From: Candidatus Omnitrophota bacterium
Lineage (GTDB): Bacteria; Omnitrophota; Gorgyraeia; Gygaellales; Profunditerraquicolaceae
Direction: 5' to 3'
DNA length: 64,000 nucleotides
Assembly (NCBI GenBank): GCA_022710715.1
Contig: JAKLGJ010000001.1
Coordinates: 490,041-554,040, forward strand
Shown: one piece after another, positions 1-64,000 of the stretch
Layout of the letters: each line of letters opens with the position of its first letter
Numbering within the stretch: position 1 is the first letter of the stretch
Notes under the pieces: generated by a model
Database searches by the model: none
Seen by the model: only the letters and a program-made list of their open reading frames with translations
Told to the model about the DNA's origin: nothing
Program-made: the position numbers and the translations under genes

Positions 1-231
1 TTCTTTCAATACCAGCGTTTCTTCGTCGATCCAGTTGATGGTGATGTTATCCAGCTGTATCTTCCATCTGGTGCGGATGGTATTGTGGACTTTATGAATG
101 ATGCTGGCTTCTTTGATGCTGGGGATGTAGGCGGGGAAATCGGAAATTTTGGTGAGCAGTCTGATAACGCGCCATTTTTCGCTGGGAATGATGCGCCAGA
201 CTTTTACTTCCACCAGACCGTTATTCTGCAT
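1..231 (-). CDS. SRPBCC (polyketide cyclase/dehydrase, RatA/COQ10-like) family protein, N-terminal fragment; gene continues beyond window start
   Basis: Minus-strand translation from ATG ~231 gives MQNNGLVEVKVWRIIPSEKWRVIRLLTKISDFPAYIPS..., typical START/SRPBCC N-terminus; overlaps plsC stop. Confidence 0.45.
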   Translation of the reverse strand, partial: MQNNGLVEVKVWRIIPSEKWRVIRLLTKISDFPAYIPSIKEASIIHKVHNTIRTRWKIQLDNITINWIDEETLVLKE

Positions 232-814
232 TAAGCATCTCCGAGATGGTAGTTCTGACTCTGTTGATACCCTCCTGCAGCTTTATGTCATCAATTATAT
301 CATCAAATTCCTTCAAAAGATAGACCGGTTTTCCGATTTTCACCCTGATGCGCACCAGGCGAGGTATGCGCGCGCCGAAAGGAAGCGCCTGGAAGGTTCC
401 GCTTATGGCGCAGGGAACGATCGGGCGGCCGGTTTTATAAGCCAATACCGCCGCGCCGCTTCGGAATTCCTTGAGTTGTCCGTTGCGGCTGATCCCCCCT
501 TCCGGGAATAAACCGACATTTTTATTCTCGCGCAGAAGCTGGATGGCAATGGGAGCGGAACTTCCGCTGGGTAGAGCGTCAAGTTTGCGGAAAGCCCAGC
601 GAAAAAAACGATCCTTGAACAAGTCGCGAAGAGCGATGCAATAGATTTTGTGCGGGATGCAGGCGCCGATAACTACCGGATCAAGGAAACTGGTATGGTT
701 GGAGACAATGATGAAGTTCGTTTTTTTGGGCAGATATTCGATACCTTCCACCTTGAGGCGGAAAAATATCCGGAGGACGAAATTAGAGGTGAATCTAAAG
801 ATAAAATACCACAT
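221..814 (-). CDS. plsC: 1-acyl-sn-glycerol-3-phosphate acyltransferase
   Basis: NHTSFLD (HX4D) and FPEGG acyltransferase motifs; 197 aa. Confidence 0.85.
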   Translation of the reverse strand: MWYFIFRFTSNFVLRIFFRLKVEGIEYLPKKTNFIIVSNHTSFLDPVVIGACIPHKIYCIALRDLFKDRFFRWAFRKLDALPSGSSAPIAIQLLRENKNVGLFPEGGISRNGQLKEFRSGAAVLAYKTGRPIVPCAISGTFQALPFGARIPRLVRIRVKIGKPVYLLKEFDDIIDDIKLQEGINRVRTTISEMLNAE

Positions 815-836
815 GGGTATGATAGTAGCTTAGCTG

Positions 837-1838
837 TTAATCCGGAATCTCGATTTCAAACCCGTGCATGGCGGCCATATTGGCGATATCTTCCATTTTA
901 TCCATGTTGACGTTCTCTCCTAAAGAGAAATTCACGCATTTGTCTTCCAGCGCCAGCAGCATGGCTTCAGCCATGGGGGCGTAAATGGCGTGGTCCGGGA
1001 TCCCCTGATGCAGGCTGATTTTCTGGCCGAGCGGCAGCTTGATGATTCCGCAGTCAAGCACGGTCAGATCTTTGCGTTGTCTGGCTTTTTCCGCCACATG
1101 TTTGAATACCGCGGCGTCGCAGAGTATCGTTTCGGGTTTCACGTCGTTCATATTGAACAGCACACTGGGGCCATTATAAGAGTTCAGGATGATATCCGCC
1201 TGTTTGATCGCTTTGGGCGTGTCTTGCTCGATTTCTATGGGGATGGTATTCGTTTTTCTAAGCAGATCACGCAGGGAATCGAGTTTTTCCGTGGGACCTC
1301 CCGAGAGAATGATCTTGCCCACGTGGTCCGCGAGCTTTCTGGCGCAGAGCGAACTGATGGTGTTTGTCGGGCTGAAAATGGTCAGGGTCGCCGTTTTTAA
1401 ATGCAGATGCCTGTCTTTGGCCGTGCGATAAAGCGCTTCAAATATTGACCAGGCGCTGAAACTGCTGCCGCTGGTTATGGCGGTTTTGACATGTTTGTAG
1501 ATCATGGGTTTTTTATCGGTTGCAGCCGAAAAATAACCGGATACCCCCATGATCTGGGCTTCTAGCTTCCGCGCCAGGTATCCCGCGGAAACGATCTTAT
1601 CCAGTATGGTTTCTTCATCTGTTTCAAAAATCTGTTCCGGCGACATGGGGCAGCAGATCAGAAAACCCTGGATTTCCTTGCCGGAGGCGGATTTGAACTT
1701 TTTGATATGGAGTACTTTAAAATCTTTATTCTTGAGGAATGAGGGAACGACAGAATCCGGAAGTATGGTGGTGATCGGCCAGAAATGCTTTACCTGGCGC
1801 ATGCTGGTGGGGTGAAACAAGAAGGCAAATGTTTTCAT
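837..1838 (-). CDS. acyl-ACP reductase-like (COG5322/AAR family) NAD(P)-binding oxidoreductase homolog
   Basis: N-term FLFHPTS and C-term MAEAMLLALE...NFSLGENVNMDKMEDIANMAAMHGF closely mirror cyanobacterial AAR (GHLTS...[36 protein letters not shown].HGF); the AAR catalytic Cys position reads Pro (IYAPMAEA). Confidence 0.55.
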   Translation of the reverse strand: MKTFAFLFHPTSMRQVKHFWPITTILPDSVVPSFLKNKDFKVLHIKKFKSASGKEIQGFLICCPMSPEQIFETDEETILDKIVSAGYLARKLEAQIMGVSGYFSAATDKKPMIYKHVKTAITSGSSFSAWSIFEALYRTAKDRHLHLKTATLTIFSPTNTISSLCARKLADHVGKIILSGGPTEKLDSLRDLLRKTNTIPIEIEQDTPKAIKQADIILNSYNGPSVLFNMNDVKPETILCDAAVFKHVAEKARQRKDLTVLDCGIIKLPLGQKISLHQGIPDHAIYAPMAEAMLLALEDKCVNFSLGENVNMDKMEDIANMAAMHGFEIEIPD

Positions 1839-2078
1839 TTATCCTCTTGCCGCGCGGTTCCCAATAGATTCTTGCCCTGTTTTTTCGATTCCATGGTGTT
1901 AGAAGACACTTTTTGCTTGATCCAGGTTTCGATGTATTTCTTGTGGAATCTCCAGTCAGTTCCGATTTTAAAAGCAGGAATTCTTCCTTCGCGCGCATAG
2001 CGATGCACGGTAAGAGGGTGAATGTGCAGGTAATCGGCTACCTCTTTTGCTGTAAGAATCTCGTTGCTTTTGGACATA
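1835..2078 (-). CDS. excisionase-family (HTH_17/MerR-superfamily) DNA-binding protein
   Basis: LTAKEVADYLHIHPLTVHRYAREGRIPAFKIGTDWRF HTH. Start chosen at MSKSNEIL (ATG ~2078) with GGTGGTGA RBS; alternative upstream starts at 2098/2143. Confidence 0.6.
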
Positions 2079-2280
2079 CTCACCACCTTTTTTGACATGT
2101 CTACGATAATCATATGTATACAGATAAAATTATGATTTGTCAAGATAAATTTATCACAATAGTGGGCTTAAGAGGCTCCAGGAAAGACAAACCGGGTTCT
2201 GCAAGCTTGGGATGCGGCTTGAGAACCCGGCCTGTGCTACTTCTACCCTGAAGGTGCCGGGAAAGGGTTAAGAATGGTCT

Positions 2281-3252
2281 TTAGATCGCTTCCATTGTTG
2301 ATGGCGGTTTGTTGGTGATGTTGTAGGTAACACTCACCACGCCCGGAACTTCAGTGACCAGGCGGCTGGCCAGTTTTTCCAGGATTTCATAGGATATTCT
2401 GGTAGGTTTGGCTGTTCTGGCATCTACGCTGTCCCAGGAGCGGACTTCGATCTGGTAGCCGAACTCTCTCTTTCCATTGCGCATCCCTGTTACCTTGTCA
2501 TTATGCAGGATAGCCATGTGCTGGAAAGCGCCGGTGATGGTCAGTTCTTCTTCCACGATTACCGTGGCCAGGCGCACGGTTTCGATCTTTTCCGGGGTGA
2601 CTTCTCCGATGACCCGGGCTGCCAGAGCCGGGCCGGGGAAAGGCATGCGTTCGAAGATTTCTTTGGGCAGCCCTACTGCTTCCGCCAGTTTGCGCACCCC
2701 GTCTTTGCGCAGTTCTACCAGCGGTTCAATGATCTTATAACCAAAAGCTTCCTGGGGATCGATGCCCAGTTGCTCGAATACATTATGCTGGCGTTTGATG
2801 CCGGCGGCCGTTTCTTCAATATCGGTCAGAATAGTGCCTTGCAGAAGGAACTTCGCTTTGCTGTCTTTGACCAGCTTACTGAATACATCTTTGTAGAAGG
2901 TCTGGGTGATGGCTTCCCGTTTCTCTTCCGGGTCGGTAATGCCTTTGAGCGCGGCGAAGAACTTCTCTTTGGCGTCAATGATCTCGACTTTGACTCCGTG
3001 TTCCTTGAAAATCGCGGCGATACGCTGCGGTTCATCCTTGCGCATGATGCCGTTATCGATGAAGTACGTTTTGAGCCGGTTGCCCAGGGCTTTATGGCCG
3101 AGCATGGTGACGCAGGAAGAATCCACGCCGCCGGATAAGGCGTTGATGGCTGTCCCCTCCCCTACGTTTTTCGAGATATCTTTCGCTTTGGTTTCGATAA
3201 ATGATTTGGGGTCCAGTTCAGTAACTTTGATTTCCGGGTATTTCGCCATCAT
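2281..3252 (-). CDS. guaA: GMP synthase ATP-pyrophosphatase subunit (subunit B; archaeal-type split GuaA)
   Basis: SGGVDSS PP-loop motif and C-terminal GMP-synthase dimerisation region; 323 aa with no GATase domain in the ORF. Confidence 0.8.
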   Translation of the reverse strand: MMAKYPEIKVTELDPKSFIETKAKDISKNVGEGTAINALSGGVDSSCVTMLGHKALGNRLKTYFIDNGIMRKDEPQRIAAIFKEHGVKVEIIDAKEKFFAALKGITDPEEKREAITQTFYKDVFSKLVKDSKAKFLLQGTILTDIEETAAGIKRQHNVFEQLGIDPQEAFGYKIIEPLVELRKDGVRKLAEAVGLPKEIFERMPFPGPALAARVIGEVTPEKIETVRLATVIVEEELTITGAFQHMAILHNDKVTGMRNGKREFGYQIEVRSWDSVDARTAKPTRISYEILEKLASRLVTEVPGVVSVTYNITNKPPSTMEAI

Positions 3253-3277
3253 GTCCTCCGCATTTTCATCACAGGTG

Positions 3278-4018
3278 TTATTCCACGCCGTCGTGGATCA
3301 GCTTGAGTCCTTTCAGGGTCAGGTCCATATCTATGGTGGTAAAGCGCCGGCAATAGGGCGCGATCAGTTTGATGTTGCCGCCGGTGCCGATAACGGGTGC
3401 GGCGGTTCCCAGGAGTTTCCTGATCCGTGCGGTCAGTTCGTCTGTCAGAGCGGCGTAACCGTAGACGATCCCGCTTAACATGCTGTTGGCGGTGTCGCGG
3501 CCGATAAATTCTTCAGGTTTTTTAAGCAGGATCTTCGGCAGCAGAGCGGTTTTTTCTTCGAGGGTTTCCAGCGAGATGCGCATTCCGGGCAGGATCAACC
3601 CTCCGAGGTATTCTTTCCTGCGGGAGATCAGGTCGAAGGTGATCGCGGTGCCGAAATCGACTACTACTGCCGGCGCGCCATACAGCTTGACTGCGGCATA
3701 AGCGTTGACCAGGCGGTCCTGGCCGACCTGTTCGGGAAAACGGTAGTTGTTCTTGATCGGGACCTGAAGATTGCCGCCCAGGAAGTGCACTCTGGCGCCG
3801 GAGAAGTGTTTGAGCTCTTTTTTGAGGGCTTGCGTGGCGGCGGGCACTACGCTGGAGATGATGACCGCGTCAATGGGGCTACGGCGGAAAAGTTTGGCCA
3901 GGCACTGTCCGTAACGCAGCGGGTATGTGGGAGCGCTTGCGCGGGAAACCGGCCGGTTGTTTTTCTTGAAAATGCCGAAAGTAAGATTAGAGTTGCCTAC
4001 GTCAATCGCCAGTAGCAT
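3278..4018 (-). CDS. coaX: type III pantothenate kinase
   Basis: MLLAIDVGNS N-terminus and acetate/sugar kinase fold motifs (VVDFGTA, GTGG). Confidence 0.85.
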   Translation of the reverse strand: MLLAIDVGNSNLTFGIFKKNNRPVSRASAPTYPLRYGQCLAKLFRRSPIDAVIISSVVPAATQALKKELKHFSGARVHFLGGNLQVPIKNNYRFPEQVGQDRLVNAYAAVKLYGAPAVVVDFGTAITFDLISRRKEYLGGLILPGMRISLETLEEKTALLPKILLKKPEEFIGRDTANSMLSGIVYGYAALTDELTARIRKLLGTAAPVIGTGGNIKLIAPYCRRFTTIDMDLTLKGLKLIHDGVE

Positions 4019-4030
4019 AGATTAATTCTA

Positions 4031-6004
4031 TCACAGCAGGCGTTTTTGGGAAAGGGATTTGATGCGGTCGCGCAGGCCGGCCGCTTTCTCGAAGTCGAGA
4101 TTGCGGGCTGCGAGTTCCATCTCGTATTCCAGCTCGGCGATGTATTTTTTAAGTTCGTATTCATCTCTGGCTTCGCCGGTCAGTTCGGCCACGAATGTTT
4201 CGGCGTCAGCCATATCCTCTATCCCCTTTTTTATCTCTTTCTGTATACTGCGCGGGGTAATGTCGTTGGTCCGGTTGAATTGCAACTGGATGACCCGGCG
4301 CCGGTTGGATTCAGCGATGGCCTGTTTCATTGATCTGGTCACGGTGTCGGCGTACATGATTACCCGGCCGTTGAGATTGCGCGCGGCGCGGCCGGCGACC
4401 TGGATCAGGGATGTGGCCGAGCGCAGGAATCCTTCTTTATCCGCGTCCAGGATGGCGACCAGGGAGACTTCCGGGAGGTCCAGCCCCTCCCGCAGCAGGT
4501 TTATCCCGACCAGGCAGTCGAATTCTTTTTTGCGCAGGTCGCGCAGTATCTTCGAGCGTTCGATGGTTTCGATCTCGGAATGCAGATATTTGACTTTCAG
4601 TTTCTTCTCCTGGAGGAATGCGGTCAGGTCCTCGGCCATGCGTTTGGTCAGAGTGGTTACCAGCACGCGCTCATTTTTCTGCGCGCGGGATTTGATCTCT
4701 CCGGCCAGGTCGTGGATCTGTCCTTTGGACGGCCGGATGATTATTTCCGGATCGATCAGTCCGGTGGGACGGATGATCTGTTCGATGATTGTGCCCCGGC
4801 TTTTGGTTATCTCGAACTCCGCCGGCGTGGCGGAGACAAATACCGCCTGTTTGACGAGCGCTTCGAATTCGTCGAATTTCAAAGGGCGGTTATCCTGGCA
4901 GGAAGGCAGGCGGAACCCGTAGTCTATCAGGACGGCTTTGCGCGCCTTGTCTCCTTCGAACATGCCCCGGATCTGCGGGATGGTGACGTGAGATTCATCG
5001 ATAACGATGAGGAAATCCCGGGGGAAGTAGTCTATCAGGCAATAGGGGCGCGAACCGGGCGGTCGTCCGGAGAGATGGCGCGAGTAATTTTCGATGCCAT
5101 GGCAGTAGCCCAGCTCTTTGAGCATTTCCATGTCGTAGGTCGTGCGCTGCTCCAGTCGTTGCGCTTCCAGCAGTTTGTTCTCGCCGCGCAGGTACTTCAG
5201 GTGGTCCTGGAGTTCCGCCTGGATGGTTTTGATTGCGGCGTCTATGCTGTCCGGGGACGCCAGAAAGTGTTTTGCCGGGTAGATCGCGGTTTTTTCCAGC
5301 TGACGCAGGATGTCGCCGGATACCGGGTCGATCTCGCTGATCTTCTCTATGGTGTCGCCGAAGAAATCAATGCGCAGCGCGGTTTCTTTGTAGGCGGGAA
5401 AAACTTCCACGATGTCTCCCCTGACCCGGATGCGGCCGCGAATGAATTCATAGTCGTTGCGTTCATACTGGGTGGAGATCAGACGGGAGATACACTCGTC
5501 CCGGGCGACGCTCTGGCCTCGTTCCAGCACAACCAGCATGTTTTTGTAGTCATCGGGGGAGCCCAGATTATAAATGCAGGAAACCGAAGCCACGATAAGT
5601 ACGTCGTTGCGCGACATCAGCGAACTGGTAGCGGACAGGCGCAGCCGGTCCAGGCGGTCGTTGATGGAGGAATCCTTTTCGATATAGGTGTCGGTGGCGG
5701 GAATATAAGCTTCGGGCTGGTAATAGTCGTAATAGGAGACGAAATATTCTACGGCATTGTCGGGGAAGAATTCCTTGAATTCGGAGTAAAGCTGGGCGGC
5801 CAGGGTTTTGTTATGGGAGATGACCAGCGTCGGCCGGTTGATTGCCGCGATAGCGTTGGCCAGGGTGAAAGTTTTGCCGGAACCGGTGACTCCCAGAAGG
5901 GTCTGGAAGCGCCTGCCGGAAAGGATCGATTCCGTCAGCTGCCCGATCGCTCTCGGCTGGTCGCCGCACGGTTTGAATGAGGAAACGAGTTTGAACTTTT
6001 CCAT
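4031..6004 (-). CDS. uvrB: excinuclease ABC subunit B
   Basis: FKLVS..GDQP..I, GVTGSGKTFT Walker A, helicase motifs, C-terminal UvrB/UvrC interaction helix. ORF-caller start 6031 trimmed to MEKFKL. Confidence 0.95.
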   Translation of the reverse strand: MEKFKLVSSFKPCGDQPRAIGQLTESILSGRRFQTLLGVTGSGKTFTLANAIAAINRPTLVISHNKTLAAQLYSEFKEFFPDNAVEYFVSYYDYYQPEAYIPATDTYIEKDSSINDRLDRLRLSATSSLMSRNDVLIVASVSCIYNLGSPDDYKNMLVVLERGQSVARDECISRLISTQYERNDYEFIRGRIRVRGDIVEVFPAYKETALRIDFFGDTIEKISEIDPVSGDILRQLEKTAIYPAKHFLASPDSIDAAIKTIQAELQDHLKYLRGENKLLEAQRLEQRTTYDMEMLKELGYCHGIENYSRHLSGRPPGSRPYCLIDYFPRDFLIVIDESHVTIPQIRGMFEGDKARKAVLIDYGFRLPSCQDNRPLKFDEFEALVKQAVFVSATPAEFEITKSRGTIIEQIIRPTGLIDPEIIIRPSKGQIHDLAGEIKSRAQKNERVLVTTLTKRMAEDLTAFLQEKKLKVKYLHSEIETIERSKILRDLRKKEFDCLVGINLLREGLDLPEVSLVAILDADKEGFLRSATSLIQVAGRAARNLNGRVIMYADTVTRSMKQAIAESNRRRVIQLQFNRTNDITPRSIQKEIKKGIEDMADAETFVAELTGEARDEYELKKYIAELEYEMELAARNLDFEKAAGLRDRIKSLSQKRLL

Positions 6005-6073
6005 CCGGGACTCTCCCGCCATTCCTTTCATTCAGCCGCCGCGCGGGACTCCCTGCGGTCGCCTGTGGATAAC

Positions 6074-6958
6074 TTAAAGTACGTCCAGGCTGACGTCTAT
6101 CGAATCAACAGTGTGGGTCAGTTCGCCGATGGAGATGATGTCTACGCCGGTTTCCGCCACCTGGCGCACATTTTCTCTGGTGATGCCGCCCGAGGCTTCC
6201 AGCCGGGTCGTGGGGTGATGGCTTTTGGAGAAGTCGACGCCGTCGCGCAACTGGACCGCTTCTTTCATATCTTTCAGGTCCATATTGTCGAGCATGATCA
6301 CGTCCGGTTTGAATTGCAGCGCGTGCTTGAATTCTTCCAGGTTCTCCACCTCGATCTCGATCTTGAACCCTTTGGGCACGCTGGGCAATTTATTCAGACC
6401 CTCGGTGATTTTCATGTGGCTGTCTTTGATGAGGATCATTTCATCCAGGCTGATGCGGTGATTGTAGCCGTCGCCGATGCGCACGGCGTATTTCTGCAGT
6501 TCTCGTAACCCGGGCATGGTCTTACGCGTATCGGTGATTTTCGCTTTAAGCGGTTCGACCAGATCGACATACCCGCGGGTTTTGCTGGAGATGCCGGAGA
6601 GCATGCCCAGGAAATTCAAGGCGACCCGTTCGGCGTGCAGTATATGCCGGGCTTTTCCGGAAATCTCCGCCAGGACCTTGCCGCTTTTGACTTTCTGGCC
6701 GTCCTTAACTTTGGCGTCGAACTTGATCTCTTTGTCCACCAGGTTGAATACGCGCTCCGCGATCGGCATGCCGCAGACGACGCAATCTTCTTTTGCCACG
6801 ATCTGGGCTTTGATCGTTTTGCTTTCGGGAATGGTCAGCTGGGTGGTGATGTCCCCCTTGCCGATGTCTTCGATCAATGCGTGGCGGATGATTTGATCCA
6901 CGTTGTTCATATTCAATTCAGTTTTTTTCTCCGAGAGGAAATGTTTATTCGAGTGCAT
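6074..6958 (-). CDS. nadC: nicotinate-nucleotide pyrophosphorylase (quinolinate phosphoribosyltransferase)
   Basis: ALIEDIGKGDITT N-terminal motif and QPRTase TIM-barrel region; true start may be an internal Met. Confidence 0.85.
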   Translation of the reverse strand: MHSNKHFLSEKKTELNMNNVDQIIRHALIEDIGKGDITTQLTIPESKTIKAQIVAKEDCVVCGMPIAERVFNLVDKEIKFDAKVKDGQKVKSGKVLAEISGKARHILHAERVALNFLGMLSGISSKTRGYVDLVEPLKAKITDTRKTMPGLRELQKYAVRIGDGYNHRISLDEMILIKDSHMKITEGLNKLPSVPKGFKIEIEVENLEEFKHALQFKPDVIMLDNMDLKDMKEAVQLRDGVDFSKSHHPTTRLEASGGITRENVRQVAETGVDIISIGELTHTVDSIDVSLDVL

Positions 6959-9743
6959 GTTTCACCGCCTTTAGTTTGATGAGGGTTTCTTTCAGTTCCG
7001 CAAGCCGCTGACGCTCTTTTTCCACGACTTCCGCAGGCGCTCGCTCCACGAACGATGTATTGGCAAGGGTGTTCTCTTTGGCCTTGACGTCGGATTCCGC
7101 TTTTTTGATCTTTGCGTCGATCTTTGCCTTTTCTTTTTCCACGTCCACCACACCCTCCAGTGAAAGGGAAATATGCACATCGGATACGACGCTGGTGACA
7201 GTCGATTTCCGATGTTCCAGTTTTTCCTGCACGGCGAGAGTACCCAGCCGGCAGAGATAGCCGATGTGGCCTGATGCGTGTTCGATAAGTTCGCGCTTGG
7301 GTTTGGTGGCCGCAGCCACGACGGCATGTAAGTGCTGGGTGGGCAGGATTTCCAGGTCCGCGCGCATGTTCCTGATCGCGGTGATCACTTCAAGGATCAG
7401 CGCCATCCGCTGCTCGGTTTTCTTATCGATGAGCTGTTCCTGCAGATGCGGCCAGGATTGTTGCATGATCAATCCTTCCGACGGCTTCAGGCGCGACCAG
7501 ATTTCCTGGGTGATGAACGGCATGAACGGCTGGATTGCGCGCAGGAATTTCTCCAGCACCTTGAACATGATCAGCTGGTTTTCCGGCTGCTTGATCTCGG
7601 GCTTGATGATTTCCAGGTACCAGTCGCAGAATTCATGCCAGAAAAAGCGGTACAGCAGGTTTGCCGCTTCGTTGAATTTATAGGTCTCAAGGTTTTTGTT
7701 GACCTCTTTAAGCGTGGAGTAGAGCCGGCTGATGATCCAGCGATTGACCAGGCTCATCTGTTCATTTTTGAACGTCAGGCACAGGTCGCGGTTTACCTGG
7801 CTGTTGTCCAGGTTCATCATCACGAAACGCGAGGCGTTCCATATCTTGTTCGCGAAATTCCTGCCCTGCTCGAAACGCTCTTTGTTCAGGAAGACATCCT
7901 GGCCCTGCGCCGTGATCGAGATCAGGCTGAAACGCAGAGCGTCGGTGCCGTATTCATTGATGATCTCCAGCGGGTCGATAACGTTGCCCAGAGACTTGGA
8001 CATTTTTTTCCCTTCTATATCACGCACGGTGCCGTGAATATAGACGTCCTTGAAAGGAATATCGCCCATGAATTCGAATCCGGCCATGATCATGCGCGCC
8101 ACCCAGAAAAAGATGATTTCCGGCGCCGTGACCAGCGCTGAGGTGGGATAGAAGAATGCGAGTTCCTCCCGGACATCGTGATCGATCCCCTGCGCATCCT
8201 TGTGCGTTTGTTTCGGCCAGCCGAATGTGGCGAACGGCCAGAGCCAGGAGGAAAACCACGTGTCGAGCACGTCTTCATCCTGGTATATATCCGTCGCTCC
8301 GCAGTGCGGGCAGGCGGCGGGTTTGACCGCAGCTACGATCAGTCCGGGGATGTGTTGTTTTTCGTGCTTGATGTTTTTTTTGCCGGTTGCCGCTGTCTGC
8401 GCCGGGCTGTCCACGCTCGCCGGTTTATAACAGGCGCGGCAATAATAAACCGGGATGCGGTGTCCCCACCATATCTGGCGCGAAATGCACCAGTCCTGAA
8501 TATTGTTCATCCAGTTCAAGTAGACTTTGGTCCAGCGTTTGGGGTAAAAAGAGATGCGGCCGTCTTTGACCGCGGCGATTCCGGGGACAGCCAGCGGTTT
8601 CATACGCACGAACCATTGTTTGGAAAGATACGGTTCGATGATGGTGTGACAGCGGTAGCAATGCCCGGCGGATAATGCATGCGGTTCGATCTTTTCCAGC
8701 AACCCCTTTTCTTTCAGATCTTCGATGATCACTTCCCTGGCTTCGAAGCGGTCCATGTCTTTGTACTCGCCGCCGTTTTCATTGATCCGCGCGTCCGGAT
8801 GCAGCACGTTGATGAACGCCAGCGCGTGCTTTTTTCCGGTCACGTAATCGTTGGGATCGTGCGCGGGAGTGATTTTTACGCAGCCGGTGCCGAAAGCCGG
8901 ATCGACCATGTCGTCGGCGATCACCGGGATCTCCCGGTTCATCAGAGGCAGGAGCAGGGTTTTACCAACGATTTTCTTATAGCGCTTGTCTTTGGGGTTG
9001 ACCGCCACCGCGGTGTCGCCGAGCATGGTTTCGGGCCGCGTGGTGGCTACGATGACGTATTCATCGGGCGCGTCTTTAAAAGGATAACGCAGAAAATAAA
9101 GATTTCCCTGCAGGTCGCGATGCGGTGCTTCTTCGTCCGCCAGCGCGGTCTGGCAGCGGGGGCACCAGTTGATGATGTAATTGCCCTGATAGATCAAACC
9201 TTTTTCGAAGAGGCGGATGAAGACTTCCTTGACGGCTTGCGAATAATCTTCGTCCATGGTAAAGCGTACTCTGCGCCAATCGCAGGAGGCGCCGAGTTTC
9301 TTTAACTGCCGGATGATGGTCGAACCGTACTCTTCTTTCCACCGCCAGACTTCTTCCAGGAATTTGTCGCGGCCCAGGTCCTGGCGTTTCCTGCCTTCTT
9401 TGCCGAGCTTGCGTTCCACCACGTTCTGGGTGGCGATGCCGGCGTGATCGGTTCCGGGCATCCACAACGGCTCAAAGCCTTTCATGCGGTGGAAGCGGAT
9501 GAGGATATCCTGGATGGTGTTGTTCAGAGCGTGGCCCATGTGCAGGATGCCGGTGACATTGGGCGGCGGAATAACGATGGTGAACGGTTTCTTCCCCGGG
9601 GTAACGGTCGCGTTAAACGCGCCCGCGTCCGACCAGGCCTGGGACCACCTGTCTTCTGTTTCTTTGGGAGTATATGCTTTAGCGAGTTCGGTCAAGGTTG
9701 TGTTTTCCTGAATGTCGGTAAAGGGGACGTTTTTTTTCGCCAT
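6945..9743 (-). CDS. valS: valine--tRNA ligase
   Basis: HMGH (PPNVTGILHMGHALN) and KMSKS (KMSKSLGN) class I motifs plus C-terminal coiled coil. Start approx (MAKKNV; ORF-caller TTG at ~9773); 5' end overlaps cimA 3' end. Confidence 0.95.
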   Translation of the reverse strand: MAKKNVPFTDIQENTTLTELAKAYTPKETEDRWSQAWSDAGAFNATVTPGKKPFTIVIPPPNVTGILHMGHALNNTIQDILIRFHRMKGFEPLWMPGTDHAGIATQNVVERKLGKEGRKRQDLGRDKFLEEVWRWKEEYGSTIIRQLKKLGASCDWRRVRFTMDEDYSQAVKEVFIRLFEKGLIYQGNYIINWCPRCQTALADEEAPHRDLQGNLYFLRYPFKDAPDEYVIVATTRPETMLGDTAVAVNPKDKRYKKIVGKTLLLPLMNREIPVIADDMVDPAFGTGCVKITPAHDPNDYVTGKKHALAFINVLHPDARINENGGEYKDMDRFEAREVIIEDLKEKGLLEKIEPHALSAGHCYRCHTIIEPYLSKQWFVRMKPLAVPGIAAVKDGRISFYPKRWTKVYLNWMNNIQDWCISRQIWWGHRIPVYYCRACYKPASVDSPAQTAATGKKNIKHEKQHIPGLIVAAVKPAACPHCGATDIYQDEDVLDTWFSSWLWPFATFGWPKQTHKDAQGIDHDVREELAFFYPTSALVTAPEIIFFWVARMIMAGFEFMGDIPFKDVYIHGTVRDIEGKKMSKSLGNVIDPLEIINEYGTDALRFSLISITAQGQDVFLNKERFEQGRNFANKIWNASRFVMMNLDNSQVNRDLCLTFKNEQMSLVNRWIISRLYSTLKEVNKNLETYKFNEAANLLYRFFWHEFCDWYLEIIKPEIKQPENQLIMFKVLEKFLRAIQPFMPFITQEIWSRLKPSEGLIMQQSWPHLQEQLIDKKTEQRMALILEVITAIRNMRADLEILPTQHLHAVVAAATKPKRELIEHASGHIGYLCRLGTLAVQEKLEHRKSTVTSVVSDVHISLSLEGVVDVEKEKAKIDAKIKKAESDVKAKENTLANTSFVERAPAEVVEKERQRLAELKETLIKLKAVKHALE

Positions 9744-11298
9744 CTTTGAGGAGCTTGTATTCGATGCTGTCAAGCAGCGCCTGCCAGGAGGCTTCGATGA
9801 TATTTTCCGAGACGCCGATCGTGTTCCAGGAGTTTCTGCCGTCCTGGGACTGGACCAGTACGCGCACGCGCGCGGCGGTGCCGGGTTTGTCGTCCAGCAC
9901 GCGGACTTTGTAGTCCGATAACCGCATTTCTTTCAGCGACGGGTAGAATGCTTCCAGCGCTTTGCGCAGGGCGGTATCGAGCGCGTTGACCGGGCCGTCC
10001 CCGTCTGCCGCAGTGTGCTCGATTTTATCATTGACCTTGATCTTGATGATGGCTTCCGTGGTAACTTTGCGGTTTTTCTCCTTGTTGACCACTACCCTGA
10101 AATTCTGCAGGCTGAAGAACTCTTTGACCCCGGATAAGGCCCGCTTGAGGATCAATTCAAAAGAAGCTTCAGCGGCTTCGAAATGGTAGCCTTTCATCTC
10201 CAGCGATTGCAGGAGCGCGTGCGCCTTTCTGGTTTTGGGATCGTCCTTGGTCAGGTCAAGGTTCATATCTTTGGCCATGAGCAGGATACTGCTCTTTCCC
10301 CCTAATTCGGACAAGAGGATCCGGCGCTTATTACCGACCGCTTCAGGCTGGATATGTTCGTAGGAATCCGTGGCTTTCATTACCGCGTTGATATGCACGC
10401 CGCCTTTATGGGCAAAAGCGGAATCGCCGACATACGGCTGGTTGCTCATATGCCGGACGTTACTGATCTCACTGACGAAATAAGAAGCCGCGGACAATTT
10501 TTTCAGGTTTTCCGGCGGTATGCAACGCATGCCCAGTTTCAACTGTAGATTGGCGATGATCGGGATGAGGTCAGCGTTGCCGCAGCGTTCGCCGTAACCG
10601 TTCATCGTGCCCTGGACCATGTCGCAGCCGGCTTCCACGGCAGCGATGGAGCTGGCTACCGCCACTCCCGCGTCGTTGTGGCAATGGATGCCCAGCCTGA
10701 CCCGTAATTTTGTTTTGAGCTCTCTGACGATTGCGCTGATCTGGCCGGGCAGCGTGCCGCCGTTGGTGTCGCAAAGGATCAGGCAGTTTGCACCGGCTTC
10801 CTGCGCCGTCACCAGACATTCCAGAGCATACGCCGGGTTATCTTTGTACCCGTCGAAAAAGTGCTCTGCGTCATAAAAGACGGTAACACCGTTGGCTTTA
10901 AGGAAGCTCACGCTGTCTCCGATCATCTTCAGGTTTTCTTCAGGCGTGGTGCGCAGGACGTCTTTGACATGGTAGAGCCAGGATTTGCCGAATATGGTGA
11001 CGACTTTGGCTTTGGAAGCGATCAGTTCCTGTAAGTTCCTGTCTTTGGACGCGGCGATATCCGGCCGGCGGGTTGAACCGAAAGCGACGATAACGCTTCT
11101 ATTCAGGTTCTTTTTCGCCATTTTGGCGAAGAATTGAGCGTCTTTAGGATTTGACCCGGGCCATCCGCCTTCGATAAAAGCGACGCCCAGCTCATCGAGT
11201 TTTTCGGCGATCCGGATCTTATCCATCAGGGAATAGGCGATCCCTTCTCCCTGGCTTCCGTCACGTAATGTCGTATCGTAGGTAATGATCTGGCGCAT
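9679..11298 (-). CDS. cimA: (R)-citramalate synthase (LeuA/CimA family, Geobacter-type)
   Basis: YDTTLRDGSQ, IEGGWPGSNPKD motifs and C-terminal LeuA-dimer regulatory domain. Confidence 0.7.
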   Translation of the reverse strand: MRQIITYDTTLRDGSQGEGIAYSLMDKIRIAEKLDELGVAFIEGGWPGSNPKDAQFFAKMAKKNLNRSVIVAFGSTRRPDIAASKDRNLQELIASKAKVVTIFGKSWLYHVKDVLRTTPEENLKMIGDSVSFLKANGVTVFYDAEHFFDGYKDNPAYALECLVTAQEAGANCLILCDTNGGTLPGQISAIVRELKTKLRVRLGIHCHNDAGVAVASSIAAVEAGCDMVQGTMNGYGERCGNADLIPIIANLQLKLGMRCIPPENLKKLSAASYFVSEISNVRHMSNQPYVGDSAFAHKGGVHINAVMKATDSYEHIQPEAVGNKRRILLSELGGKSSILLMAKDMNLDLTKDDPKTRKAHALLQSLEMKGYHFEAAEASFELILKRALSGVKEFFSLQNFRVVVNKEKNRKVTTEAIIKIKVNDKIEHTAADGDGPVNALDTALRKALEAFYPSLKEMRLSDYKVRVLDDKPGTAARVRVLVQSQDGRNSWNTIGVSENIIEASWQALLDSIEYKLLKDGEKKRPLYRHSGKHNLDRTR

Positions 11299-11329
11299 GC
11301 GCGCCTCCTTCTGCTTGTCTGGCTGCGGG

Positions 11330-12547
11330 TCAGCCTAACCCGAATTCCTTATGCAGCATCTTGACTGCGGTTTCTCCGAATTTTTTCTTAATGATACAGG
11401 AAATACTGATGTCCGATGTCGAGATCATTTCGATATTGATTTTGTTGTCTGCCAGGGTGCCGAACATCTTGGCGGCAACGCCGGGATGGGATTTCATGCC
11501 GATACCGACAATGCCGACCCGTGAGATGTCGTCGTCAAGCACCACGTCTCCCGCGCCGATGTCACTGGCGATCTTCTGGGTGAGTTTCACCGCTTTGGCG
11601 CACTGCGCTTTTCCCACGGTGAATGAAATGTCGGTTTTCTTGGTATGGCTGACGTTCTGAACGATCATATCCACGTTCACGCCGCCGTCGGAAAGGTTCT
11701 GGAACAGGTCGGCTGCCACGCCGGGTTTATCCGGGACGTCGCAAACGGTGATCTTGGCTTCGTTTTTATTCAAAGTGACTCCGGTAATCAATGCCTCTTC
11801 CATTCTATTGACCTCCTTGACGATCATGGTTCCCGGGTTTGTGGAAATCGAAGAGCGGACGTGCAACGGAACATTGAATTTCTTTGCGACTTCGATGGAA
11901 CGCGCCTGCATGACCTGCGCGCCCAGCGAGGCCATTTCCAGCATTTCATCGAAGGTGATCGCTTTGAGTTTTTTTGCTCTGGGTTCGATGCGCGGGTCGG
12001 TGGAATAAATGCCTTCAACGTCCGTGTAGATCTCGCATTCGTTCGCCTGCAGCGCAGTGGCCAGCGCGACTGCGGTCAGGTCGCTGCCGCCGCGGCCGAG
12101 CGTGGTGATGTTGTGGTCCATGGTTACGCCCTGGAAGCCGGCAACGATCACGATTCTGCCTCTTTTGATCTGCTCGCGGATGCGTTCGGCGTTGATCTTG
12201 ATGATGCGCGCTTTGGTATAATTAGCGTCGGTAATGATGCCGACTTGCGCCCCGGTGAAAGAAATCGCCTCAAAACCGAGTTTGTGAATAGCCATGGCCA
12301 GCAGGGCCACGGAAATCTGCTCTCCGGTGGATAGGAGCATGTCCATTTCGCGCTCTTCCGGCTCGGGATTGATCTGATTCGCCAGCTCGAGTAGTTCGTC
12401 CGTGGTGTCTGCCATGGCTGAAACCACTACCACCAGATCATGCCCTTCTTTTTTATAACCGATCACGCGTTTGGCCACGTTCTGTATGCGTTCCACATTC
12501 GCTACCGATGAACCGCCGAATTTCTGAACAATGAGTTTCTTTGCCAT
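11330..12547 (-). CDS. lysC: aspartate kinase
   Basis: KFGGSSV nucleotide-binding N-terminus, tandem C-terminal ACT domains. Start trimmed to MAKKLIVQKFGG. Confidence 0.9.
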   Translation of the reverse strand: MAKKLIVQKFGGSSVANVERIQNVAKRVIGYKKEGHDLVVVVSAMADTTDELLELANQINPEPEEREMDMLLSTGEQISVALLAMAIHKLGFEAISFTGAQVGIITDANYTKARIIKINAERIREQIKRGRIVIVAGFQGVTMDHNITTLGRGGSDLTAVALATALQANECEIYTDVEGIYSTDPRIEPRAKKLKAITFDEMLEMASLGAQVMQARSIEVAKKFNVPLHVRSSISTNPGTMIVKEVNRMEEALITGVTLNKNEAKITVCDVPDKPGVAADLFQNLSDGGVNVDMIVQNVSHTKKTDISFTVGKAQCAKAVKLTQKIASDIGAGDVVLDDDISRVGIVGIGMKSHPGVAAKMFGTLADNKINIEMISTSDISISCIIKKKFGETAVKMLHKEFGLG

Positions 12548-12622
12548 TCCTTCTGTCGCTCCTTTGGCCACAGGGCCACACCAACGCAATTCCTTATTAG
12601 CGTTGGGTGTCTGCGAAATGCC

Positions 12623-13015
12623 CTACTTATTACGCATGTACGATATCCCGACGCGGTATCGTTCTTCAGTTTCCAGTTTCCTGCAGTATGCCACTTTGCC
12701 TTTGACTTTACCGGCTTCCTTGTAATCGGCGAAAGGGAATTTGATCAATAATCCCACGACGCCCTCAATCTGTTTGTTGCAGTTGAAGGCGATGCCCCCC
12801 ATATTGATATCATCGATGACATATTCGGTTTCGCCCGCAAGTTCCGCCGGCGAGGTGATTCTGCAGGTCATCTGCTTGTCTTGCGGAATCCTGATGCGCA
12901 GCCAGCGTCTTCTTTTGAGCCGCAGTTTTTTCTGCCATTCCTGCAGGAGCGTAAACAAAACAAGGCTTACCAGGATAGCTACCAGCACTCCCAACAGCAC
13001 AAGCACGTTTTTCAT
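12623..13015 (-). CDS. PilZ domain protein with N-terminal TM helix (c-di-GMP receptor-like)
   Basis: RRRWLRIR (RxxxR) and DDINMGGIAF (DxSxGG-like) PilZ motifs; hydrophobic N-terminus. Confidence 0.65.
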   Translation of the reverse strand: MKNVLVLLGVLVAILVSLVLFTLLQEWQKKLRLKRRRWLRIRIPQDKQMTCRITSPAELAGETEYVIDDINMGGIAFNCNKQIEGVVGLLIKFPFADYKEAGKVKGKVAYCRKLETEERYRVGISYMRNK

Positions 13016-13039
13016 GAACCTTTCCTCCGGATTGGTGTC

Positions 13040-14245
13040 TTAGGCGGAATCTGATTTAATGAAAAATTCCATCAGCTGGTGTCCCTGTTCGAATATCAAA
13101 TCGGATTTTTCTGCTTCTTTCTCGCTGTAACCGGCGAAACCCCGCCCCGTTATTCCTTTGCCGAATATCCCGAAACAGATCGGGTCGGCGGTGTGGGTTC
13201 TTAACGGGATCGGCGTCGCATGGTCGGGCAATACCAGAATCCTGAAATTGCGGTTGTTCTTAAAGGCTTCGAGTATCCCGCCGACTATATACTGGTCAAA
13301 ACGCTCTATAGCCAGGATCTTTTCGCGCAGGTCGCCGTTGTGCCCTGCTTCGTCCGGCGCTTCGACATGCACGAAAACGAAATCCTTCTTTTCGAGAGAT
13401 TTGATCGCGGCTATCGCTTTGCCTTCATAATTGGTATCGTAATACCCGGTTGCCCCGGGTACATTGATGACTTCGAGCCCGATCATTTTGCCAAACCCTT
13501 TGATCAGGTCTACCGCGGAAATAACGCTGCCGTTGAATCCGAATTTTTCCTGAAAGCTCGGTAATCGGGGTTTCTTCCCCTGTCCCCACAGCCAGATCAT
13601 ATTCGCGGGGTTTTCTTTCAGGTCCACGCGGACGTGATTGATCTCCTGCTCTTCCAGTACCGACCGGGAGGCCTGCATCAGGTCCAACAGCGTTTGCGCG
13701 TTCTTGCCCGCGGGTAAATGATCTTTGATCTTCTTCCCCAGGATATCGTGGGGCGCGGTGCAGGCTACCTGATCCAGCCCCTGCAGCACGCCGTTCTTAA
13801 CCAGCAGGAGATGCCGGTAGCTGATCCCCGGGTAAAATTTAAACCGCTCGTTGCCCAGTTTCTCGTCAATCGCTTTGATCAATTGCGCGGCTTCTTTCGA
13901 ACTGATGTGCCCGGCGCTGTAATCCTGCATGGCCTCGTCGGCGATCGTGACCAGGTTGCAGCGGAAAGCCACGTCATTCTCTTCCAGAACGACGCCGAGA
14001 TTCTCCGCTTCCAGCGGCCCGCGGCCCGAATAATACGTTCTGGGATCGTAGCCGAGAATAGACATATTGGCTACATCCGACGCCGGGGTCATCTTTTCCG
14101 GGACAGTGCGGATCTTGCCCAGGCGGCCGTTGCGGGCGATAAAGTCCATATGCGGGGTGCGCGCGGTCTCCAGCGGAGTCCTGCCTCCCAGTTCTTCTAT
14201 GGGGTAATCTGCCATCCCGTCGCCGACCAAGACGATATATTTCAT
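13040..14245 (-). CDS. apgM: 2,3-bisphosphoglycerate-independent phosphoglycerate mutase, archaeal-type
   Basis: MKYIVLVGDGMAD N-terminus and ApgM/metalloenzyme-superfamily pattern; 401 aa. Confidence 0.8.
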   Translation of the reverse strand: MKYIVLVGDGMADYPIEELGGRTPLETARTPHMDFIARNGRLGKIRTVPEKMTPASDVANMSILGYDPRTYYSGRGPLEAENLGVVLEENDVAFRCNLVTIADEAMQDYSAGHISSKEAAQLIKAIDEKLGNERFKFYPGISYRHLLLVKNGVLQGLDQVACTAPHDILGKKIKDHLPAGKNAQTLLDLMQASRSVLEEQEINHVRVDLKENPANMIWLWGQGKKPRLPSFQEKFGFNGSVISAVDLIKGFGKMIGLEVINVPGATGYYDTNYEGKAIAAIKSLEKKDFVFVHVEAPDEAGHNGDLREKILAIERFDQYIVGGILEAFKNNRNFRILVLPDHATPIPLRTHTADPICFGIFGKGITGRGFAGYSEKEAEKSDLIFEQGHQLMEFFIKSDSA

Positions 14246-14883
14246 AATCCCGTGACCGTTTGTACCAGCGCTTCTATAACCGCGTTTTTGGAATTCAGTT
14301 TTTCAGACACTCCTGAAATCGTCACCAGCCAGGCTGCGTACCGGCCTTTGTGCGCGGTATTCGCCACCACCATATCCAGTTCAGCTGTTTCGAGCAATTC
14401 CTGCGCCCGCTTGATCAGTATCGCTTGCGCGGCGCCCGGCTCGAATTTGAAGCCTACCGCGAAACTCTGGCTGGCGAAACGGCTGATACGCGCGATCAGC
14501 TTGGGCGTTCTCACCAGCCGCAGCGTCAACTCCGGGCGGTCGGATCTTATTTTATTCACCGCTGTCGCCGCAGGTTTGTAATCCGAAACCGCGGCGGTAT
14601 GGATTACCGCGTCGTACTTTTTCTTCAGCTCCGCGTCAAAGAGTCGGGCAAGCTCGTCAAAAAAACGGAATCGCCGCAGGGTAATACCGGCGAACGTCGC
14701 CGGGGGTTGCTGCGCAGCGGCCGGTCCGAGCAAGAGCGTCACCCGGCAACCGGTCTGCGCCAATCGGCGCGCCAGGGTTATCCCGGTTTCTCCGGATCCG
14801 GTGTTGCTGATGACGCGCACCGGATCAATGGCCACCCAGGTCGGCCCTGCGGTGATAAGGATTCTTTTCGCGCGTCGGTTCAT
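14242..14883 (-). CDS. coaB: phosphopantothenate--cysteine ligase (stand-alone CoaB domain)
   Basis: ILITAGPT...ISNTGSGETG CoaB signature; no CoaC flavoprotein domain in the ORF. Confidence 0.75.
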   Translation of the reverse strand: MNRRAKRILITAGPTWVAIDPVRVISNTGSGETGITLARRLAQTGCRVTLLLGPAAAQQPPATFAGITLRRFRFFDELARLFDAELKKKYDAVIHTAAVSDYKPAATAVNKIRSDRPELTLRLVRTPKLIARISRFASQSFAVGFKFEPGAAQAILIKRAQELLETAELDMVVANTAHKGRYAAWLVTISGVSEKLNSKNAVIEALVQTVTGL

Positions 14884-15951
14884 CTAAAGGCCGATTTCCG
14901 CCAGGATAGCCTTGAGTTCAGGCTTGACCACTTTCGGTTCCTGAACGGATTTGATCGCTCTATCCGGGTCTTTGAGCCCGTGGCCGGTCAGGATACAGAC
15001 GATTTTCCTGTTGCCGGGATCGCTGGAAGCGAAAAAACCTGTTTTGATCAATTTAAGCAGCCCGGCAATCGACGCGCAGGAAGCCGGCTCGGCGAATACG
15101 CCTTCTTTGACCGCCATAAGCTTATAGGCGTCGATAATTTCATTGTCTGAAACGCAGTCGATCAGGCCGCCGGATTCATCGCGGGCCGCCTCCGCCTGTT
15201 TCCAGCTGGCCGGATTGCCGATGCGTATGGCCGTAGCAATGGTCTCGGGATCCTTGATCGGGTGTCCCCGTACGATCGGAGCCGCTCCTTCCGCCTGAAA
15301 ACCCAGCATTCTCGGCAGATGTTTGATCCTGCCGGCCTGCTTATATTCTTTGTAGCCTTTCCAGTAGGCGGTGATGTTGCCGGCATTGCCGACAGGTATG
15401 ATATGGAATGACGGCGCGGTTTCCAGCGCGTCGCAAATTTCAAAGCTGCCGGTTTTTTGACCTTCGATGCGGAAAGGATTAAGCGAATTGACCAGCGTGA
15501 TCGGGTATTTTTGAGTGATTTCCTTTACCAGGTCCAGCGCCACGTCGAAATTTCCGTTAACCTGCAGCACGATTGCCCCGTGTATCAGCGCCTGGCTCAA
15601 TTTGCCCAGAGCGATGTGGCCGTTGGGGATCAGTACCACGCATTTAAGCCCGGCTTTAGCCGAATAGGCTGCCGCGGAGGCCGAGGTGTTTCCGGTAGAC
15701 GCGCAGATGACCACTTTGCTTTTTTCTTCGCAGGCTTTAGAGATAGCCATGGTCATCCCCCGGTCCTTGAATGAACCGGTGGGATTGAGTCCCTCGTATT
15801 TAAGATACACCTGCCATCCCGCGCCGACCAGGGAGCTCAAATGCGGCGCCAGGATCAGCGGGGTGTTGCCTTCGTTAAGGGTCACCACCGGCGTTGTATC
15901 GGTTACCGGCAGATACGTCCTGTAAGCGTTAATCAGTCCTGTGTAATGCAT
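14884..15951 (-). CDS. thrC: threonine synthase
   Basis: PLP-dependent fold type II; GNPTGSFKDRG Lys motif. Confidence 0.9.
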   Translation of the reverse strand: MHYTGLINAYRTYLPVTDTTPVVTLNEGNTPLILAPHLSSLVGAGWQVYLKYEGLNPTGSFKDRGMTMAISKACEEKSKVVICASTGNTSASAAAYSAKAGLKCVVLIPNGHIALGKLSQALIHGAIVLQVNGNFDVALDLVKEITQKYPITLVNSLNPFRIEGQKTGSFEICDALETAPSFHIIPVGNAGNITAYWKGYKEYKQAGRIKHLPRMLGFQAEGAAPIVRGHPIKDPETIATAIRIGNPASWKQAEAARDESGGLIDCVSDNEIIDAYKLMAVKEGVFAEPASCASIAGLLKLIKTGFFASSDPGNRKIVCILTGHGLKDPDRAIKSVQEPKVVKPELKAILAEIGL

Positions 15952-15953
15952 AG

Positions 15954-17249
15954 TTAAATATCTTCGATCCGTATCGCTACCGAGGGTTCGTGAATAATGT
16001 TCATCTTGTCGATAATCGCCAGCGCGGTGCGCAGGTCTTTTTCTTTCGCTTCGTGAATGACCATGACAATGGGCACGCTTTTGGCGCGGCGACGCTCTTT
16101 CTGGGTGACCGAAGCGATGCTGATCGAATACCTGGCCAGCACGCCGGCGATCTTGGCCAGCACGCCCGGTTTATCCTGCGCCATGAAACGGATGTAGTAA
16201 CGGGATTCGATCTCGTCGATCTTCCGCAGTTTCTTGACAGAAGTATCTTCTATGACATTCAACGTGGGACGAAACAGTCCGGCTTTGATGCCCTGGGTAA
16301 GATCGACCAGGTCCGAGACGACCGCCGAAGCCGCGGACAGCTGGCCTGCCCCCGGGCCGAAGAAAAGCAGGTTGCCGGCCAGGTCGGAAGCGACATGCAT
16401 GGCATTGTTGACGCCATTGACGGAAGCCAGCAAATGCTCCGTGGGTATCAGGGTGGGATGCACCCTGACTTCCAGGCTATCCTCCTCTTTCTTGGCGATC
16501 GCCAGCAGTTTTATCTCGAAGCCGAGCTCTTTAGCGTAGTTGATATCGTAGAGCGAAACCCGGGATATCCCTTCGATAAATACGTCGTCCAGGCTGATCA
16601 ACCTGCCGAATCCCAGGTAGGTCAGCAGGACCAGTTTATGCGCGGAATCGATCCCTTCGATATCCAGCGTGGGGTCTTTTTCGGCGAATCCTTTTGCCTG
16701 GGCTTCTTTCAGGGCTTCGTTGAACGAACAGTTGTCATCGGACATCTTGCTTAGCACGAAATTCGACGTGCCGTTGACGATGCCGAAAATGCTGGAAAAT
16801 TTATTGGCCACCAGACCTTCGCGCAAGGCTTTGATAATAGGGATGCCGCCGCCCACGGAAGCTTCGAAATAAATGCTCTTGCCGTTATCGATCGCGGTGG
16901 CGAACATCTCTTTACCGTGTTCGGCCAGCAGCGCTTTGTTGGCGGTGACGATGTGTTTGCCTTTTTTGAGCGCTTGGCTGATGAACTCTTTGGCCGGATG
17001 GATACCGCCGATAAGCTCTACGATCACATCGATCTGGGGATCGTTGATGACCGCAGCAACGTCTGCAGTGAGCAGTTCTTTGGGGACGGCGACGTTGCGG
17101 CGGGAGGCCAGATCCTTGTCGCAAATCTGCTTGATGATCAGTTCGGTGCCGATCTTGTCGGCAAGCATTTTCCTGCGTTCCCGCAGGATCCTGACCACGC
17201 CGGAACCGACCGTGCCGAATCCGATAATGCCGATATTGATCTTTTTCAT
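15954..17249 (-). CDS. hom: homoserine dehydrogenase
   Basis: IGIIGFGTVGSGV Rossmann motif, catalytic domain, C-terminal ACT domain. Confidence 0.9.
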   Translation of the reverse strand: MKKINIGIIGFGTVGSGVVRILRERRKMLADKIGTELIIKQICDKDLASRRNVAVPKELLTADVAAVINDPQIDVIVELIGGIHPAKEFISQALKKGKHIVTANKALLAEHGKEMFATAIDNGKSIYFEASVGGGIPIIKALREGLVANKFSSIFGIVNGTSNFVLSKMSDDNCSFNEALKEAQAKGFAEKDPTLDIEGIDSAHKLVLLTYLGFGRLISLDDVFIEGISRVSLYDINYAKELGFEIKLLAIAKKEEDSLEVRVHPTLIPTEHLLASVNGVNNAMHVASDLAGNLLFFGPGAGQLSAASAVVSDLVDLTQGIKAGLFRPTLNVIEDTSVKKLRKIDEIESRYYIRFMAQDKPGVLAKIAGVLARYSISIASVTQKERRRAKSVPIVMVIHEAKEKDLRTALAIIDKMNIIHEPSVAIRIEDI

Positions 17250-17614
17250 GACGTCGGCTTCTTGTCTTTGTTTACGTAATACCCGACCGTCTTGCTGATG
17301 ATGCTGCGATGATTTTCGTCGATCGCAAGGAATTCGAGCCGGGTATCATAGATGAGGTCTTTGGTGATCTCTGTCGATTCGATGACCTTGCCGATCATCA
17401 TGATGGGGTTGCGTTCGAACGGAAGGCGTATTTCGATGGCAAGGTGCATGCCCGATTCGAACTTGCGGCTGGTGGTCAACAACATACCTCCCAGGCTCAT
17501 GTTCTTTGTCTGGGTAATGTCGGTGTTGTTGATCTCGTCGAGAACGCGATAGGAAACAATGAAGTTAGCCCTTATTCGGTCGCTTTTGCGTCTTTCTACT
17601 CCCTGATAGCCCAT
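17246..17614 (-). CDS. PilZ domain protein
   Basis: RRKSDRIR (RxxxR) and DITQTKNMSLGGMLL (DxSxGG) motifs; 122 aa. Confidence 0.65.
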   Translation of the reverse strand: MGYQGVERRKSDRIRANFIVSYRVLDEINNTDITQTKNMSLGGMLLTTSRKFESGMHLAIEIRLPFERNPIMMIGKVIESTEITKDLIYDTRLEFLAIDENHRSIISKTVGYYVNKDKKPTS

Positions 17615-17975
17615 AATGCTCCTCCTTCTTGGTCAACACCCAGGCGATATATGTGCGCAGCATGCGTAGCGCTTTGTCTGTCACGTGTATGAAAGCTACT
17701 CCCGTCAGATGCGCTCCGGACAGCGTTTTTTGCGACGTTACCACGGTGCCCTGTAACTGCAGCGTCTTGCGGGGAGTATGAGAAAGAAATAACCGCATTC
17801 GAAGCGTTTGTTTGGCGGTAAGTTTTTTTTCCGTCAGGATGCAGATACCCGCTTCGCTTAAGTTCAGTATCGGTGAATCCATCCACGACGCCTTGAGTTC
17901 GTTCCCTCTGAAGGAACACACCGCGGTAATGGATTTTTTTATCCTGAATGATTCCCGTTTTTCCTTCTGCACCAT
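17565..17975 (-). CDS. PilZ-like domain protein
   Basis: KRESFRIKK...ILNLSEAGICIL PilZ-like motifs. ORF-caller N-terminus (MARALEWGSRGHRFKSCRPDH) is translated tRNA-Pro and was trimmed to MVQKEK. Confidence 0.5.
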   Translation of the reverse strand: MVQKEKRESFRIKKSITAVCSFRGNELKASWMDSPILNLSEAGICILTEKKLTAKQTLRMRLFLSHTPRKTLQLQGTVVTSQKTLSGAHLTGVAFIHVTDKALRMLRTYIAWVLTKKEEHYGLSGSRKTQKRPNKG

Positions 17976-18003
17976 CGGGTGATTTCCCGCCTGTAGTTGT
18001 ACA

Positions 18004-18081
18004 TGGTCGGGGCGACAGGACTTGAACCTGTGACCTCTTGAACCCCATTCAAGCGCTCTAGCCAAACTGAGCCACGCCCCG
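18004..18081 (-). tRNA. tRNA-Pro (anticodon GGG), CCA encoded
   Basis: Cloverleaf read directly: acceptor CGGGGCG/CGCCCCG, D-loop with GG, anticodon loop AUGGGGU, T-loop TTCAAGT, discriminator A + CCA. Confidence 0.9.
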
Positions 18082-18086
18082 TAAAT

Positions 18087-19088
18087 TTATTCCGCTTTTT
18101 TCTGCCGGGTCATCAGATCCACGACGGCGGCATGCGGAGATTTATTCTTATAAAGAACGAGATATACTTCGCGCGTGATCGGCATATCTACTTTGTGTTT
18201 GATGCTTAAAGCGTAGGCTGATTTTGCCGTCGGCACGCCTTCCGCGACCATATCCATATGGGAGAGCACTGTCCGGGGAGATTCCCCTTTGCCGATCTGC
18301 TCGCCCACGAACCGGTTGCGGCTGTGCGCGCTGAAACACGTGGTGACCAGGTCTCCCAGCCCGCTGATCCCGCTGAACGTTTTAGCTACGGCTCCCAGGG
18401 TGTGTCCCAGCCGGGAGATTTCCGCCAAACCCCTTGAAAGCAACGCCGCTTTAGTGTTGCTGCCGAAACCCAATCCGTCGGCAATCCCGCAGGCGATGGC
18501 GATTACGTTTTTCAGGCTGCCGCCGATTTCAGCCCCGATGACGTCGTCGGAGGTGTAGATCCTGAACCGGTCAGTCATGAATATATCCTGCAGGTGTTCC
18601 CGGACGCGCTTGTTGTGCGAAGCGATGACCGCGGTCGTCGGGATGCCTGCCGCCACTTCCGCGGCAATCGTCGGCCCGGATAAAACGCCCAGGTGCAGGG
18701 AACCCAGTTCTTCATGGATGATCTCGGAAATGCGCTTGAGCGATCCGATCTCTATTCCTTTGGTCACGCTGACAAACAACGCCTGTTTCGGATGCCCCGC
18801 TTTTTTCAGCCTGCGGAGAATCCCGCGGATATACTGCGACGGGATGGCGATGACGATGATGGTTTTACCGGCCACCGCACGGTCCAGATCCGCGGTTATA
18901 TCTATCTGCCCGGGTATGGCAAAGCCCGGCAGGAATTTAGCGTTGAATCGTTTCTTGTCCAGCACGCGGGCATACTCGGGAAACGCGCTCCAGAGGCTTA
19001 CCGAAAAACCTTTGCGCGCCAGCAGGATCGCCAGCGTCGTTCCCCACCCTCCGTCCCCTAATACGGCAATCGCGGTTTTCTTGGCCAT
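18087..19088 (-). CDS. gpsA: NAD(P)H-dependent glycerol-3-phosphate dehydrogenase
   Basis: IAVLGDGGWGTTLA Rossmann N-terminus and GpsA catalytic region. Confidence 0.9.
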   Translation of the reverse strand: MAKKTAIAVLGDGGWGTTLAILLARKGFSVSLWSAFPEYARVLDKKRFNAKFLPGFAIPGQIDITADLDRAVAGKTIIVIAIPSQYIRGILRRLKKAGHPKQALFVSVTKGIEIGSLKRISEIIHEELGSLHLGVLSGPTIAAEVAAGIPTTAVIASHNKRVREHLQDIFMTDRFRIYTSDDVIGAEIGGSLKNVIAIACGIADGLGFGSNTKAALLSRGLAEISRLGHTLGAVAKTFSGISGLGDLVTTCFSAHSRNRFVGEQIGKGESPRTVLSHMDMVAEGVPTAKSAYALSIKHKVDMPITREVYLVLYKNKSPHAAVVDLMTRQKKAE

Positions 19089-19091
19089 GGT

Positions 19092-19478
19092 TTAATGTTT
19101 ATCCATGAAATGGATCCTGGGGTAAATATTGGTCAGGTTCTTTTCTTCGCGCGTAATGATGTTGATGCCCACGTCGAATGTCCCGTCGTCTTTGCCTTCG
19201 ATGCGCACGACTTTGCCGACGATACCGTTCTGGTAGACGAAACTGGTTTTATCCATATCCTGGCAGAACGACAGGTCGCTCTTATTGAATGAGAGCCAGA
19301 GAATATCGTCCATGTTCACTTTGTCTTTGATGTTGCACAACAGGCCGTTCTGGCTGACATTGACCGTGTATCCCTCGAAAAGTTTGGTCAGGGTCTCCTT
19401 TTTGCAGATCTTGTACGCCAGCGGCGTGATCAAGGGCAGACGGGGGAATTCCCTGCGTTCGCTACCGTTTTTATCCAT
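19092..19478 (-). CDS. PilZ domain protein
   Basis: RREFPRLPL (RxxxR) and TVNVSQNGLL (DxSxGG-like); 128 aa. Confidence 0.6.
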   Translation of the reverse strand: MDKNGSERREFPRLPLITPLAYKICKKETLTKLFEGYTVNVSQNGLLCNIKDKVNMDDILWLSFNKSDLSFCQDMDKTSFVYQNGIVGKVVRIEGKDDGTFDVGINIITREEKNLTNIYPRIHFMDKH

Positions 19479-19491
19479 AGGTTACATCCAG

Positions 19492-20247
19492 TCAGACGAT
19501 CGTTTGGTGCGTCTTGTTGGTGCGCAATTTCGCCAGCTCCCAGCTGTATTCGTACAGGTGCAATCCTTTGCTCATTGCGACGATCTCGCCGTCCTCGACG
19601 CCGATTTCGTCAGCCATGTATTTCTTTACCAGCTGCAGCCCTCCCAGGTTGGACGGAAATCCTCCCCAGAGATCCCAGGAGCGGAAATAAAGATAGAAAT
19701 GCAATTTACCGTAGCGCACCCGGGTATCGATCAACCGCAGGCACGGCGGATCGGTCAGCTTGATGTCCGAGGGCATGCCGATCTCCATGATCGCCTGGTT
19801 GGTGCCGAAGCCCTGGGTTTTGTAAATCTTGATCACCTCTTCGACCTGGTTGCAGTCCAGGGGCATCTCCTGGATCATTTCTTTGCCTGCGGCATTCTTC
19901 TGCTTGATCCTGACTTTCGGCTCGACCAGCCGTTCGCCGTAGGTGTAATCTTCGGTTTCGGTCTTGGTTCCGGTGAGCAGATAACTTAAGTAGCCCTGGA
20001 TGTACTCCATGTCCGTAGGCGCCGGGATGTTCATGCCTTCAGGAATGATCGGGATGATCTGATGAGCGGGATGCTTGACGCGAATGACCGCCAGATCGAA
20101 TTCCAGGCGGCGCTGTCCCTCATAACTGCCCCGGGTAATGGTATAAACATGCCCCTTGTCCAGGATGCGGCTCAAGGTTTGGAACCAGGCGTCATCCAGG
20201 TCGAATGAATCGATAAAAACCGGTTCGAGGAACTCTTTTTCGGACAT
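19492..20247 (-). CDS. thyA: thymidylate synthase (ThyA) family protein, divergent/archaeal-like
   Basis: PPCLRLIDTRVRYGKLHFYLYFRSWDLWGGFPSNLGGLQL aligns to ThyA [41 protein letters not shown] including the catalytic Cys. ORF-caller N-terminus overlaps tRNA-Gly; start set to MSEKEF (alternative 20280). Confidence 0.55.
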   Translation of the reverse strand: MSEKEFLEPVFIDSFDLDDAWFQTLSRILDKGHVYTITRGSYEGQRRLEFDLAVIRVKHPAHQIIPIIPEGMNIPAPTDMEYIQGYLSYLLTGTKTETEDYTYGERLVEPKVRIKQKNAAGKEMIQEMPLDCNQVEEVIKIYKTQGFGTNQAIMEIGMPSDIKLTDPPCLRLIDTRVRYGKLHFYLYFRSWDLWGGFPSNLGGLQLVKKYMADEIGVEDGEIVAMSKGLHLYEYSWELAKLRTNKTHQTIV

Positions 20248-20292
20248 GGTCGCGGGTTGGATTTCCCTCCCTCTTTTCATTCCGAGTTGAAG

Positions 20293-20366
20293 TGGAGCGG
20301 GAGAAGGGAATCGAACCCTCATATATAGCTTGGAAGGCTATTGTTCTACCACTGAACTACTCCCGC
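20293..20366 (-). tRNA. tRNA-Gly (anticodon UCC), CCA encoded
   Basis: Acceptor GCGGGAG/CTCCCGC, D-loop AGTGGTA, anticodon loop CUUCCAA, T-loop TTCGATT. Confidence 0.9.
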
Positions 20367-20934
20367 AAACTTGTTCGCGCGCCGGCATAAAAAGCCGTTT
20401 CGCGTTGAAGAAAATTCTTATGAGCGCGATGCTCATCAGCTCCCAATAGGGCGTGGTAATCAGCGGTTTGGACCAGGCATATTCGATGAATAATGAGAGC
20501 GCGATTACCACCAGCCACAGGCAGATGCCCGCGATTCTATAGGTTTTTTCAACCGCCGGGCGTTGAGCTTTATTCACCAGGTACAGCAGCGCCGCCGCAG
20601 TTACGGGAGCAAACAGTAAATGGATCCAGAAACTGTTTGCCGGGCTGGAGGGCCTGACCGGTCCGAGTAAAAGCGCCATCGCGATCAAAAGGATGTACGG
20701 CCCGCGCAGTCGTTCCGATCTCGTTCTCACATACGCGAAATCAACTGCCATAAAAAGAAAGAGCGATGCGATTAACCATTCGCTGCCGTTAATCCAGATT
20801 CTGTTTATCTGGAACTTGTCGGCCCATGCTGCAATCGTGGGCCAGAGTTTGGTGAAGAAAAAACGCGCCAGGATCGCGTACAACGCCACGATAAAAGCGT
20901 AGTATGCAGCACGCACCCACAGGTCTTTTCTCAT
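20338..20934 (-). CDS. hypothetical polytopic membrane protein
   Basis: 198-aa ORF with about 6 hydrophobic segments, between tRNA-Gly and tRNA-Tyr; 3' end overlaps tRNA-Gly by ~29 nt. Confidence 0.4.
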   Translation of the reverse strand: MRKDLWVRAAYYAFIVALYAILARFFFTKLWPTIAAWADKFQINRIWINGSEWLIASLFLFMAVDFAYVRTRSERLRGPYILLIAMALLLGPVRPSSPANSFWIHLLFAPVTAAALLYLVNKAQRPAVEKTYRIAGICLWLVVIALSLFIEYAWSKPLITTPYWELMSIALIRIFFNAKRLFMPAREQVCGSSSVVEQ

Positions 20935-20961
20935 CGTGCTCTGCCTTGTTGTTGCAAAAAC

Positions 20962-21047
20962 TGGTGGACAGGGAGGGATTCGAACCCCCGAAGCGCAAGC
21001 GCAACAGATTTACAGTCTGTCCCCTTTAGCCACTTGGGTACCTGTCC
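20962..21047 (-). tRNA. tRNA-Tyr (anticodon GUA), long variable arm, CCA encoded
   Basis: Acceptor GGACAGG/CCTGTCC, U8, D-arm CCCA-AGTGGCTAA-AGGG, anticodon loop CUGUAAA, long variable arm, T-loop TTCGAAT. Confidence 0.9.
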
Positions 21048-21074
21048 ACTGAAAGTCAAATTTTCAAAGATTTA

Positions 21075-21147
21075 AGCCGGCTAGAGGAATCGAACCCCCG
21101 CCCCGCGGTTTACAAAACCGCTGCTCTACCGACTGAGCTAAGCCGGC
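21075..21147 (-). tRNA. tRNA-Thr (anticodon UGU), no encoded CCA
   Basis: Acceptor GCCGGCT/AGCCGGC, D-loop AGTCGGTA, anticodon loop UUUGUAA, T-loop TTCGATT. Confidence 0.9.
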
Positions 21148-21151
21148 ACGA

Positions 21152-22021
21152 CTATTTCCGCGACGCGCGTTGCAGCGCTTTCGGCAGATAATCAATTATA
21201 TCCGAAGCGATGAGGCTTAGCTGCCCTTTTGATCCGGCAGCCAGATCGCCGGCTAAACCGTGTACATACACGCCGTATTGCGCGGCTTCGAACGAATCCA
21301 GCCCCTGGCTTAAAAAAGCGGCAATAATTCCCGTAAGGACATCGCCGCTTCCAGCTGTGGCCATACCGGGGTTACCGGTCCTATTAATATAGAGTCGCTG
21401 CGCTCCATCAGAGACCACTGTCTGGTGGCCTTTCAGCACAGTTATACTATTATAATTAGACGCAAATGTTTTTGCAACTTTTTTTCTTAGCTTTTTTACC
21501 CCGGGTTTGGAGGTTCCCAGCAGGCGCGCCATCTCGCCCGGATGCGGGGTTACGATCGTCCCGTGCTTTACCCGCGTTTTCTTCGCTAAAAGATCAAGAT
21601 GTCCGCTCAAGGCATTCAGCCCGTCCGCGTCCAGAATCAGCTTGACCGCAGCCCGCTGCACCAGTTTACGTATCAGTTGCTGCGTAGATCTGTTCTGCGA
21701 CAATCCCGGACCGATAACCAGCACATTGATGTCTTCGAGAAAGCGCATCACCGGTCTGTACGCGCTCAAGCTCACCGTCCCCTCTTTTGTTTCCGGCAAC
21801 GGCAGGGTCATCACTTCCCTGGGTTTGATCCTGATCACCGGATTGTTGATGCTTTCCGGCAAAGCCAGTGTGACCAGCCCGGCGCCCGCACGCATTGCCG
21901 CCCCGGCGCACAAAACGCCTGCACCGGAAAAACGCTTGCTTCCGGCCAGGATAAGGATATGGCCGTAATCACCTTTGTGGGAATCAGGCTTTCTTCGTCG
22001 CAATAGCGTGGGCAACAGCAT
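21152..22021 (-). CDS. nnrD: ADP-dependent NAD(P)H-hydrate dehydratase (YjeF C-terminal domain)
   Basis: HKGDYGHILILAGS and GSGDVLTG motifs. Confidence 0.85.
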   Translation of the reverse strand: MLLPTLLRRRKPDSHKGDYGHILILAGSKRFSGAGVLCAGAAMRAGAGLVTLALPESINNPVIRIKPREVMTLPLPETKEGTVSLSAYRPVMRFLEDINVLVIGPGLSQNRSTQQLIRKLVQRAAVKLILDADGLNALSGHLDLLAKKTRVKHGTIVTPHPGEMARLLGTSKPGVKKLRKKVAKTFASNYNSITVLKGHQTVVSDGAQRLYINRTGNPGMATAGSGDVLTGIIAAFLSQGLDSFEAAQYGVYVHGLAGDLAAGSKGQLSLIASDIIDYLPKALQRASRK

Positions 22022-22340
22022 AGTTCTTGACGTGGGATATGGAAATGTGGATGATTATACCTTTTGCTTTGTTATTGAGCACTTTGCACGACGGCCTTCC
22101 GTGTTTGTCATTGGTGATGCAAATGTCCTTAAAACCGATCCGCTGGTTGCCGACCGCTTTGAATACCGCTTCTTTAGCGGCAAACCTTCCGGCGAGATTC
22201 TGGAATTTACTGACTTTCGCTTCGCAATACGCCAGTTCGTCAGCCGTGAATATGCGGTGGGAGAAATTCTTCCCCCATTTTTCGATGGACTGGCGCAGTC
22301 GTTTGACTTCCACTATGTCTATTCCGGTTCCGATAATGAT
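21984..22340 (-). CDS. acpS: holo-[acyl-carrier-protein] synthase
   Basis: IIGTGIDIVEVKRL N-terminus and AAKEAVFKA motif. Conserved N-terminus lies upstream of the first GTG/ATG; AGGAGG at 22347-22352 precedes in-frame ATC-ATT-ATC, suggesting a non-AUG start overlapping the pdxJ 3' end. Confidence 0.75.
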   Translation of the reverse strand: MIIGTGIDIVEVKRLRQSIEKWGKNFSHRIFTADELAYCEAKVSKFQNLAGRFAAKEAVFKAVGNQRIGFKDICITNDKHGRPSCKVLNNKAKGIIIHISISHVKNYAVAHAIATKKA

Positions 22341-23059
22341 GGCAACCCTCCTATGCTGCGTTTCATCTGGCGCACCGCTTTTTCCAGCCCCACAAAAAGA
22401 GCCCGGCAGATGATGGAATACCCGATGTTATACTCTTCGATCTCTTTGATCCGCTTGATCTGTTTGATATTGTCGTAATCCAGGCCGTGGCCGGCAAATA
22501 TCTCGAAGCCGGTCTTGCGCGCGTAGACCGCGGCGGCGCGCAGAATGCGCAGTTCTTTTGCGCGGCTTGCCGCGTTGTCAGCGAGCGCAAACGCTCCGGT
22601 GTGCAGCTCGATGCGTTGAGCGCCGATTTCTCTGGCCCTCTTGATCTGTTTGATGTCCGGATCGATAAAGATGCTCACCGGTATGCCGCCTGCTTCCAGG
22701 CTGCGAATGGTCTTCTGGACGCGAAGCGCCTGGCCGATAACGTCGAGCCCGCCTTCGGTAGTCAGCTCCTGCCTTCGTTCCGGAACCAGGGTGGCCTGAT
22801 CCGGTTTGATCCGGAGAGCGACGCGGACGATCTGCGGATCGATGGACATTTCCAGGTTAAGTTTTGTCCGTATCCCGGCGCGCAGTTTTTTGACATCGGC
22901 ATCGTTGATATGTCTGCGGTCTTCACGCAGATGCACGACAATGCTGTCTGCCCCTGCTTTGATGCAGGCGCGCGCGGCTTCCAGCGGATCGGGAGTTGTT
23001 CCTTTGCGCAGCTGGCGCACGCTGGCGATATGGTCGATATTGACTCCTAGGAGCGGCAT
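22319..23059 (-). CDS. pdxJ: pyridoxine 5'-phosphate synthase
   Basis: MPLLGVNIDHIA...HLREDRRHI PdxJ TIM-barrel signature; 246 aa. Confidence 0.9.
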   Translation of the reverse strand: MPLLGVNIDHIASVRQLRKGTTPDPLEAARACIKAGADSIVVHLREDRRHINDADVKKLRAGIRTKLNLEMSIDPQIVRVALRIKPDQATLVPERRQELTTEGGLDVIGQALRVQKTIRSLEAGGIPVSIFIDPDIKQIKRAREIGAQRIELHTGAFALADNAASRAKELRILRAAAVYARKTGFEIFAGHGLDYDNIKQIKRIKEIEEYNIGYSIICRALFVGLEKAVRQMKRSIGGLPSLSEPE

Positions 23060-23067
23060 AGATGTCA

Positions 23068-23223
23068 GGACGGGTTAAAAATGTTTTTCATTCCCCCGCC
23101 GATTTCCTCGTGGACATAGACCCAGGCCAGCACTGCCAGGATCAGAGCGATGATCTTAAGCCACGGATGATGCGTAAACCAGTGGGTAATGACGTGTTGT
23201 AGACTGATTTTTGTTTTAGTCAT
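23068..23223 (-). CDS. small membrane peptide resembling the N-terminal TM segment of CdaR/YbbR (51 aa)
   Basis: Not in supplied ORF track (<60 aa). ATG overlaps cdaA stop (TAATATG); MTKTKISLQHVITHWFTHHPWLKIIALILAVLAWVYV resembles CdaR N-terminal anchor. Confidence 0.35.
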
Positions 23224-23224
23224 A

Positions 23225-23974
23225 TTAGCCTTTTTCTTTCAGTATGTCTTTGAGCTTTACCAGCAGTTCTTCTTTGCTCAAGTCTTTATACAATTTTGAT
23301 TCAAAGACCAGGGAGATGTCATGGCGTTCTTCGGAAACGATAATGATCAGCGCGTCGGTTTCTTCGCTCAATCCGATGGCTGCCCGGTGTCTGGTGCCGA
23401 ACGCCCGGCTTAATTCCTGGTTCGCGGTTAAGGGGAACAGGCAGCCGGCTGCAGCGATCCTGCCGGCCTGGACGATCACCCCCCCGTCATGCAGTAAACT
23501 GTTGGGAGTGAAGATGGTCTGGATAAGATCGGACGAGACGTTGCTGTCGATAAGGTCCCCGGTTTCGATGTATGGTTTGAGCGGGTCGTTCTTTTCGATG
23601 GCGATGAGCGCGCCGACCCTGTTCTTGCTCAACGTTTCCACGGCAGAGCATAATTCAGTGAGTATCTGGTCGAGCTCCTGCTCTGCCAGCACCGTCTTGA
23701 AAAGGTGCTGTTGGCCCAGTCGAGCCAGCCCCTGACGGATTTCGGGTTGAAATAGGATCAGGAACGCCAGCATTGCCAGTGCGAAGAGTTTGGTCATCAG
23801 CCATTCCAGGACTCCCAGTTGCAGCTGTTGTATGACGAAAAAAGCCACCAGCAGGATGATCATGCCGCGCAATACCTGAATGGCGCGCGTGCCTTCGAAG
23901 AACAAAAGTATGTGGTAGATGACAAACCAGAGTATGCAGATTTCCAGCGCCGTTTTAAGATGCAATACCGTCAT
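23225..23974 (-). CDS. cdaA: diadenylate cyclase (c-di-AMP synthase), membrane-anchored
   Basis: N-terminal TM helices plus DAC-domain motifs DGGVIV and RHRAAIGLSE. Confidence 0.85.
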   Translation of the reverse strand: MTVLHLKTALEICILWFVIYHILLFFEGTRAIQVLRGMIILLVAFFVIQQLQLGVLEWLMTKLFALAMLAFLILFQPEIRQGLARLGQQHLFKTVLAEQELDQILTELCSAVETLSKNRVGALIAIEKNDPLKPYIETGDLIDSNVSSDLIQTIFTPNSLLHDGGVIVQAGRIAAAGCLFPLTANQELSRAFGTRHRAAIGLSEETDALIIIVSEERHDISLVFESKLYKDLSKEELLVKLKDILKEKG

Positions 23975-25188
23975 GATAAGTTATACCTCTTGGTTTGAAT
24001 GATCGCCCGGGTTATCTTGAGCGCCTGGGCAGTTTCTTTAACGTCGTGAACGCGCAGGATATGAGCGCCGCGGGAAGCGGCGACAACACAACTTGCCACA
24101 GAACCGATTATCCTTTCCTGCGGCTGGGTCCCCAGTATCTTCCCGATGAACGATTTGCGCGAAACGCCGACCAGTATGGGCAGACCGAGGATCTTGAATT
24201 CTTCCAGGCGGGAGAGGATTTCCAGGTTGTTTTCCAGGGTTTTGCCGAACCCGATGCCCGGATCGATGATCAATGCGTCCTCGGGTATGCCTGTTTCAAG
24301 CGCTTTGCCGATCGCTTGTCTGAAAAAAGCCATAAGGTCGACGATCAGCGAGGTATATACCGGTTGTTTTTGCATGGTGCGCGGAGTACCCCGCATGTGC
24401 ATGATCACTGCGCCGGCGCGGTATCGTCTTACCAACGCGCGCATGCGGCTGTTTTTCAATCCGGTGATATCGTTAACGATACTGGCGCCGTTTTCCAGAG
24501 CCGCGTGCGCGACTTCCGGTTTGCAGGTATCGATGGAAAGCGGGATTGCGCTGTGGCGGGCGAGAGCTTTGATCACGGGAATAGTGCGCCGGAGTTCTTC
24601 CCTGGCCGAAACCGCCCGCGCTCCCGGTCGGCTGGATTCTCCGCCGATATCCAGGATATCCGCTCCTTCGGCGGCCATGCGCAGCGCGAGTTCGCGCGCG
24701 GCATCAACCGCCCGGGGGCCGTATAACCCGTCGCCGCTGAATGAATCGGGCGTCAGGTTGATGATGCCCATGATCAGGGGTTTGGCTCCCAGCCGCAGGT
24801 TCTGCCGGGGCAAGCGCAGCACGAAATCCGGTTTTTCAAATCGCTTCAGGCTGTCGCGCAATTCCTGCCCTATGGTTGCCAGGCCGAACGGCTGCACGGC
24901 GAGTTTCTTGATCAGCGCTTCAAAATGAGCCCGCGAACCGATCAATAAGCAATCGGTTTTCCGGGAGCCGCCGGTCAATGCCTCTCTCGGCAGAGCGGCT
25001 TCGGCTCCCAGCGAGAGCATTTCCTGTTTTAAGATCGTTGCGGCAATGCAGGAGATCCCCCGGGCGCGGATGAGATAATGAATGGCTTTGGGCAGCATGA
25101 TCTCGATGCCGTACGGGTCGACCTTGAGTTCGGTAAAGGCCTGATGGAGGCTATGCCTGTCCTTGATTGCGAGTATCTGTAGCGCCAC
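23971..25188 (-). CDS. folP: dihydropteroate synthase with ~130-aa N-terminal extension
   Basis: INLTPDSFSGDG, DIGGESSRPGA, GFGKT pterin-binding motifs begin near residue 135; N-terminal domain unassigned. Confidence 0.8.
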   Translation of the reverse strand: MALQILAIKDRHSLHQAFTELKVDPYGIEIMLPKAIHYLIRARGISCIAATILKQEMLSLGAEAALPREALTGGSRKTDCLLIGSRAHFEALIKKLAVQPFGLATIGQELRDSLKRFEKPDFVLRLPRQNLRLGAKPLIMGIINLTPDSFSGDGLYGPRAVDAARELALRMAAEGADILDIGGESSRPGARAVSAREELRRTIPVIKALARHSAIPLSIDTCKPEVAHAALENGASIVNDITGLKNSRMRALVRRYRAGAVIMHMRGTPRTMQKQPVYTSLIVDLMAFFRQAIGKALETGIPEDALIIDPGIGFGKTLENNLEILSRLEEFKILGLPILVGVSRKSFIGKILGTQPQERIIGSVASCVVAASRGAHILRVHDVKETAQALKITRAIIQTKRYNLS

Positions 25189-27055
25189 TGTCGGTTTCTT
25201 CCTTTTTCTCCATCCCCAGCAGTTTTTTCACTTCTTCGCCGTCTAGGATTTCTTTTTCCAGCAGGGTAACTGACAGAAGTTTCAATTTATCGATGTGCTG
25301 CGTGAGCATTTCTTTGGCGCGCGCGTAACAGTCGTCGACGATGCTTTTAATTTCCTCGTCTATCAACTTGGCGGTATGGTCGCTGTAGTTGCGTTCTTCC
25401 ACGATATCCCGCCCCAGGAATACCAGACCGTCGCGTTTACCCAGCGTAAGGTTGCCGAGTTTCTCCGACATCCCGAATTGAGTGACCATACGCCGGGCCA
25501 TGGTAGTGGCGGTTTCCAGGTCGTTCTGCGCGCCGGTGGTGACTTCGTTGAGGTTGATCTCTTCGGATGCGCGTCCGCCGAGCATCATGGTTATTTCGGA
25601 TAAAAGCTCGCGTTTTGTCCAATAATGCCGGTCTTCCAGCGGCGGCGTAAAGGTGTATCCGCCCGCCATGCCGCGGGGAATAATAGACACTTTCTTCAGG
25701 GGATTGACTTCCGGCAGAAGCAGCGACAGCAAGGAGTGTCCCGATTCGTGCAGAGAGGTGATCTCTTTTTCCTTCTTGGACATGATCCGGTGCTTCTTTT
25801 CCGGCCCCATCAGCACGCGTTCGATCGATTTTTCCATGTCGATCGTTTCCACGACTTCTTTGTTGTACCGCGCCGCCAGTAATGCCGCTTCATTGCACAG
25901 ATTCGCCAGGTCGGCTCCCGAAAATCCCGGAGTCTGGCTGGCCAGTGATTTCAGGTCCACATTGGGAGCGATCTTGATTTTACGCGTGTGCACCTTGAGG
26001 ATCTCTTCTCTGCCTTTGATATCCGGAAGGTTGACTACGATGTGGCGGTCGAATCTGCCCGGCCGCAGCAGCGCCGGATCAAGGGTATCCGGCCGGTTGG
26101 TGGCGGCAACCAGGATCAATCCCTTGGTGGTGTCAAACCCGTCCATTTCCACCAGAAGCGCGTTCAAGGTCTGTTCGCGTTCGTCATGACCTCCGCCTAT
26201 GCCGGAGAAACGCAGCCGGCCCACCGCGTCGATCTCGTCGATAAAGATGATCGCGCCTTTACCTGAAGTGCTGGCTGCCCTCCGGCCCTGCTCGAAAAGA
26301 TCCCGCACGCGGCTGGCGCCTACTCCGACGAACATCTCCACAAAATCCGAACCCGACAGGCTGAAAAAAGGCACGCCCGCTTCCCCGGAAACCGCTTTGG
26401 CGATAAGGGTTTTGCCGCAGCCCGGAGGTCCGACCAGCAATACGCCTTTGGGAATTTTTCCGCCGAGTTTCTGGAATTTTTTGGGGTCTTTCAGGAATTC
26501 AATGACTTCTTTCAACTCTTCTTTGGCTTCATCCACGCCGGCCACGTCGTTAAAGGTGACTTTTTCGTCGCGTTCCGAATTAAGCTTTGCGCGGATTTTG
26601 CCGAAAGACATGATCCGGCTCCCCAATTGTTCTCCCCGGGAAGCCATCATCCACCAGAACAGGATCAATAACAGCACCGGGCCGAGCGTATAAAACACGC
26701 TTGCCCAGAGCGTTTGCGCGGGTTTGACATTGAACAGTTTCAGGTTCTTGCGCATGAGATCAAGAAGGTCGGGGTCATTATCCGGGATCTGCAGCCGGAA
26801 TTTTCCCACGGCTTTCGATTCGCCTTCGACCCTGTTCTCGGTTTTGAACAGCGTGACCGAGGTCAGGTCGTCGGGGCTGTCTTTTAACCGGCCGTAAAAT
26901 TCCGTGTAGGTCATTTCTTTAGGGAATCCTCCCGGTACCGGCGCGCTGAATTGATTCAAGAGCGCCAGGAACGCCAGGATAGCTAACATCCATCCCCAGG
27001 GAAAATTCTTAACTAGCTTATTTCGCTTTGGTTTATGTTGTTTATTGCTTGCCAT
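25151..27055 (-). CDS. ftsH: ATP-dependent zinc metalloprotease FtsH
   Basis: N-terminal TMs, AAA+ Walker A GPPGCGKT, second region of homology, HEXGH zinc site (HESGH). Confidence 0.95.
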
Positions 27056-27164
27056 CGTATTCTCCGTGATAAGCTGTTTGGCCTCGGCTAACAGCGACTG
27101 ACCCCTCTTATGCTCTCAAGAGTAACATATTATTATAGTTAGGTTTATCGTTAAAATCAAGGAT

Positions 27165-28133
27165 TTATTGCCGTCGACGGATTGCGAGGCGGGTTTTCGC
27201 TTTGACCGCGTAAATGTTGCGAGGCAAATGCACAATGGCATTATCCGGACGGTTGCGGATAAGGTCTTCGATTTCCCGGATATGTTTGAAGGTGATTCTG
27301 CGCATATCCCCCTGGGTCCGGGCGATCGCCTGTCGCAGGACCAGCCGTTGCATGGCCGGATGCATCTTGAGCCAGACGGGGATCGCGATCGTCCTTCCCA
27401 TCCGCTTCAGCAGTGCGTCGGCTTGTTGAAGAAGATAATCGTAGTCTTGACCGGCGCTCTCCGCGGTGTGGCTCATGATTTCTTTGACGTTGCGGTTATA
27501 CTCTTTCTCCAGCAGCGGCAGTAAACGGTTGCGGATGCGATTGCGCAGATATATATCCTGCGCGTTGGACGAATCGCGCCGTGCGACAATTTTTTTCTTG
27601 CGCAGATAGGATTCGATTTCCCGGCGGCGAGTCTCGAGCAGAGGGCGGATGATGGTGTAACCGTCAATGACGCGCCTGGTCGAGATCGCTGATAAACCGG
27701 ATAATCCGCTTCCCCGGAGCAGCCGCATTAACACGGTTTCCGCTTGATCGTCGAGAGTATGGCCCAGGGCGATCGCGGATGCTTTGATCGATCGGGCGAT
27801 GCGGAAAAAAAACGCGTGCCGGGCCTTTCGGGCGTTGTCTTCCAGCGAACCGGGTCGCTGGAGTCGTTCCGGATTGAGTCGTTCGATGTGGATCGGGATG
27901 TTCAACTGTTCGCATACGCGGTTCACAAAAGCGGCGTCTGCGCGGGACGCCCGGCGTAAGCCGTGATCCAGATGCGCCACATGCAGGTTAAGGGCATAGT
28001 CTCTGCGCAGGGCATACAGACAGAAGAGCAATGTCAGGGAATCCGGCCCGCCGGAAACGCCGATGAGTACCGTCTGCTTTTTTTTAAGCAGCGCATGATC
28101 CTTGATCGTTTTTCTGACCTGGGTAATCAGCAC
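27165..28133 (-). CDS. tilS: tRNA(Ile)-lysidine synthase
   Basis: SGGPDSLTLL PP-loop motif; immediately upstream of ftsH. Confidence 0.85.
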   Translation of the reverse strand: MLITQVRKTIKDHALLKKKQTVLIGVSGGPDSLTLLFCLYALRRDYALNLHVAHLDHGLRRASRADAAFVNRVCEQLNIPIHIERLNPERLQRPGSLEDNARKARHAFFFRIARSIKASAIALGHTLDDQAETVLMRLLRGSGLSGLSAISTRRVIDGYTIIRPLLETRRREIESYLRKKKIVARRDSSNAQDIYLRNRIRNRLLPLLEKEYNRNVKEIMSHTAESAGQDYDYLLQQADALLKRMGRTIAIPVWLKMHPAMQRLVLRQAIARTQGDMRRITFKHIREIEDLIRNRPDNAIVHLPRNIYAVKAKTRLAIRRRQ

Positions 28134-28156
28134 GGGTAGATGGGGTTAGCGGAGGA

Positions 28157-28606
28157 TTATGACAGTTTGTTCAGGAACTCTTCCATCCGTCTGCGGTGAT
28201 CTTTTGTCGCCTCGGCAAGATTATACAACACTTCTTTCAGTTCCGGAGAATCGGTCTGGAAGATGGTAAAAAATTCTTTTTCCAGGAGTAAACTCTCGAT
28301 CTTCAAGCTGTTGGTCAGCGCGTCTTTCACTGTTTTTGACTGTTCCTGGAACTGGGCCAGAATGGTTTCCAGCCGGCTGTAGAGCTCCTGGAGGCTTTCT
28401 TTGTTGAACCGTTTATCGTTGAACGACACCAGTCCCTGCTCTGCCTTGGCGTGCAGGTCGCGGATCCAGCGGGCATGGTCGATCTCTTCGGCGCCGATCT
28501 TGCCCCAGAATTCCCTGTGCTCCGGGAATTTTCGGGCATAGGCAAAATAGTGCCGGCTGATCATTTCTTCCATCCCGGACATGATTTCAGCGATATTCGA
28601 TTCCAT
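28157..28606 (-). CDS. ferritin-like/rubrerythrin-like four-helix protein (hypothetical)
   Basis: ExxH-type motifs (EEIDHARW, ATKDHRRR) in predicted helices; 149 aa. Confidence 0.4.
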   Translation of the reverse strand: MESNIAEIMSGMEEMISRHYFAYARKFPEHREFWGKIGAEEIDHARWIRDLHAKAEQGLVSFNDKRFNKESLQELYSRLETILAQFQEQSKTVKDALTNSLKIESLLLEKEFFTIFQTDSPELKEVLYNLAEATKDHRRRMEEFLNKLS

Positions 28607-28846
28607 GCAACCGCTCCTTTAAAGGGTTAGTTCAGTTTCATAAAGAAAACAGGATACGCGACGATGAGCAGCACCAGTATCACGCCGATAACGACAAAAA
28701 GAATCGCCCACCATTCGCCTTGGTCCAGCGCTGCCGCTATCAGTCGAGCGACGCGGCTGCTGAAGAAGCCACTCATCTTGCGTATTATTGAACGCGGCGG
28801 ATGCGCACGGATAAATCGCGCGCTTCCGCCGCGTCTATCGCCTGTC

Positions 28847-29560
28847 TTAGAACGACCAGTTCACGATGACCATGAATTCCAGCGGTTTCTTATTGCCGTT
28901 GTAGTTGGCAAGACCGACTTGCAGGCCGTCAAGGGATTTGGTATAGTTGACCAGGCCCAGCTGCAACCCGTGCATTTCTTGCGCGTAGTTGACAAAGCCG
29001 CCCTGGAACCCTTTGAACGTCCCTTTGGCGTAGTTCACCACGCCCAGGTTGGCGCCGCTGGTTGCCCCTTCAGATACGTTCAACAGGCCGCTCTGCAGGC
29101 CGACGAATCTGCCTACGGTATAATTGAACGCTCCATGCTGCCAGCCGTGAAAATATCCTTCAGTCCAGTTGACCAGACCCAGTTGCACGCCGGTCAGGTC
29201 GCCTTTGGTGATATTCAGCCAGCCGCTCTGCAGGCCGACAAAACGGTCGCCGCACAGGTTGGCGATACCGGATTGCAATCCATGGACATAGCCGTCATTG
29301 ACCCAGTTGCCCAGGCCCCACTGTACGCCTGCGGCATTGCCGGTGGCTTTATTCACGCCCAAAAACGACAGCGCGAATCCGGTGAAATCGGCGTTGACCG
29401 TGTAAAAGAGGTCGAGGCTCACGCCCTTGATGGATGTATCTTCGGGCACCATCTGGATGGGATTGAAGAGCGATAACTGTAAAGGTTTGGTGTCCTGCGC
29501 GCAAGCCGCCCCGGCCATAGCCAGAACCAGAAGCGTAACCACTAAAATTCTCTTACTCAT
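28847..29560 (-). CDS. secreted short-repeat (beta-solenoid-like) protein
   Basis: Signal peptide MSKRILVVTLLVLAMAGAACA, then about ten ~15-aa repeats G-x-Q-x-G-x-x-N-[WY] (e.g. GLQLGLVNYTKSLDGLQVGLANY). Start set at M32 with AAGGAGGG RBS. Confidence 0.55.
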   Translation of the reverse strand: MSKRILVVTLLVLAMAGAACAQDTKPLQLSLFNPIQMVPEDTSIKGVSLDLFYTVNADFTGFALSFLGVNKATGNAAGVQWGLGNWVNDGYVHGLQSGIANLCGDRFVGLQSGWLNITKGDLTGVQLGLVNWTEGYFHGWQHGAFNYTVGRFVGLQSGLLNVSEGATSGANLGVVNYAKGTFKGFQGGFVNYAQEMHGLQLGLVNYTKSLDGLQVGLANYNGNKKPLEFMVIVNWSF

Positions 29561-29692
29561 GCCCCCTCCTTGTTGATGGTTTTTTTTACGCATCTCCACA
29601 CGCGATGTTTCTTGAGCCGGCCTCCTTTCTTTGCTTTTGATCTCTGAACCCAAAGCATGTTGAAGTCCGCTGATGCGATGGCAATTAGAAAT

Positions 29693-30307
29693 TTATCGCA
29701 GGCTGCCGAGCAATTCGGAACATTTGGGAATATATTCCTTATCCATATCGCTGATCCACAGGCCGGTCTCATTACAATGGTCCAGATACGTTTCGAGAAG
29801 AACAACCGCCAGTTTTTCCTGCCCTGTTTTTATATACGATAAACCGAGATAATAGTGCGCCCGGGCATGCTCCGGTCGTATTCGTATCGCATTCTGCAAC
29901 GGAGCTATCGCTTCTTTATACTTCCCCTGATCGTGATATGCCTGTCCTTGAGCGGCGAAAAAGTTGGATTCCGTTATTTTTCCGAGATCCGGACCGGATG
30001 AGCTTTTAATAGCGGGAGTCGGCGCTGGCGGTTGACTGCTTGAGTCCGGGAAAGAGGTCGTAACCGGTTTACTGACTTCGCGCGACGCTACCTCCGCTTT
30101 TTGAACCCTTTTTACCAGTTTACCATTGCGAAGAGGGATTTCGAGCAGGATAGTATCCGCCTCTTCGCCGATGATGTTCCCCTGTAAGGCGTTCCCGTCT
30201 TTCAGAAGAATAGTATCAGCGCGACAGGAAGCCGCCCAGCATACAAAGGCCAGCATGAACACAAGGAGACTTCCTGTCGGGCGGATATACAATCTACGCA
30301 ATTTCAA
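29693..30307 (-). CDS. secreted TPR-repeat protein
   Basis: Signal peptide then TPR-like helices (AQGQAYHDQGKYKEAIAPLQNAIRIRPEHARAHYYLGLSYIKTG). Confidence 0.55.
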   Translation of the reverse strand: MKLRRLYIRPTGSLLVFMLAFVCWAASCRADTILLKDGNALQGNIIGEEADTILLEIPLRNGKLVKRVQKAEVASREVSKPVTTSFPDSSSQPPAPTPAIKSSSGPDLGKITESNFFAAQGQAYHDQGKYKEAIAPLQNAIRIRPEHARAHYYLGLSYIKTGQEKLAVVLLETYLDHCNETGLWISDMDKEYIPKCSELLGSLR

Positions 30308-30828
30308 TATTTCACGAGAGGATCATTGGGGAATTGTTGTTTCAAATCCACAACGCCCACGTCGTACATGCCGCAACCGACGACATACGGTTTGCCGTCG
30401 ATCATAGCCTTTTTCACAAATGCTATTTTAGAGTATTCTCCCGTTTTTCCGGGTTTTGGCCACAGGTACGCTACCCACCCTTCATTCTTTTCCATGACCA
30501 GTTTGTTCATCGCAACAATAAACTGGAATCCCCGCGAATCCTGCAGGCCGATAGTCATGGTATTCTCAAGATGCGGTTGGGTGGGGTGAACGATCATCAT
30601 CCCGTCAAGATCGTGGATCCAGATATATCCCTGGCCGTTACCGAACCTGAACTCGCCGTCGGGATCCTTTATTTTAGCGAAGCCGCTTTTACCTTCTGCG
30701 GCCAGCATGCTCACCGCGTCATTAACTTTTTGTTTCACCAGTGTCATCGACATTTCTTCCGCCCAGCACCGGCTTAGTGAAAAAAACAAAACGGCACACA
30801 CTACACACAGCAGCACTTTCCTAACCAT
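30304..30828 (-). CDS. periplasmic Cache-domain protein (stand-alone sensor-like domain)
   Basis: Signal peptide; GYIWIHDLDGMMIVHP is a Cache-domain hallmark. Confidence 0.5.
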   Translation of the reverse strand: MVRKVLLCVVCAVLFFSLSRCWAEEMSMTLVKQKVNDAVSMLAAEGKSGFAKIKDPDGEFRFGNGQGYIWIHDLDGMMIVHPTQPHLENTMTIGLQDSRGFQFIVAMNKLVMEKNEGWVAYLWPKPGKTGEYSKIAFVKKAMIDGKPYVVGCGMYDVGVVDLKQQFPNDPLVKY

Positions 30829-30914
30829 GTATACCTCCCGTTTTATGATTATAAACTATTTTACAACCAGACGCGTTATTCTTCAAGACTTATTCTATGA
30901 AGGCGAAAGAAAAG

Positions 30915-30988
30915 TGGCGGAGAGTGGATTTAAACCACCGACCAAGCGGGTATGAGCCGCGTGCTCTATCAGGCTGAGCTACTCCGCC
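30915..30988 (-). tRNA. tRNA-like gene with CAU anticodon (Met or Ile2), atypical D/T loops
   Basis: Perfect 7-bp acceptor GGCGGAG/CTCCGCC, anticodon loop CUCAUAC. D-loop AGCCTGAT lacks G18G19 and T-loop is TTTAAAT (no C56); not initiator-like (G1-C72). Confidence 0.6.
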
Positions 30989-31047
30989 ATAAAATTTGGT
31001 GAGATAAATATAGTACCACAAATTTCCCAAATTGCAAGGCCGCGCCG

Positions 31048-31509
31048 TCACTTTTTGGCCGGAGTCTCTGCTTTCTGCTCTTCCAGGATGATGTTGCCTT
31101 GCGCGTCGTAGTCGTGATATTTCATCATGCTGCCGTGCGGCGAGGAACCTGCGGGTGAACCCATCATGCCGGCCTGGGGATCGGCCATCATTTCGCTTCC
31201 ATCCGATTCGCAGAAGGTTCTGGGGCAGCCCGGCATCATCGGCCCGCCCTGCATCCAGGGATGATGCGCTTTCCAGGCGCTCTTGCCTTTCATCAGGTGA
31301 AAAACCGATTTTCCGCTGACGGTCAGGTATAAGCCGGTAGATAGAACGATGGCCGCCGAAAGCCACAGGCAAACCAGCACGAATCTGCCGAAACGTTTGA
31401 GCGTTTTGTTGCCTGCTTTGACTTGCGCAAAGAGGACGAAATAGCTGATGGTCAAAAGAATCGTCGCAGGCACGATGCACAATAATCCGGTCCAGTTATA
31501 GTATCCCAT
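31048..31509 (-). CDS. Met/His-rich membrane protein (possible copper/metal-binding)
   Basis: Two N-terminal TM helices then HHPWMQGGPMMPGCP...MMADPQAGMMGSPAGSSPHGSMM Met-rich motifs. Confidence 0.5.
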   Translation of the reverse strand: MGYYNWTGLLCIVPATILLTISYFVLFAQVKAGNKTLKRFGRFVLVCLWLSAAIVLSTGLYLTVSGKSVFHLMKGKSAWKAHHPWMQGGPMMPGCPRTFCESDGSEMMADPQAGMMGSPAGSSPHGSMMKYHDYDAQGNIILEEQKAETPAKK

Positions 31510-31597
31510 TAGATCCTCCCTTTTTTCATAAGGTCATACATAGTATTATACTTCAAACATATATTTTATGAAGATTTTTTTGTGCTATAATACTGCC

Positions 31598-32176
31598 ATG
31601 AGAAAATTAATGCTGGTTGGTTTGATGCTGGTTTGTTCATGCGGATGCGCTTATCTGGGTTATGTCAAAGACCCTTTTGTGGACATCCCGGTATTCACCC
31701 GGGTGGACAGCCGGATATACCGCGGCGGCAGGCTGAAAGCCAAAGGCTGGGAGCAGCTTTCTGCCGCAGGCATCAAGAGTATTATCAGCCTGCAGGGCGC
31801 GAGCCCGAAGGTCAGCCGGGAAGAACGTCTGGCTCTGGAGCGCGGCATGCGTTTCTACCATCTGCCCATGACAGTCTTCAAGCAGCCGACACAGGAACAG
31901 GCTGTACGTTTCCTGGAAATCGTGCTGGATAAGGCCAATCAGCCGGTATTTGTGCATTGCGACAGCGGCCGGGACCGCACCGGCGCCATGATCGCTTTTT
32001 ACCGGGTGGTAGTCGATGGCTGGACGATCAAACGCGCTTATCATGAAGCGCGTCAATTCGGCTTCTTCCCCTATCACGGAGACGAAGCGGAGTTGAAAAT
32101 GTTCATCCATCAGCTTAAAGACAAGCAGGTTTATTTTGAGAAAGCGCAAGAGTTACTCGCCGCGGAAAATCGGTAG
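31598..32176 (+). CDS. protein-tyrosine/dual-specificity phosphatase family lipoprotein
   Basis: CX5R active site HCDSGRDRTG; signal/lipobox-like LVCSCGC; start trimmed to MRKLML. Confidence 0.7.
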   Translation: MRKLMLVGLMLVCSCGCAYLGYVKDPFVDIPVFTRVDSRIYRGGRLKAKGWEQLSAAGIKSIISLQGASPKVSREERLALERGMRFYHLPMTVFKQPTQEQAVRFLEIVLDKANQPVFVHCDSGRDRTGAMIAFYRVVVDGWTIKRAYHEARQFGFFPYHGDEAELKMFIHQLKDKQVYFEKAQELLAAENR

Positions 32177-32522
32177 TTGTCTGGCGTGCGCCTGTCTGTT
32201 GATCGCGCTGGGCGCGGGTCCTGCCTGTGCCCGCACCACGGAACACCATCTGATCAATATGGGCCGCGACGTGTTGAACGTAATCGCCTCCCCGGTAAAA
32301 GCTCTGCTGATCAAAGGGCCGCAAGCGGTCAAACGCATGTATGCCTATGAAGTCTATGAGCGCGAAAAACCCGAGGACCGGGGCTTGCTGCGTTATAAAT
32401 TATTCGCCATCTTGAGCGCTCCTGCCGTGGAAGTAAAATCTCTCATTGATGGATTGGTGGAAAGCGTGAATTACGGCGGAAAATTCGGCAAAGAATTTCT
32501 CTCAATTCCCTTCAGCGACTAA
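32136..32522 (+). CDS. hypothetical small secreted protein
   Basis: Signal-peptide-like CLACACLLIALGAGPACA; 128 aa; overlaps phosphatase 3' end. Confidence 0.35.
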   Translation: MRKRKSYSPRKIGSCLACACLLIALGAGPACARTTEHHLINMGRDVLNVIASPVKALLIKGPQAVKRMYAYEVYEREKPEDRGLLRYKLFAILSAPAVEVKSLIDGLVESVNYGGKFGKEFLSIPFSD

Positions 32523-32722
32523 AATTATTTTTCCCTGCCCGCTACTTTATAATGCCCTTTTTAAAACCTCTTTCTAACTCATTTATCAGCATACTGTTAC
32601 CATGTGCATCCTTGCAAAGTTACACTTTTTAAAACAGGTTTAATAAGTCTTAACCTATTGGAAATAAAATAATTTATATGCTATACTTATAGTGATGAAA
32701 GAGATGAACAAAGAGGCCAAAT

Positions 32723-33169
32723 ATGTTTACGTTCAACAAGGTGTTGACAATATTTTGCGTCTTGATGATGGGGCTAACGCCTCTTCTCGCCTCTTTTTCC
32801 CACGCTCAAGAAGCGGATTCCATCTTCAACGATAAATACCTCGCCCAGCAGAAACCCGTCGAAAAAGGGCAGCATATCACCCGCTCGATCACTACGCCTT
32901 TGAAACAGGAACGCAAAAATTTCCTGCTGCGCTGGTTCACTTCCAAAGCCTACGCCGAAGCGAATAACGTGAATATGGACAGGAAGCGTATCCGTCAGGA
33001 ATGGCAGCGCGTTCTCGGGCTGGATATATTCTATCCCTATTTTAAAGCGCAGGAAATCAAGGAAGTCGTTCAGGAAAAAACCCACGTTCAATTCTTCAAC
33101 ATGAAGGGCCGCGCCGAATTCGATGAATCAAAGCGCCAGGTCCGCTACATCTTCAAGAGAAAGTTCTAA
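32723..33169 (+). CDS. hypothetical secreted protein
   Basis: Signal peptide MFTFNKVLTIFCVLMMGLTPLLASFSHA; preceded by 200-bp AT-rich intergenic region. Confidence 0.45.
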   Translation: MFTFNKVLTIFCVLMMGLTPLLASFSHAQEADSIFNDKYLAQQKPVEKGQHITRSITTPLKQERKNFLLRWFTSKAYAEANNVNMDRKRIRQEWQRVLGLDIFYPYFKAQEIKEVVQEKTHVQFFNMKGRAEFDESKRQVRYIFKRKF

Positions 33170-33183
33170 TCTCGCCGTATTTA

Positions 33184-33606
33184 TTACTTAAGAGATAACA
33201 GGGTGTGCCACACAGGCAGGGAGACGATTTTTCTTCCGAAGAGGATCACCCCGACTGCGATCGCGTTGAGGGACGCGATCAGTACCACCGCAGCCGCGAT
33301 GTCCTTGACCAGTTTGATCAGGATTTTGTATTTACGGGTGAACATGTCGATGGTCATTTCTATGGCGGTATTGAACATTTCGGCCATGAAGACCATGGTG
33401 ATGGTCAGGCAGAGCGTTACCAGTTCCAGTCCGGTTAATGCGCAGTAAATGCCCAGCAGGAATGCGGCGATGCCGCAGAGAAAAATGATGCGCATGTTGC
33501 GGTGATACAGGAACAGATAGAGTAAGCCGTTAAAAGCCAGCCGGAGGCTTTCCCAGAAGCCATGGAACTGGAATATTCGACGGAATATCCGGTAACGTTT
33601 TGGCAT
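33184..33606 (-). CDS. dgkA: diacylglycerol kinase (DgkA family) membrane protein
   Basis: AEMFNTAIE motif and three TM helices. Confidence 0.75.
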   Translation of the reverse strand: MPKRYRIFRRIFQFHGFWESLRLAFNGLLYLFLYHRNMRIIFLCGIAAFLLGIYCALTGLELVTLCLTITMVFMAEMFNTAIEMTIDMFTRKYKILIKLVKDIAAAVVLIASLNAIAVGVILFGRKIVSLPVWHTLLSLK

Positions 33607-33608
33607 AG

Positions 33609-33908
33609 TTATTTTTTGAAGATCACGTAGAGCAGCGCGAGAATCAAGAGGAACGAAACGAGATAAAAATCGTTGAAGTAGATGAAATCGAACAGCTTGT
33701 CCTTCAAAGTGTATTCCTCTGTCCGCGCCGGCACGGTCTTGTTGTGTTTCTTGAATTCCTCGACCTGGTGCTGTTTGAAACGGATATACACTCCCCCGAC
33801 ATTATAGGCCGGGATAGCTCCGGATTCGGCCAGGTCGATGACTTCTTTCTCGGTGATGTTCAACACGTGGGCTACTTCTCTGACCGTCAAGAGCTTGTCT
33901 TCCGCCAT
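33609..33908 (-). CDS. excisionase-family HTH DNA-binding protein with C-terminal transmembrane anchor
   Basis: LTVREVAHVLNITEKEVIDLAESGAIPAYNVGGVYIRF HTH_17 domain plus C-terminal hydrophobic helix FYLVSFLLILALLYVIF. Confidence 0.55.
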   Translation of the reverse strand: MAEDKLLTVREVAHVLNITEKEVIDLAESGAIPAYNVGGVYIRFKQHQVEEFKKHNKTVPARTEEYTLKDKLFDFIYFNDFYLVSFLLILALLYVIFKK

Positions 33909-33910
33909 TC

Positions 33911-34417
33911 TTATCTGCCTATTTTTCCTTCAGCAATCCAGGCGTCGATCGCTTTGCGTTCGAACGTCCAATCGTTGCCCTGTTTGAGCGCGGGGATCCG
34001 TCCGGCATTGGCCCATTCCAGGATGGAATTCATCTCTACTTCCAGATACCGAGCGAGCTCTTCGGCATTAAGCACTTCCGCCAGCATAGAGCATTTTCCT
34101 TCGAATATCGCGCCGGATTCGATACTCAAGCGGACCGGGGAGATATCCCCTTCCACGATGGCGCCCGATTGGAGCAGTAATTCCTGTTTCGCGGTAATCC
34201 TGCCTTTGACCTTGCCGCCGATTACGACTGAATCGCCGCGAATATCGCCCAGAACGACCGCGCCCGGTCCGATAGTCAGGTTGCCTTTTGTTTCGAGATT
34301 CCCTTCAAACTTTCCATTGATGCGCAGGTTGACCGGGTCTTTGAAGGTGAGGTTGCCTTGCATGGAAGCGTCGACATCGAGTATTTTCCCTTCTTCTTTC
34401 TTCGCTTTAAAGGCCAT
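33911..34417 (-). CDS. bactofilin-domain protein fused to C-terminal excisionase-type HTH
   Basis: Beta-helical G-x-V/I repeats (GNLTIGPGAVVLGDIRGDSVVIGGKVKGRITAKQELLLQSGAIVEGDI) then LNAEELARYLEVEMNSILEWANAGRIPALKQGNDWTF HTH. Confidence 0.65.
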   Translation of the reverse strand: MAFKAKKEEGKILDVDASMQGNLTFKDPVNLRINGKFEGNLETKGNLTIGPGAVVLGDIRGDSVVIGGKVKGRITAKQELLLQSGAIVEGDISPVRLSIESGAIFEGKCSMLAEVLNAEELARYLEVEMNSILEWANAGRIPALKQGNDWTFERKAIDAWIAEGKIGR

Positions 34418-34893
34418 TATCTCTTCCCCTCCTTATCTTGTTTCTCACAATCGTTTTTGAATACCGCAGACTCGAATCTGCGCAGAACGAATAAGACGAT
34501 GAGAGTCAGAAGAGTTGTGGTGAGACTGGCGCTGTAAAAACCGCATCCGACCGCTAACCCGATAGCCGAGACAACCCACAGGCATGCCGCGGTGGTCAAT
34601 CCCCGGACTTCAATGGTATCTCTTTCCCGGATGATGGCGCCGGCGCCCAGGAAACCTATGCCGGTGATGACCCCTGCTGCTATCCGGCTCGGGTCGAGGT
34701 TGGCGACATGCCGATACATTTCATATACGTACATCGAGGTGAGCATGATCAGGCATGAACCCATGCAGACCAGGATATTGGTGCGTAACCCGGCGTTCCT
34801 GCGGTTCATCTGGCGTTCGAGACCGATAAGTCCTCCCAATACTACGGAAAGGATCAGTCTGATGCTGACATCGGAATCAGTGAGCATGATCAT
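34417..34893 (-). CDS. mgtC: MgtC/SapB family membrane protein
   Basis: GGLIGLERQ motif and 4-5 TM helices. Confidence 0.75.
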   Translation of the reverse strand: MIMLTDSDVSIRLILSVVLGGLIGLERQMNRRNAGLRTNILVCMGSCLIMLTSMYVYEMYRHVANLDPSRIAAGVITGIGFLGAGAIIRERDTIEVRGLTTAACLWVVSAIGLAVGCGFYSASLTTTLLTLIVLFVLRRFESAVFKNDCEKQDKEGKR

Positions 34894-35854
34894 GTCCTCG
34901 TTTGCGCGCGAGTTTATACAGATGATACCCCAGGCCTGCGACCATAGCGGCGTTATCCATGCACAGGGGTTTATCGGGGAACAGTACCCGGATGCCCCGG
35001 CGGCGCGCTTGTTCCTCGAATTTTTCCCGCAGCACGGTATTGGCTGCGACTCCCCCGCCGACAGCCAGCGTATCCGTTTTCTTTATTGTACAGGCTAATA
35101 GCGACTTGTCAACCAAAGTGTTGAGCGCGGCGTCCTGAAAAGAAGCGCAGATATCGGCAATGCGTCGGCGTTCAGCCGGGTGTTTCTGCGTATAATAGAG
35201 CACGGCGGTTTTAATGCCGCTGAAGCTGAAATCCAGAGGCGCTTTGGTATTTGAGCAGCTGAAGCGGATAGCCCGGGGATCGCCGGCGCGCGCGCGTTTT
35301 TCGATGACCGGTCCTCCGGGATATCCCAGTTGCAGGATTTTTGCGACTTTGTCGAACGCTTCGCCGCAGGCGTCATCCTGGGTAGAGCCGAGCAGCTTGA
35401 GGTCCAGGTAATCTTTCAGGTAGTACAGGCTGGTATGTCCGCCGGAAACGATCAGGCCGACGCAGGGGAACCGGACCGTGTTTTTTTTACCCAGAAAACA
35501 GGCGTAGATATGGCTGTACAGATGGTCGACCGGGACCACCGGGATGCCCAGGGCCAGCCCAAGGGCCCTGGCAAACGATATGCCGACCAGAAGCGAGCCC
35601 AGCAGCCCGGGTTTTTCGGTGAAAGCAATGGCGGCGATATCCCCGCGGCGCACCCCTGCTTCGTGGAAAGCGCATTCCGCCACTTCGCTGATGGTCTCGA
35701 GTTGTTTGCGAAAGGCTATCTCCGGCACGATGCCGCCGTATTTCCGGTGAAAGGCGACGCTTGATGAGACCACGCTCGAGCGGATCAGCTTGCCGTCGCT
35801 TACCACGGCGCATGCCGTTTCGTCGCAGGAAGTTTCGATGCCGAGTATATGCAT
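34877..35854 (-). CDS. tsaD: tRNA N6-adenosine threonylcarbamoyltransferase
   Basis: MHILGIETSCDETA N-terminus and Kae1/TsaD ASKHA fold. Confidence 0.9.
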   Translation of the reverse strand: MHILGIETSCDETACAVVSDGKLIRSSVVSSSVAFHRKYGGIVPEIAFRKQLETISEVAECAFHEAGVRRGDIAAIAFTEKPGLLGSLLVGISFARALGLALGIPVVPVDHLYSHIYACFLGKKNTVRFPCVGLIVSGGHTSLYYLKDYLDLKLLGSTQDDACGEAFDKVAKILQLGYPGGPVIEKRARAGDPRAIRFSCSNTKAPLDFSFSGIKTAVLYYTQKHPAERRRIADICASFQDAALNTLVDKSLLACTIKKTDTLAVGGGVAANTVLREKFEEQARRRGIRVLFPDKPLCMDNAAMVAGLGYHLYKLARKRGHDHAH

Positions 35855-35857
35855 AGT

Positions 35858-37129
35858 TTATTTCTGGCTGATCTTTTTGTAGATCTGCACGGCTTTGAGA
35901 ATATCCACAGCGCGCATCAATTGCGTGTCGGATTTGAGATCGTCCTGCGGTTTTACCTGCGGCTGTTTGTTTTTGTCGTCAATGCGGTCGAAGACCTCTT
36001 CGCCCTTCGCCTCTTCTTTCTCGTCATCTTCGGTCGCGGGTTGCTGTTCTTCAACGACGATATCGGGAATGACCCCGTTGCCGTGGATGACTTTCCCCGA
36101 AGGCGTGAAATATTTGCTGGTGGTCAGGCGCAGCGCCGAACCGTCGCTTAACGGGATAACGGTTTGAACCGAGCCTTTACCGAATGATTTAGTCCCGACG
36201 ATGATCGCCCGTTTGTAATCCTGCAATGCGCCGGCGACGATCTCGCTGCCCGAAGCCGATCCTTCGTTGATGAGTATGACCATGGGCAGGTCCAGCAGCG
36301 GCGACGCCTCCCGGCCGGTGAATTCCATGTTCTGCTGGGATTTCCGTCCCTTGGTGGAAACGATCAGTTTGCCGCGCTCGACGAATTTTTCGGCCACGCC
36401 GATGGCGGAATCCAGCAGACCGCCGGGATTATTGCGCAGGTCGATGATCAGCGCGACCATCCCTTCTTTTTTGAGCTTCTGCAGGGTTGTCGTCAGGTCG
36501 GCGACCGTGTTTTCCCGGAATTCCACCAGCCGGACATACCCGATCCCGTCGGAGAGTATGCGCGGGTTTTTTATATCCTGGATCTTGATCACGTCGCGGA
36601 CGATTTTGATATCCAGCAGTTTATGTTCCGATTCTCTAAGGATGGTGACGGTCACCGGCTCGCCGGGTTTTCCGCGCAGCTTCTTGACCGCGTCGGTAAG
36701 AGTGATATCGCGGGTCAATTCTCCGTTTATCTTGACGATCCGGTCTTTGGCCTTGAGCCCGGCTTTCCACGCCGGCGTATCCTGTATCGGGGTGACCACG
36801 GTCAGCAAACCGTCTTTGATCGTGATCTCGATGCCCAGACCGCCGAATTTGCCTTCCGTATCGACTTTCAGCTCATTGTAGGTGTCCGGATCCATGAACT
36901 GGCTGTGCGGATCCAGCGCGGAGAGCATGCCTTTGAGCGCTCCGTAGATCAGATCTTTGGGTTTAACTTCGTCGACATATTCGGTCTGGACAATGGCCAG
37001 GGAGTCGGAAAACAGCTCTACCTGTTTGAAAAGGTCGGTTTTTCCTTTTTCCATGGCCGGTATGGTAATGGTGGAGATGCCCAGAGCGATTGCGATCAAA
37101 AGCGAGCCGACGAGGATCTTCCTAAGCAT
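35858..37129 (-). CDS. ctpA: carboxyl-terminal processing protease (S41 family, PDZ-containing)
   Basis: Signal/TM N-terminus, PDZ domain, GSASGSEI...KSFGKGSVQT S41 catalytic region. Confidence 0.85.
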   Translation of the reverse strand: MLRKILVGSLLIAIALGISTITIPAMEKGKTDLFKQVELFSDSLAIVQTEYVDEVKPKDLIYGALKGMLSALDPHSQFMDPDTYNELKVDTEGKFGGLGIEITIKDGLLTVVTPIQDTPAWKAGLKAKDRIVKINGELTRDITLTDAVKKLRGKPGEPVTVTILRESEHKLLDIKIVRDVIKIQDIKNPRILSDGIGYVRLVEFRENTVADLTTTLQKLKKEGMVALIIDLRNNPGGLLDSAIGVAEKFVERGKLIVSTKGRKSQQNMEFTGREASPLLDLPMVILINEGSASGSEIVAGALQDYKRAIIVGTKSFGKGSVQTVIPLSDGSALRLTTSKYFTPSGKVIHGNGVIPDIVVEEQQPATEDDEKEEAKGEEVFDRIDDKNKQPQVKPQDDLKSDTQLMRAVDILKAVQIYKKISQK

Positions 37130-38561
37130 CAGTCAACCTCCGTTTTAGAATATCCTGTAGAATTTTGGGATTAGCCTTACCTTTGGTTTTTTTCATTACC
37201 TGGCCCACTAAAAACATCAGCGCGTTATCTTTGCCGGCTTTGAAGTCGGCCACGGACTTGGGATTCTCATTGATCGCTTCCGCGATCGGCCCGTCAAGCG
37301 AACTCTCGTCCGATACCTGGACAAGATTTTTCTCCTGGATGATCTGCGCCGGTGTTTTTCCGGACCGGACTACTTCTTCCAGCACGGTTTTGCCTGCCAG
37401 ATTCGAAAGCGCCTGTTTCTTTTCCACCAATTCGATGATTTCCAGGAACGCTTTGGAAGAAATGGGCAATTCGTACGTTTGCAGATTGAGCGTGCCGGCG
37501 GTAGCAGTCAAAGCGCCGATATACCAGTTAGCCACCGGTTTTTTGTTTTTGTCCGGCCAGAGCTTGAATTTTTCTTCGCTATCGTCTGCCTTACGTTTAT
37601 CGGCTACGAGAATTTCCGCATCTTTTTCAGTCAAGCCGGCATATTCTTTGAGGAAACGCAGCTTTTTCTCCTGCGGCAGCTCCGGAATGCTTTTCTTAAG
37701 CTCCTGGATCTGTTGCTGCGAGATGACGAATGGCGGCAGGTCGGGCTCGGGGAAATACCGGTAGTCTTTGGCTTCCTCTTTGGAACGCATCGCGATAGTC
37801 CTGCCGCTTTTTTCGTCCCAGAGCCGGGTTTCCTGAACGATCTGTTCATTGTTACCCAGCGTTTCTTTATGCCGCTCGATCTCGTACTGCAGCGCGTCTT
37901 TCACCGCTTTAAACGAGTTGAGGTTTTTGAGCTCGGATTTAGTGCCTAAACCCGTGCTGCCCTCCGGGCGGACGGAAATATTCGCGTCGCAGCGCAACGT
38001 GCCTTTTTCCATATCGCAGTCAGATACCCCGACGTACTGGATAATGCTTTTAAGTGCGGTGAGGTAAGCGTAGGCTTCTTCCGGCGTGTGGATATCCGGT
38101 TCGGTAACGATTTCCAGCAGCGGCTGGCCGGTGCGATTCAAATCAACGAGGCTTTTGTCTTCTTTGTGGATGAGTTTGCCGGCGTCTTCTTCCAGATGCG
38201 CCCGGCGGATCCCGATGCGCCGCGTCCGGTCTGCGACCGCGATATCCAGATACCCGTCCTTGGAAACAGGCAGATCATACTGCGAAATCTGGAAGTTCTT
38301 GGGTAGATCGGGATAATAGTAATGCTTGCGGTCGAATTTGGTGAATTCCTGCACAGTGCAGTTCAAAGCGATGCCCACTTTAATGGAATATTCCAGCGCC
38401 GTTTTGTTGAGCACCGGCAAAGCCCCGGGAAAACCCAGGCAGACCGGGCAAACCTGGGAGTTGGGTTCCATCCCGAATTCGGTGCTGCAGCCGCAAAAAA
38501 CCTTGGTTCGGGTTTTCAGCTGCACATGCACTTCCAGTCCTATGACAGGTTCGTAGTTCAT
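37122..38561 (-). CDS. gatB: Asp-tRNA(Asn)/Glu-tRNA(Gln) amidotransferase subunit B
   Basis: VIGLEVHVQL...CGCS N-terminal GatB motifs and C-terminal YqeY-like domain. Confidence 0.95.
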   Translation of the reverse strand: MNYEPVIGLEVHVQLKTRTKVFCGCSTEFGMEPNSQVCPVCLGFPGALPVLNKTALEYSIKVGIALNCTVQEFTKFDRKHYYYPDLPKNFQISQYDLPVSKDGYLDIAVADRTRRIGIRRAHLEEDAGKLIHKEDKSLVDLNRTGQPLLEIVTEPDIHTPEEAYAYLTALKSIIQYVGVSDCDMEKGTLRCDANISVRPEGSTGLGTKSELKNLNSFKAVKDALQYEIERHKETLGNNEQIVQETRLWDEKSGRTIAMRSKEEAKDYRYFPEPDLPPFVISQQQIQELKKSIPELPQEKKLRFLKEYAGLTEKDAEILVADKRKADDSEEKFKLWPDKNKKPVANWYIGALTATAGTLNLQTYELPISSKAFLEIIELVEKKQALSNLAGKTVLEEVVRSGKTPAQIIQEKNLVQVSDESSLDGPIAEAINENPKSVADFKAGKDNALMFLVGQVMKKTKGKANPKILQDILKRRLTDA

Positions 38562-38564
38562 CGT

Positions 38565-40001
38565 TTAAAGCGCCGGTTTACGGGTATGCCAGTCCGTGCT
38601 CTGTTCGTAGGTATAGGCTACCCGGAAAAGCGTCTCTTCGGCAAAAGGCCTGGCCATGATCTGCAATCCTACCGGCAATCCTCCGGCGAATCCGCAGGGT
38701 ACTGAAATCGCCGGTATTCCGGCCAGGTTGGCGGAAATAGTGTAAACATCCGAAAGATACATCTGCAACGGGTTCTCGGCTTTTTCTCCGATCTTGAAAG
38801 CCGGGGTCGGCGCAGTCGGGGTAATGATGCAATCGCAATCAGCGAATGCCCGGTCAAAATCCTGTTTGATCAACGTGCGGACTTTCAGCGCCCGCAGATA
38901 ATAAGCGTCGTAATACCCGTGCGACAGGGCGAATGTGCCCAGCAGTATCCTGCGTTTCGCTTCTTCCCCGAATCCTTCCCCCCTGGTTTTTTTGTACATG
39001 TCGATCAATTTTGCGGATGTCGCCCGGAAACCGTACTGCACGCCGTCAAAACGCGCCAGGTTCGAGCTGGCTTCGGCGGTGGCCAGGATATAATAAACCG
39101 GTACCGAGAAATCGGTGTGCGGCAGGGAAATTTCCCTGGTTTGCGCGCCGAGGTCTTTGAGCGTTTTTATCGCTTCCAGAACGCTTGTCTTTACCTGCGT
39201 GTCCATGCCTTCGACGAAGAATTCTTTGGGTATGCCTATTTTCAGGTTCTTGACGTCTTTGGCCAGGGCTCCGGTATAATCCGGCACCGGCATGTCCACG
39301 GAAGTGGCGTCCATCGGGTCATGGCCGGCGATCGTATTAAGCAGCAGGGCATTGTCGCGCACATCCTTACTGATCGGGCCGATCTGGTCCAGGCTGGAAG
39401 CGAATGCGATCAATCCGTAGCGTGAGACGCGGCCATACGTGGGTTTAAGGCCTACTACGCCGCAGAGCGCCGCCGGCTGGCGAATGGACCCGCCGGTGTC
39501 CGAACCCAGCGCCACGATCGCCTCATCGGCGGCCACGCAGGCGGCTGAACCGCCGGACGATCCGCCCGGTACGCATTGCAGGTCCCAGGGGTTATGCGTG
39601 GCTCCGAAATAAGAGTTTTCCGTGGATGAGCCGAAAGCGAACTCATCCATATTCGCTTTTACCGGCAGGATCCGCGCGCCGGCTTCTTTGAGTTTGCGGA
39701 TGACCGTGGCGTCATACGGCGGACGGAATCCCTCCAGTATCCGGGAACAGCATTCGGTGGGAATGCCTTCAGTGCAAATATTGTCTTTAATGGTGATCGG
39801 GATGCCGGCTAAGGGCGCCGGCGATGATGCGGACGCTGCCGGTTCGAAGTCCGTGCGGTCAAAGCGGACATAGGCTTTGACTCTGGCGTCGACGGTCTGG
39901 ATGCGCTGTTTCAGCGAAGCGGTAATGTCGGAAGCTTTGATCGTTCCCTGCTCAAGCAACGCTTTGAGTTGATGAGCCGTGTTTTTGAAGAGTTCCATGA
40001 T
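38565..40001 (-). CDS. gatA: Glu-tRNA(Gln) amidotransferase subunit A (amidase signature)
   Basis: [12 protein letters not shown] amidase-signature motif. ORF-caller start (MCCGRTSRL) trimmed to MELFKN, 2 nt after gatC stop. Confidence 0.95.
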
Positions 40002-40002
40002 T

Positions 40003-40290
40003 TTATTCGATGACTTTGGGTACTCCGAAGAAATTGCCCTGCCGGTCAGGGGCATTGCGCAGGGCTTTATCCACCGGCAGAGACGCAGCCGGGACGTCCG
40101 GCCGCAGCACATTCTGCAGCGGCAGAATATGGCTGGTCGGCGGAATTTTTGAGACGTCCAGGGAGCTAAGGCGGTCGATGTGCTCCAGCACCGCCTCCAG
40201 CTGTTTGGAAAGTTTTTCCAGTTCGGCCGGGGTCAGTTCTATCCGGCTTAAATGCGCCACATAATCAACGGTTTCTTTGGATAAGGCCAT
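40003..40290 (-). CDS. gatC: Asp-tRNA(Asn)/Glu-tRNA(Gln) amidotransferase subunit C
   Basis: [26 protein letters not shown] GatC N-terminus; start trimmed to MALSKE. Confidence 0.85.
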
Positions 40291-40374
40291 AGGATTCTTT
40301 CGGGTAGTGATGAAAATCAATCATAGCATCGTTTACCCGGAAAGTCAAAAGAAAGATGGGCGTGCAGCAGGTGA

Positions 40375-40995
40375 TCACTGCGGGACGCCGGTTTCTCCGA
40401 TAAACAGCGTGGCTAAACCCAGGCCGCCGCAGCTGGGGAAAAGCGTGTTCATGCTGCCGCGCAGTCCCAGGAACCCGGTGCCGTCGAAAACCTGGTCGAG
40501 CTTGGTGATTTCGCTCGCGCTGGAAAGACCGTAAACGGAAACGCTGATGCCGTCGCGGATTTCATAGGTACCGTCTCCCTGCATGTCGAAATAACATGAA
40601 TAGGTCCCGCTGGAAGCGAGATTCCACCAGACATAGTAATACCCGAATATGGGGCAGCCTGACGTTCCCGATGGTTTTGCCATCGGGCTCATGGCGAGTT
40701 TTTCCAGGTACGGGCCGTTCCAGCCGGTTACCCCGGGGTTGGTCATCATCGGAGAAGCGGCGGTGTTGATGTAATGGCAGGCAGGCCAACTGCCGACGTC
40801 GGCGTAATAACTCAACACCGCGGTTTTGATCGATTTCATATCCGATGCAGTCCGGGAAATTTTGGCTTTTTCGATGGCGCGGAAAGCGTTGGGAGCCACT
40901 ACCGCGGCGAGAATGGCGATAATGGCTATAACCACGATAAGCTCGACCAGAGTAAAACCGCGTTGGTCAAAACAGTTCCTTTTTGCAGAGCGCAT
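40375..40995 (-). CDS. prepilin-type N-terminal cleavage/methylation domain protein (type IV pilin / T2SS pseudopilin-like)
   Basis: Canonical leader ...QRG|FTLVELIVVIAIIAILAAVV with Glu+5, followed by Cys-containing globular domain. Confidence 0.75.
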   Translation of the reverse strand: MRSAKRNCFDQRGFTLVELIVVIAIIAILAAVVAPNAFRAIEKAKISRTASDMKSIKTAVLSYYADVGSWPACHYINTAASPMMTNPGVTGWNGPYLEKLAMSPMAKPSGTSGCPIFGYYYVWWNLASSGTYSCYFDMQGDGTYEIRDGISVSVYGLSSASEITKLDQVFDGTGFLGLRGSMNTLFPSCGGLGLATLFIGETGVPQ

Positions 40996-41120
40996 ACTAT
41001 CCCTCCTTGTAAAAGTATTGTATCGGCGATTGGGGAGTAAGTCAAGTCAAGAAATTAGTGGACAAATCGGGCAGAATAGGTACAATAACATCATTGATTT
41101 TACGAAAGGAGCAATGCGCA

Positions 41121-44100
41121 ATGAGCAAAGGTTCTCTCTATACTAATAAGATTAACTACCACCTTAACAAAGACGGTGAATTTATTATCGAAAATTACAA
41201 TTACGCCAAGCCTCTGGCGAACTTCTTTCCCGGCATTGCCGGGAAATACGGCATTCCCATGTGGGTTTTTTACGTCAACCGCGGGCAGGCGATCAACAGT
41301 TTCGGCACGGACGGTAAAGACTCCGCGATCCTGGAATTCCAGCCTGCCAATAAAGCCTGGCAGACGACTTCTCTCAACGGGTTCCGCACTTTCATCAAGC
41401 TTTCTCAAGCGAACAATGAAATCTTCTATGAGCCGTTCCACGACGGTATCGTTAACCGGTCTTTTGCGATCGCCAATCAGATGGCCATGTCTTCCTGCGA
41501 GCTGCGCCTGGAAGAATCCAACGCTACGCTGGGCTTAAAGACCACGGTAGAATATTTCACTATCCCGCAGGAGTGTTTCGCCGCCCTGGTCAGGATCGTC
41601 ACCATTACCAATACCGCCCGGAAACGCCGTTCGCTGCAGGTGCTTGACGGCTTGCCGCAGATCATTCCCTACGGGATCGCGAATCTCTTTTTGAAGAAGC
41701 TAAGCCGCACCATCGAAGCCTGGATGGGCGTGGAGAATCTCGATACCGGCGTGCCGTTCTACAAGGTTGACGTGGATCCCATCGACCGACCCCAGGTACT
41801 GCATATCAAAGGCGGCAATTTCTATTTGAGTTTTGTCCGGGAAGGCAAGAAAGCCAGAATCATCAAACCCATCGTCGATCCGGATGCGATTTTCGGGCAG
41901 ATCAGCGATTTTTCCTGTCCGCGCGCGTTCCTGGACAAGAAACGCTTTACCTATCCGGCCGGGCAGCAGACTCAATGCAAGACGCCCTGCGGCTTTACTC
42001 CCCTTTCCCTGGATCTGGCGCCGGGAGCATCGCAAACTTTTTGTACGGTGATCGGCCACGCCCGCAATGTCAGGGTAATGAACGCGTCGGTGAAACGCAT
42101 TATCGCTCCCGGGTATCTGGAAGCGAAAAATCAGGCTAACAAACGTTTGATCGCCGAGTTGCAGTCGGATGTCGAGACCGGAAGCAGTTCCTGGGAGTTC
42201 GATTATTACTGCAAACAGACCTATCTGGATAATATCATGCGCGGCGGATACCCGGCGTTGTTCGGTTCCGGCGCCGACGCCAAGGTTTTTTACCTCTACT
42301 CCCGCAAGCACGGAGACCTGGAGCGCGATTATAATAAGTTCCAGATACAGCCGACCTATTTCTCGCAGGGCAACGGTAATTACCGCGACATGAACCAGAA
42401 CCGCAGGTGCGATGTCTGGTTCAATCCCGGTATCAAGGATTTCAACATTATCACGTTTTTCAACCTGCTGCAGTCCGACGGTTTCAATCCTCTGGTGGTC
42501 AAAGGCGCGACGTTCAGCCTGAAAAATAAGGACGCATTCGCCGAACAGCTGCGCCTGATCGCCGCCGAAAAGGATATCGCGTTGATCCTGGGCTTACTGG
42601 AAAAACCGTTTACTCCCGGCCAGGTGATCATGGACATCGAGGAGCATAACTGTAAGCTCAAACTCTCCCACGACGACTTCCTCACCCTGCTCTTCAGCCA
42701 TTCAGTCAAGAATCCGGAGGCTGATCACGGCGAGGGTTTCTGGATCGACCACTGGCATTATAATCTTGATCTGATCGAAAATTTCCTGGCGGTGTATCCG
42801 GAGAAGCTCAAAGAACTGGTCTTCGAGAAGAAAGTATTTACCTTCTACGATAACGATTCGGTAGTCCGGCCGCGCAGCGAAAAATACATACTGCTGGACG
42901 GTCATCCGAAGCAATTACATTCCGTAGCGCATAGTCCGGAAAAGAAAGAGTTGATCGGCGCGAGGCTTTCTTCGCCGCATACCCTGCGCACCGAATACGG
43001 CAAAGGCGATGTTTATACCTGCACCCTGATCAACAAGCTTTTCTGTCTGCTGGTGAACAAACTCGCTTCTTTTGACCCGGCCGGCGCAGGCATCGAAATG
43101 GAAGCGGATAAGCCCAACTGGTTCGACGCGTTGAACGGTTTGCCCGCGCTTTTCGGTTCATCCGCCTGTGAAACATTCGAACTCAAACGGCTGATCCTCT
43201 TTATCCGGGACGCGTTACGCGTTTCCGGGGTACAACAGTTCAGCCTGACCGAAGAAATATACGATTTCCTGCAGGGGCTGACTGCCGCATTGCGCGATTG
43301 GGAGCGCTCCAACGATAAGAATCGGGATATGCTGTATTGGGATGCCAGCGCCACCCTGAAAGAGGAATACCGGGCCAGGACTACCTTCGGCTTCAAGGGC
43401 GGTGAAAAACAGGTTTTTGCCGGAGATATGCCGGCGGTGCTCGAACTCGCTTTGAAAAAGACCGACAGCGGCATAGCTAAAGCGCGGGACGAAAAGAAAA
43501 GCCTTTATTACGGCTATTTCATCAATGAAGTCACGGCTTTCGAGAACATCGACGCAACCCGCATCCGGCCGACTCAATTCGCGCAAAAACGCGTTCCTTT
43601 GTTCCTGGAAGGGCTGATGCACGCCATGCGCCTGACCGAAGACAAAGAACACGCGCATGCCATTTACAAAGCGGTTAAAACCAGCGAGCTGTACGATAAG
43701 GAATTGCAGATGTACCGGGTTACCGCCTCCCTCGCTTCCATGCCGGAAGAAATCGGCCGGTGCACCGCTTTTACCCCGGGCTGGCTGGAGAATCAGTCGA
43801 TCTGGCTGCATATGGAGTATAAATACCTGCTGGAGTTGTTGCGTCAGGGAATCTATGAGGATTTCTTCGCGGATTTCCGGAAAGTGCTTATTCCTTTCCT
43901 GAAACCCGAGCGTTACGGCCGCAGTATCCTGGAGAATTCTTCTTTTCTGGTAAGCAGCGCTTTTCCGTATAAACAATTGCATGGCAACGGTTTCGTTGCC
44001 CGGCTGTCCGGTTCGACCGTAGAATTCTTGAGCATGTGGTTATTGATGAATCTCGGCAGGCAGCCGTTCTTCCTTAATGATAAGCAGGAATTGAACCTGC

Positions 44101-44363
44101 GTTTCGCTCCGGCTTTGCCCGGATGGCTTTTCGACAAAAAAGGCAAAACGTACCGCTTCACCCTGCTGGGCCGCATTCCGGTGGTCTATCATAACCCGCT
44201 GTTGAAGGATGCCTTCGGCAGCCAGGGGGTAAAACCGGTTAAAATCACCCTTAACTATAAGGATAATAAGAGCGTAACTATCCTTTCCGATACCTTATCT
44301 GTCTCGTACGCGCATCAAGTGCGTAACCTGGAAGTTACCTCCATCAAAGTTGATTTGGCTTGA
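41121..44363 (+). CDS. large cytoplasmic (alpha/alpha)6 glycoside phosphorylase/hydrolase-like protein (GH94/cellobiose-phosphorylase-like, tentative)
   Basis: 1080 aa, no signal peptide; NWFDALNG resembles GH94 DWNDGLN general-acid motif; other candidate catalytic stretches GNGNYRDMNQN and GFWIDHWHYNLD. Start set at MSKGSL with AAAGGAG RBS. Confidence 0.35.
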   Translation: MSKGSLYTNKINYHLNKDGEFIIENYNYAKPLANFFPGIAGKYGIPMWVFYVNRGQAINSFGTDGKDSAILEFQPANKAWQTTSLNGFRTFIKLSQANNEIFYEPFHDGIVNRSFAIANQMAMSSCELRLEESNATLGLKTTVEYFTIPQECFAALVRIVTITNTARKRRSLQVLDGLPQIIPYGIANLFLKKLSRTIEAWMGVENLDTGVPFYKVDVDPIDRPQVLHIKGGNFYLSFVREGKKARIIKPIVDPDAIFGQISDFSCPRAFLDKKRFTYPAGQQTQCKTPCGFTPLSLDLAPGASQTFCTVIGHARNVRVMNASVKRIIAPGYLEAKNQANKRLIAELQSDVETGSSSWEFDYYCKQTYLDNIMRGGYPALFGSGADAKVFYLYSRKHGDLERDYNKFQIQPTYFSQGNGNYRDMNQNRRCDVWFNPGIKDFNIITFFNLLQSDGFNPLVVKGATFSLKNKDAFAEQLRLIAAEKDIALILGLLEKPFTPGQVIMDIEEHNCKLKLSHDDFLTLLFSHSVKNPEADHGEGFWIDHWHYNLDLIENFLAVYPEKLKELVFEKKVFTFYDNDSVVRPRSEKYILLDGHPKQLHSVAHSPEKKELIGARLSSPHTLRTEYGKGDVYTCTLINKLFCLLVNKLASFDPAGAGIEMEADKPNWFDALNGLPALFGSSACETFELKRLILFIRDALRVSGVQQFSLTEEIYDFLQGLTAALRDWERSNDKNRDMLYWDASATLKEEYRARTTFGFKGGEKQVFAGDMPAVLELALKKTDSGIAKARDEKKSLYYGYFINEVTAFENIDATRIRPTQFAQKRVPLFLEGLMHAMRLTEDKEHAHAIYKAVKTSELYDKELQMYRVTASLASMPEEIGRCTAFTPGWLENQSIWLHMEYKYLLELLRQGIYEDFFADFRKVLIPFLKPERYGRSILENSSFLVSSAFPYKQLHGNGFVARLSGSTVEFLSMWLLMNLGRQPFFLNDKQELNLRFAPALPGWLFDKKGKTYRFTLLGRIPVVYHNPLLKDAFGSQGVKPVKITLNYKDNKSVTILSDTLSVSYAHQVRNLEVTSIKVDLA

Positions 44364-44368
44364 TTTAT

Positions 44369-44428
44369 AGGGACGTTCCCCAAGGTACCACCCCTGTAAC
44401 CAGGGGTGGTACCTTGGGGAACGTCCCT
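44369..44428. repeat. perfect 28-bp inverted repeat (hairpin, 4-nt loop TAAC) 5 nt after the stop of the 1080-aa gene; arms are copies of a 27-nt element also at 53022-53050
   Basis: AGGGACGTTCCCCAAGGTACCACCCCTG-TAAC-CAGGGGTGGTACCTTGGGGAACGTCCCT read directly; no T-tract follows. Confidence 0.9.
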
Positions 44429-44612
44429 AATATATATACCCGTGGGCTTGAAATCTGTACATTTTGTGTTATACTTAAAGTGTAATAAGCGAACTTTGAC
44501 AGATCAGTTCCTACTGATAAAGGCTAACTAGCAGTAATGCTGGGGCGCAAAGCGACAGTTCTTCTGTTTGTGCAGAAGAAGGCTGCGTTACCAAAGAGGA
44601 CGTATTCCTGAA

Positions 44613-44641
44613 CCCAAGGATATCTCTCTTGGGTTTTTTTG
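44613..44641 (+). terminator. intrinsic terminator-like hairpin (CCCAAG..CTTGGG + T8)
   Basis: Stem cccaag/cttggg followed by ttttttt. Confidence 0.6.
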
Positions 44642-44648
44642 TTCTCTA

Positions 44649-44708
44649 CCCCGGTATTCTGCCTGTCTGCCCATTCGGGCAGACAGAACCTGTTGCCGGG
44701 GTTTTTTA
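44649..44708 (+). terminator. second intrinsic terminator-like hairpin immediately upstream of the small ORF RBS
   Basis: Nested stem CCCCGG...CTGTCTGCCC-ATTC-GGGCAGACAG...CCGGGG followed by TTTTTT. Confidence 0.6.
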
Positions 44709-44721
44709 TTGAGAGGTTGCA

Positions 44722-44988
44722 ATGAACGAACATGACGAAAAAAATCAGCGCGTGGTGACTTTTTTGAACCGGGATGAGGTCGATTTCCTGGATAAACTGG
44801 GCAAAGACGCTCTGTTTTCCAGCGGCTCCAAGCTCTCCCGCGCCAAGCTGATCGCCTGGTTGATCGATATGCTTAAAGGTTTGGGGATTGACGGCAAGGA
44901 TCTTAAGTCGGAAAAAGATCTGGAAGCTCGGGTCCTGGGGGTGTTGAAACAGATTTCCGAACAAAAAGAAAGCTACCCGCCACGGTAG
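44722..44988 (+). CDS. small hypothetical protein, possibly ribbon-helix-helix-like DNA-binding
   Basis: GAGAGG RBS 5 nt before ATG; QRVVTFLNRDEVDFLDKLGK resembles an RHH beta-strand/helix start; 88 aa, Lys-rich C-terminus. Confidence 0.4.
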   Translation: MNEHDEKNQRVVTFLNRDEVDFLDKLGKDALFSSGSKLSRAKLIAWLIDMLKGLGIDGKDLKSEKDLEARVLGVLKQISEQKESYPPR

Positions 44989-45193
44989 ATGCGTAAGAAA
45001 GTCGAGGCCCTGGGGAGGGGAATATTTGGGGTCACTGGATTACCAGGGGTCAGCCTGGGATTGATTCAGGGGGCAGTAGATTTAAGCGTTACGGGGATGG
45101 GGTCCCCGACCACACCAGCCACGGTTAGCAATGCATGATGGACAGCCCGGAGGTAGGGCTCAAACTTGCAACGCCACCAGCCACGGTAGAGTT

Positions 45194-45220
45194 TCATTGT
45201 GCGAGAGCCATCGAAAGGTG
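45194..45220 (+). terminator. intrinsic terminator-like hairpin upstream of the 45256 gene
   Basis: AGAGCCA-tcgaaagg-TGGCTCT followed by TTTTTA. Confidence 0.5.
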
Positions 45221-45255
45221 GCTCTTTTTATCACTCAACTAAGGAGGAATGACTG

Positions 45256-46182
45256 ATGCGTAACGTACTTCTGGCCGCAGTCCTGGCAAGTGTTTTGTGT
45301 TCTTGCGTATACGCTGAACAAGCCACTAAAATGCTGGTAGAAACACCGCCGCAGGAAACGATATTCGTCGCTGAAAACGAAGCGCAGGTGCCTGCTGCCC
45401 GCTATCCCAAATTCGCTGAATTTTCCGGGGATAATCCTAACTGCGAGGCGTATTTACAGACCGATTATTCCGGTTCGGGTGATGAAGCCGACGGAATCGC
45501 CCAGAACGGTTTGAGCCAGGCTCCCTTGAACCTGCGCAGCAAGATGGGGTCGGGATCCGCTACCGGCTCAAAGATGCAGTTTGTCTCGATTAGCGAACAG
45601 GGCAGCAACAAGCCGTTCGCCGTCGACAATTACCAGATCCCTGCGGAGTATCGCAAGACCGCCAAGCTGCTGATCAGCTGGACGGTGCGTATCGAAGGAT
45701 GGGAAACTCCCGGCATGAACATCAGCCCGGGATTATGCAGCAACTGGTATGGAACGTCCATACAGGAATTCCCTGCCAACGACGTCAAGCTGGGGTTGTT
45801 CATTACCGATCATAATCAAGAAGTCCGCAAAGGCGCGGAAGGTTCTTTGACCATTCCTCCCGGCCCGCCGCAGGAGATTATTCAGGTTCCTCCTCCTCCG
45901 CCAAGCCCAAACGTGCCAAGCAATGATGGAAGCTCTCAACCCGCGAATTCTGACTGGGGACCGAACAACGGCGCGCCTCCCTTCGATCTCTCGGATCCGG
46001 TTATCAGCGGCAGTTACCTGTTGAGCCCTTCAGATTTCGAAAACGGGGAATTTCCCGAGGTCATCAGGCGTATAGAGATCAAATGGCAGAATCAGACGTC
46101 GCAGATTCTGGTTTCTCCGGCAAAAATGCGCACCCTTACGATCATGCTTATGCCGACGGGCAAGGAGAGTTCGGGGAATTAG
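45256..46182 (+). CDS. secreted Pro-rich hypothetical protein
   Basis: AAGGAGG RBS; signal peptide MRNVLLAAVLASVLCSCVYA; PPGPPQEIIQVPPPPPSPNVPS linker. Confidence 0.55.
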   Translation: MRNVLLAAVLASVLCSCVYAEQATKMLVETPPQETIFVAENEAQVPAARYPKFAEFSGDNPNCEAYLQTDYSGSGDEADGIAQNGLSQAPLNLRSKMGSGSATGSKMQFVSISEQGSNKPFAVDNYQIPAEYRKTAKLLISWTVRIEGWETPGMNISPGLCSNWYGTSIQEFPANDVKLGLFITDHNQEVRKGAEGSLTIPPGPPQEIIQVPPPPPSPNVPSNDGSSQPANSDWGPNNGAPPFDLSDPVISGSYLLSPSDFENGEFPEVIRRIEIKWQNQTSQILVSPAKMRTLTIMLMPTGKESSGN

Positions 46183-46245
46183 GCGTGTAGCGGGGTTATC
46201 CGACCGCAATGCGAAAGAGCCGTCCTTAGCGACGGCTCTTTCATT

Positions 46246-46560
46246 TTATTCTATTTTTACATCCGTGGAGAAACTGGCATTGTCCGGCGCAAGATTAACC
46301 GTGAAGGACAGGTTGCTGTAGGCGGAGTTCTTGTGCTTGCGCACGTGGCCCAGCTCAACGGTCTGGGTAATGTTGCGGTCCCATAACGTTTTGGACCTGA
46401 CTCCCAACTGTCCCCATTCCAGGCTATGCATAACGGCATTGCCGGTGACCGTGTTCCTGAAATCCGTTTCCACCAGGCTGTGCACGTGGCTGATCGAAAG
46501 GAAAAATGCCACTATGATTGAAGAAATAATGGTTAATATGCCTAAGAGTAATCCGATCAT
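46246..46560 (-). CDS. small membrane protein, last gene of pilin-like operon
   Basis: Hydrophobic N-terminus MIGLLLGILTIISSIIVAFFL; 4-nt start/stop overlap with upstream pseudopilin gene. Confidence 0.4.
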   Translation of the reverse strand: MIGLLLGILTIISSIIVAFFLSISHVHSLVETDFRNTVTGNAVMHSLEWGQLGVRSKTLWDRNITQTVELGHVRKHKNSAYSNLSFTVNLAPDNASFSTDVKIE

Positions 46561-47204
46561 TTGACCACATCGGTAAACCAGAGCCGAAAACCGTCGATTT
46601 TGGCGATCTTTTTCGGCAATCCCGGTACCGCCTTTTTGCCCGTACTTTCAGCAGAAATAGTGACGACCAGAAAATCAGGCTCATTCTCGATCTCAGCCTC
46701 GAATTTCCTGCGGAAATATATTCTGGGTTTGAATTTGCCTTCTACCAGGATGAAATCAATAGATTGTCGTCCGGTCGAACTCACCACCGTGCTTAGCGGT
46801 CCGTCTGATTTGCGCAAGATCAGGTTGCCGCCGGTATCGATGCAATACCGGTAGAGAGCGTTATCAGTGCGGGTGTCGGGCGTAACGGCATTGATATTGT
46901 TTTCGCCTTCGAAAGCGAATTCGGTTTTCATTTCAGTTTCTTGATCCGCGGAGAATACCGAATCAGGGGCGATGGCGATGGCGCTGACACAGCGGCGCTG
47001 AATGTCGTCCAGTGCGTTGTTGATCTGCAGGTACATATTGTAGCGCTCCGCATAGACAGTAATCTGCCTGGAAGCAAAATTCAGCAGCGTGAAGACAGCG
47101 CCGACAACCACGACCCCCATGATCATCCCGATGATCAGCTCGATGAGGGTGAACGCTTTACGGTTTGTAGTCCCTGGCAGTCTTGGATTCATAGGCGACC
47201 GCAT
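46557..47204 (-). CDS. pseudopilin-like protein with prepilin-type N-terminus (Ala at -1)
   Basis: NRKA|FTLIELIIGMIMGVVVVGAVF: T4P/T2SS class III leader with Glu+5 but Ala instead of Gly at -1. Confidence 0.6.
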   Translation of the reverse strand: MRSPMNPRLPGTTNRKAFTLIELIIGMIMGVVVVGAVFTLLNFASRQITVYAERYNMYLQINNALDDIQRRCVSAIAIAPDSVFSADQETEMKTEFAFEGENNINAVTPDTRTDNALYRYCIDTGGNLILRKSDGPLSTVVSSTGRQSIDFILVEGKFKPRIYFRRKFEAEIENEPDFLVVTISAESTGKKAVPGLPKKIAKIDGFRLWFTDVVK

Positions 47205-48141
47205 TTATGGAGATCTCCTTGAGTGTTACTTTGCCTTCCACGAGATATTTGTCCGCATAGAACCTGTTCACTGTGTTGATATCTTTGCACCATTGCACCG
47301 TCATCGTATGCGGGCCCGGCGGGACAGTATCCATTCCGAAACTGACGCTGATAAACGGCTGGGTTAAGATCGGGGTGCGGCTGACCGGCCCTACGGGAAC
47401 GCCGTCAAGCAGAAAACGGGTCCAGATCGTAGCATGCGGCAGCGCCTGTTCGATGGTGGTTTTACTCGCTTTGACCACAAGATTGACCATGATCAGTAAA
47501 TCCTTGGGGACTTTAAAATCAAACGTCAGCGCAGCCGGAGGAATTATTTCATAATCGCCGTTTCCGGGGACTGTACTGTCAGGCAGATTGAGCTGGGTGC
47601 GGGTCGCCTGAGAGAGCGCGAATTCGTTTATCCAGGCCCCCGCAGGCACTGCCGGGGTCGATGCGTCATCGGGGTCATATTCTTTATTGACCGATTCGGT
47701 ATGGATATAGGGATACGGCATGGTGTTTTTCAGGCGGATTTCTTTCCGCGCACCGCCAGGATCGGCATAAGAAACATTAAGGGTCAGGTTTTTATAGGGG
47801 ATTTCAACCGGGGTGGTGGGATTTTTCAAGGTGCCCGGGGTGACGTCCATGGTCCAGCTGAAAACCAGCGCGTCGCTATAGTCCGGTTCATTGAACTGCC
47901 ATTGTCCCTGATACGTCCCCGGTTCCAGGGCCGCATCGTAATAGGACCTGGCCATGTATTGTTTCATCTTGAGGGCTGCAAAGCTGACGGCGCGGGATTT
48001 ATACTCTGCCTGTTTGAGGTTGGTAAACCCCCCCACCAGCGCGGATACGACAAAAACTGCCACCAGGGAGAAGATCACCACTACGACGATGATCTCCAGA
48101 AAGGTCATAGCTTTTGTACGGGATGAAAGGCGCATGCTCAT
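47158..48141 (-). CDS. pseudopilin-like protein with prepilin-type N-terminus (Ala at -1), 327 aa
   Basis: RTKA|MTFLEIIVVVVIFSLVAVFVV leader-like segment with Glu+5; large C-terminal domain. Confidence 0.55.
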   Translation of the reverse strand: MSMRLSSRTKAMTFLEIIVVVVIFSLVAVFVVSALVGGFTNLKQAEYKSRAVSFAALKMKQYMARSYYDAALEPGTYQGQWQFNEPDYSDALVFSWTMDVTPGTLKNPTTPVEIPYKNLTLNVSYADPGGARKEIRLKNTMPYPYIHTESVNKEYDPDDASTPAVPAGAWINEFALSQATRTQLNLPDSTVPGNGDYEIIPPAALTFDFKVPKDLLIMVNLVVKASKTTIEQALPHATIWTRFLLDGVPVGPVSRTPILTQPFISVSFGMDTVPPGPHTMTVQWCKDINTVNRFYADKYLVEGKVTLKEISINAVAYESKTARDYKP

Positions 48142-49502
48142 TGCCTGTTGCGCAGGATGATAAGTTCCGCCCAGCTTAATTCCATATGCATATTCTGGTA
48201 GTCTGACGGCGGGATAAAGTAATAGACGACAACGGTGTATTTTCTGCTGCTTTTAAGTTTATCTTTCGGCACGCTGGTCAATCCGTTGATGGAGAAGCTC
48301 GAACGCATCGAGCGGGCATGGAACGGGCTTTGATGAATAAGCGTCCTGCTCGTATCAGAGTCCGGGTCTCCTTCGAAGACTTTAATCATCGAATAAAAGA
48401 GGATATCCTTGAGCGGGTCGATCTCGTTGCGCAGAGGGCATTCGGCCTGCAATTGCCAGATGATCGATACTTTTTCGTTGCTCTTGGCTACGAAAGAGTA
48501 CGTCAGTGCGGTCTCATCGATAGGTTCAAAACAGTGTTTGGCGGTATCCGCATTGGTAATGAACTCATTATATTGCCTGATAGTTTCCTGGCATCCGGGA
48601 AGCGTGAAATTGCGGCACTGTGTGTTATTGATACGGGTTTCGCAACTGAGGCATACCTGTATGCCCATGCCGTTGCACAGGTCTCTGCGGCAGCAATCCA
48701 CTCCTCTGCGGCATTCTTCCCATTGTGTGGTGTAGTCGTGGCACGCCTGGACGTACTGACGGAAGTTCGCAGTCGGGGAATATTTAAAACATAAAGGTGG
48801 TTGGCAGTATTCCACGTCAGGGTCGATCGGCTCAGTCGGTTTAGCCGGCGGCGGATCTTTGGGATCGGGCGGCGGCGGCGGTGGATCCAGCTTATCGATG
48901 TCGTAATACGGTTCGACAGGACAGCTGCCTACGGTTGCGCAATTGATGTGGCAGAAGGGTTGCGGTTCGTAATCGTCTTCCGGGCAATACCAGAACCCGT
49001 CACGGCTTTCGCACGAGCCGTTGGGTGCCGGAGGGTTAGCCGGGCAACCGCGCTGCTGGCAGTGCGGTATACCTTCAGCGCAGGGATTGGTGATCGCTGC
49101 CGGACAGGTGACGGCCGGGCAGTCGTTGACGTTGAACGGCACATCCGCGCAGTCATATATGCTGTTTTCGAACTTTGTGCAACGCCGGTACATCGAACCG
49201 TCGGGATAGAAAACCAGGCAGCAATCAGGGCAGGACCGCCACAGCTGCATGCAGTAATTACAGTTCTGCATATCGATCAGGAACTGGTTTTTGCAGGCGG
49301 TCGATTCGTAGAGCTTTAACGGCGGGGAAAAATTCTTTCGCACGGTTTGCATCGAATGATCGCGGGGGATATATTTGATGGTGGTTTCTGATTTTTTTTC
49401 TGCCAGCGCATCATGAGCGCCTGCCAGGCATGCGCAAAAGAAAACAACCGCCATCGTGAGTCTCCGACCTGCGATAGCGGCTGTAGGTTTTCTCATCAAC
49501 AT
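48138..49502 (-). CDS. secreted cysteine-rich protein with poly-proline linker (candidate tip adhesin)
   Basis: Signal peptide; ~50 Cys in first ~300 residues (CNYCMQLWRSCPDCC, CPAVTCPAAITNPCAEGIPHCQQRGCP); DPPPPPPDPKDPPPAKPTEP linker; 4-nt overlap with downstream pseudopilin. Confidence 0.55.
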   Translation of the reverse strand: MLMRKPTAAIAGRRLTMAVVFFCACLAGAHDALAEKKSETTIKYIPRDHSMQTVRKNFSPPLKLYESTACKNQFLIDMQNCNYCMQLWRSCPDCCLVFYPDGSMYRRCTKFENSIYDCADVPFNVNDCPAVTCPAAITNPCAEGIPHCQQRGCPANPPAPNGSCESRDGFWYCPEDDYEPQPFCHINCATVGSCPVEPYYDIDKLDPPPPPPDPKDPPPAKPTEPIDPDVEYCQPPLCFKYSPTANFRQYVQACHDYTTQWEECRRGVDCCRRDLCNGMGIQVCLSCETRINNTQCRNFTLPGCQETIRQYNEFITNADTAKHCFEPIDETALTYSFVAKSNEKVSIIWQLQAECPLRNEIDPLKDILFYSMIKVFEGDPDSDTSRTLIHQSPFHARSMRSSFSINGLTSVPKDKLKSSRKYTVVVYYFIPPSDYQNMHMELSWAELIILRNRQ

Positions 49503-49716
49503 GAACCCTCGGTGTGCGTTACGAGTATCTTCAATAAAGTACGCTGGTGGACTGCTGTTGATGAAAAAATTCTATCATAACCTTTCTCTTTTGCAAGCAA
49601 TTAATTGAAAGTAAGCGTGTTATTTGTTGATCTTTATGTCCGAAGTCAGGCTGGTGTTGCGGAAATCCTGCTCTACCAGCCCCTGCACGTGCGATATGGC
49701 GAAGGTGCAACAATTT

Positions 49717-52700
49717 TCAGTTAATGATGATCGCGTTGGTGAACGCGGTCTGCTTGCCCTGTTTGTCGAACCCGAAGAAGCGTATGCGCAGTCTCTTGGC
49801 GATGAACTCGGAATTAAAGGTCATGGACAGGTAGGTGCCGTCCGCGGAGATCATCAGCGGGTCCAGGTCCCAGAACTCTGTTTTATCGTCATAGGTCACT
49901 TCCGCCCAGAAATCGTTGAGTTGTCCGGGATACAGGTGTCCCCCGCCCACAAAGTCGATCTTTACGTAGCCGGTAGAGTCCAGAGTCGCGGTGGCCGGGA
50001 TCACGGGCATGGTCACCAGGGCCGGCGGGTTGTTCACGGTGATGGCGATGAGGTTGGACATGCCGGTTTGCACATTGCTGGTGTCGAACGCGTAGAAACG
50101 CATCTGCACTGTTTTATTGTGGAATTCCGGTCCGAATTCCATGGAGATCGACCTGCCGTCCGCCGCAAGCATTCCCGGATTGAGGTCCCAGTAATAGGTT
50201 TGATTATCGTAGGTCACCTGCGCCCAGAGGTCGCTGATCTGGCTGGCCAGGAGCGTGCCGTTGGAGAACGCGATCGATATCTTGCCGTTGACGTCCGTAG
50301 TCCCAGCGGAGGGTATCTGCGGGATGGCCAGGACGGTGGTCAGCGAGTGCACGGTGATGGCGATGGGATTGGAGAACCCGGTCTGCACGTTGTTCGCGTC
50401 GAAGGCGTAGAATTCCATGGTCACTGTTTTTCCGTTGAAATCGGGGGTGAACTCCATGGTCAGGGAATGCCCGTCTTCGGCGATCATCCCCGGATCGAGG
50501 TCCCAGTAAAGCGTCCGGCCGTCATAGGTCACCCGCGCCCAGAGATCCCGGATCTGTCCGGCGTCGAGCGTTCCGCTGGAAAACGGGATGACGATCTTTC
50601 CCTGATTGTCGGTGGTCCCGGTGGACGGGATGACCGGCATGGTTACACTCTGGGGGTTGGAATGTACGGTGATGGCGATGGGATTGGTGAATCCGGTCTG
50701 GACGTTGTTGGTGTCGAAGGCGTAAAACTGCATGGTCACGGTCTTGCCGTCGAATTCAGGCGTGAATTCCATGGTTACCGATTTTCCGTCCGCGGCGAGC
50801 ATTCCCGGGTTAAGATCCCAGTAACGCGTCTGGCCGTCGTAGGTCACCTGCGCCCAGAGGTCGCTGATCTGGCTGGCCAGGAGCGTGCCGTTGGAGAACG
50901 GGATGACGATCTTTCCCTGGTTGTCGGTAGTTCCGGTAGACGGGATCACCGGCATACTGATATTCTGCGGGTTGGAATGCACGGTGATGGTGATGGCATT
51001 GGAGAATCCGGTCTGCACGTTGTTGGTGTCGAAGGCGTAGAATTTCATGGATACGGTTTTGCCGTCAAATTCCGAGCCGAATGCCACGGTCACGGACTTT
51101 CCGTCCGCGGCGAGCATCTCCGGATTGAGGTCCCAGTAATGCGGTTCGCCGTCGTAGGTCACTTCTGCCCAGAGGTCGTTGATCTGGCTGGCCAGGAGCG
51201 TGCCTTCATTGAACGGGATGACGATCGTGCCTTGAGTGTCGGTAGTCCCGGTGGCGGGAATGACCGGCATGGTCAGGCCCGTAGAGCTTGAATGCACGGT
51301 GATGGCAATGGGATTGGAGAATCCGGTCTGCACGTTGCTCTTGTCGAACGCGTAGAATTCCATGGAGACGGTTTTACCGTCGAACTCGGAGCCGAATTCC
51401 ATGGTCAGGGATTTACCGTCCGCGGCGAGCATCGCCGGGTCGAGATCCCAGTAGTAGGTTTTACCGTCGTAGGTCACCTGGGCCCAGAGATCGTTGATCT
51501 GACTGGCTAAGAGCGTGCCGCTGGTAAATGAAACGACGATCTTGCCGGTCGGATCGGTGTTGCCGGTTGCCTGTACGGTCGGCATGGTCACTATCGAAGT
51601 CGACGGCGTCACTTTGAAGGTGAGCTGGTTGCCTACGGTGGTTTGCGCGCCGGTGGAAGCGGAATAACCGTACAATTGCATGGTTATCTGCTTGTTGTTG
51701 AATGCGCTGTCAAAGACCATGGAAAAGGTTCTTCCGTCCGAGGAAATCATCGATGCGTCCAGGTCCCAGTACTCGGTTTTGCCGTCATAGGAAACGATGG
51801 CCCAGAGGTCGGATAACTGCGACGGCAGCATCGGGCTGCTGAAGGTCGCGGTGATCTTGCCGTTGAGGTCGGTTTCCGCCGGAACGGTAGCCGAAGGCAT
51901 GGTCAGGCTGCCGGATGATGAAACGGTGAACGTCACCGGGTTGCTGTAATTGGTCTGCGCGCCGTCGCCGGCAGCGTAGCCGTACAGTTCCATGGTCACC
52001 TGCTTGCCGTTGAATTTGGGGTCGAATTTCATGCTGAACGTTTTTCCATCCGGCGCGATCATCCCGGGAGCGAGCTTCCAGTACTCGGTTTTGCCGTCAT
52101 AGGAGATCTTGGCCCAGAGCGCGTTCAATTGTTCGGGCAGTATCGTTTGAGAAAAAGTGACGGTGATCCGGCCGGCTTCGTTGGTTTGCGCCGGGGCCGT
52201 GCTTGCGGGCATGGTTACGGTGGAGGGTACATTGATTTTGAAGGTGACGTTATTGCTGAAATTGGTCTGCTCGTTCGTCCCCGCGCTGAAGCCGTAGAGC
52301 GCCATCTGGAACGTCGTGCCGTTGAATGAGGGATTGAACTGCATGGAAAATGATTTTCCGTCCGCGGCGATCATCGCCGGGTCGAGCTTCCAGTATTCGG
52401 TTTTGCCGTTATAGGTGACCCGCGCCCACAGCTGGCTTAGATCCGCGGGTAACAACGTGCCCTGGAATGTCAGTACGATCGTGCCGTTGGTGGTGGTAGT
52501 GTCGGGCGCGCTGACTGCCGGGATCGCGGCGTCGGCCGCTGCGGCAGCCGCCAACTCCTGGTTTTTCGTATCTACGGCGTTCTGATTGGCTGCTTCCAGT
52601 TCCGGGCTGTAAACGCCCATTTCTTTCTGGTCCTCCTGCTCCTGCGGCGTCGGGGCTGATTGGGCGAATACCGGTCCGGCGCTAAGGAATAGAGAGATGG

Positions 52701-52737
52701 AAACGCAGGTGAGAATGTGCATGGATAGTTTTTTCAT
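49717..52737 (-). CDS. large secreted tandem-repeat protein (candidate adhesin; ~9 x ~105-aa repeats)
   Basis: Signal peptide MKKLSMHILTCVSISLFLSAGPVFA; repeats with conserved DLWAxVTYDGKTxYWDLxPxMLAADGKSxTMEFxxEFDGKTVxMxFYAFD; middle repeats near-identical. Confidence 0.7.
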   Translation of the reverse strand: MKKLSMHILTCVSISLFLSAGPVFAQSAPTPQEQEDQKEMGVYSPELEAANQNAVDTKNQELAAAAAADAAIPAVSAPDTTTTNGTIVLTFQGTLLPADLSQLWARVTYNGKTEYWKLDPAMIAADGKSFSMQFNPSFNGTTFQMALYGFSAGTNEQTNFSNNVTFKINVPSTVTMPASTAPAQTNEAGRITVTFSQTILPEQLNALWAKISYDGKTEYWKLAPGMIAPDGKTFSMKFDPKFNGKQVTMELYGYAAGDGAQTNYSNPVTFTVSSSGSLTMPSATVPAETDLNGKITATFSSPMLPSQLSDLWAIVSYDGKTEYWDLDASMISSDGRTFSMVFDSAFNNKQITMQLYGYSASTGAQTTVGNQLTFKVTPSTSIVTMPTVQATGNTDPTGKIVVSFTSGTLLASQINDLWAQVTYDGKTYYWDLDPAMLAADGKSLTMEFGSEFDGKTVSMEFYAFDKSNVQTGFSNPIAITVHSSSTGLTMPVIPATGTTDTQGTIVIPFNEGTLLASQINDLWAEVTYDGEPHYWDLNPEMLAADGKSVTVAFGSEFDGKTVSMKFYAFDTNNVQTGFSNAITITVHSNPQNISMPVIPSTGTTDNQGKIVIPFSNGTLLASQISDLWAQVTYDGQTRYWDLNPGMLAADGKSVTMEFTPEFDGKTVTMQFYAFDTNNVQTGFTNPIAITVHSNPQSVTMPVIPSTGTTDNQGKIVIPFSSGTLDAGQIRDLWARVTYDGRTLYWDLDPGMIAEDGHSLTMEFTPDFNGKTVTMEFYAFDANNVQTGFSNPIAITVHSLTTVLAIPQIPSAGTTDVNGKISIAFSNGTLLASQISDLWAQVTYDNQTYYWDLNPGMLAADGRSISMEFGPEFHNKTVQMRFYAFDTSNVQTGMSNLIAITVNNPPALVTMPVIPATATLDSTGYVKIDFVGGGHLYPGQLNDFWAEVTYDDKTEFWDLDPLMISADGTYLSMTFNSEFIAKRLRIRFFGFDKQGKQTAFTNAIIIN
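49950..52600. repeat. tandem coding repeats, period ~315 bp (about 9 copies), inside the 49717-52737 gene
   Basis: Protein repeats of ~105 aa read directly; adjacent middle copies nearly identical. Approximate boundaries. Confidence 0.7.
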
Positions 52738-52774
52738 GGGGCCCCCTTTTTTGACTTGTACACGCGATACTTTA

Positions 52775-52795
52775 CAGGTACTATTATACCACTTT
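52775..52795 (-). promoter_or_regulatory. extended -10 promoter (TGgTATAAT) for the repeat-protein gene
   Basis: Minus-strand GTGGTATAAT ~40 nt upstream of ATG 52737; AAGGGGG RBS before ATG. Confidence 0.45.
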
Positions 52796-52809
52796 TTTAA
52801 ACAAGTGAT

Positions 52810-52851
52810 TAATAAAATAAAAAACCAGAACGACCCTTGGTCATTCTGGTT
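52810..52851 (-). terminator. intrinsic terminator (minus strand) between OM-protein gene and repeat-protein promoter
   Basis: Stem AACCAGAA/TTCTGGTT with 13-nt loop, followed on the minus strand by TTTTATTTTATT. Confidence 0.55.
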
Positions 52852-52974
52852 TAACGGCTGGTAACCTCCTTACCAGTTAATCAAGTATAGCATATTTCAG
52901 GGGCGGATGCCAGCAAGCGCGTCTTCCCGGCGGCATGAGAGCGTATCCGGCGGTTCTGTGCGCTCTCCCCTTGC

Positions 52975-53009
52975 ATAAAACAACAGGGGCGCATCGTACG
53001 ATGCGCCCC
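52975..53009 (-). terminator. GC-rich perfect palindrome GGGGCGCATCGTACGATGCGCCCC directly after the OM-protein gene stop
   Basis: 24-nt perfect palindrome followed on the minus strand by TGTTGTTTTATG. Confidence 0.5.
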
Positions 53010-53021
53010 GAAAAAATCTAT

Positions 53022-53050
53022 CAGGGGTGGTACCTTGGGGAACGTCCCCT
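53022..53050. repeat. third copy of the 27-nt element CAGGGGTGGTACCTTGGGGAACGTCCC (single arm)
   Basis: Identical over 27 nt to the right arm at 44401-44427; 4 nt after stop of the 53054-55867 gene. Confidence 0.85.
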
Positions 53051-53053
53051 CTT

Positions 53054-55867
53054 TTAGAACTTGTTGCGGTAGAACAAGCGGACGATGTGCTGGGTGTCGA
53101 TGACGTCCTGGCTGCCGCCGTACGGATCTTCCGACTGGCTCCAGAAGAGCTGCTTTCCGGAAATGCCGTATTGCAGGATCAGCTTGCTGTTCTCGGTGGG
53201 CAGATAATACAATTCCGCGAAGAAATTGTGATGATCGCGCAGATCGGTGTACCCGTCTTGCAGACGCTGTACGTCTTTCCAGAGAGAATAGACGTATTTG
53301 GTATTCATTCCCCACTTCTTGTTGATCTGGTAGGTGATCTCGATGCCGGCGTGGTTCATGTTGCCGTCAAGCTGGCCGGCGCTCTCGAATTCATTGCGGG
53401 TATAATCCAGATAAATATTGAGTCTGTCCGTAGGATTGAGATCCACTCCCACCCGGAAAATATCGTAGAACGGATACGGCGGTTGCGGGAACAGTTGCTG
53501 GTCATAGACGAAGGGATTTTCGTCGCGGAACCAGGTGCCGTAAGCGTTATAGAGATATGAGGGCTGGGAGGAATTGAAAACCGCGCGCGGGAAATTTTCA
53601 TAGGCCATGGTGTAATCGTTGGTGTGTTCCCAGATGCCGTGCGTGGTCAGCCAGTCGGTCCAGGCGTATTCCAGCCCCACGGATCCGGTTTTGAGATCGA
53701 TATCCTTGCCGTCGTCGATGGGATCGGAAGACCAGTCGTTCAGCGGCCGGCCGCTGACGGAATCATAGAGGAACGGATCGATCCCCCCCTTGCTTTTGGG
53801 CATATCCTGGTAAATACCGAGCAACTTGGAAGTGAGGCGGTCGGTAATATGCCAGGTGACTTCGTCGCGTCCCACGCTCTCGATGTATTTTCCGTTGACG
53901 CTGTGCACGTTGCGCGCGTCAAAAAGGTTTTCCAGCCGGTCGACCCAGTTCGCTTCCAGGCGGAAACCCGCCGCGTCGCGTCCGGCGTCGATGCCGTCGC
54001 CGATAGCGAATGGCGCGATGCTGTCCCAGCTCAATGTGGGCTCGGACAGGCCGCGGTAGGTGTAGGGGAACGGCTTGCGGAAATGCAGATGCCTGGCCCA
54101 GAAAGCGTCGTCGCGGGTCTGGCGATACGAAGCTACTCCCGGTGAAAAGCCTTCGTCCATATGCGCGCCGTAGAAGCGGAATTTCGCCAGGAAATCGTCG
54201 CCTTTTTCCGGTTTGATCTGATTATATCCGTATTCCAGGTCGATGATGCTGTCCATGGGGAATCGCCCGACCAGGGAGAAATAATACGCGTTGCCTCTCT
54301 CTTTTGTTTTGAACTGATTGCTGGTTATGTCGAAGGTGTTTTGCGCATGCGCCACTTCCGCGGAAGCCATCAGGCCGTCCATGAACTCGTATTTTGCGTC
54401 TACGCCGGCAGTATGATTGCGGGCGTCGGTTTCGTCGTTCCGGTCCGGGTTGAATCCCATGCGATAGGTGTAGGTCGCGCCTACGCCGAGATTATCCGTG
54501 ATCTTGGTTTTTGCCCGGGCGGCGGACGTAATATTGTCCACCTCGCTGTATTCCTGCCAGGGATTCTTGGGCGAAGCCACGGTCCAGGCGATGGATGAGG
54601 TATCGGTAGGTTTGAGCGTGGCGGAAAATCCGCGTAACAAAGTCAGCACCGTGGAATCGCTGTCTTGCGCTAAAGAAGCCAGGGAATCATCCCAGTACCC
54701 GCGGGTAAAATCATGGTTCGGGGTGCCGGAATTGTAATTGCCGTGCGTCCATTGCGATACCCAGGGGCTGACCTGCCACCAGTCGCGGTGATTGGACAGG
54801 CCCAGAGGATCGTCCGTGCTTAAGGCCTGGCTTTGATAAGCCAGCGGAAATACCCGCAGGTTGAAATTCTCGGTGGCGTATTCCACCCACAATTCGCGTA
54901 ACGGCATGAAGGTGCGTTCGATTTCCGTTTCCGGGATGGTAAACGTGTTGCCCCAGGTGGACGTGATGGTCGTGGCCCGGACTTTACCGTCATGGACTTC
55001 GAGTTCGGGTATATTGAAAGAATCGCCGTTCTGCGTGGTGTGAACCGTCTGATTGACGATGCGGTTGGTGTTTCCCCAGTACTTTAATTCGATCTCGGCG
55101 GAATCCCCGGTGCTGCCGACCACGGTGAATTTTTTGCTCGTGCCGGTATAGCTCCAGGGGTCAAGGGTGACGTTGGTGTGGAACTTGAAGCCGAACTCGC
55201 TGGTGGAGTCGAGATTGAGGCGCAGCCGGTCGAAAATATACGGATCGTACGTATTAAAACGGTTATCATAAGCGGAATTGCTAAGCATGCGCCAGTTCAG
55301 TTCGCTTAAATTCTTGTTCGCCCGGTTCCAGATAGCTTCGCCGGAAGTTGCAGCGGCTGCCAGTTGCACTTCTCCGCTTAATTTGATCGCGGGTTGGGCT
55401 TGTTCGGTAGCGCGTCCTGCGAACGCTTCTTCTTCCCGGGGTTGATAACCGGCTGCAGGAGCGGCAGCTGCGGCGCCGGCAGTGTATGAAGGTTCGTAGG
55501 CAACTTGCCGGCGGGTCGCAGGAGCGGTGTACGAAGGCTCATAGTCTATTTCCGGGGTAGTTTCATGCGTTGTCGCGCGGGATACGTATTGTTTTTTAGG
55601 GTAAGCCGTACTGCTGGAAGTGGCATGAGTAGAGCTGCAGCGCTGGATGGCAGCGATATACTCCAGGGCGGTCTCATTATGCGGATCGACGATCAGTGCT
55701 TTCTTGAATTCGTGTAACGCCTCCGCGAAATTGCCTTTTTCATAGTATTCAATGGCTATTTCGCAGAGATAATCCGCGCCCAGAGAGCTGGCATAAGCTT
55801 TCTGGCCTAACGCCATTGGCAAGAGAAGAACGGTCAGGACTAGAACTGAAAATCTGCGGATATTCAT
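53054..55867 (-). CDS. large outer-membrane protein: N-terminal TPR region plus C-terminal beta-barrel-like domain (hypothetical)
   Basis: Signal peptide, TPR-like helices (YYEKGNFAEALHEFKKALIVDPHNETALEYIAAIQ), long Y/G/N/D-rich region, C-terminal aromatic end ...LFYRNKF; no secretin motif seen. Confidence 0.5.
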   Translation of the reverse strand: MNIRRFSVLVLTVLLLPMALGQKAYASSLGADYLCEIAIEYYEKGNFAEALHEFKKALIVDPHNETALEYIAAIQRCSSTHATSSSTAYPKKQYVSRATTHETTPEIDYEPSYTAPATRRQVAYEPSYTAGAAAAAPAAGYQPREEEAFAGRATEQAQPAIKLSGEVQLAAAATSGEAIWNRANKNLSELNWRMLSNSAYDNRFNTYDPYIFDRLRLNLDSTSEFGFKFHTNVTLDPWSYTGTSKKFTVVGSTGDSAEIELKYWGNTNRIVNQTVHTTQNGDSFNIPELEVHDGKVRATTITSTWGNTFTIPETEIERTFMPLRELWVEYATENFNLRVFPLAYQSQALSTDDPLGLSNHRDWWQVSPWVSQWTHGNYNSGTPNHDFTRGYWDDSLASLAQDSDSTVLTLLRGFSATLKPTDTSSIAWTVASPKNPWQEYSEVDNITSAARAKTKITDNLGVGATYTYRMGFNPDRNDETDARNHTAGVDAKYEFMDGLMASAEVAHAQNTFDITSNQFKTKERGNAYYFSLVGRFPMDSIIDLEYGYNQIKPEKGDDFLAKFRFYGAHMDEGFSPGVASYRQTRDDAFWARHLHFRKPFPYTYRGLSEPTLSWDSIAPFAIGDGIDAGRDAAGFRLEANWVDRLENLFDARNVHSVNGKYIESVGRDEVTWHITDRLTSKLLGIYQDMPKSKGGIDPFLYDSVSGRPLNDWSSDPIDDGKDIDLKTGSVGLEYAWTDWLTTHGIWEHTNDYTMAYENFPRAVFNSSQPSYLYNAYGTWFRDENPFVYDQQLFPQPPYPFYDIFRVGVDLNPTDRLNIYLDYTRNEFESAGQLDGNMNHAGIEITYQINKKWGMNTKYVYSLWKDVQRLQDGYTDLRDHHNFFAELYYLPTENSKLILQYGISGKQLFWSQSEDPYGGSQDVIDTQHIVRLFYRNKF

Positions 55868-56091
55868 TTGATAAACTCCTTTGCGCAGTAAGCGCCTGGC
55901 GGCGCGCAGTGTCTTTGCTTTTAAAAATCAAAAAACCGGTTGACCCAAGTTTAGTTCGAACCGGTTAAGGTGTTCCGTGGCGTGCCTGAATTTGTCCTCA
56001 TCAGACTAACAACTTACCGAGGTTTATAGTAAAGTATAACCTATGAACTCTCCTTTGTCAATATTGTAACCGGTTGTGAATAAATAACTTA

Positions 56092-56436
56092 TCACTCTTC
56101 TGTATATTTCATCAAGCCTTCCGGAAGAGCGGTCAGATTTATCTTGAGCGTATGCATGAAATTTATGAGATAAATACGGTTCTGGTATACTGCGTATACG
56201 CTTCCTCTCATCTTGCAGAAGAAATGTTCCCTTTTTTCCAGGGAGTTGCGCTCTTTGAGAATGTGTAAAGAAGGCGCTGTGGTCTCTTTGGGTTTTGACG
56301 GCACTTCCCGCACCACATAGATAAAATGTCGACGGATGATGGTCCTTAACCCGCTTTTATCCACCACTTCGGAGCAGGAAAGGACCTTTCTTTTCCGGTC
56401 CGTGGAAGTCAGATTTTTGAAGAGTAGGTCGCGCAT
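56092..56436 (-). pseudogene. possible degraded DDE transposase (IS4/IS5-like) C-terminal remnant in AT-rich island
   Basis: 114-aa ORF; REHFFCKMRGSVYAVYQNRIYLINFMHTL loosely resembles IS4/IS5 C-terminal E...K/R region; flanked by palindromes. Confidence 0.25.
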
Positions 56437-56702
56437 GTCTTTTTTAGAAATGGGCCATGCAACCTTTCGGTCCCATGGCCCGCTTGAATTCCCCTTACCT
56501 GTTTACCGGAAATAACCATTATTTCCGGGTAGCTGATGGGGAACATTAAATACTTTATTAAAGATTTAACTTAAGTCTCAAAAAAAATTGGTTTTACAAG
56601 AAAAGTATACCCTATATTTTCGTAATTTCAAGAAAATCAATGGGTTAGATGAAAGCGCTTTCAAAATGGCAGGTAAAATTGTGCAGGTTATAAAATGAAA
56701 GT

Positions 56703-57338
56703 TTAGGATTTTTTGAAAATCAACGGCTTCTCTTCTCCCCGGATCAATCTGCGGAAATTGAGGGAATGACGCAAGAGAACGAAAATGGTGAGAATGAATC
56801 CTGCGGTTAATATAACTTTGGATTGTTTGAAAACGATCAGATAAACCGGTAAGCTCAAAGCGGCGATGATCGAAGCCAGAGAAACAATCCTGCTCGCGGC
56901 AAAAACCACGATCCAGGTACCCAGAAGCAGGAGTATGATCACGCGTAAGCCGGTTATCGCAGTGGCCAGGCCGATCAATACGCCCAGGGTAGTGGCGATG
57001 CCTTTGCCGCCTTTGAAATTTAAAAAACAGGTCCAGTTGTGGCCGATAATGCCGCTGATGCCTAAAAGGATCAAGATAAGATCCGGGTGGGCGGCGTGGG
57101 TACGATGAATCAAGGGTTGTGCGATCATCACGATAGGAATTATCCCCTTGATCACGTCCAGCAGCAGAACGATGATGCCGGGAACGGTTCCTAATGTGCG
57201 CAGGGCATTGGTGGCTCCCACATTGCCCGAACCGTGTTGACGAATGTCGATGCCTTTGAGCAGACGGCCGAAAATAAACGCGGTCGGGATGGAGCCGATC
57301 AGATAACTAACGATGATTCCGGGCAGTATCGAGAGCAT
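56703..57338 (-). CDS. plsY: glycerol-3-phosphate acyltransferase (acyl-phosphate dependent)
   Basis: GSGNVGATNALR motif; polytopic. Confidence 0.9.
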   Translation of the reverse strand: MLSILPGIIVSYLIGSIPTAFIFGRLLKGIDIRQHGSGNVGATNALRTLGTVPGIIVLLLDVIKGIIPIVMIAQPLIHRTHAAHPDLILILLGISGIIGHNWTCFLNFKGGKGIATTLGVLIGLATAITGLRVIILLLLGTWIVVFAASRIVSLASIIAALSLPVYLIVFKQSKVILTAGFILTIFVLLRHSLNFRRLIRGEEKPLIFKKS

Positions 57339-57876
57339 AGAGTATCTTGAATCCTTTTTGGATGTAATCGATCCCTGAAATCAAGGTGAACCCGACTGCG
57401 GTCCACCAGAGCGCGAACGAATAGTTCCACTGCAGCAGCACCGCGATAACCGAGAGCATCTGGAAGGTCGTGGTCAATTTTCCCCATTTCGTCGGGATCA
57501 CATCGATCTTCTGTTTAACGATAAAAATGACCACTGCGCCCAGAAGGATCAACAGGTCCCTGCTGATCACGATCAGGATAACCGGCAAAGGGAAATGCAC
57601 GGGCAGTTTGATCAGGTGCAGGCAGATAAAAGCGCTCATCAGCAGCAGCTTGTCTCCCAGCGGGTCGAGAATCAGCCCTGCCTGCGATTGTTCTTTGGAT
57701 TTTCTGGCCAGATAACCGTCTACTGCGTCGGAGATCACTCCCAGGATGAACAGGCCCAGGGCCAGGAAACGCAGATGGTTATTGCGGACGGTGTCGAGCG
57801 AAAAATAGACCAGGCAGGCGATGAAAAACGGGACGATCAGAATCCTGAACGTGGAAACTTTGTTGGCGATGTTCAT
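57307..57876 (-). CDS. pgsA: CDP-diacylglycerol--glycerol-3-phosphate 3-phosphatidyltransferase
   Basis: CDP-alcohol phosphatidyltransferase motif DAVDGYLARK...GLILDPLGDK. Confidence 0.85.
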   Translation of the reverse strand: MNIANKVSTFRILIVPFFIACLVYFSLDTVRNNHLRFLALGLFILGVISDAVDGYLARKSKEQSQAGLILDPLGDKLLLMSAFICLHLIKLPVHFPLPVILIVISRDLLILLGAVVIFIVKQKIDVIPTKWGKLTTTFQMLSVIAVLLQWNYSFALWWTAVGFTLISGIDYIQKGFKILYALDTARNHR

Positions 57877-58484
57877 CGTATCAATCGTATCCGCTGCGGC
57901 GGCCAGTAGATTACCAGGGCTTTGCCGAGCATATTGGCGTGCGGCACAAAACCCCAGTATCGGCTGTCCTGGGATGAGGCTGAATTGTCTCCTAAGACGA
58001 AATAGCTGTCCGGCGGTACAGTGATCTTTTTCCCGGGCTCCTTGAATTCGGCTTGATTATAGTAGTAACGTTTGCTGAATCCTTCTTCGATGAGGGGCTC
58101 GTCGTTCACGTACACCGTCCCGTTCTTGATCTCGACGGTATCTCCGGGCAGGCCGATCAGGCGCTTGATGAAGTCTTTTTTGGGCTCGAGCGGAAAGATG
58201 AAAACAACCACGTCCCCCCTTTTGGGCTGTCTGACCGCCGGTAAACGCAGAGAGGTAAAGGGTACCTTTGCCCCGTAAAGGAATTTGTTCACCAGGATGG
58301 CGTCGCCTTCAATCAGCGTCGGCCGCATTGAGCCGGTGGGGATTTTGAATGCCTGAATGAAGAACGTCCGTATGAACATCGCCAGGACAAAAGCGATCAG
58401 GATGGATTCGATCCATTCCATGATTACGGATTTGCGCTTTCCCGTTTTTTCGACGGTTGACTGCTGCACGTTATTTTTAGCCAT
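57873..58484 (-). CDS. lepB: signal peptidase I
   Basis: IPTGSMRPTL Ser box, GDNSASSQDSRYWGF box E. Confidence 0.9.
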   Translation of the reverse strand: MAKNNVQQSTVEKTGKRKSVIMEWIESILIAFVLAMFIRTFFIQAFKIPTGSMRPTLIEGDAILVNKFLYGAKVPFTSLRLPAVRQPKRGDVVVFIFPLEPKKDFIKRLIGLPGDTVEIKNGTVYVNDEPLIEEGFSKRYYYNQAEFKEPGKKITVPPDSYFVLGDNSASSQDSRYWGFVPHANMLGKALVIYWPPQRIRLIR

Positions 58485-60283
58485 TACAGTTTTAGTACCT
58501 CCAGAAATGCCTCTTGGGGAATCTCGACTTTGCCGAATTGCTTGAGACGTCTCTTCGACTGTTTCTGATGTTCCCAGAGTTTGCGTTTACGGGTTATGTC
58601 TCCTCCGGAACAGCGGGCAGTTACATTCTTGCCCACCGGGCGGACTTTTTCCGATGAAAGTATCTGGCTGCCTACCGTGGCCTGGATAGATACTTCGAAT
58701 AACTGCCGGGGAATGAGCTCGCGCAGTTTCTTCGTCAATGCGTGCGCTTTGGTGTAGGCTTTTTCTTTCGGAAGCAGGGTCGAAAAAGCGTCGCAGACCA
58801 CACCGTTCAACATTATATCAAGTTTTACCAGTTTTGTGGGAAAATAATCGCTGAACTCGTAATCGATGGAACCGTAACCCCGGGTCAGGGATTTAACCCG
58901 GTCGTAAAAATCGACGATGATCTCCGAAAGAGGGATATCGAAGGTCAGTTTGACCCTGTCCTCGCCCAGATGTTCGCGCGAGCTGAATACCCCGCGGCGC
59001 GATTTGACCATTTCGCAGACCGGTTCGATGGTATCTACCGGGATAATGATCAACAGCTTGACCATCGGTTCGAACGCTTCTTCGATTTCTCCGGGCGAGG
59101 GGAATTTCATGGGCGTGTCCACGTCGATCAACTCCTGCGCCCCCATTTTTTTGATGCGGTAGACCACGTTGGGCACGGTCAGAATGAGATTGAGGTCGTA
59201 TTCGCGTTCCAGTCTCTCCTGCACTATCTCCATATGCAAAAGCCCCAGGAATCCGCAGCGGAATCCCGTGCCGAACGACTGGCTGTTTTCCGGTTCGAAC
59301 ACGAATGACGCGTCCGACAATTTCAATTTGTCCATGGCGTCGCGCAGGTTCGGGAAATCCGCGGGATTCACCGGATAGATGCCGCAGAATACCAGGGGTT
59401 TGAGCGTGCGGTACCCGGGCAGGGGTTTGTCGCAGGGGTTTTTCGGGTCGGTGATGGTATCGCCGATGATGATCTCGCGGGGATCGCGGATGTTCGCGGT
59501 GAAATAACCGACTTCCCCGCAGGTCAAAGCGTCCACTTCCGAGTATTTCAGGTCTTTGAACACGCCCAGCTCTTCGATCTTGTACAGGGCGTTGGAATGC
59601 ATCAGCCGGATCTGGGATCTCGCGGAGAGTTTCCCGTCCATGATCCTGACATACACCACTACGCCCTTGTAGACATCGTAGCGGCAGTCGAAGACCAGGG
59701 CTTTCAACGGATGGTCCGTTTCTCCCGGCGGCGCCGGAAGCGCTTTGATGATGCGCTCCAGGATATCCTTGACCCCGATGCCCTGTTTGGCAGACGCCAG
59801 AATGATGTCCTCTTCGCGGAATCCCAGCACGGAAACGATCTGGGCTTTGATCCGTTCGATATCGATGCTGGGCAGGTCGATCTTATTGATTACCGGAATG
59901 ATCTCGAGGTTGTTCTCCAGGGCGAGGTAATAATTCGCTACGGTCTGGGCTTCGATCCCCTGGCCGGCGTCGATCACCAGGATTGCGCCTTCGCAGGCTG
60001 CCAGCGATTTCGAGACCTCGTACGTAAAATCCACATGGCCGGGAGTGTCGATCAGGTTCAGGACATACTCTTTCCCGTCAGCGGCGGCATAATCGATCCT
60101 CACGGTCGACGCTTTAATGGTGATGCCGCGTTCCCGCTCCAGGTCCATATCGTCGAGCACCTGGTCTTTGACATGGCGGCGGTCAAGCGCGCCGGTAATC
60201 TCCAGGATGCGGTCAGCCAGCGTCGATTTGCCGTGGTCGATGTGCGCGATGATCGAAAAGTTGCGAATGAGTGTTTTATCCAT
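58484..60283 (-). CDS. lepA: elongation factor 4 (LepA)
   Basis: IRNFSIIAHIDHGKSTLADR G1 motif, EF-G-like domains, LepA C-terminal domain. Confidence 0.95.
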   Translation of the reverse strand: MDKTLIRNFSIIAHIDHGKSTLADRILEITGALDRRHVKDQVLDDMDLERERGITIKASTVRIDYAAADGKEYVLNLIDTPGHVDFTYEVSKSLAACEGAILVIDAGQGIEAQTVANYYLALENNLEIIPVINKIDLPSIDIERIKAQIVSVLGFREEDIILASAKQGIGVKDILERIIKALPAPPGETDHPLKALVFDCRYDVYKGVVVYVRIMDGKLSARSQIRLMHSNALYKIEELGVFKDLKYSEVDALTCGEVGYFTANIRDPREIIIGDTITDPKNPCDKPLPGYRTLKPLVFCGIYPVNPADFPNLRDAMDKLKLSDASFVFEPENSQSFGTGFRCGFLGLLHMEIVQERLEREYDLNLILTVPNVVYRIKKMGAQELIDVDTPMKFPSPGEIEEAFEPMVKLLIIIPVDTIEPVCEMVKSRRGVFSSREHLGEDRVKLTFDIPLSEIIVDFYDRVKSLTRGYGSIDYEFSDYFPTKLVKLDIMLNGVVCDAFSTLLPKEKAYTKAHALTKKLRELIPRQLFEVSIQATVGSQILSSEKVRPVGKNVTARCSGGDITRKRKLWEHQKQSKRRLKQFGKVEIPQEAFLEVLKL

Positions 60284-60349
60284 CTTTAGTTATCCACAGG
60301 CGACCGAAGGGAGTCCGGGACTCCCTTCGGTCGCCTGTGTCTAAGTCGG

Positions 60350-61006
60350 TTAGCGGATTGTGCGGAGCATGGTTTCGACTACCTGGTCGATGCTCAACGT
60401 GGTTGTGTCGATGTACACAGCGTCTTCAGCTTTGCGCAAAGGCGCGCATTCCCGTGTGGAATCAATGGTATCTCTGTTCTTGAGGTCCGCGGCTACCTCT
60501 TCGCGGGAAACCCCTTTGATATTCAGGTTGATCAGATCTTTGAACCTGCGGTTTACCCGTTCGTCGAAGGTAGCGTCGATAAAGAACTTTTTTTGCGCTT
60601 GAGGAAAAACCGTCGTTCCGATGTCCCTGCCGTCCATGATGCAATCGTGCTCGGCGCCGAGTTTGCGCTGGAGGATCAGCATTACCTGCCGGACGCCTTT
60701 GATCTTGGCTACGTCGGAAACATGCTGGGTTACCGCCGGCTCGCGGATAGCCAGGGATACGTCTTTGCCGTCAAGCAGCACGGTGATCGGACCGTCCGGG
60801 TTGGGGATCAATTCGATAGCGGTTTTCTGCGCCAGCGCGGTCATCGCGGTTTCATCGCCGATGGCGACGCGTTGATCCAGCGCTTTGCGGGTCAATGCCC
60901 GGTACATCGCTCCGGTATCGATATAAAGAAAACCCAGCTTTTTGGCCAGGATTTTGGCGACCGTGCTTTTTCCACCACCTGCTGGGCCGTCAACGGCGAT
61001 TATCAT
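60350..61006 (-). CDS. cmk: cytidylate kinase
   Basis: IAVDGPAGGGKST P-loop, CMP-binding region. Confidence 0.9.
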   Translation of the reverse strand: MIIAVDGPAGGGKSTVAKILAKKLGFLYIDTGAMYRALTRKALDQRVAIGDETAMTALAQKTAIELIPNPDGPITVLLDGKDVSLAIREPAVTQHVSDVAKIKGVRQVMLILQRKLGAEHDCIMDGRDIGTTVFPQAQKKFFIDATFDERVNRRFKDLINLNIKGVSREEVAADLKNRDTIDSTRECAPLRKAEDAVYIDTTTLSIDQVVETMLRTIR

Positions 61007-61833
61007 GCGAGGCGCTGCCTTTTCTGTTGCGCCTGCACGAGCAGGCGGCGCAGGGTTTTAGTGTCTGCGCGGGCAATTGCCAGCTTGAACGCCCGCAGCT
61101 GTCTCTCCATTGCGCCGATCGCGCGCACAATCGCGGATTTATTCGTGCACAGGATCTCTTCCCACACTTTGCTGTCCGATGCGGCGATGCGGGTCATATC
61201 CCGCAAGCCGCTGCCGGCATAAGCAAGCCATGCTGCTGGAACGGCGTTTATCAGCGCGAAAGCCAGACAATGCGGCATGTGGCTGACCGAAGCCAGTATC
61301 GTGTCATGTGCAACCGGCGTCAGCGTGCAGGTGCGGGCGCCCAGCGTTTCGAAGAAGCGTTTTACTTTTTTCAGCGCTGCGCGGTCAGTGGTGCGCACCG
61401 GGGTAATGATACATAATGCGCCTTTGAATAAATCGGCGCGGGCATTGGCTATGCCGCGTTTTTCCGAACCGGCGATGGGATGGCAGCCGACGAACAAGGG
61501 GAAAGTCCTGCTCAACGCGCGGACGATTGCCTCTTTGGTGCTGCCGGTATCTATGACGATACATCCGGGTTTGAGAACAGCTTTAAGTTTGTCCGCAATG
61601 CGGATAATCGTTTCCACCGGCGCAGCCAGGATTACCAGATCGGCATCGCCCATGATCGACAGGTTCAAGCTGCCGTTATCGATGGCTTTCATGCGCCGGG
61701 CGCGGGTAATGCTGTCGGCATGCCGGCTGACGCCGATCACTCTCCTGGCCAGTCCGGCGCGCTTTATCGCCAGTCCCAGAGAACCGCCGATGAGCCCGGT
61801 GCCGATAATGCCTATAGTGTCGAATGGTTTCAT
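61003..61833 (-). CDS. tyrA: prephenate (arogenate) dehydrogenase
   Basis: IGIIGTGLIGGSLG Rossmann motif, PDH catalytic region. Confidence 0.85.
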   Translation of the reverse strand: MKPFDTIGIIGTGLIGGSLGLAIKRAGLARRVIGVSRHADSITRARRMKAIDNGSLNLSIMGDADLVILAAPVETIIRIADKLKAVLKPGCIVIDTGSTKEAIVRALSRTFPLFVGCHPIAGSEKRGIANARADLFKGALCIITPVRTTDRAALKKVKRFFETLGARTCTLTPVAHDTILASVSHMPHCLAFALINAVPAAWLAYAGSGLRDMTRIAASDSKVWEEILCTNKSAIVRAIGAMERQLRAFKLAIARADTKTLRRLLVQAQQKRQRLA

Positions 61834-62849
61834 CAGATCGCTCTGTTGATTGCTCTGGCCACGGCAGCCAGGTCCTGCATCAACTCGGAAAACGTCGAGG
61901 GTTTCAGCGATTGAGCTCCGTCGGAAAAAGCGTCCTCCGGGTGGTTATGCACTTCGATGATCAAGCCGTCGGCGCCGGCGGCTATCGCGGCTTTGGAAAG
62001 CGCAGGCACCAGTCCCCATTTGCCTGCGGCGTGGCTGGGATCCACAATAATGGGAAGATGCGCCAGTTGCTTGACTACCGGCACGGCGCTCAAGTCCAGC
62101 GTGTTCCGGGTGGCGTCTTCAAAGGTGCGGATGCCGCGCTCGCAGAGAATAACGTTGAAATTCCCTCCGGAAAGGACGTATTCCGCGGACATGAGCCATT
62201 CTTTGATGGTGGAGGACAGTCCCCTTTTCAGGAGGACCGGCTTCTTGGTGTTCCCCACTTCTTTGAGCAGATTGAAATTCTGCATATTCCTGGCGCCGAT
62301 CTGCAGGATGTCTGCATAGCGCGCCACCAGATCGACGTCCCGGGTGTCCATTACCTCGCTGACCGTGACCAGTTGCAATTCGTCGCCGACCTCTTTGAGA
62401 TATTTCAACCCTTCTTCCCCGATCCCCTGGAAACTGTAGGGCGAAGAGCGGGGTTTGAATGCTCCGCCGCGCAAGACCGTGGCTCCGGCTTTTTTCACTT
62501 CTCTGCCGATTTCATAGAGCATATCCAGGTTTTCGATCGAGCACGGGCCGGCCATGATCGTCAGCCGGTCGCCGCCGATCCGGATCCCTTTGCCCACGTC
62601 TATAATCGAATCCTCGCGGTGCATCTCCCGGGAAACCAGTTTGAAGGGCGAAAGCACCGGCATGACTTTCTCGACGCCGGGGAAAACTTCCAGCGGGGTG
62701 ACCTGCAGTATTTCCTCGGGGCCGATAACGCCGATAATCGTGCGTTCGGTTCCTTTGGAGATATGCGGTTTCAAGCCCAGCTTCTGGACTTTTTCGATAA
62801 TATGCTCGATTTGCGCATCGGTTGCTCCGGGACGTAAGACTATGATCAT
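61833..62849 (-). CDS. aroF: 3-deoxy-7-phosphoheptulonate (DAHP) synthase, type I-beta with N-terminal ferredoxin-like regulatory domain
   Basis: N-terminal ~70-aa domain [18 protein letters not shown] then KDO8PS/DAHPS-like barrel ([18 protein letters not shown]). Confidence 0.85.
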
Positions 62850-62852
62850 GGG

Positions 62853-63950
62853 TTACCTCGAATGTTGCCGGCCGATGATCCGGGTCAATGTTCTTACAAA
62901 ACGTTTGTTTTCCGCTTCAGTGCCGATAGTTACCCTGATGAACGTATCCAGGTGGTACTGTTTCATATCCCGCACGATCACTCCCTGCTTGAGCAGGGCT
63001 TTAAAAACCTCCCGGCAGTCGCGCTTGACGTCGATAAGCACGAAGTTGGTCACCGACGGCACATACGGCAGCCCGAGCGCGGTGCAGGAGTCGTAAAGGA
63101 ATCGTTTGCCCTTGAGGGTTTCCCTGCGGATCCGGGCGAGAAAAGCGGTGTCGTCAAGCGCGGCTTGAGCTGCGGCTTGAGCTACCAGATTGATGTTGAA
63201 CGGTTGCCGGGTGCGTTCAAGATAAGGGGTCCATCGCGCATCGGCGATAGCGTATCCGACCCGCGCTCCTGCCAGCCCGTAGGCCTTGGAGAAGGTTTTC
63301 ATGGCGATCACGTTCTTTTTTCCGAGGTAAGCGATGCCGCGGGGATAATCTTTGACGTCGATGAACGTATCGTAGGCTTCGTCAAGCACGATGATCGTGG
63401 TGCGCGGCAGTCCGGATAAGAACGCGTCGAACGCTTTTTTGCCGACGTAGGTTCCGGTCGGGTTGTTGGGATTGGCAATAAAAACGAGCTTGGTCTTTGC
63501 CGTGATCTTTCTCTTGAGCGCGGCCAGGTCGTAGCGGAAATCCTTGAGCGGCACCGTCAGCAGTTTCTTGTTGTTGATCCGCGCGATGATCGCGTATTCC
63601 ACGAAGGTGTTCTCGCTGGTGAGTATCGTCTCGTCGTCCTCGACAAATGTCTTGATCAGGATGTCGATAAGTTCATCGGAGCCGTTGCCCAGCACGATGT
63701 TCTCGGGTTTGATCCGCAACGCGAGCGCCAGCTTTTTTTTGAGGTAAAAACTCTGGCTGTCCGGGTAGCGGTTTACCTCTCCTATGGCTTTCTTCATCGC
63801 TGCCAGCGCTTTAGGCGACGGGCCGAAAGGATTCTCGTTGGAGGCCAGCTTGATCACGCTGGACAGCCCCAGCTCGCGCTTGGTCTCTTCTATGGGTTTA
63901 CCCGCGACATACGCCTCTACGCTGCGGATATTCTTTCTTACCAGTTCCAT
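62853..63950 (-). CDS. hisC: histidinol-phosphate / aromatic aminotransferase (class II aminotransferase)
   Basis: KLASNENPFGPSP N-terminal motif and PLP-lysine region (TFSKAYGLAGARVG). Confidence 0.85.
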   Translation of the reverse strand: MELVRKNIRSVEAYVAGKPIEETKRELGLSSVIKLASNENPFGPSPKALAAMKKAIGEVNRYPDSQSFYLKKKLALALRIKPENIVLGNGSDELIDILIKTFVEDDETILTSENTFVEYAIIARINNKKLLTVPLKDFRYDLAALKRKITAKTKLVFIANPNNPTGTYVGKKAFDAFLSGLPRTTIIVLDEAYDTFIDVKDYPRGIAYLGKKNVIAMKTFSKAYGLAGARVGYAIADARWTPYLERTRQPFNINLVAQAAAQAALDDTAFLARIRRETLKGKRFLYDSCTALGLPYVPSVTNFVLIDVKRDCREVFKALLKQGVIVRDMKQYHLDTFIRVTIGTEAENKRFVRTLTRIIGRQHSR

Positions 63951-64000
63951 TTTATTCTCCTATCGGGTATGAGCCGAGAATTTTGAGAAACGTACAGTTC

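Follow-up and report, generated by a model that had tools for sequence, protein, structure and literature searches.

Dispersed repeats beside a pilin/adhesin segment of an Omnitrophota genome and their likeness to the terminal inverted repeats of RAYT-like transposases

Background

The systems closest to the repeats described here pair a Y1/HUH enzyme with short extragenic sequences. In the REPIN-RAYT systems of Pseudomonas and Enterobacteria, such repeats form inverted doublets that fold into long hairpins, and copies of one repeat lie on both sides of a single Y1 gene (Bertels & Rainey 2011, PMC3116915, PMC3337134; Nunvar et al. 2010). E. coli TnpA-REP (4ER8) provides the basis for the view that RAYTs bind and cleave their cognate repeat as single-stranded DNA (PMC3479197). 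A second class, the TIRtrons or TIRYTs (Di Nocera et al. 2013, PMC3733652), has been equated with subclass 2.1 of the TnpA-Y1 proteins and with Group 1 of the RAYTs of Bertels and colleagues (Quentin et al. 2018, PMC6006769; Bertels et al. 2017, PMC5581495). Here, a RAYT-like gene lies between long non-palindromic terminal inverted repeats (TIRs), and the genome contains further, scattered TIR copies.

The stretch of Omnitrophota DNA analysed here, 64 kb long and referred to below as the window, contains three copies of a 27-nt element at the two edges of an 8.6-kb segment encoding pilin- and adhesin-like proteins. These copies are very probably dispersed short non-coding repeats of the REP/REPIN type, closest to the 'TIR' repeats of RAYT-like transposases, and their position around the segment is most likely a coincidence.

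Results and discussion

Three copies in one window

The 27-mer CAGGGGTGGTACCTTGGGGAACGTCCC has exactly three exact occurrences in the window, at 44370-44396 on the minus strand and at 44401-44427 and 53022-53048 on the plus strand. The expected count is zero, as none was found in 100 dinucleotide-preserving shuffles even when three mismatches were allowed. The original description of an inverted pair and a single copy is thereby borne out. The pair is in fact slightly longer than the 28-bp palindrome first proposed. It forms a perfect hairpin of 29+4+29 nt at 44368-44429 (62 nt) with TA on each outer side, in which the left arm (44368-44396, minus strand; the 27-mer and its outer TA) pairs with the right arm (44401-44429, plus strand) across a four-nucleotide TAAC loop (44397-44400). 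The loop length and the lack of a T-tract were correctly described. The outer end of the left arm faces left, toward the stop codon of the upstream 1080-aa gene, an orientation shared with the left-hand copies beside Y1 genes in other genomes.

The window palindrome is a compact doublet and the third copy a singlet, probably a half-element. The doublet has a predicted folding energy of -39 kcal/mol as single-stranded DNA (z=-12.6) and of -64 kcal/mol as RNA (z=-9.9). The singlet (53022-53049, plus strand), which agrees with the pan-genomic core up to 53049 (...GTCCCC), folds weakly. No family was detected over the repeat when the window was scanned at Rfam gathering thresholds.

Perfect palindromes can be suspected of being assembly artefacts. 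This one is real, because independent assemblies (ENA L089 and JGI L104) span it with identical sequence and because the same genome contains a second, near-identical doublet. Another contig, L090, ends at the palindrome centre.

Gene context and possible roles in transcription

Both loci lie just past gene ends, as originally described. The doublet begins 5 nt past the stop of the 1080-aa gene (41121..44363, plus strand), a conserved anchor gene that is also present in the relatives L106 and L107. The singlet ends 5 nt beyond the stop codon (53054-53056) of a second conserved anchor gene, which encodes a 937-aa TPR/outer-membrane-like protein (53054..55867, minus strand) and whose homologues place the genome in Omnitrophota. 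Downstream of the doublet is the promoter of a riboswitch-led unit (TTGAAA-16-TATACT with a TG; 44448..44475, plus strand). Its -35 element is 19 nt from the doublet end, and it is followed on the same strand by a c-di-GMP-I riboswitch aptamer (44512..44595; 63 bits) and a terminator-like expression platform (44610-44636).

This arrangement raises the possibility that the copies are selected chiefly for an effect on transcription, as terminators working in both directions, as insulators against read-through or as hairpins that stabilize the 3' ends of mRNAs, with any transposon ancestry being irrelevant here. A very stable RNA hairpin would form in the gap that separates the stop codon of the 1080-aa gene from the riboswitch-unit promoter, and REPs elsewhere in bacteria are known to stabilize the 3' ends of mRNAs or to attenuate transcription (PMC3733652, PMC3337134). 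We nevertheless consider this explanation unlikely. Intrinsic terminators consist of a GC-rich hairpin directly followed by a U-tract, and neither the doublet nor the singlet has this architecture. On neither strand is the doublet followed by a U-tract; the plus strand continues TAATATATAT and the minus strand TATAAATCAA. The singlet resides in the 3' UTR of the 937-aa gene, where the minus strand reads from the stop codon through the singlet to a separate canonical terminator with a 10-bp GC-rich stem and a T-tract (53009-52986). In relative L107 the same promoter and operon occur with no hairpin of this kind beside them, and the copy within the gene for RNase P RNA (see below) cannot be a terminator. 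Moreover, a transcriptional role is compatible with an origin in a repeat family and is not an alternative to it. The suggestion that these are REP-like bidirectional terminators is supported with respect to a dispersed, extragenic family with inverted doublets, but not with respect to termination.

An even less probable reading, to which we give almost no weight, makes the palindrome the operator of a dimeric regulator that acts on the neighbouring riboswitch-led promoter, with the third copy as a half-site. The short distance to the -35 element would suit an operator. However, at 62 bp the palindrome is far above operator size, its core recurs identically in many unrelated genomes and contexts, and the orthologous promoter in L107 has no doublet.

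A third locus within rnpB

A third repeat locus is found in the same genome just outside the window. It is a doublet in the gene for RNase P RNA (rnpB), within helix P12, where it forms a 59-nt perfect hairpin that is near-identical to the window doublet. Three repeat loci are therefore documented in about 84 kb, comprising the 64-kb window and about 20 kb of additional flank, and no Y1 gene is present in this sequence.

The segment between the copies

The copies were also proposed to be recombination or inversion sites that delimit a surface-antigen cassette. In this reading, in which they could also be the two termini of a composite mobile element, they would mark the 8.6-kb riboswitch/adhesin/pseudopilin segment as exchangeable. 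The DNA between the anchor genes does vary among Omnitrophota. Relative L106 has no such segment, and its anchor genes converge with only 37 nt between them, while the anchors in L107 bracket a different gene set. In addition, the segment edges bear both direct (44401/53022) and inverted (44370/53022) identities of 27 nt. The variation is not accompanied by the repeat, however. The homologous junctions of relatives L106-L108, with and without the segment, contain no copy or remnant when up to 7 mismatches of 24 are allowed, and in L107 promoter, riboswitch and operon are arranged as in the window, in a repeat-free context.

Other observations also argue against a cassette. The contigs encoding the window proteins came only from near-identical assemblies (99.9-100%), and among these all contigs with the flanking genes (JGI, ENA, NCBI and Logan assemblies) are collinear and in a single orientation. 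An invertible or phase-variable segment would be expected to occur in both orientations with a recombinase nearby, and Pfam searches reveal no recombinase within this one. The repeat also occurs in rnpB and at dozens of unrelated intergenic sites in other genomes. We therefore regard an exchangeable cassette delimited by these copies as very improbable. There is similarly little chance that the Y1 enzyme described below, or recombination between copies, could excise, invert or transfer the whole c-di-GMP-controlled surface-protein module, although such mobility would explain why the closest relative retrieved lacks exactly the DNA between the anchor genes.

The bracketing is most likely coincidental. 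Each of the two loci occupies the intergenic gap that directly follows a conserved anchor gene, and the 27-nt element is probably a selfish sequence that has settled behind gene ends. Abundance of the 27-mer at gene ends without structural variation of the intervening DNA had been named as the outcome that would speak against a special role for the copies. This pattern is found in related genomes and, in part, in this one. A delimited, exchangeable pilin/adhesin cassette is thus removed as a reading of this locus, and a testable repeat identification takes its place.

The repeat family in other genomes

The conserved unit of the family is a 24-nt core, GGTGGTACCTTGGGGAACGTCCCC, with the outer motif GGGGACGT. 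Its outer 13 nt make up a small GGGGA/TCCCC hairpin. Sibling variants GGGGACAG and GGGGACTG are minor constituents of the same loci (6 each versus 152 for the main form). A single unit folds only into a 5-bp hairpin with a z-score of about -1, which is unconvincing as a palindrome, and it has no GT[AG]G foot like that of canonical REPs.

Exact matches to a 20-nt core are found in 88 stretches from GTDB representative genomes. An exact 23-mer is present in 112 copies in 19 MAGs or assemblies from Aminicenantes, Omnitrophota and other groups with GC contents of 40-60%. At least 59 of these copies are in MAG CAYFVQ01 alone, which is incomplete. A metagenome scan with the 25-mer of the window's sub-variant returned only 12 contigs, and the window's own contig was not among them. 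Scans of viral contigs for both repeat families gave no matches, and no paper was retrieved when full texts were searched for the motifs GGGGAACGTCCCC and GGGGACGTTCCCC.

Copies of the repeat are strongly biased toward extragenic sites. Only 10 of 112 (9%) fall inside open reading frames of at least 150 aa, compared to 77% of random positions. Neighbouring pairs usually adopt the 'minus then plus' orientation of the window palindrome (21 of 25), and inverted pairs in Aminicenantes MAGs have a recurrent spacing of 72-77 nt.

Inverted termini of 24-29 nt around short, recurrently sized spacers, together with the TA dinucleotides that flank the window doublet, are also what might be expected of a classical MITE, that is, of terminal inverted repeats from a DDE-type insertion sequence moved by cut-and-paste. 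Such elements combine their TIRs with a target-site duplication of fixed length and a DDE parent. Here, whichever boundary offset and whichever length from 3 nt upward is considered, at most one of 17 doublets has matching flanks, and 2-nt matches occur at chance level. Nor do the genes enclosed by inverted copies point to a DDE parent. In six contigs they enclose only a Y1/HUH gene, a seventh (L112) has the upstream copy only, and a pair 1.15 kb apart in L035 brackets a DUF6544 gene; none of these genes encodes a DDE transposase. A MITE origin is accordingly extremely unlikely. The L035 pair was considered as an autonomous element and rejected, as it encloses no transposase. Assignments of the 27-mer to a sigma-54 promoter, a Tn3-type inverted repeat, an integron attC site or a CRISPR, which had been entertained from its letters alone, were dropped given the Y1 association and the lack of target-site duplications.

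Association with a Y1/HUH transposase

In six contigs (L051, L084/L103, L095, L102, L111 and L113), inverted copies of the repeat flank a gene for an IS200-like Y1/HUH (Y1_Tnp) protein of about 195 aa. In L112, only the upstream copy abuts the Y1 gene and the next copy is about 800 nt downstream. These seven contigs are independent, each encodes a distinct protein, and none derives from the genome of the window. The flanking copies have 0-5 mismatches to the 24-nt core, and in their alignment the outer 13 nt are intact save in L102 R (GGGGACATCCCCC) and L111 L (AGGGACG...).

The proteins are 195-197 aa long and match Pfam family PF01797 (E=1e-17), which is the sole Pfam match even at E<=10; no C-terminal domain of the HTH or DnaA_C type is detected. 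The best NCBIfam model is REP_Tyr_transpos, with a score of 69.6 bits that is under the curated equivalog cutoff of 80. E. coli TnpA-REP (4ER8) is the best PDB match, a weak one (E=0.04) that aligns through the HuH, FQ/WQ and Y..NP motifs. In our alignment (A1) these motifs read [NT]H[LV]H, FQNRY and YIE[RK]NP. At E<=1e-30 the family comprises 1,912 clusters, a large share of which carry the label Omnitrophica 'transposase'. The proteins associated with the repeat diverge to about 50% identity while the 24-nt core stays almost identical.

Recognition of the element by some nucleic-acid-binding factor was among the initial proposals. It is effectively supported by these associations, which make the RAYT-like Y1/HUH protein the candidate factor. 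We infer both mobility and recognition from the physical association and from homologous systems. By analogy to IS200/IS605 TnpA and E. coli TnpA-REP, the enzyme probably recognizes the hairpin and adjacent sequence on single-stranded DNA, and probably cuts and rejoins the repeat. Such a reaction would spread doublets into tolerated sites, for example, the space just past stop codons. Once inserted, a doublet would be transcribed as a very stable 3' hairpin that may protect the upstream mRNA and, in the window, may hinder read-through into the riboswitch-controlled promoter. Published systems show exactly this kind of arrangement (PMC3733652, PMC6006769, PMC3337134). The repeat is now tied to RAYT-like Y1 transposases that form a large, uncharacterized clade in the uncultivated phyla Omnitrophota and Aminicenantes. 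For metagenome assembly, its perfect palindromes are contig breakpoints.

Comparison with known systems

Elements of the IS200/IS605 family such as IS608 and ISDra2 share with this system a Y1/HUH core (PF01797), small subterminal hairpins, a lack of target-site duplications and, presumably, a single-strand DNA mechanism. However, their ends are not mutual inverted repeats, their tyrosine motif is Y...Q rather than the RAYT-type Y...NP found here, and they move whole with high-identity, multi-copy transposase genes.

The rnpB insertion has a different counterpart. Vioque (1997) reportedly found STRR heptamers within helix P12 of the RNase P RNA of heterocystous cyanobacteria. In both cases a genome-wide repeat is tolerated in this variable helix, but the cyanobacterial repeats are tandem heptamers, whereas the insertion here is a perfect-hairpin doublet of a transposase-associated repeat.

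Several features are shared with REPIN-RAYT systems. The repeats are over-represented outside genes and preferentially lie just downstream of them, inverted doublets fold into long hairpins, singlets are probable decayed halves, inverted copies flank a single Y1 gene (here in other genomes), and target-site duplications are absent. The canonical REP unit, on the other hand, is an imperfect palindrome with a 5' GT[AG]G foot, and the unit here has a 5-bp mini-hairpin and no GTAG.

Judged by sequence features, the copies resemble the TIRtron/TIRYT class of Di Nocera et al. (2013) more exactly, a likeness of features and motifs rather than a phylogenetic placement. Both have a RAYT-like Y1/HUH gene between long non-palindromic terminal inverted repeats beginning with GGGG, TIR copies dispersed as singles, dimers and clusters, and a patchy distribution over several phyla. 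The outer end here matches the TIRtron motif GGGG[AT][CG]A[CG] (GGGGWSAS) at 6 of 8 positions. Compared by motif alone, the protein signatures are similar but not identical to those of TIRYTs (HuH NHVH or NH[YF]H; W[EQ] or FQ; YIELNP or Y[IV]HLNP), and the FQ in place of WQ and the YIExNP seen here resemble the motifs of subclass 2.1. Subclass 2.1 proteins differ in their median length of 238 aa and their C-terminal Bac_DnaA_C, HTH_23 or HTH_28 domain. Group 1 RAYTs have about 12 occurrences of their flanking 16-mer, fewer than the copies counted in CAYFVQ01.

The unusual point, as judged from sequence comparison, is the near-identity of the core across phyla. TIRtrons do not share this near-invariance. 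Canonical REPs are inherited vertically and confined to a species or genus, whereas Omnitrophota and Aminicenantes have the same core here. A single RAYT-repeat system, whose 24-nt recognition sequence hardly varies, may have spread horizontally across at least these two groups, a proposal that we make tentatively and hold to be somewhat short of an even chance. If true, it would differ from the view of REPIN-RAYT systems as specific to a lineage and passed on vertically. Specialists in mobile elements may take note of the constant core alongside diverging proteins, the compact doublet of 59-62 nt and the tolerated P12 insertion.

Three copies of a 27-nt element in the window

The 27-nt element CAGGGGTGGTACCTTGGGGAACGTCCC occurs as three exact copies in the window, at 44370-44396 (-), 44401-44427 (+) and 53022-53048 (+). 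No match with up to 3 mismatches was found in 100 dinucleotide-preserving shuffles. Together the two left copies make up a perfect palindrome whose 29-nt arms (44368-44396 and 44401-44429) are separated by a TAAC loop of 4 nt. The original observation of a triple element that includes a perfect inverted repeat is confirmed. A scan with the 24-nt core (up to 6 mismatches) detected no further, degenerate copies in the rest of the window. The inverted pair, or doublet, starts 5 nt after the stop codon of a 1080-aa gene (41121-44363, +), and a 5-nt gap separates the end of the single copy from the stop codon of a 937-aa TPR/outer-membrane-like gene (53054-55867, -).

Because independent assemblies read through the palindrome and agree on its sequence, an assembly artefact is excluded. 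A Logan contig (L090, from SRR4244739) stops precisely at the palindrome centre, its end corresponding to window position 44401. Perfect doublets are therefore assembly breakpoints in short-read metagenomes.

A dispersed, extragenic repeat family

Almost all homologues of the 937-aa protein belong to Candidatus Omnitrophota, with identities of 52-55% for the closest, and a 1.62-Mb JGI contig matches the window at 100% identity. Extending the window by about 10 kb on each side revealed no copy on the left and a third repeat locus on the right. This near-identical doublet, with a TAC loop, lies about 3.7 kb past window position 64000 (6195-6253 of the right flank, L110), inside the RNase P RNA gene (L110 6067-6426; RF00010, 170.5 bits), where cmscan places it as a long insertion extending the helix P12 hairpin. 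This genome thus carries the repeat in dispersed form, with no tie to the pilin locus.

When one genome per GTDB species was scanned, the exact 20-nt core turned up in 88 stretches from 19 assemblies. Alignment of all copies defines a sharply bounded core of 24 nt, GGTGGTACCTTGGGGAACGTCCCC. Exact 23-mers number 112 in the 19 assemblies, and at least 59 of these reside in the MAG CAYFVQ01. The label of this MAG, 'uncultured Eubacteriales', is a placeholder, because over kilobases its nucleotide sequence is 79-87% identical to that of Aminicenantes-labelled MAGs. Host loci range from 40 to 60% GC. The window's exact 27-mer, CAGGGG prefix included, is also found in unrelated metagenome contigs with 57-62% GC. 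Only 10 of the 112 copies fall within ORFs of at least 150 aa, versus 77% for random positions. Neighbouring pairs usually (21/25) have the '- then +' orientation of the window palindrome, most commonly with spacers of 72-77 nt.

None of 17 doublets is flanked by a target-site duplication. This absence speaks against a reading of the family as DDE-type MITEs and fits single-strand transposition of the HUH type.

Stuttered partial copies of the outer module alone (…TTGGGGAACGTCCCCAAATTC TTGGGGAACGTCCCC…) adjoin full copies at L004 ~6320-6345, L009 ~2250-2290, L067 ~4440-4500, L077 ~6470-6500 and L013 ~814-860. Sibling hairpins, GGGGACAGTCCCC and GGGGACTGTCCCC, are present but rare. Together, these sequences suggest that the 13-nt hairpin can stand apart as a unit of its own. 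In a Syntrophaceae-labelled MAG contig (L035 344-1531), an inverted core pair 1.15 kb apart surrounds a DUF6544/DUF6920 gene and no transposase. Two copies can therefore bracket a host gene by chance, or carry one between them.

An associated Y1/HUH transposase

At several loci, an ORF of about 195 aa lies between inverted copies whose outer CCCC ends face outward: L051, from an Aminicenantes-type MAG, L084/L103, from an Omnitrophota MAG, L095 and L102. More diverged family members (L111, L112 and L113) were found by protein search. L111 and L113 have inverted copies on both sides of the gene. At L112 an upstream copy alone abuts the gene, and the next core-like copy is about 800 nt past the stop codon. 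The proteins are 52-76% identical in pairwise comparisons, and the cores beside their genes carry 0-5 differences in 24 positions. When the flanks are aligned, the outermost 13 nt, GGGGACGTTCCCC, prove intact with two exceptions: the right end of L102 is GGGGACATCCCCC, and the left end of L111 starts AGGGACG, as does the window doublet.

The protein matches Pfam PF01797 (Y1_Tnp; E=1e-17). Among NCBIfam models, 'REP-associated tyrosine transposase' scores highest (69.6 bits), a value under the 80-bit equivalog cutoff. The closest solved structure, E. coli TnpA-REP (4ER8), is a weak match (E=0.04), with an alignment that covers the HuH, WQ/FQ and Y..NP motifs. The family comprises 1,912 clusters (E<=1e-30); the best 120 of these are 195-197 aa nearly throughout, and many carry an Omnitrophica transposase annotation. 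Many of the family's transposase genes are on contigs shorter than 3 kb.

Folding and transcription signals

Folding energies of the doublet are -39 kcal/mol for ssDNA and -64 kcal/mol for RNA. A single repeat unit has no folding advantage over shuffles (z about -1), its sole hairpin being a 5-bp GGGGA/TCCCC stem. Next after the single copy comes a separate canonical intrinsic terminator (53009-52986, -), with a 10-bp stem and a T-tract, so this copy is a 3'-UTR passenger rather than the terminator.

Downstream of the doublet are a strong promoter-like site (44448-44475, +; 10/12 matches, extended -10), a c-di-GMP-I riboswitch (44512-44595, +; 63 bits) and, 3' of it, a terminator-like platform (44610-44636, +). 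This unit (44448-44636, +) precedes ORFs of 88 aa (44722-44988) and 308 aa (45256-46182). A matching arrangement with the c-di-GMP-I-GGC variant is found in the Omnitrophota relative L107 (19678-19759, -). The window and L107 share a conserved promoter (CTTGAAA…TGTGTTATACTT) and leader despite 53% versus 34% GC; in this alignment the doublet is an additional block upstream of the -35 element, in the window only. As secondary effects, the doublet might stabilise the 1080-aa mRNA as a 3' hairpin, or act as a read-through barrier before the riboswitch-controlled promoter.

The bracketed segment as a variable locus

The repeats had also been proposed to delimit an exchangeable cassette. The segment between them (44430-53021) was compared with its counterparts in three Omnitrophota relatives (L106 12397-12435, L107 12785-19885 and L108 6963-9795). 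DNA between the 937-aa gene and the ~1080-aa gene proves to be a variable surface-protein locus in Omnitrophota. In L106 these anchor genes are convergent and 37 nt apart, and the entire 8.6 kb is missing. In L107 they enclose a set of four other genes along with two small ORFs and the c-di-GMP-I-GGC riboswitch, and in L108 a 905-aa gene is next after the outer-membrane gene. The L107 set includes a 965-aa T2SS-T3SS_pil_N/SdrD_B-like protein. L106 also lacks the 206-aa pilin gene beside gatC.

No repeat copy or remnant (up to 7 mismatches of 24) occurs in these three relatives. Gene order is collinear in all contigs with the flanking genes from JGI, ENA, NCBI and Logan, and a Pfam search of the segment shows no recombinase. 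Its variability is therefore independent of the repeats, and the cassette-boundary proposal is not upheld. The comparison spans distant relatives (at most 55% amino-acid identity) and near ones that are essentially identical, which leaves a small probability for a repeat-mediated event in the window's own lineage. Each of the two repeat loci lies in the first intergenic gap that follows a conserved gene, a position in which elements of this kind are tolerated.

The large 'adhesin' gene within the segment (1006-aa ORF, 49717-52737) is made up of about nine tandem ~315-nt (105-aa) repeats (49795-52435, -) of 63-75% identity, and several assemblies break inside it. Its sole Pfam matches, Phage_T4_Gp30_7 and HAT1_C, are weak and spurious-looking.

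A second repeat family

An unrelated family, GGACTCCCTTCGGTCGCCTGTG…, is also present as a doublet (60285-60344) and a single copy (6046-6077), between co-directional housekeeping genes. It has no matches among the fetched loci or viral contigs. Its outer ends hold the window's only two perfect DnaA boxes (TTATCCACA; 0.27 expected), an intriguing point given that DnaA_C-like tails are present in some RAYT-like proteins (PMC6006769).

Mechanism and relation to known systems

From homology with the IS608/ISDra2 TnpA proteins and E. coli TnpA-REP, we infer that the Y1 enzyme would recognise the outer mini-hairpin and adjoining GGTACCACC-containing sequence on single-stranded DNA, and would cut and rejoin DNA without duplication, thereby disseminating doublets. 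The proposals originally made are supported in part: a REP-like family is borne out, recognition sites for a nucleic-acid-binding factor gain support, with the Y1/HUH transposase as candidate, and the cassette boundaries lack support.

A REPIN is a hairpin made of two inverted REPs and mobilised by a RAYT (REP-associated tyrosine transposase), and singlets are its decaying remnants (Bertels & Rainey, PMC3337134). RAYT genes flanked by GTAG-tagged palindromic REPs are distinguished from RAYT-like 'TIRYT' genes (Di Nocera et al., PMC3733652). The latter lie between long non-palindromic TIRs, often with GGGGWSAS, and further TIR copies occur dispersed, in dimers and clusters (PMC3733652). TIRYTs have been equated with TnpA-Y1 subclass 2.1, characterised by NHVH/NH[YF]H, W[EQ]/FQ and YIELNP motifs, a C-terminal HTH-like tail and a median of 238 aa (Quentin et al., PMC6006769).

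Of these descriptions, that of the TIRtron fits the present system best. The unit is likewise non-palindromic, has a GGGG outer end and is dispersed as dimers, and the proteins carry FQ and YIE[RK]NP motifs, close to those of subclass 2.1 but not identical. However, the outer motif, GGGGACGT, is a 6/8 match, the proteins are short with no detectable C-terminal domain, copy number exceeds the ~12 of Bertels' Group 1, and the core is near-invariant across phyla. The chief points of note are this invariance, the large and uncharacterised clade of proteins, and the insertion into rnpB. The palindromic unit of canonical REPs, with its GT[AG]G foot, is absent here. The repeat is therefore filed not as a canonical REP but as an additional member of the known RAYT/TIRYT-associated repeats.

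Follow-up and report, generated by a model that had tools for sequence, protein, structure and literature searches.

Within a window of 64,000 nt, by which we mean the whole stretch of DNA that was analysed, a short region of the plus strand contains a promoter-like site, a c-di-GMP-I riboswitch aptamer, two consecutive predicted intrinsic terminators, a gene encoding a protein of 88 aa and three copies of a C-rich 18-nt motif followed by a third predicted terminator (Table 1). The initial annotation had singled it out as a regulatory intergenic region, and the region is indeed the leader of a riboswitch operon. Further downstream lies a gene whose 308-aa product is unrelated to the ~100-aa secreted protein found 3' of the motif in 38 other loci. 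The riboswitch class was already known, whereas the double terminator and the 18-nt motif are new, and we found no description of these features in the literature on c-di-GMP, riboswitches and Omnitrophica/Omnitrophota.

Table 1. Features of the locus, with positions counted from the first nucleotide of the window.
Feature	Position	Strand	Description
Sigma-70-type promoter-like site	44448-44475	+	TTGAAA, 16 nt, TG-TATACT (extended -10)
c-di-GMP-I (GEMM-I) riboswitch aptamer	44506-44601	+	Canonical ligand-contact bases; Rfam RF01051
Predicted intrinsic terminator T1	44610-44640	+	Stem GAACCCAAGG/CUUGGGUU + U7; proximal part of the expression platform
Predicted intrinsic terminator T2	44649-44707	+	Long interrupted stem + U6; ends 3 nt from the ribosome-binding site
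Ribosome-binding site and 88-aa ORF	44711-44988	+	GAGAGG (44711-44716); ORF 44722-44988, ATG at 44722
Motif copy 1	44972-44989	+	GCTACCCGCCACGGTAGA; overlaps the stop codon of the small ORF
Motif copy 2	45111-45128	+	CACACCAGCCACGGTTAG
Motif copy 3	45173-45190	+	GCCACCAGCCACGGTAGA; 13 nt 5' of terminator T3
Predicted terminator T3	45204-45229	+	Stem AGAGCCAUC-GAAA-GGUGGCUCU (45204-45225) + UUUUA
Ribosome-binding site of the 308-aa gene	45241-45247	+	3' of terminator T3
Downstream 308-aa gene	45256-46182	+	N-terminal signal-like sequence; context only

The Rfam covariance model RF01051 matched positions 44512-44595 of the plus strand with 63.1 bits, where the gathering score is 35, and a purpose-built covariance model scored the window aptamer at 92.5 bits. 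Across 21 orthologues the aptamer helices were 98.8% paired, nine pairs were altered on both sides, and helices P1b and P2 were kept by compensatory changes. The covariation score reached 0.42, compared to 0.15 for shuffled alignments (0 of 500 shuffles attained 0.42) and at most 0.09 for slid controls. Aligned to the Rfam consensus, the window sequence reads AAAG-GC (G20), CGC-A-AAG (A47) and UUA-C-CAAAG (C92); these three bases, whose positions we take to map onto the numbering of the Vc2 structure, are present in the window sequence as in each of the 21 orthologues. The leader as a whole (44482-44725) folds much better than shuffled sequence (z = -6.8, equalled by none of 200 shuffles). An Rfam scan had been proposed together with the idea that the 200 nt preceding the first terminator encode a small RNA. 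The segment does encode a structured RNA, which is a c-di-GMP-I riboswitch aptamer and not a free-standing small RNA.

Two other members of the same clan were considered and rejected. The c-di-GMP-I-GGC variant (RF03167) scored 57.3 bits in the window, below its cutoff of 59, and the window has A, not G, at position 47. The cGAMP riboswitch (GEMM-Ib) was set aside on finding G, not A, at position 20 in the window and the orthologues. The signatures used here are presumably G at position 47 for GGC and A at position 20 for cGAMP (Vc2 numbering). The GGC model gives a slightly higher score for many of the orthologous aptamers, but all 21 aligned aptamers have A47 (CGCAAAG) and G20 (AAAGGC).

The linkage of the aptamer to the small gene is conserved. 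An aptamer of the c-di-GMP-I clan was found directly 5' of the small-gene homologue in 20 of 20 species-level loci, and the purpose-built model detected one upstream in nearly all of a further 60 loci, for 80 species-level relatives overall. The promoter-like site matches 10 of 12 consensus positions in addition to its TG extension. The same arrangement (TTGAAAT...TATACT) precedes a paralogous riboswitch locus of the same genome (L207), where the aptamer is present as well, and TGTTATACT is also found 5' of the aptamer in L166, L174 and L179.

Downstream of the aptamer, the terminator scan reported a hairpin at 44610-44636 with a run of seven T ending at 44640 (T1). The second structure (T2) combines an inner and an outer stem, the latter formed by 44649-44654 with 44696-44701, and continues into six T at 44702-44707. 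Both the sequence and the folds show T1, T2 and T3 as a GC-rich hairpin directly followed by a U tract, and all three are predicted to act as terminators. A T1 of orthologous sequence (AACCCUAAAG..CUUUAGGGUUUUUU) is found in nearly all leaders of the main subfamily, and at least two terminator-like hairpins lie 3' of the aptamer in 30 of its 35 leaders. Two hairpins with T tracts had been recognized in the initial annotation, the second of them ending 3 nt from the ribosome-binding site of the 88-aa ORF. Both were located, with the spacing as described, and the prediction of tandem terminators 3' of a riboswitch aptamer bears out the suggestion of an attenuator.

The leader resembles other RF01051 riboswitches with a terminator platform in its GNRA-type P1b loop, its covarying P2, its ligand-contact bases and the terminator directly downstream. 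It differs from them in having two consecutive terminators per aptamer in most close relatives, in the frequent presence in Omnitrophota terminator loops or arms of GUUUGCC, the complement of aptamer GGCAAAC, and in its putative target, a small protein that is as yet uncharacterised and almost exclusive to this phylum.

Termination at T1 and T2 would be decided by the binding of c-di-GMP. We are inclined to see an OFF switch, with the ligand-bound aptamer locked and both terminators formed, because the terminator loops and 3' arms of the orthologues complement aptamer strands: GUUUGCC pairs with GGCAAAC, and CCUUU-GG with the P1 3' strand CCAAAGG. The sequence GTTTGCC was found in 15 leaders, for an expectation of ~0.007 per leader, and was missing from all 13 leaders with GGCTAAC in the aptamer. 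In the window this complementarity is weak, with GGCUAAC in the aptamer and no more than GUUGCC in T2. When the leader is folded to minimum free energy, the aptamer helices form together with T1 and T2 and no obligatory antiterminator can be seen, which makes the ON or OFF sense of the switch uncertain. Two candidate antiterminator pairings, of the P1 3' strand with the 3' half of T1 and of the T1 5' arm with aptamer CUAGGG, were rejected as neither is thermodynamically better than T1. A distant locus (L206) presents a classic ON design.

The ORF of 88 aa corresponds to a real gene that is highly conserved and nearly restricted to Omnitrophota. It has 524 homologues, many of them 65-80% identical and nearly all labelled Omnitrophota, and 24 residues are invariant among 28 aligned members of the family. 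In distant relatives, the downstream gene encodes a HAMP-GAF-GGDEF protein (nine loci) or a PilZ protein (two loci). The initial annotation had described the product as similar to ribbon-helix-helix (RHH) proteins, and the residue pattern (QRVVTFL..DEVDFLDKLGKD..GSKLSRAKLIAWL) does fit an N-terminal strand, a helix, G-x-x-x-S-R and a second helix. The AF2 monomer (pLDDT 62) is all-helical, with helices at residues 17-34, 40-54 and 64-83, of which the first two would suit this fold; residues 10-16 were not called as a strand. The protein matched no Pfam, NCBIfam or PDB profile, and none of the RHH families of Pfam was matched by any of 28 members at E <=10. A comparison with eight RHH proteins using hhalign gave a probability of 0.4%, and a Foldseek search of the low-confidence AF2 monomer against the PDB returned nothing with E below 4. 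CdbA of Myxococcus is a c-di-GMP-binding RHH protein. The 88-aa protein resembles CopG, Arc, MetJ and CdbA in its small size, its hydrophobic N-terminus followed by two helices and its c-di-GMP context, but the low-confidence model adds a C-terminal helix. Because of this extra helix and the lack of any sequence, profile or structural match, we do not class it as RHH. Its most likely role is as an adaptor, nucleic-acid-binding or signalling, in the c-di-GMP network.

The 18-nt motif has the consensus cCC(A/G)CC(A/T)GCCACGG(A/T)AGG. Its window copies are degenerate, with 14-16 of the 18 positions matched, and CCACGGTAG occurs four times in the 64,000-nt window for 0.25 expected. Three repeats had been reported, and all exist; copies 2 and 3 had been placed 10 nt off, at 45105-45118 and 45167-45179 instead of 45115-45128 and 45177-45189. 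Orthologues of copy 1 stand at the equivalent place in most of the loci L008-L051, where they are read in three frames (..QPR*/..LPR*, ..PPATEG and ..GHGR). All 45 motif instances in riboswitch loci are in the sense orientation and are conserved at the nucleotide level across the three reading frames; hairpins and repeats alike are conserved in relatives. The motif also lies 3' of T1 in the leaders of L166, L174 and L179, the last of these in a transcript without an RHH-like gene, and in the P2 loop of the L206 aptamer. It is absent from the paralogous locus of the same genome (L207). The small secreted-protein gene, its usual downstream neighbour, is absent at the window locus.

Since the motif is present in leaders and also in the loop of one aptamer, a role at the RNA level is favoured over a DNA operator. 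The repeats had been interpreted as an operator array specific to this locus, which does not agree with a motif that spans the phylum, keeps to one strand and is conserved at the nucleotide level whichever of three frames it is read in; likewise, we saw no connection of the motif with the convergent pilin-like operon (an adhesin operon in the initial annotation) whose control from here had been suggested. The third terminator noted after the repeats was recovered (T3, with the T tract TTTTA) and likely forms the 3' end of the riboswitch-gated transcript. A hairpin 5-10 nt 3' of the motif was also found in L014, L018, L030, L031, L033, L041 and L047.

We considered several identities for the motif. 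Rfam 15 yielded no match to the motif or its hairpins at E <=5 in the window and at E <=1 in five multi-copy loci, and no motif-hairpin family at gathering score in 19 hairpin-bearing loci. The 276 nt with the window repeats showed no overall fold signal (z = -0.16). The accessibility of the motif core was 0.44 compared to 0.41 with shuffled flanks, a weak effect (p = 0.02, from non-independent data). A local hairpin pairing CC(A/G)CC with GG(U/A)AGG around an (A/U)GCCAC loop was rejected; it has no covariation because the paired positions are invariant, and the association between R(-5) and W(+6) is not Watson-Crick. A CsrA site, a sigma-54 or ECF promoter, a ZTP, guanidine or SRP motif, and complementarity to helix 45 of the 16S rRNA were all dropped, as they rested on short words and had no Rfam match. 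The E. coli Chi octamer GCTGGTGG occurs within the complement of the motif. This is probably a coincidence, because Chi would leave unexplained both the fixed position in riboswitch loci and the hairpins described below.

The exact reverse complement of the motif forms the 20-nt loop (UA-CCUUCCGUGGCUGGUGGG) of covarying hairpins in giant Archaeovorin-like ORFs, and the complementarity between the motif of the riboswitch transcripts and these loops spans all 18 nt. The motif is always antisense in giant ORFs and always sense in riboswitch RNAs. The hairpin-bearing ORFs lie outside the window and are open across whole loci of 5-14 kb. The hairpin stems covary, with selection acting on the mRNA strand. 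The hairpin units (~80-110 nt) lie between domain-coding segments, do not break the frame and are translated in three frames. A protein search with a 483-aa segment of a giant ORF gave no match, and the Archaeovorin-like identity of these contigs was assigned from their domain content and from a preprint (10.1101/2023.11.21.568195), which also reports that the giant proteins contain GGDEF domains and that PilZ genes adjoin the giant genes.

Positions 44448-45230 of the plus strand thus very probably belong to one transcription unit under the control of c-di-GMP, of which they cover promoter, leader, first cistron and 3' region; the unit is conserved throughout Candidatus Omnitrophota. Promoter, termination and read-through are predicted here from the sequence. 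Transcription would begin near 44482 from the sigma-70-type promoter and cross the aptamer and then the tandem terminators. Only read-through transcripts would carry the 88-aa gene and the three sense-strand copies of the motif before the third terminator closes the unit. Within this full-length transcript, the motif would work as RNA, either as a cis element or as a trans-acting antisense seed. In the latter case, read-through RNAs from loci of the window type would pair with the 20-nt loops in mRNAs of Archaeovorin-type giant genes and couple the level of c-di-GMP to the expression or processing of these genes, a role that we put forward tentatively. The reverse direction is also possible, with the small transcripts titrated by the giant mRNAs. 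As in kissing-loop antisense systems and sRNAs derived from 3'-UTRs, a single-stranded seed stands beside a terminator hairpin (copy 3 and T3), and the perfect complement is displayed in the apical loops of the putative target hairpins. Unlike in kissing-loop systems, the putative seed is 18 nt long, phylum-wide and riboswitch-gated, and would face many hairpins in giant ORFs.

Alternatively, the motif may be a purely cis-acting translational element, C-rich and located 5-60 nt 5' of the next ribosome-binding site, a reading that we consider conceivable but doubtful. It would act just upstream of this site by sequestering the Shine-Dalgarno sequence or by binding a translational regulator. The motif is always 5' of the ribosome-binding site of a secreted-protein or RHH-like gene, and at several loci it complements an extended Shine-Dalgarno sequence (CACCU/AGGUG, CGCC/GGCG, CAGCC/GGCUG and ACACC/GGUGU). 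However, this complementarity concerns only a subset of the loci, and AGGUG is itself the extended Shine-Dalgarno consensus. In the window, a terminator stands between the motif and the ribosome-binding site of the following gene. Neither the invariant GCCACGG core nor the conserved exact complement in the hairpin loops of giant genes is accounted for by a cis element.

It is unlikely that the copies of the motif are left over from, or serve as targets for, a small mobile palindromic element and lack any function at the window locus. Such an origin is suggested by hairpins with an apical motif that occur many times per giant ORF, at times as identical copies (one pair, in L097), and by some hairpins nested inside another, split motif with the dinucleotide GT/AC repeated (L095, L097 and L153). 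In addition, GTCAGTGCCCGGAGG 5' of the motif copies in riboswitch loci resembles the outer stems of one hairpin subfamily. Across the riboswitch loci of the phylum, however, syntenic position and orientation are kept, and no transposase association was seen. Most hairpin stems of a given contig have no sequence relationship to one another, yet the stems covary, which indicates long-term structural selection and not recent transposition. Rickettsia palindromic elements are in-frame palindromic repeats in coding regions. The giant-ORF units are similar to them in size, in leaving the frame intact, in accepting any of the three frames and in lying between domains, but they differ in sharing an 18-nt apical sequence on unrelated and covarying stems, in their uniform orientation relative to the ORF and in being selected on the mRNA strand.

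A further possibility concerns the leader: the main product of the locus could be a short terminated RNA of ~160-225 nt, comprising the aptamer and T1 or T1/T2, that serves as a c-di-GMP sponge, with read-through being incidental. A comparable, massively expressed riboswitch RNA has reportedly been observed in Bdellovibrio. This reading is favoured by the strong promoter match and the conserved double terminator, and also by the two terminators, which look efficient in the minimum-free-energy fold whatever the state of the aptamer; in addition, a preprint (10.1101/2023.11.21.568195) describes Omnitrophota as predatory or dependent on hosts. Against this, one small gene is linked to the aptamer in almost all 80 species, which argues for cis control, the terminator loops contain aptamer-complementary sequence, and distant relatives have one terminator or none. 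We judge a sponge as the main product to be improbable; sponge and cis regulation are nevertheless mutually compatible.

It is very unlikely that the 88-aa protein is an RHH repressor with the three repeats (double-stranded CCACCAGCCACGGTAG) as operators controlling the downstream secreted-protein gene: the motif adjoins a gene of the 88-aa family in most relatives and has two CCAC/CCRC units 7 bp apart, a spacing reminiscent of the heptad operators bound by the omega repressor, an RHH protein, but, besides the failed searches, its orientation is strictly conserved, it occurs without an RHH-like gene and within an aptamer loop, its complement lies in RNA-strand-specific hairpin loops and the paralogue of the same genome lacks it.

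To our knowledge, Omnitrophota have almost no cultured members. Our results yield a concrete candidate c-di-GMP regulon for this phylum, made up of the extremely conserved small protein and the ~100-aa secreted protein family, with links to GGDEF and PilZ genes. Its leader, with one aptamer, two terminators and terminator loops that complement aptamer strands, could sharpen the response of the riboswitch. The repeats of the window lead to a phylum-wide 18-nt motif that joins riboswitch-gated RNAs to hairpins in giant genes, which are, as far as we know, the largest bacterial genes. If it is true, the putative trans pairing would constitute an RNA-RNA link from the level of c-di-GMP to the expression or processing of these genes.

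The structured segment upstream of the 88-aa ORF matched the c-di-GMP-I riboswitch family of Rfam (RF01051) at 63.1 bits, above the gathering score of 35; the GGC-variant model reached 57.3 bits, under its cutoff of 59 (E-value mode). In the alignment with the Rfam consensus, AAAG-GC, CGC-A-AAG, and UUA-C-C of the window fall at G20, A47, and C92 in the numbering of the Vc2 crystal structure. GGC variants carry G at position 47 and cGAMP-type aptamers carry A at position 20, and both were ruled out because the window has G at position 20 and A at position 47. When 21 orthologous aptamers were aligned, the predicted helices were 98.8% paired and nine pairs had changed on both sides, with shuffled and slid controls all far below. 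Judged from sequence and predicted pairing, a known class, the c-di-GMP-I riboswitches, gains a new member with this segment. The initial annotation had proposed a small RNA before the first terminator and an Rfam scan of the region: the leader (44482-44725) is indeed structured (z = -6.8 relative to shuffles), but this RNA is the aptamer that the scan returned. The stretch between promoter and aptamer (44482-44510) is also conserved (..TAAAGTGTAA..ACTTTGACA(A/G)AT.., shared with the leaders of L166, L174, and L179), and 3' of it lies a variable hairpin that can take in the 5' strand of the aptamer (AUCAGU/ACUGAU in the window).

Features of the riboswitch locus in the window and in comparison loci (L-numbers) of relatives and metagenome contigs
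Feature	Location	Strand	Basis or remark
Inverted repeat, 29 bp, perfect	44368-44430		TAGGGACGTTCCCCAAGGTACCACCCCTG / loop TAA / complement; no T tract
Promoter-like site TTGAAA-16 nt-TG-TATACT	44448-44475	+	10/12 consensus positions, extended -10
Structured segment (aptamer)	44512-44595	+	Rfam match; between promoter-like site and T1
T1, hairpin + T7	44610-44640	+	scan / fold
T2, long interrupted hairpin + T6	44649-44707	+	sequence / fold
Ribosome-binding site GAGAGG	between T2 and 88-aa ORF	+	sequence
88-aa ORF	44722-44988	+	ORF call
Repeat-bearing stretch, ~265 nt	between 88-aa ORF and T3	+	sequence; no convincing ORF
18-nt motif, copies 1-3	44972-44989, 45111-45128, 45173-45190	+	
T3, hairpin + TTTTA	45204-45229	+	sequence / fold
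Ribosome-binding site AAGGAGG, then 308-aa ORF	ORF 45256-46182	+	ORF call; signal-like N-terminus
Convergent operon	46246-49502	-	
Solo copy of 27-nt inverted-repeat arm	53022-53048		between two minus-strand genes
Paralogous small gene P0077	L207:3640-4000		promoter type as in window
~100-aa secreted family	L010:2819-3115, L014:2814-3143, L023:2775-3071, 35 other loci		conserved mature N-terminus ..VSCTIPAIPGVNAPL..
Second c-di-GMP-I aptamer	L055:2271-2373, L056:2758-2865, L063:2808-2978, L065:2761-2857		between small gene and secreted-protein gene
Motif after T1 in leader, then RHH-like gene	L166, L174		
Motif after T1, directly before secreted-protein gene	L179		no RHH-like gene
Divergent c-di-GMP-I-like aptamer	L206:1214-1360		28.6 bits, own covariance model; motif is apical loop of P2
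Hairpin-bearing giant ORFs	L088-L206; e.g. L097:4393, L092:6835		metagenome contigs
Giant-ORF hairpins, examples	L118:4040-4057, 8500-8517; L115:1952-1969, 2115-2132	-	
Nested elements	L095:~440-600; L097:~4330-4530, ~8190-8390; L153		outer stem GCCCCGTTGG...CCAACGGGGC

We scanned one genome per species, which gave 151 relatives, and took 80 of 151 loci for comparison. An aptamer of the c-di-GMP-I clan lies 50-280 nt upstream of the small gene, on the same strand, in all 20 loci searched with Rfam. A covariance model (R1) built from these aptamers recovered one in nearly all of the other 60 loci and also at L207, a paralogous locus in the window's own genome, where a TTGAAAT...TATACT promoter is common to both. 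The L207 aptamer has grown to ~206 nt through insertions in helices P1b and P2, the 18-nt motif is absent from this locus, and the product of the gene after its small gene (369 aa) weakly resembles FliG/MgtE_N.

In the window, the 29-bp inverted repeat lies 5 nt past the stop of a 1101-aa glycan-phosphorylase-like gene, just 5' of the riboswitch promoter; its 27-nt arm recurs as a third copy, and the palindrome is beyond the part still aligning in the 96%-identical strains (L006 and L007). Genes of the convergent operon code for proteins that bear N-terminal methylation (pilin or pseudopilin) motifs. In Omnitrophota, giant genes are described as having a conserved type II secretion-like locus beside them (10.1101/2023.11.21.568195).

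The tandem terminator structures beside the small ORF are real, as the initial annotation had it, and are not peculiar to this genome: 30 of 35 parsed close-subfamily leaders carry at least two hairpin-plus-U-run structures between aptamer and start codon, and distant subfamilies carry one or none. Its attenuator reading is supported as well. In related genomes T1 is kept as sequence (AACCCUAAAG..CUUUAGGGUUUUUU) and T2 as structure. GUUUGCC occurs in the loop or 3' arm of T1 and/or T2 in 15 leaders (~0.007 expected per leader, as derived from the rest of the loci) and is the exact complement of aptamer GGCAAAC, which takes in G20; the 13 leaders with GGCUAAC in the aptamer all lack a matching terminator complement. 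Complementarity also links the P1 3' strand (CCAAAGRGG) to the 3' half of T1, and the two have changed in step in the window, L008, and L016. From these complementarities we infer that both terminators may communicate with the one aptamer. We lean towards an OFF switch for the two-terminator leader, in which the ligand-locked aptamer would allow both terminators to form. Both statements are kept conditional because the minimum-free-energy fold of the leader has all elements formed together, the window's own aptamer-terminator complementarity is weak (GGCUAAC vs GUUGCC), and the distant locus L206 presents a textbook ON design, its aptamer 3' strand (ACCGGGUUGCC) doubling as terminator 5' arm (GGUAACCCGGUUUUUU).

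The 88-aa ORF is clearly a real gene. An identical protein is encoded on contigs of the Candidatus Omnitrophota MAG GCA_035390565.1 and on metagenome contigs of up to 1.6 Mb. Its 524 homologues, where named, are nearly all from Omnitrophota, many with 65-80% identity over the full length, and 24 residues are invariant among 28 family sequences. None of these 28 matched Pfam, NCBIfam gave no match, and a PDB profile search and Foldseek returned nothing usable. The AF2 monomer (pLDDT 62) has helices at residues 17-34, 40-54, and 64-83. The strand-helix-helix residue pattern behind the earlier "RHH-like" label is present, but profile-profile comparison with eight RHH proteins gave a probability of 0.4%, and RHH membership is not supported.

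The three repeats noted previously are genuine copies of an 18-nt motif, although copies 2 and 3 lie 10 nt downstream of where they had been placed. CCACGGTAG occurs four times in the window vs 0.25 expected, and 45 instances give the consensus cCC(A/G)CC(A/T)GCCACGG(A/T)AGG. In most of loci L008-L051, CCACGG lies within ~40 nt of the small-ORF stop codon, always on the plus strand. The small proteins end in ..QPR* or ..LPR* (CCA CGG TAG), ..PPATEG (GCC ACG GAA GG), or ..GHGR (C CAC GGN AG); since identical nucleotides are read in three frames or lie just beyond the stop codon, the motif is conserved at the nucleotide level. One to four copies are present, 5-60 nt 5' of the next ribosome-binding site and sometimes with a hairpin in between. 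No Rfam family matched the motif in the window or the multi-copy loci, and overall fold signal is absent from the repeat-bearing 44985-45260 (z = -0.16 relative to shuffles). In 38 loci, the motif is directly followed by the gene for the ~100-aa secreted family, which has no Pfam or NCBIfam match; the window does not contain this gene. Some lineages have a second aptamer in the place held by the motif in the main subfamily. An exact-pattern scan of metagenome contigs with CCCACCWGCCACGGWAGG gave at least 119 stretches. Among the matches listed, the RHH-like ORF was upstream in 16 of 123, four further matches had only the secreted-protein motif downstream, and of 66 loci searched with the aptamer model, 19 proved to have an aptamer, including the new arrangements in L166, L174, L179, and L206.

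On low- to medium-GC contigs, most of the listed matches form the apex of an ~80-110-nt hairpin, several per contig; some others, on high-GC contigs, look like chance. The hairpin-bearing loci are open throughout in one frame over 5-14 kb, with many hairpins per ORF placed between segments coding for GGDEF, RelA/SpoT, glycogen-debranching, starch-synthase, B12-binding, and radical-SAM domains. These ORFs match the "Archaeovorin" giant genes of Omnitrophota, downstream of which PilZ genes occur (10.1101/2023.11.21.568195). Rfam has no family for the hairpins, and two preprints on Omnitrophota giant genes make no mention of hairpins, palindromes, or riboswitches. The motif is antisense to the giant ORF in every case, its complement being translated in three frames (LPWLVG, PSVAGG, or FRGWWG). 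Covariation is seen in its eight flanking base pairs: 76% of cells are paired (some chance matches included), seven of eight pairs changed on both sides, and the score is 0.61 against 0.23 in shuffles (0/500 reach it) and at most 0.29 in slid controls. Thirteen sequences have C-G and 11 have U-G as the closing pair, a combination possible only on the ORF-sense strand. When the motif was kept unpaired, 20 of 24 hairpins folded better as the sense strand (mean difference -6.5 kcal/mol), and G-U pairs number 92 on the sense strand vs 41 on the motif strand. The covariation, the U-G closing pairs, and the better sense-strand folding assign the predicted hairpins to the giant-gene mRNAs. Their 20-nt loop, UA-CCUUCCGUGGCUGGUGGG, exactly complements the motif carried by the riboswitch-gated RNAs.

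For the repeats, an RNA-level module within the read-through transcript is the best reading, since the motif occurs in leaders and in an aptamer loop and its orientation is fixed. It may serve as a cis element that controls the neighbouring ribosome-binding site. The other candidate role, a trans-acting seed pairing with the giant-gene loops, is the sole model that accounts for the 18-nt complementarity, and copy 3 in the window, with T3 13 nt further on, is arranged like a seed with its terminator. This model is unproven, however: the window copies are degenerate (14-16 of 18 positions), the motif accessibility test is weak, and both partners were not seen within one genome, since the 64-kb window has neither a giant gene nor a hairpin-type motif copy. 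A mobile-element origin, which may coexist with function, is suggested by nested copies in three loci (L095, L097, and L153) with the arrangement CCCCACCAGCCAC-hairpin-ACGGAAGG. There, a complete hairpin element separates GCCAC from GG in another motif copy, and AC recurs on either side of it, which suggests insertion into the motif itself. The DNA operator array first proposed conflicts with the motif's fixed orientation and its occurrence in leaders and an aptamer loop, and also with the location of its complement in hairpin loops under selection on the RNA strand. Finally, the complement (e.g., 45173-45190, minus strand) includes GCTGGTGG, which is identical to the E. coli Chi octamer. The identity is probably a coincidence; Chi would account neither for the hairpins nor for the motif's constant placement in riboswitch loci.

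Our literature searches on riboswitches or c-di-GMP in Omnitrophota returned nothing relevant, and we found no description of a conserved one-aptamer two-terminator leader, of the small-protein regulon, or of the motif with complementary giant-gene hairpins. On solid grounds, the region belongs to a c-di-GMP-I riboswitch operon, of which it comprises the leader, the first cistron, and the 3' part, and its double terminator is conserved. The gene that follows the small gene codes for the ~100-aa secreted protein, marked by the motif SCTIPAIPGVNAP (38 loci), a ~110-aa membrane protein (YGDNFPVP..., 14 loci), a HAMP-GAF-GGDEF diguanylate cyclase (9 loci), or a PilZ protein (2 loci); the window's 308-aa gene is outside all four groups. 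This neighbourhood indicates that the small protein belongs to the c-di-GMP network.
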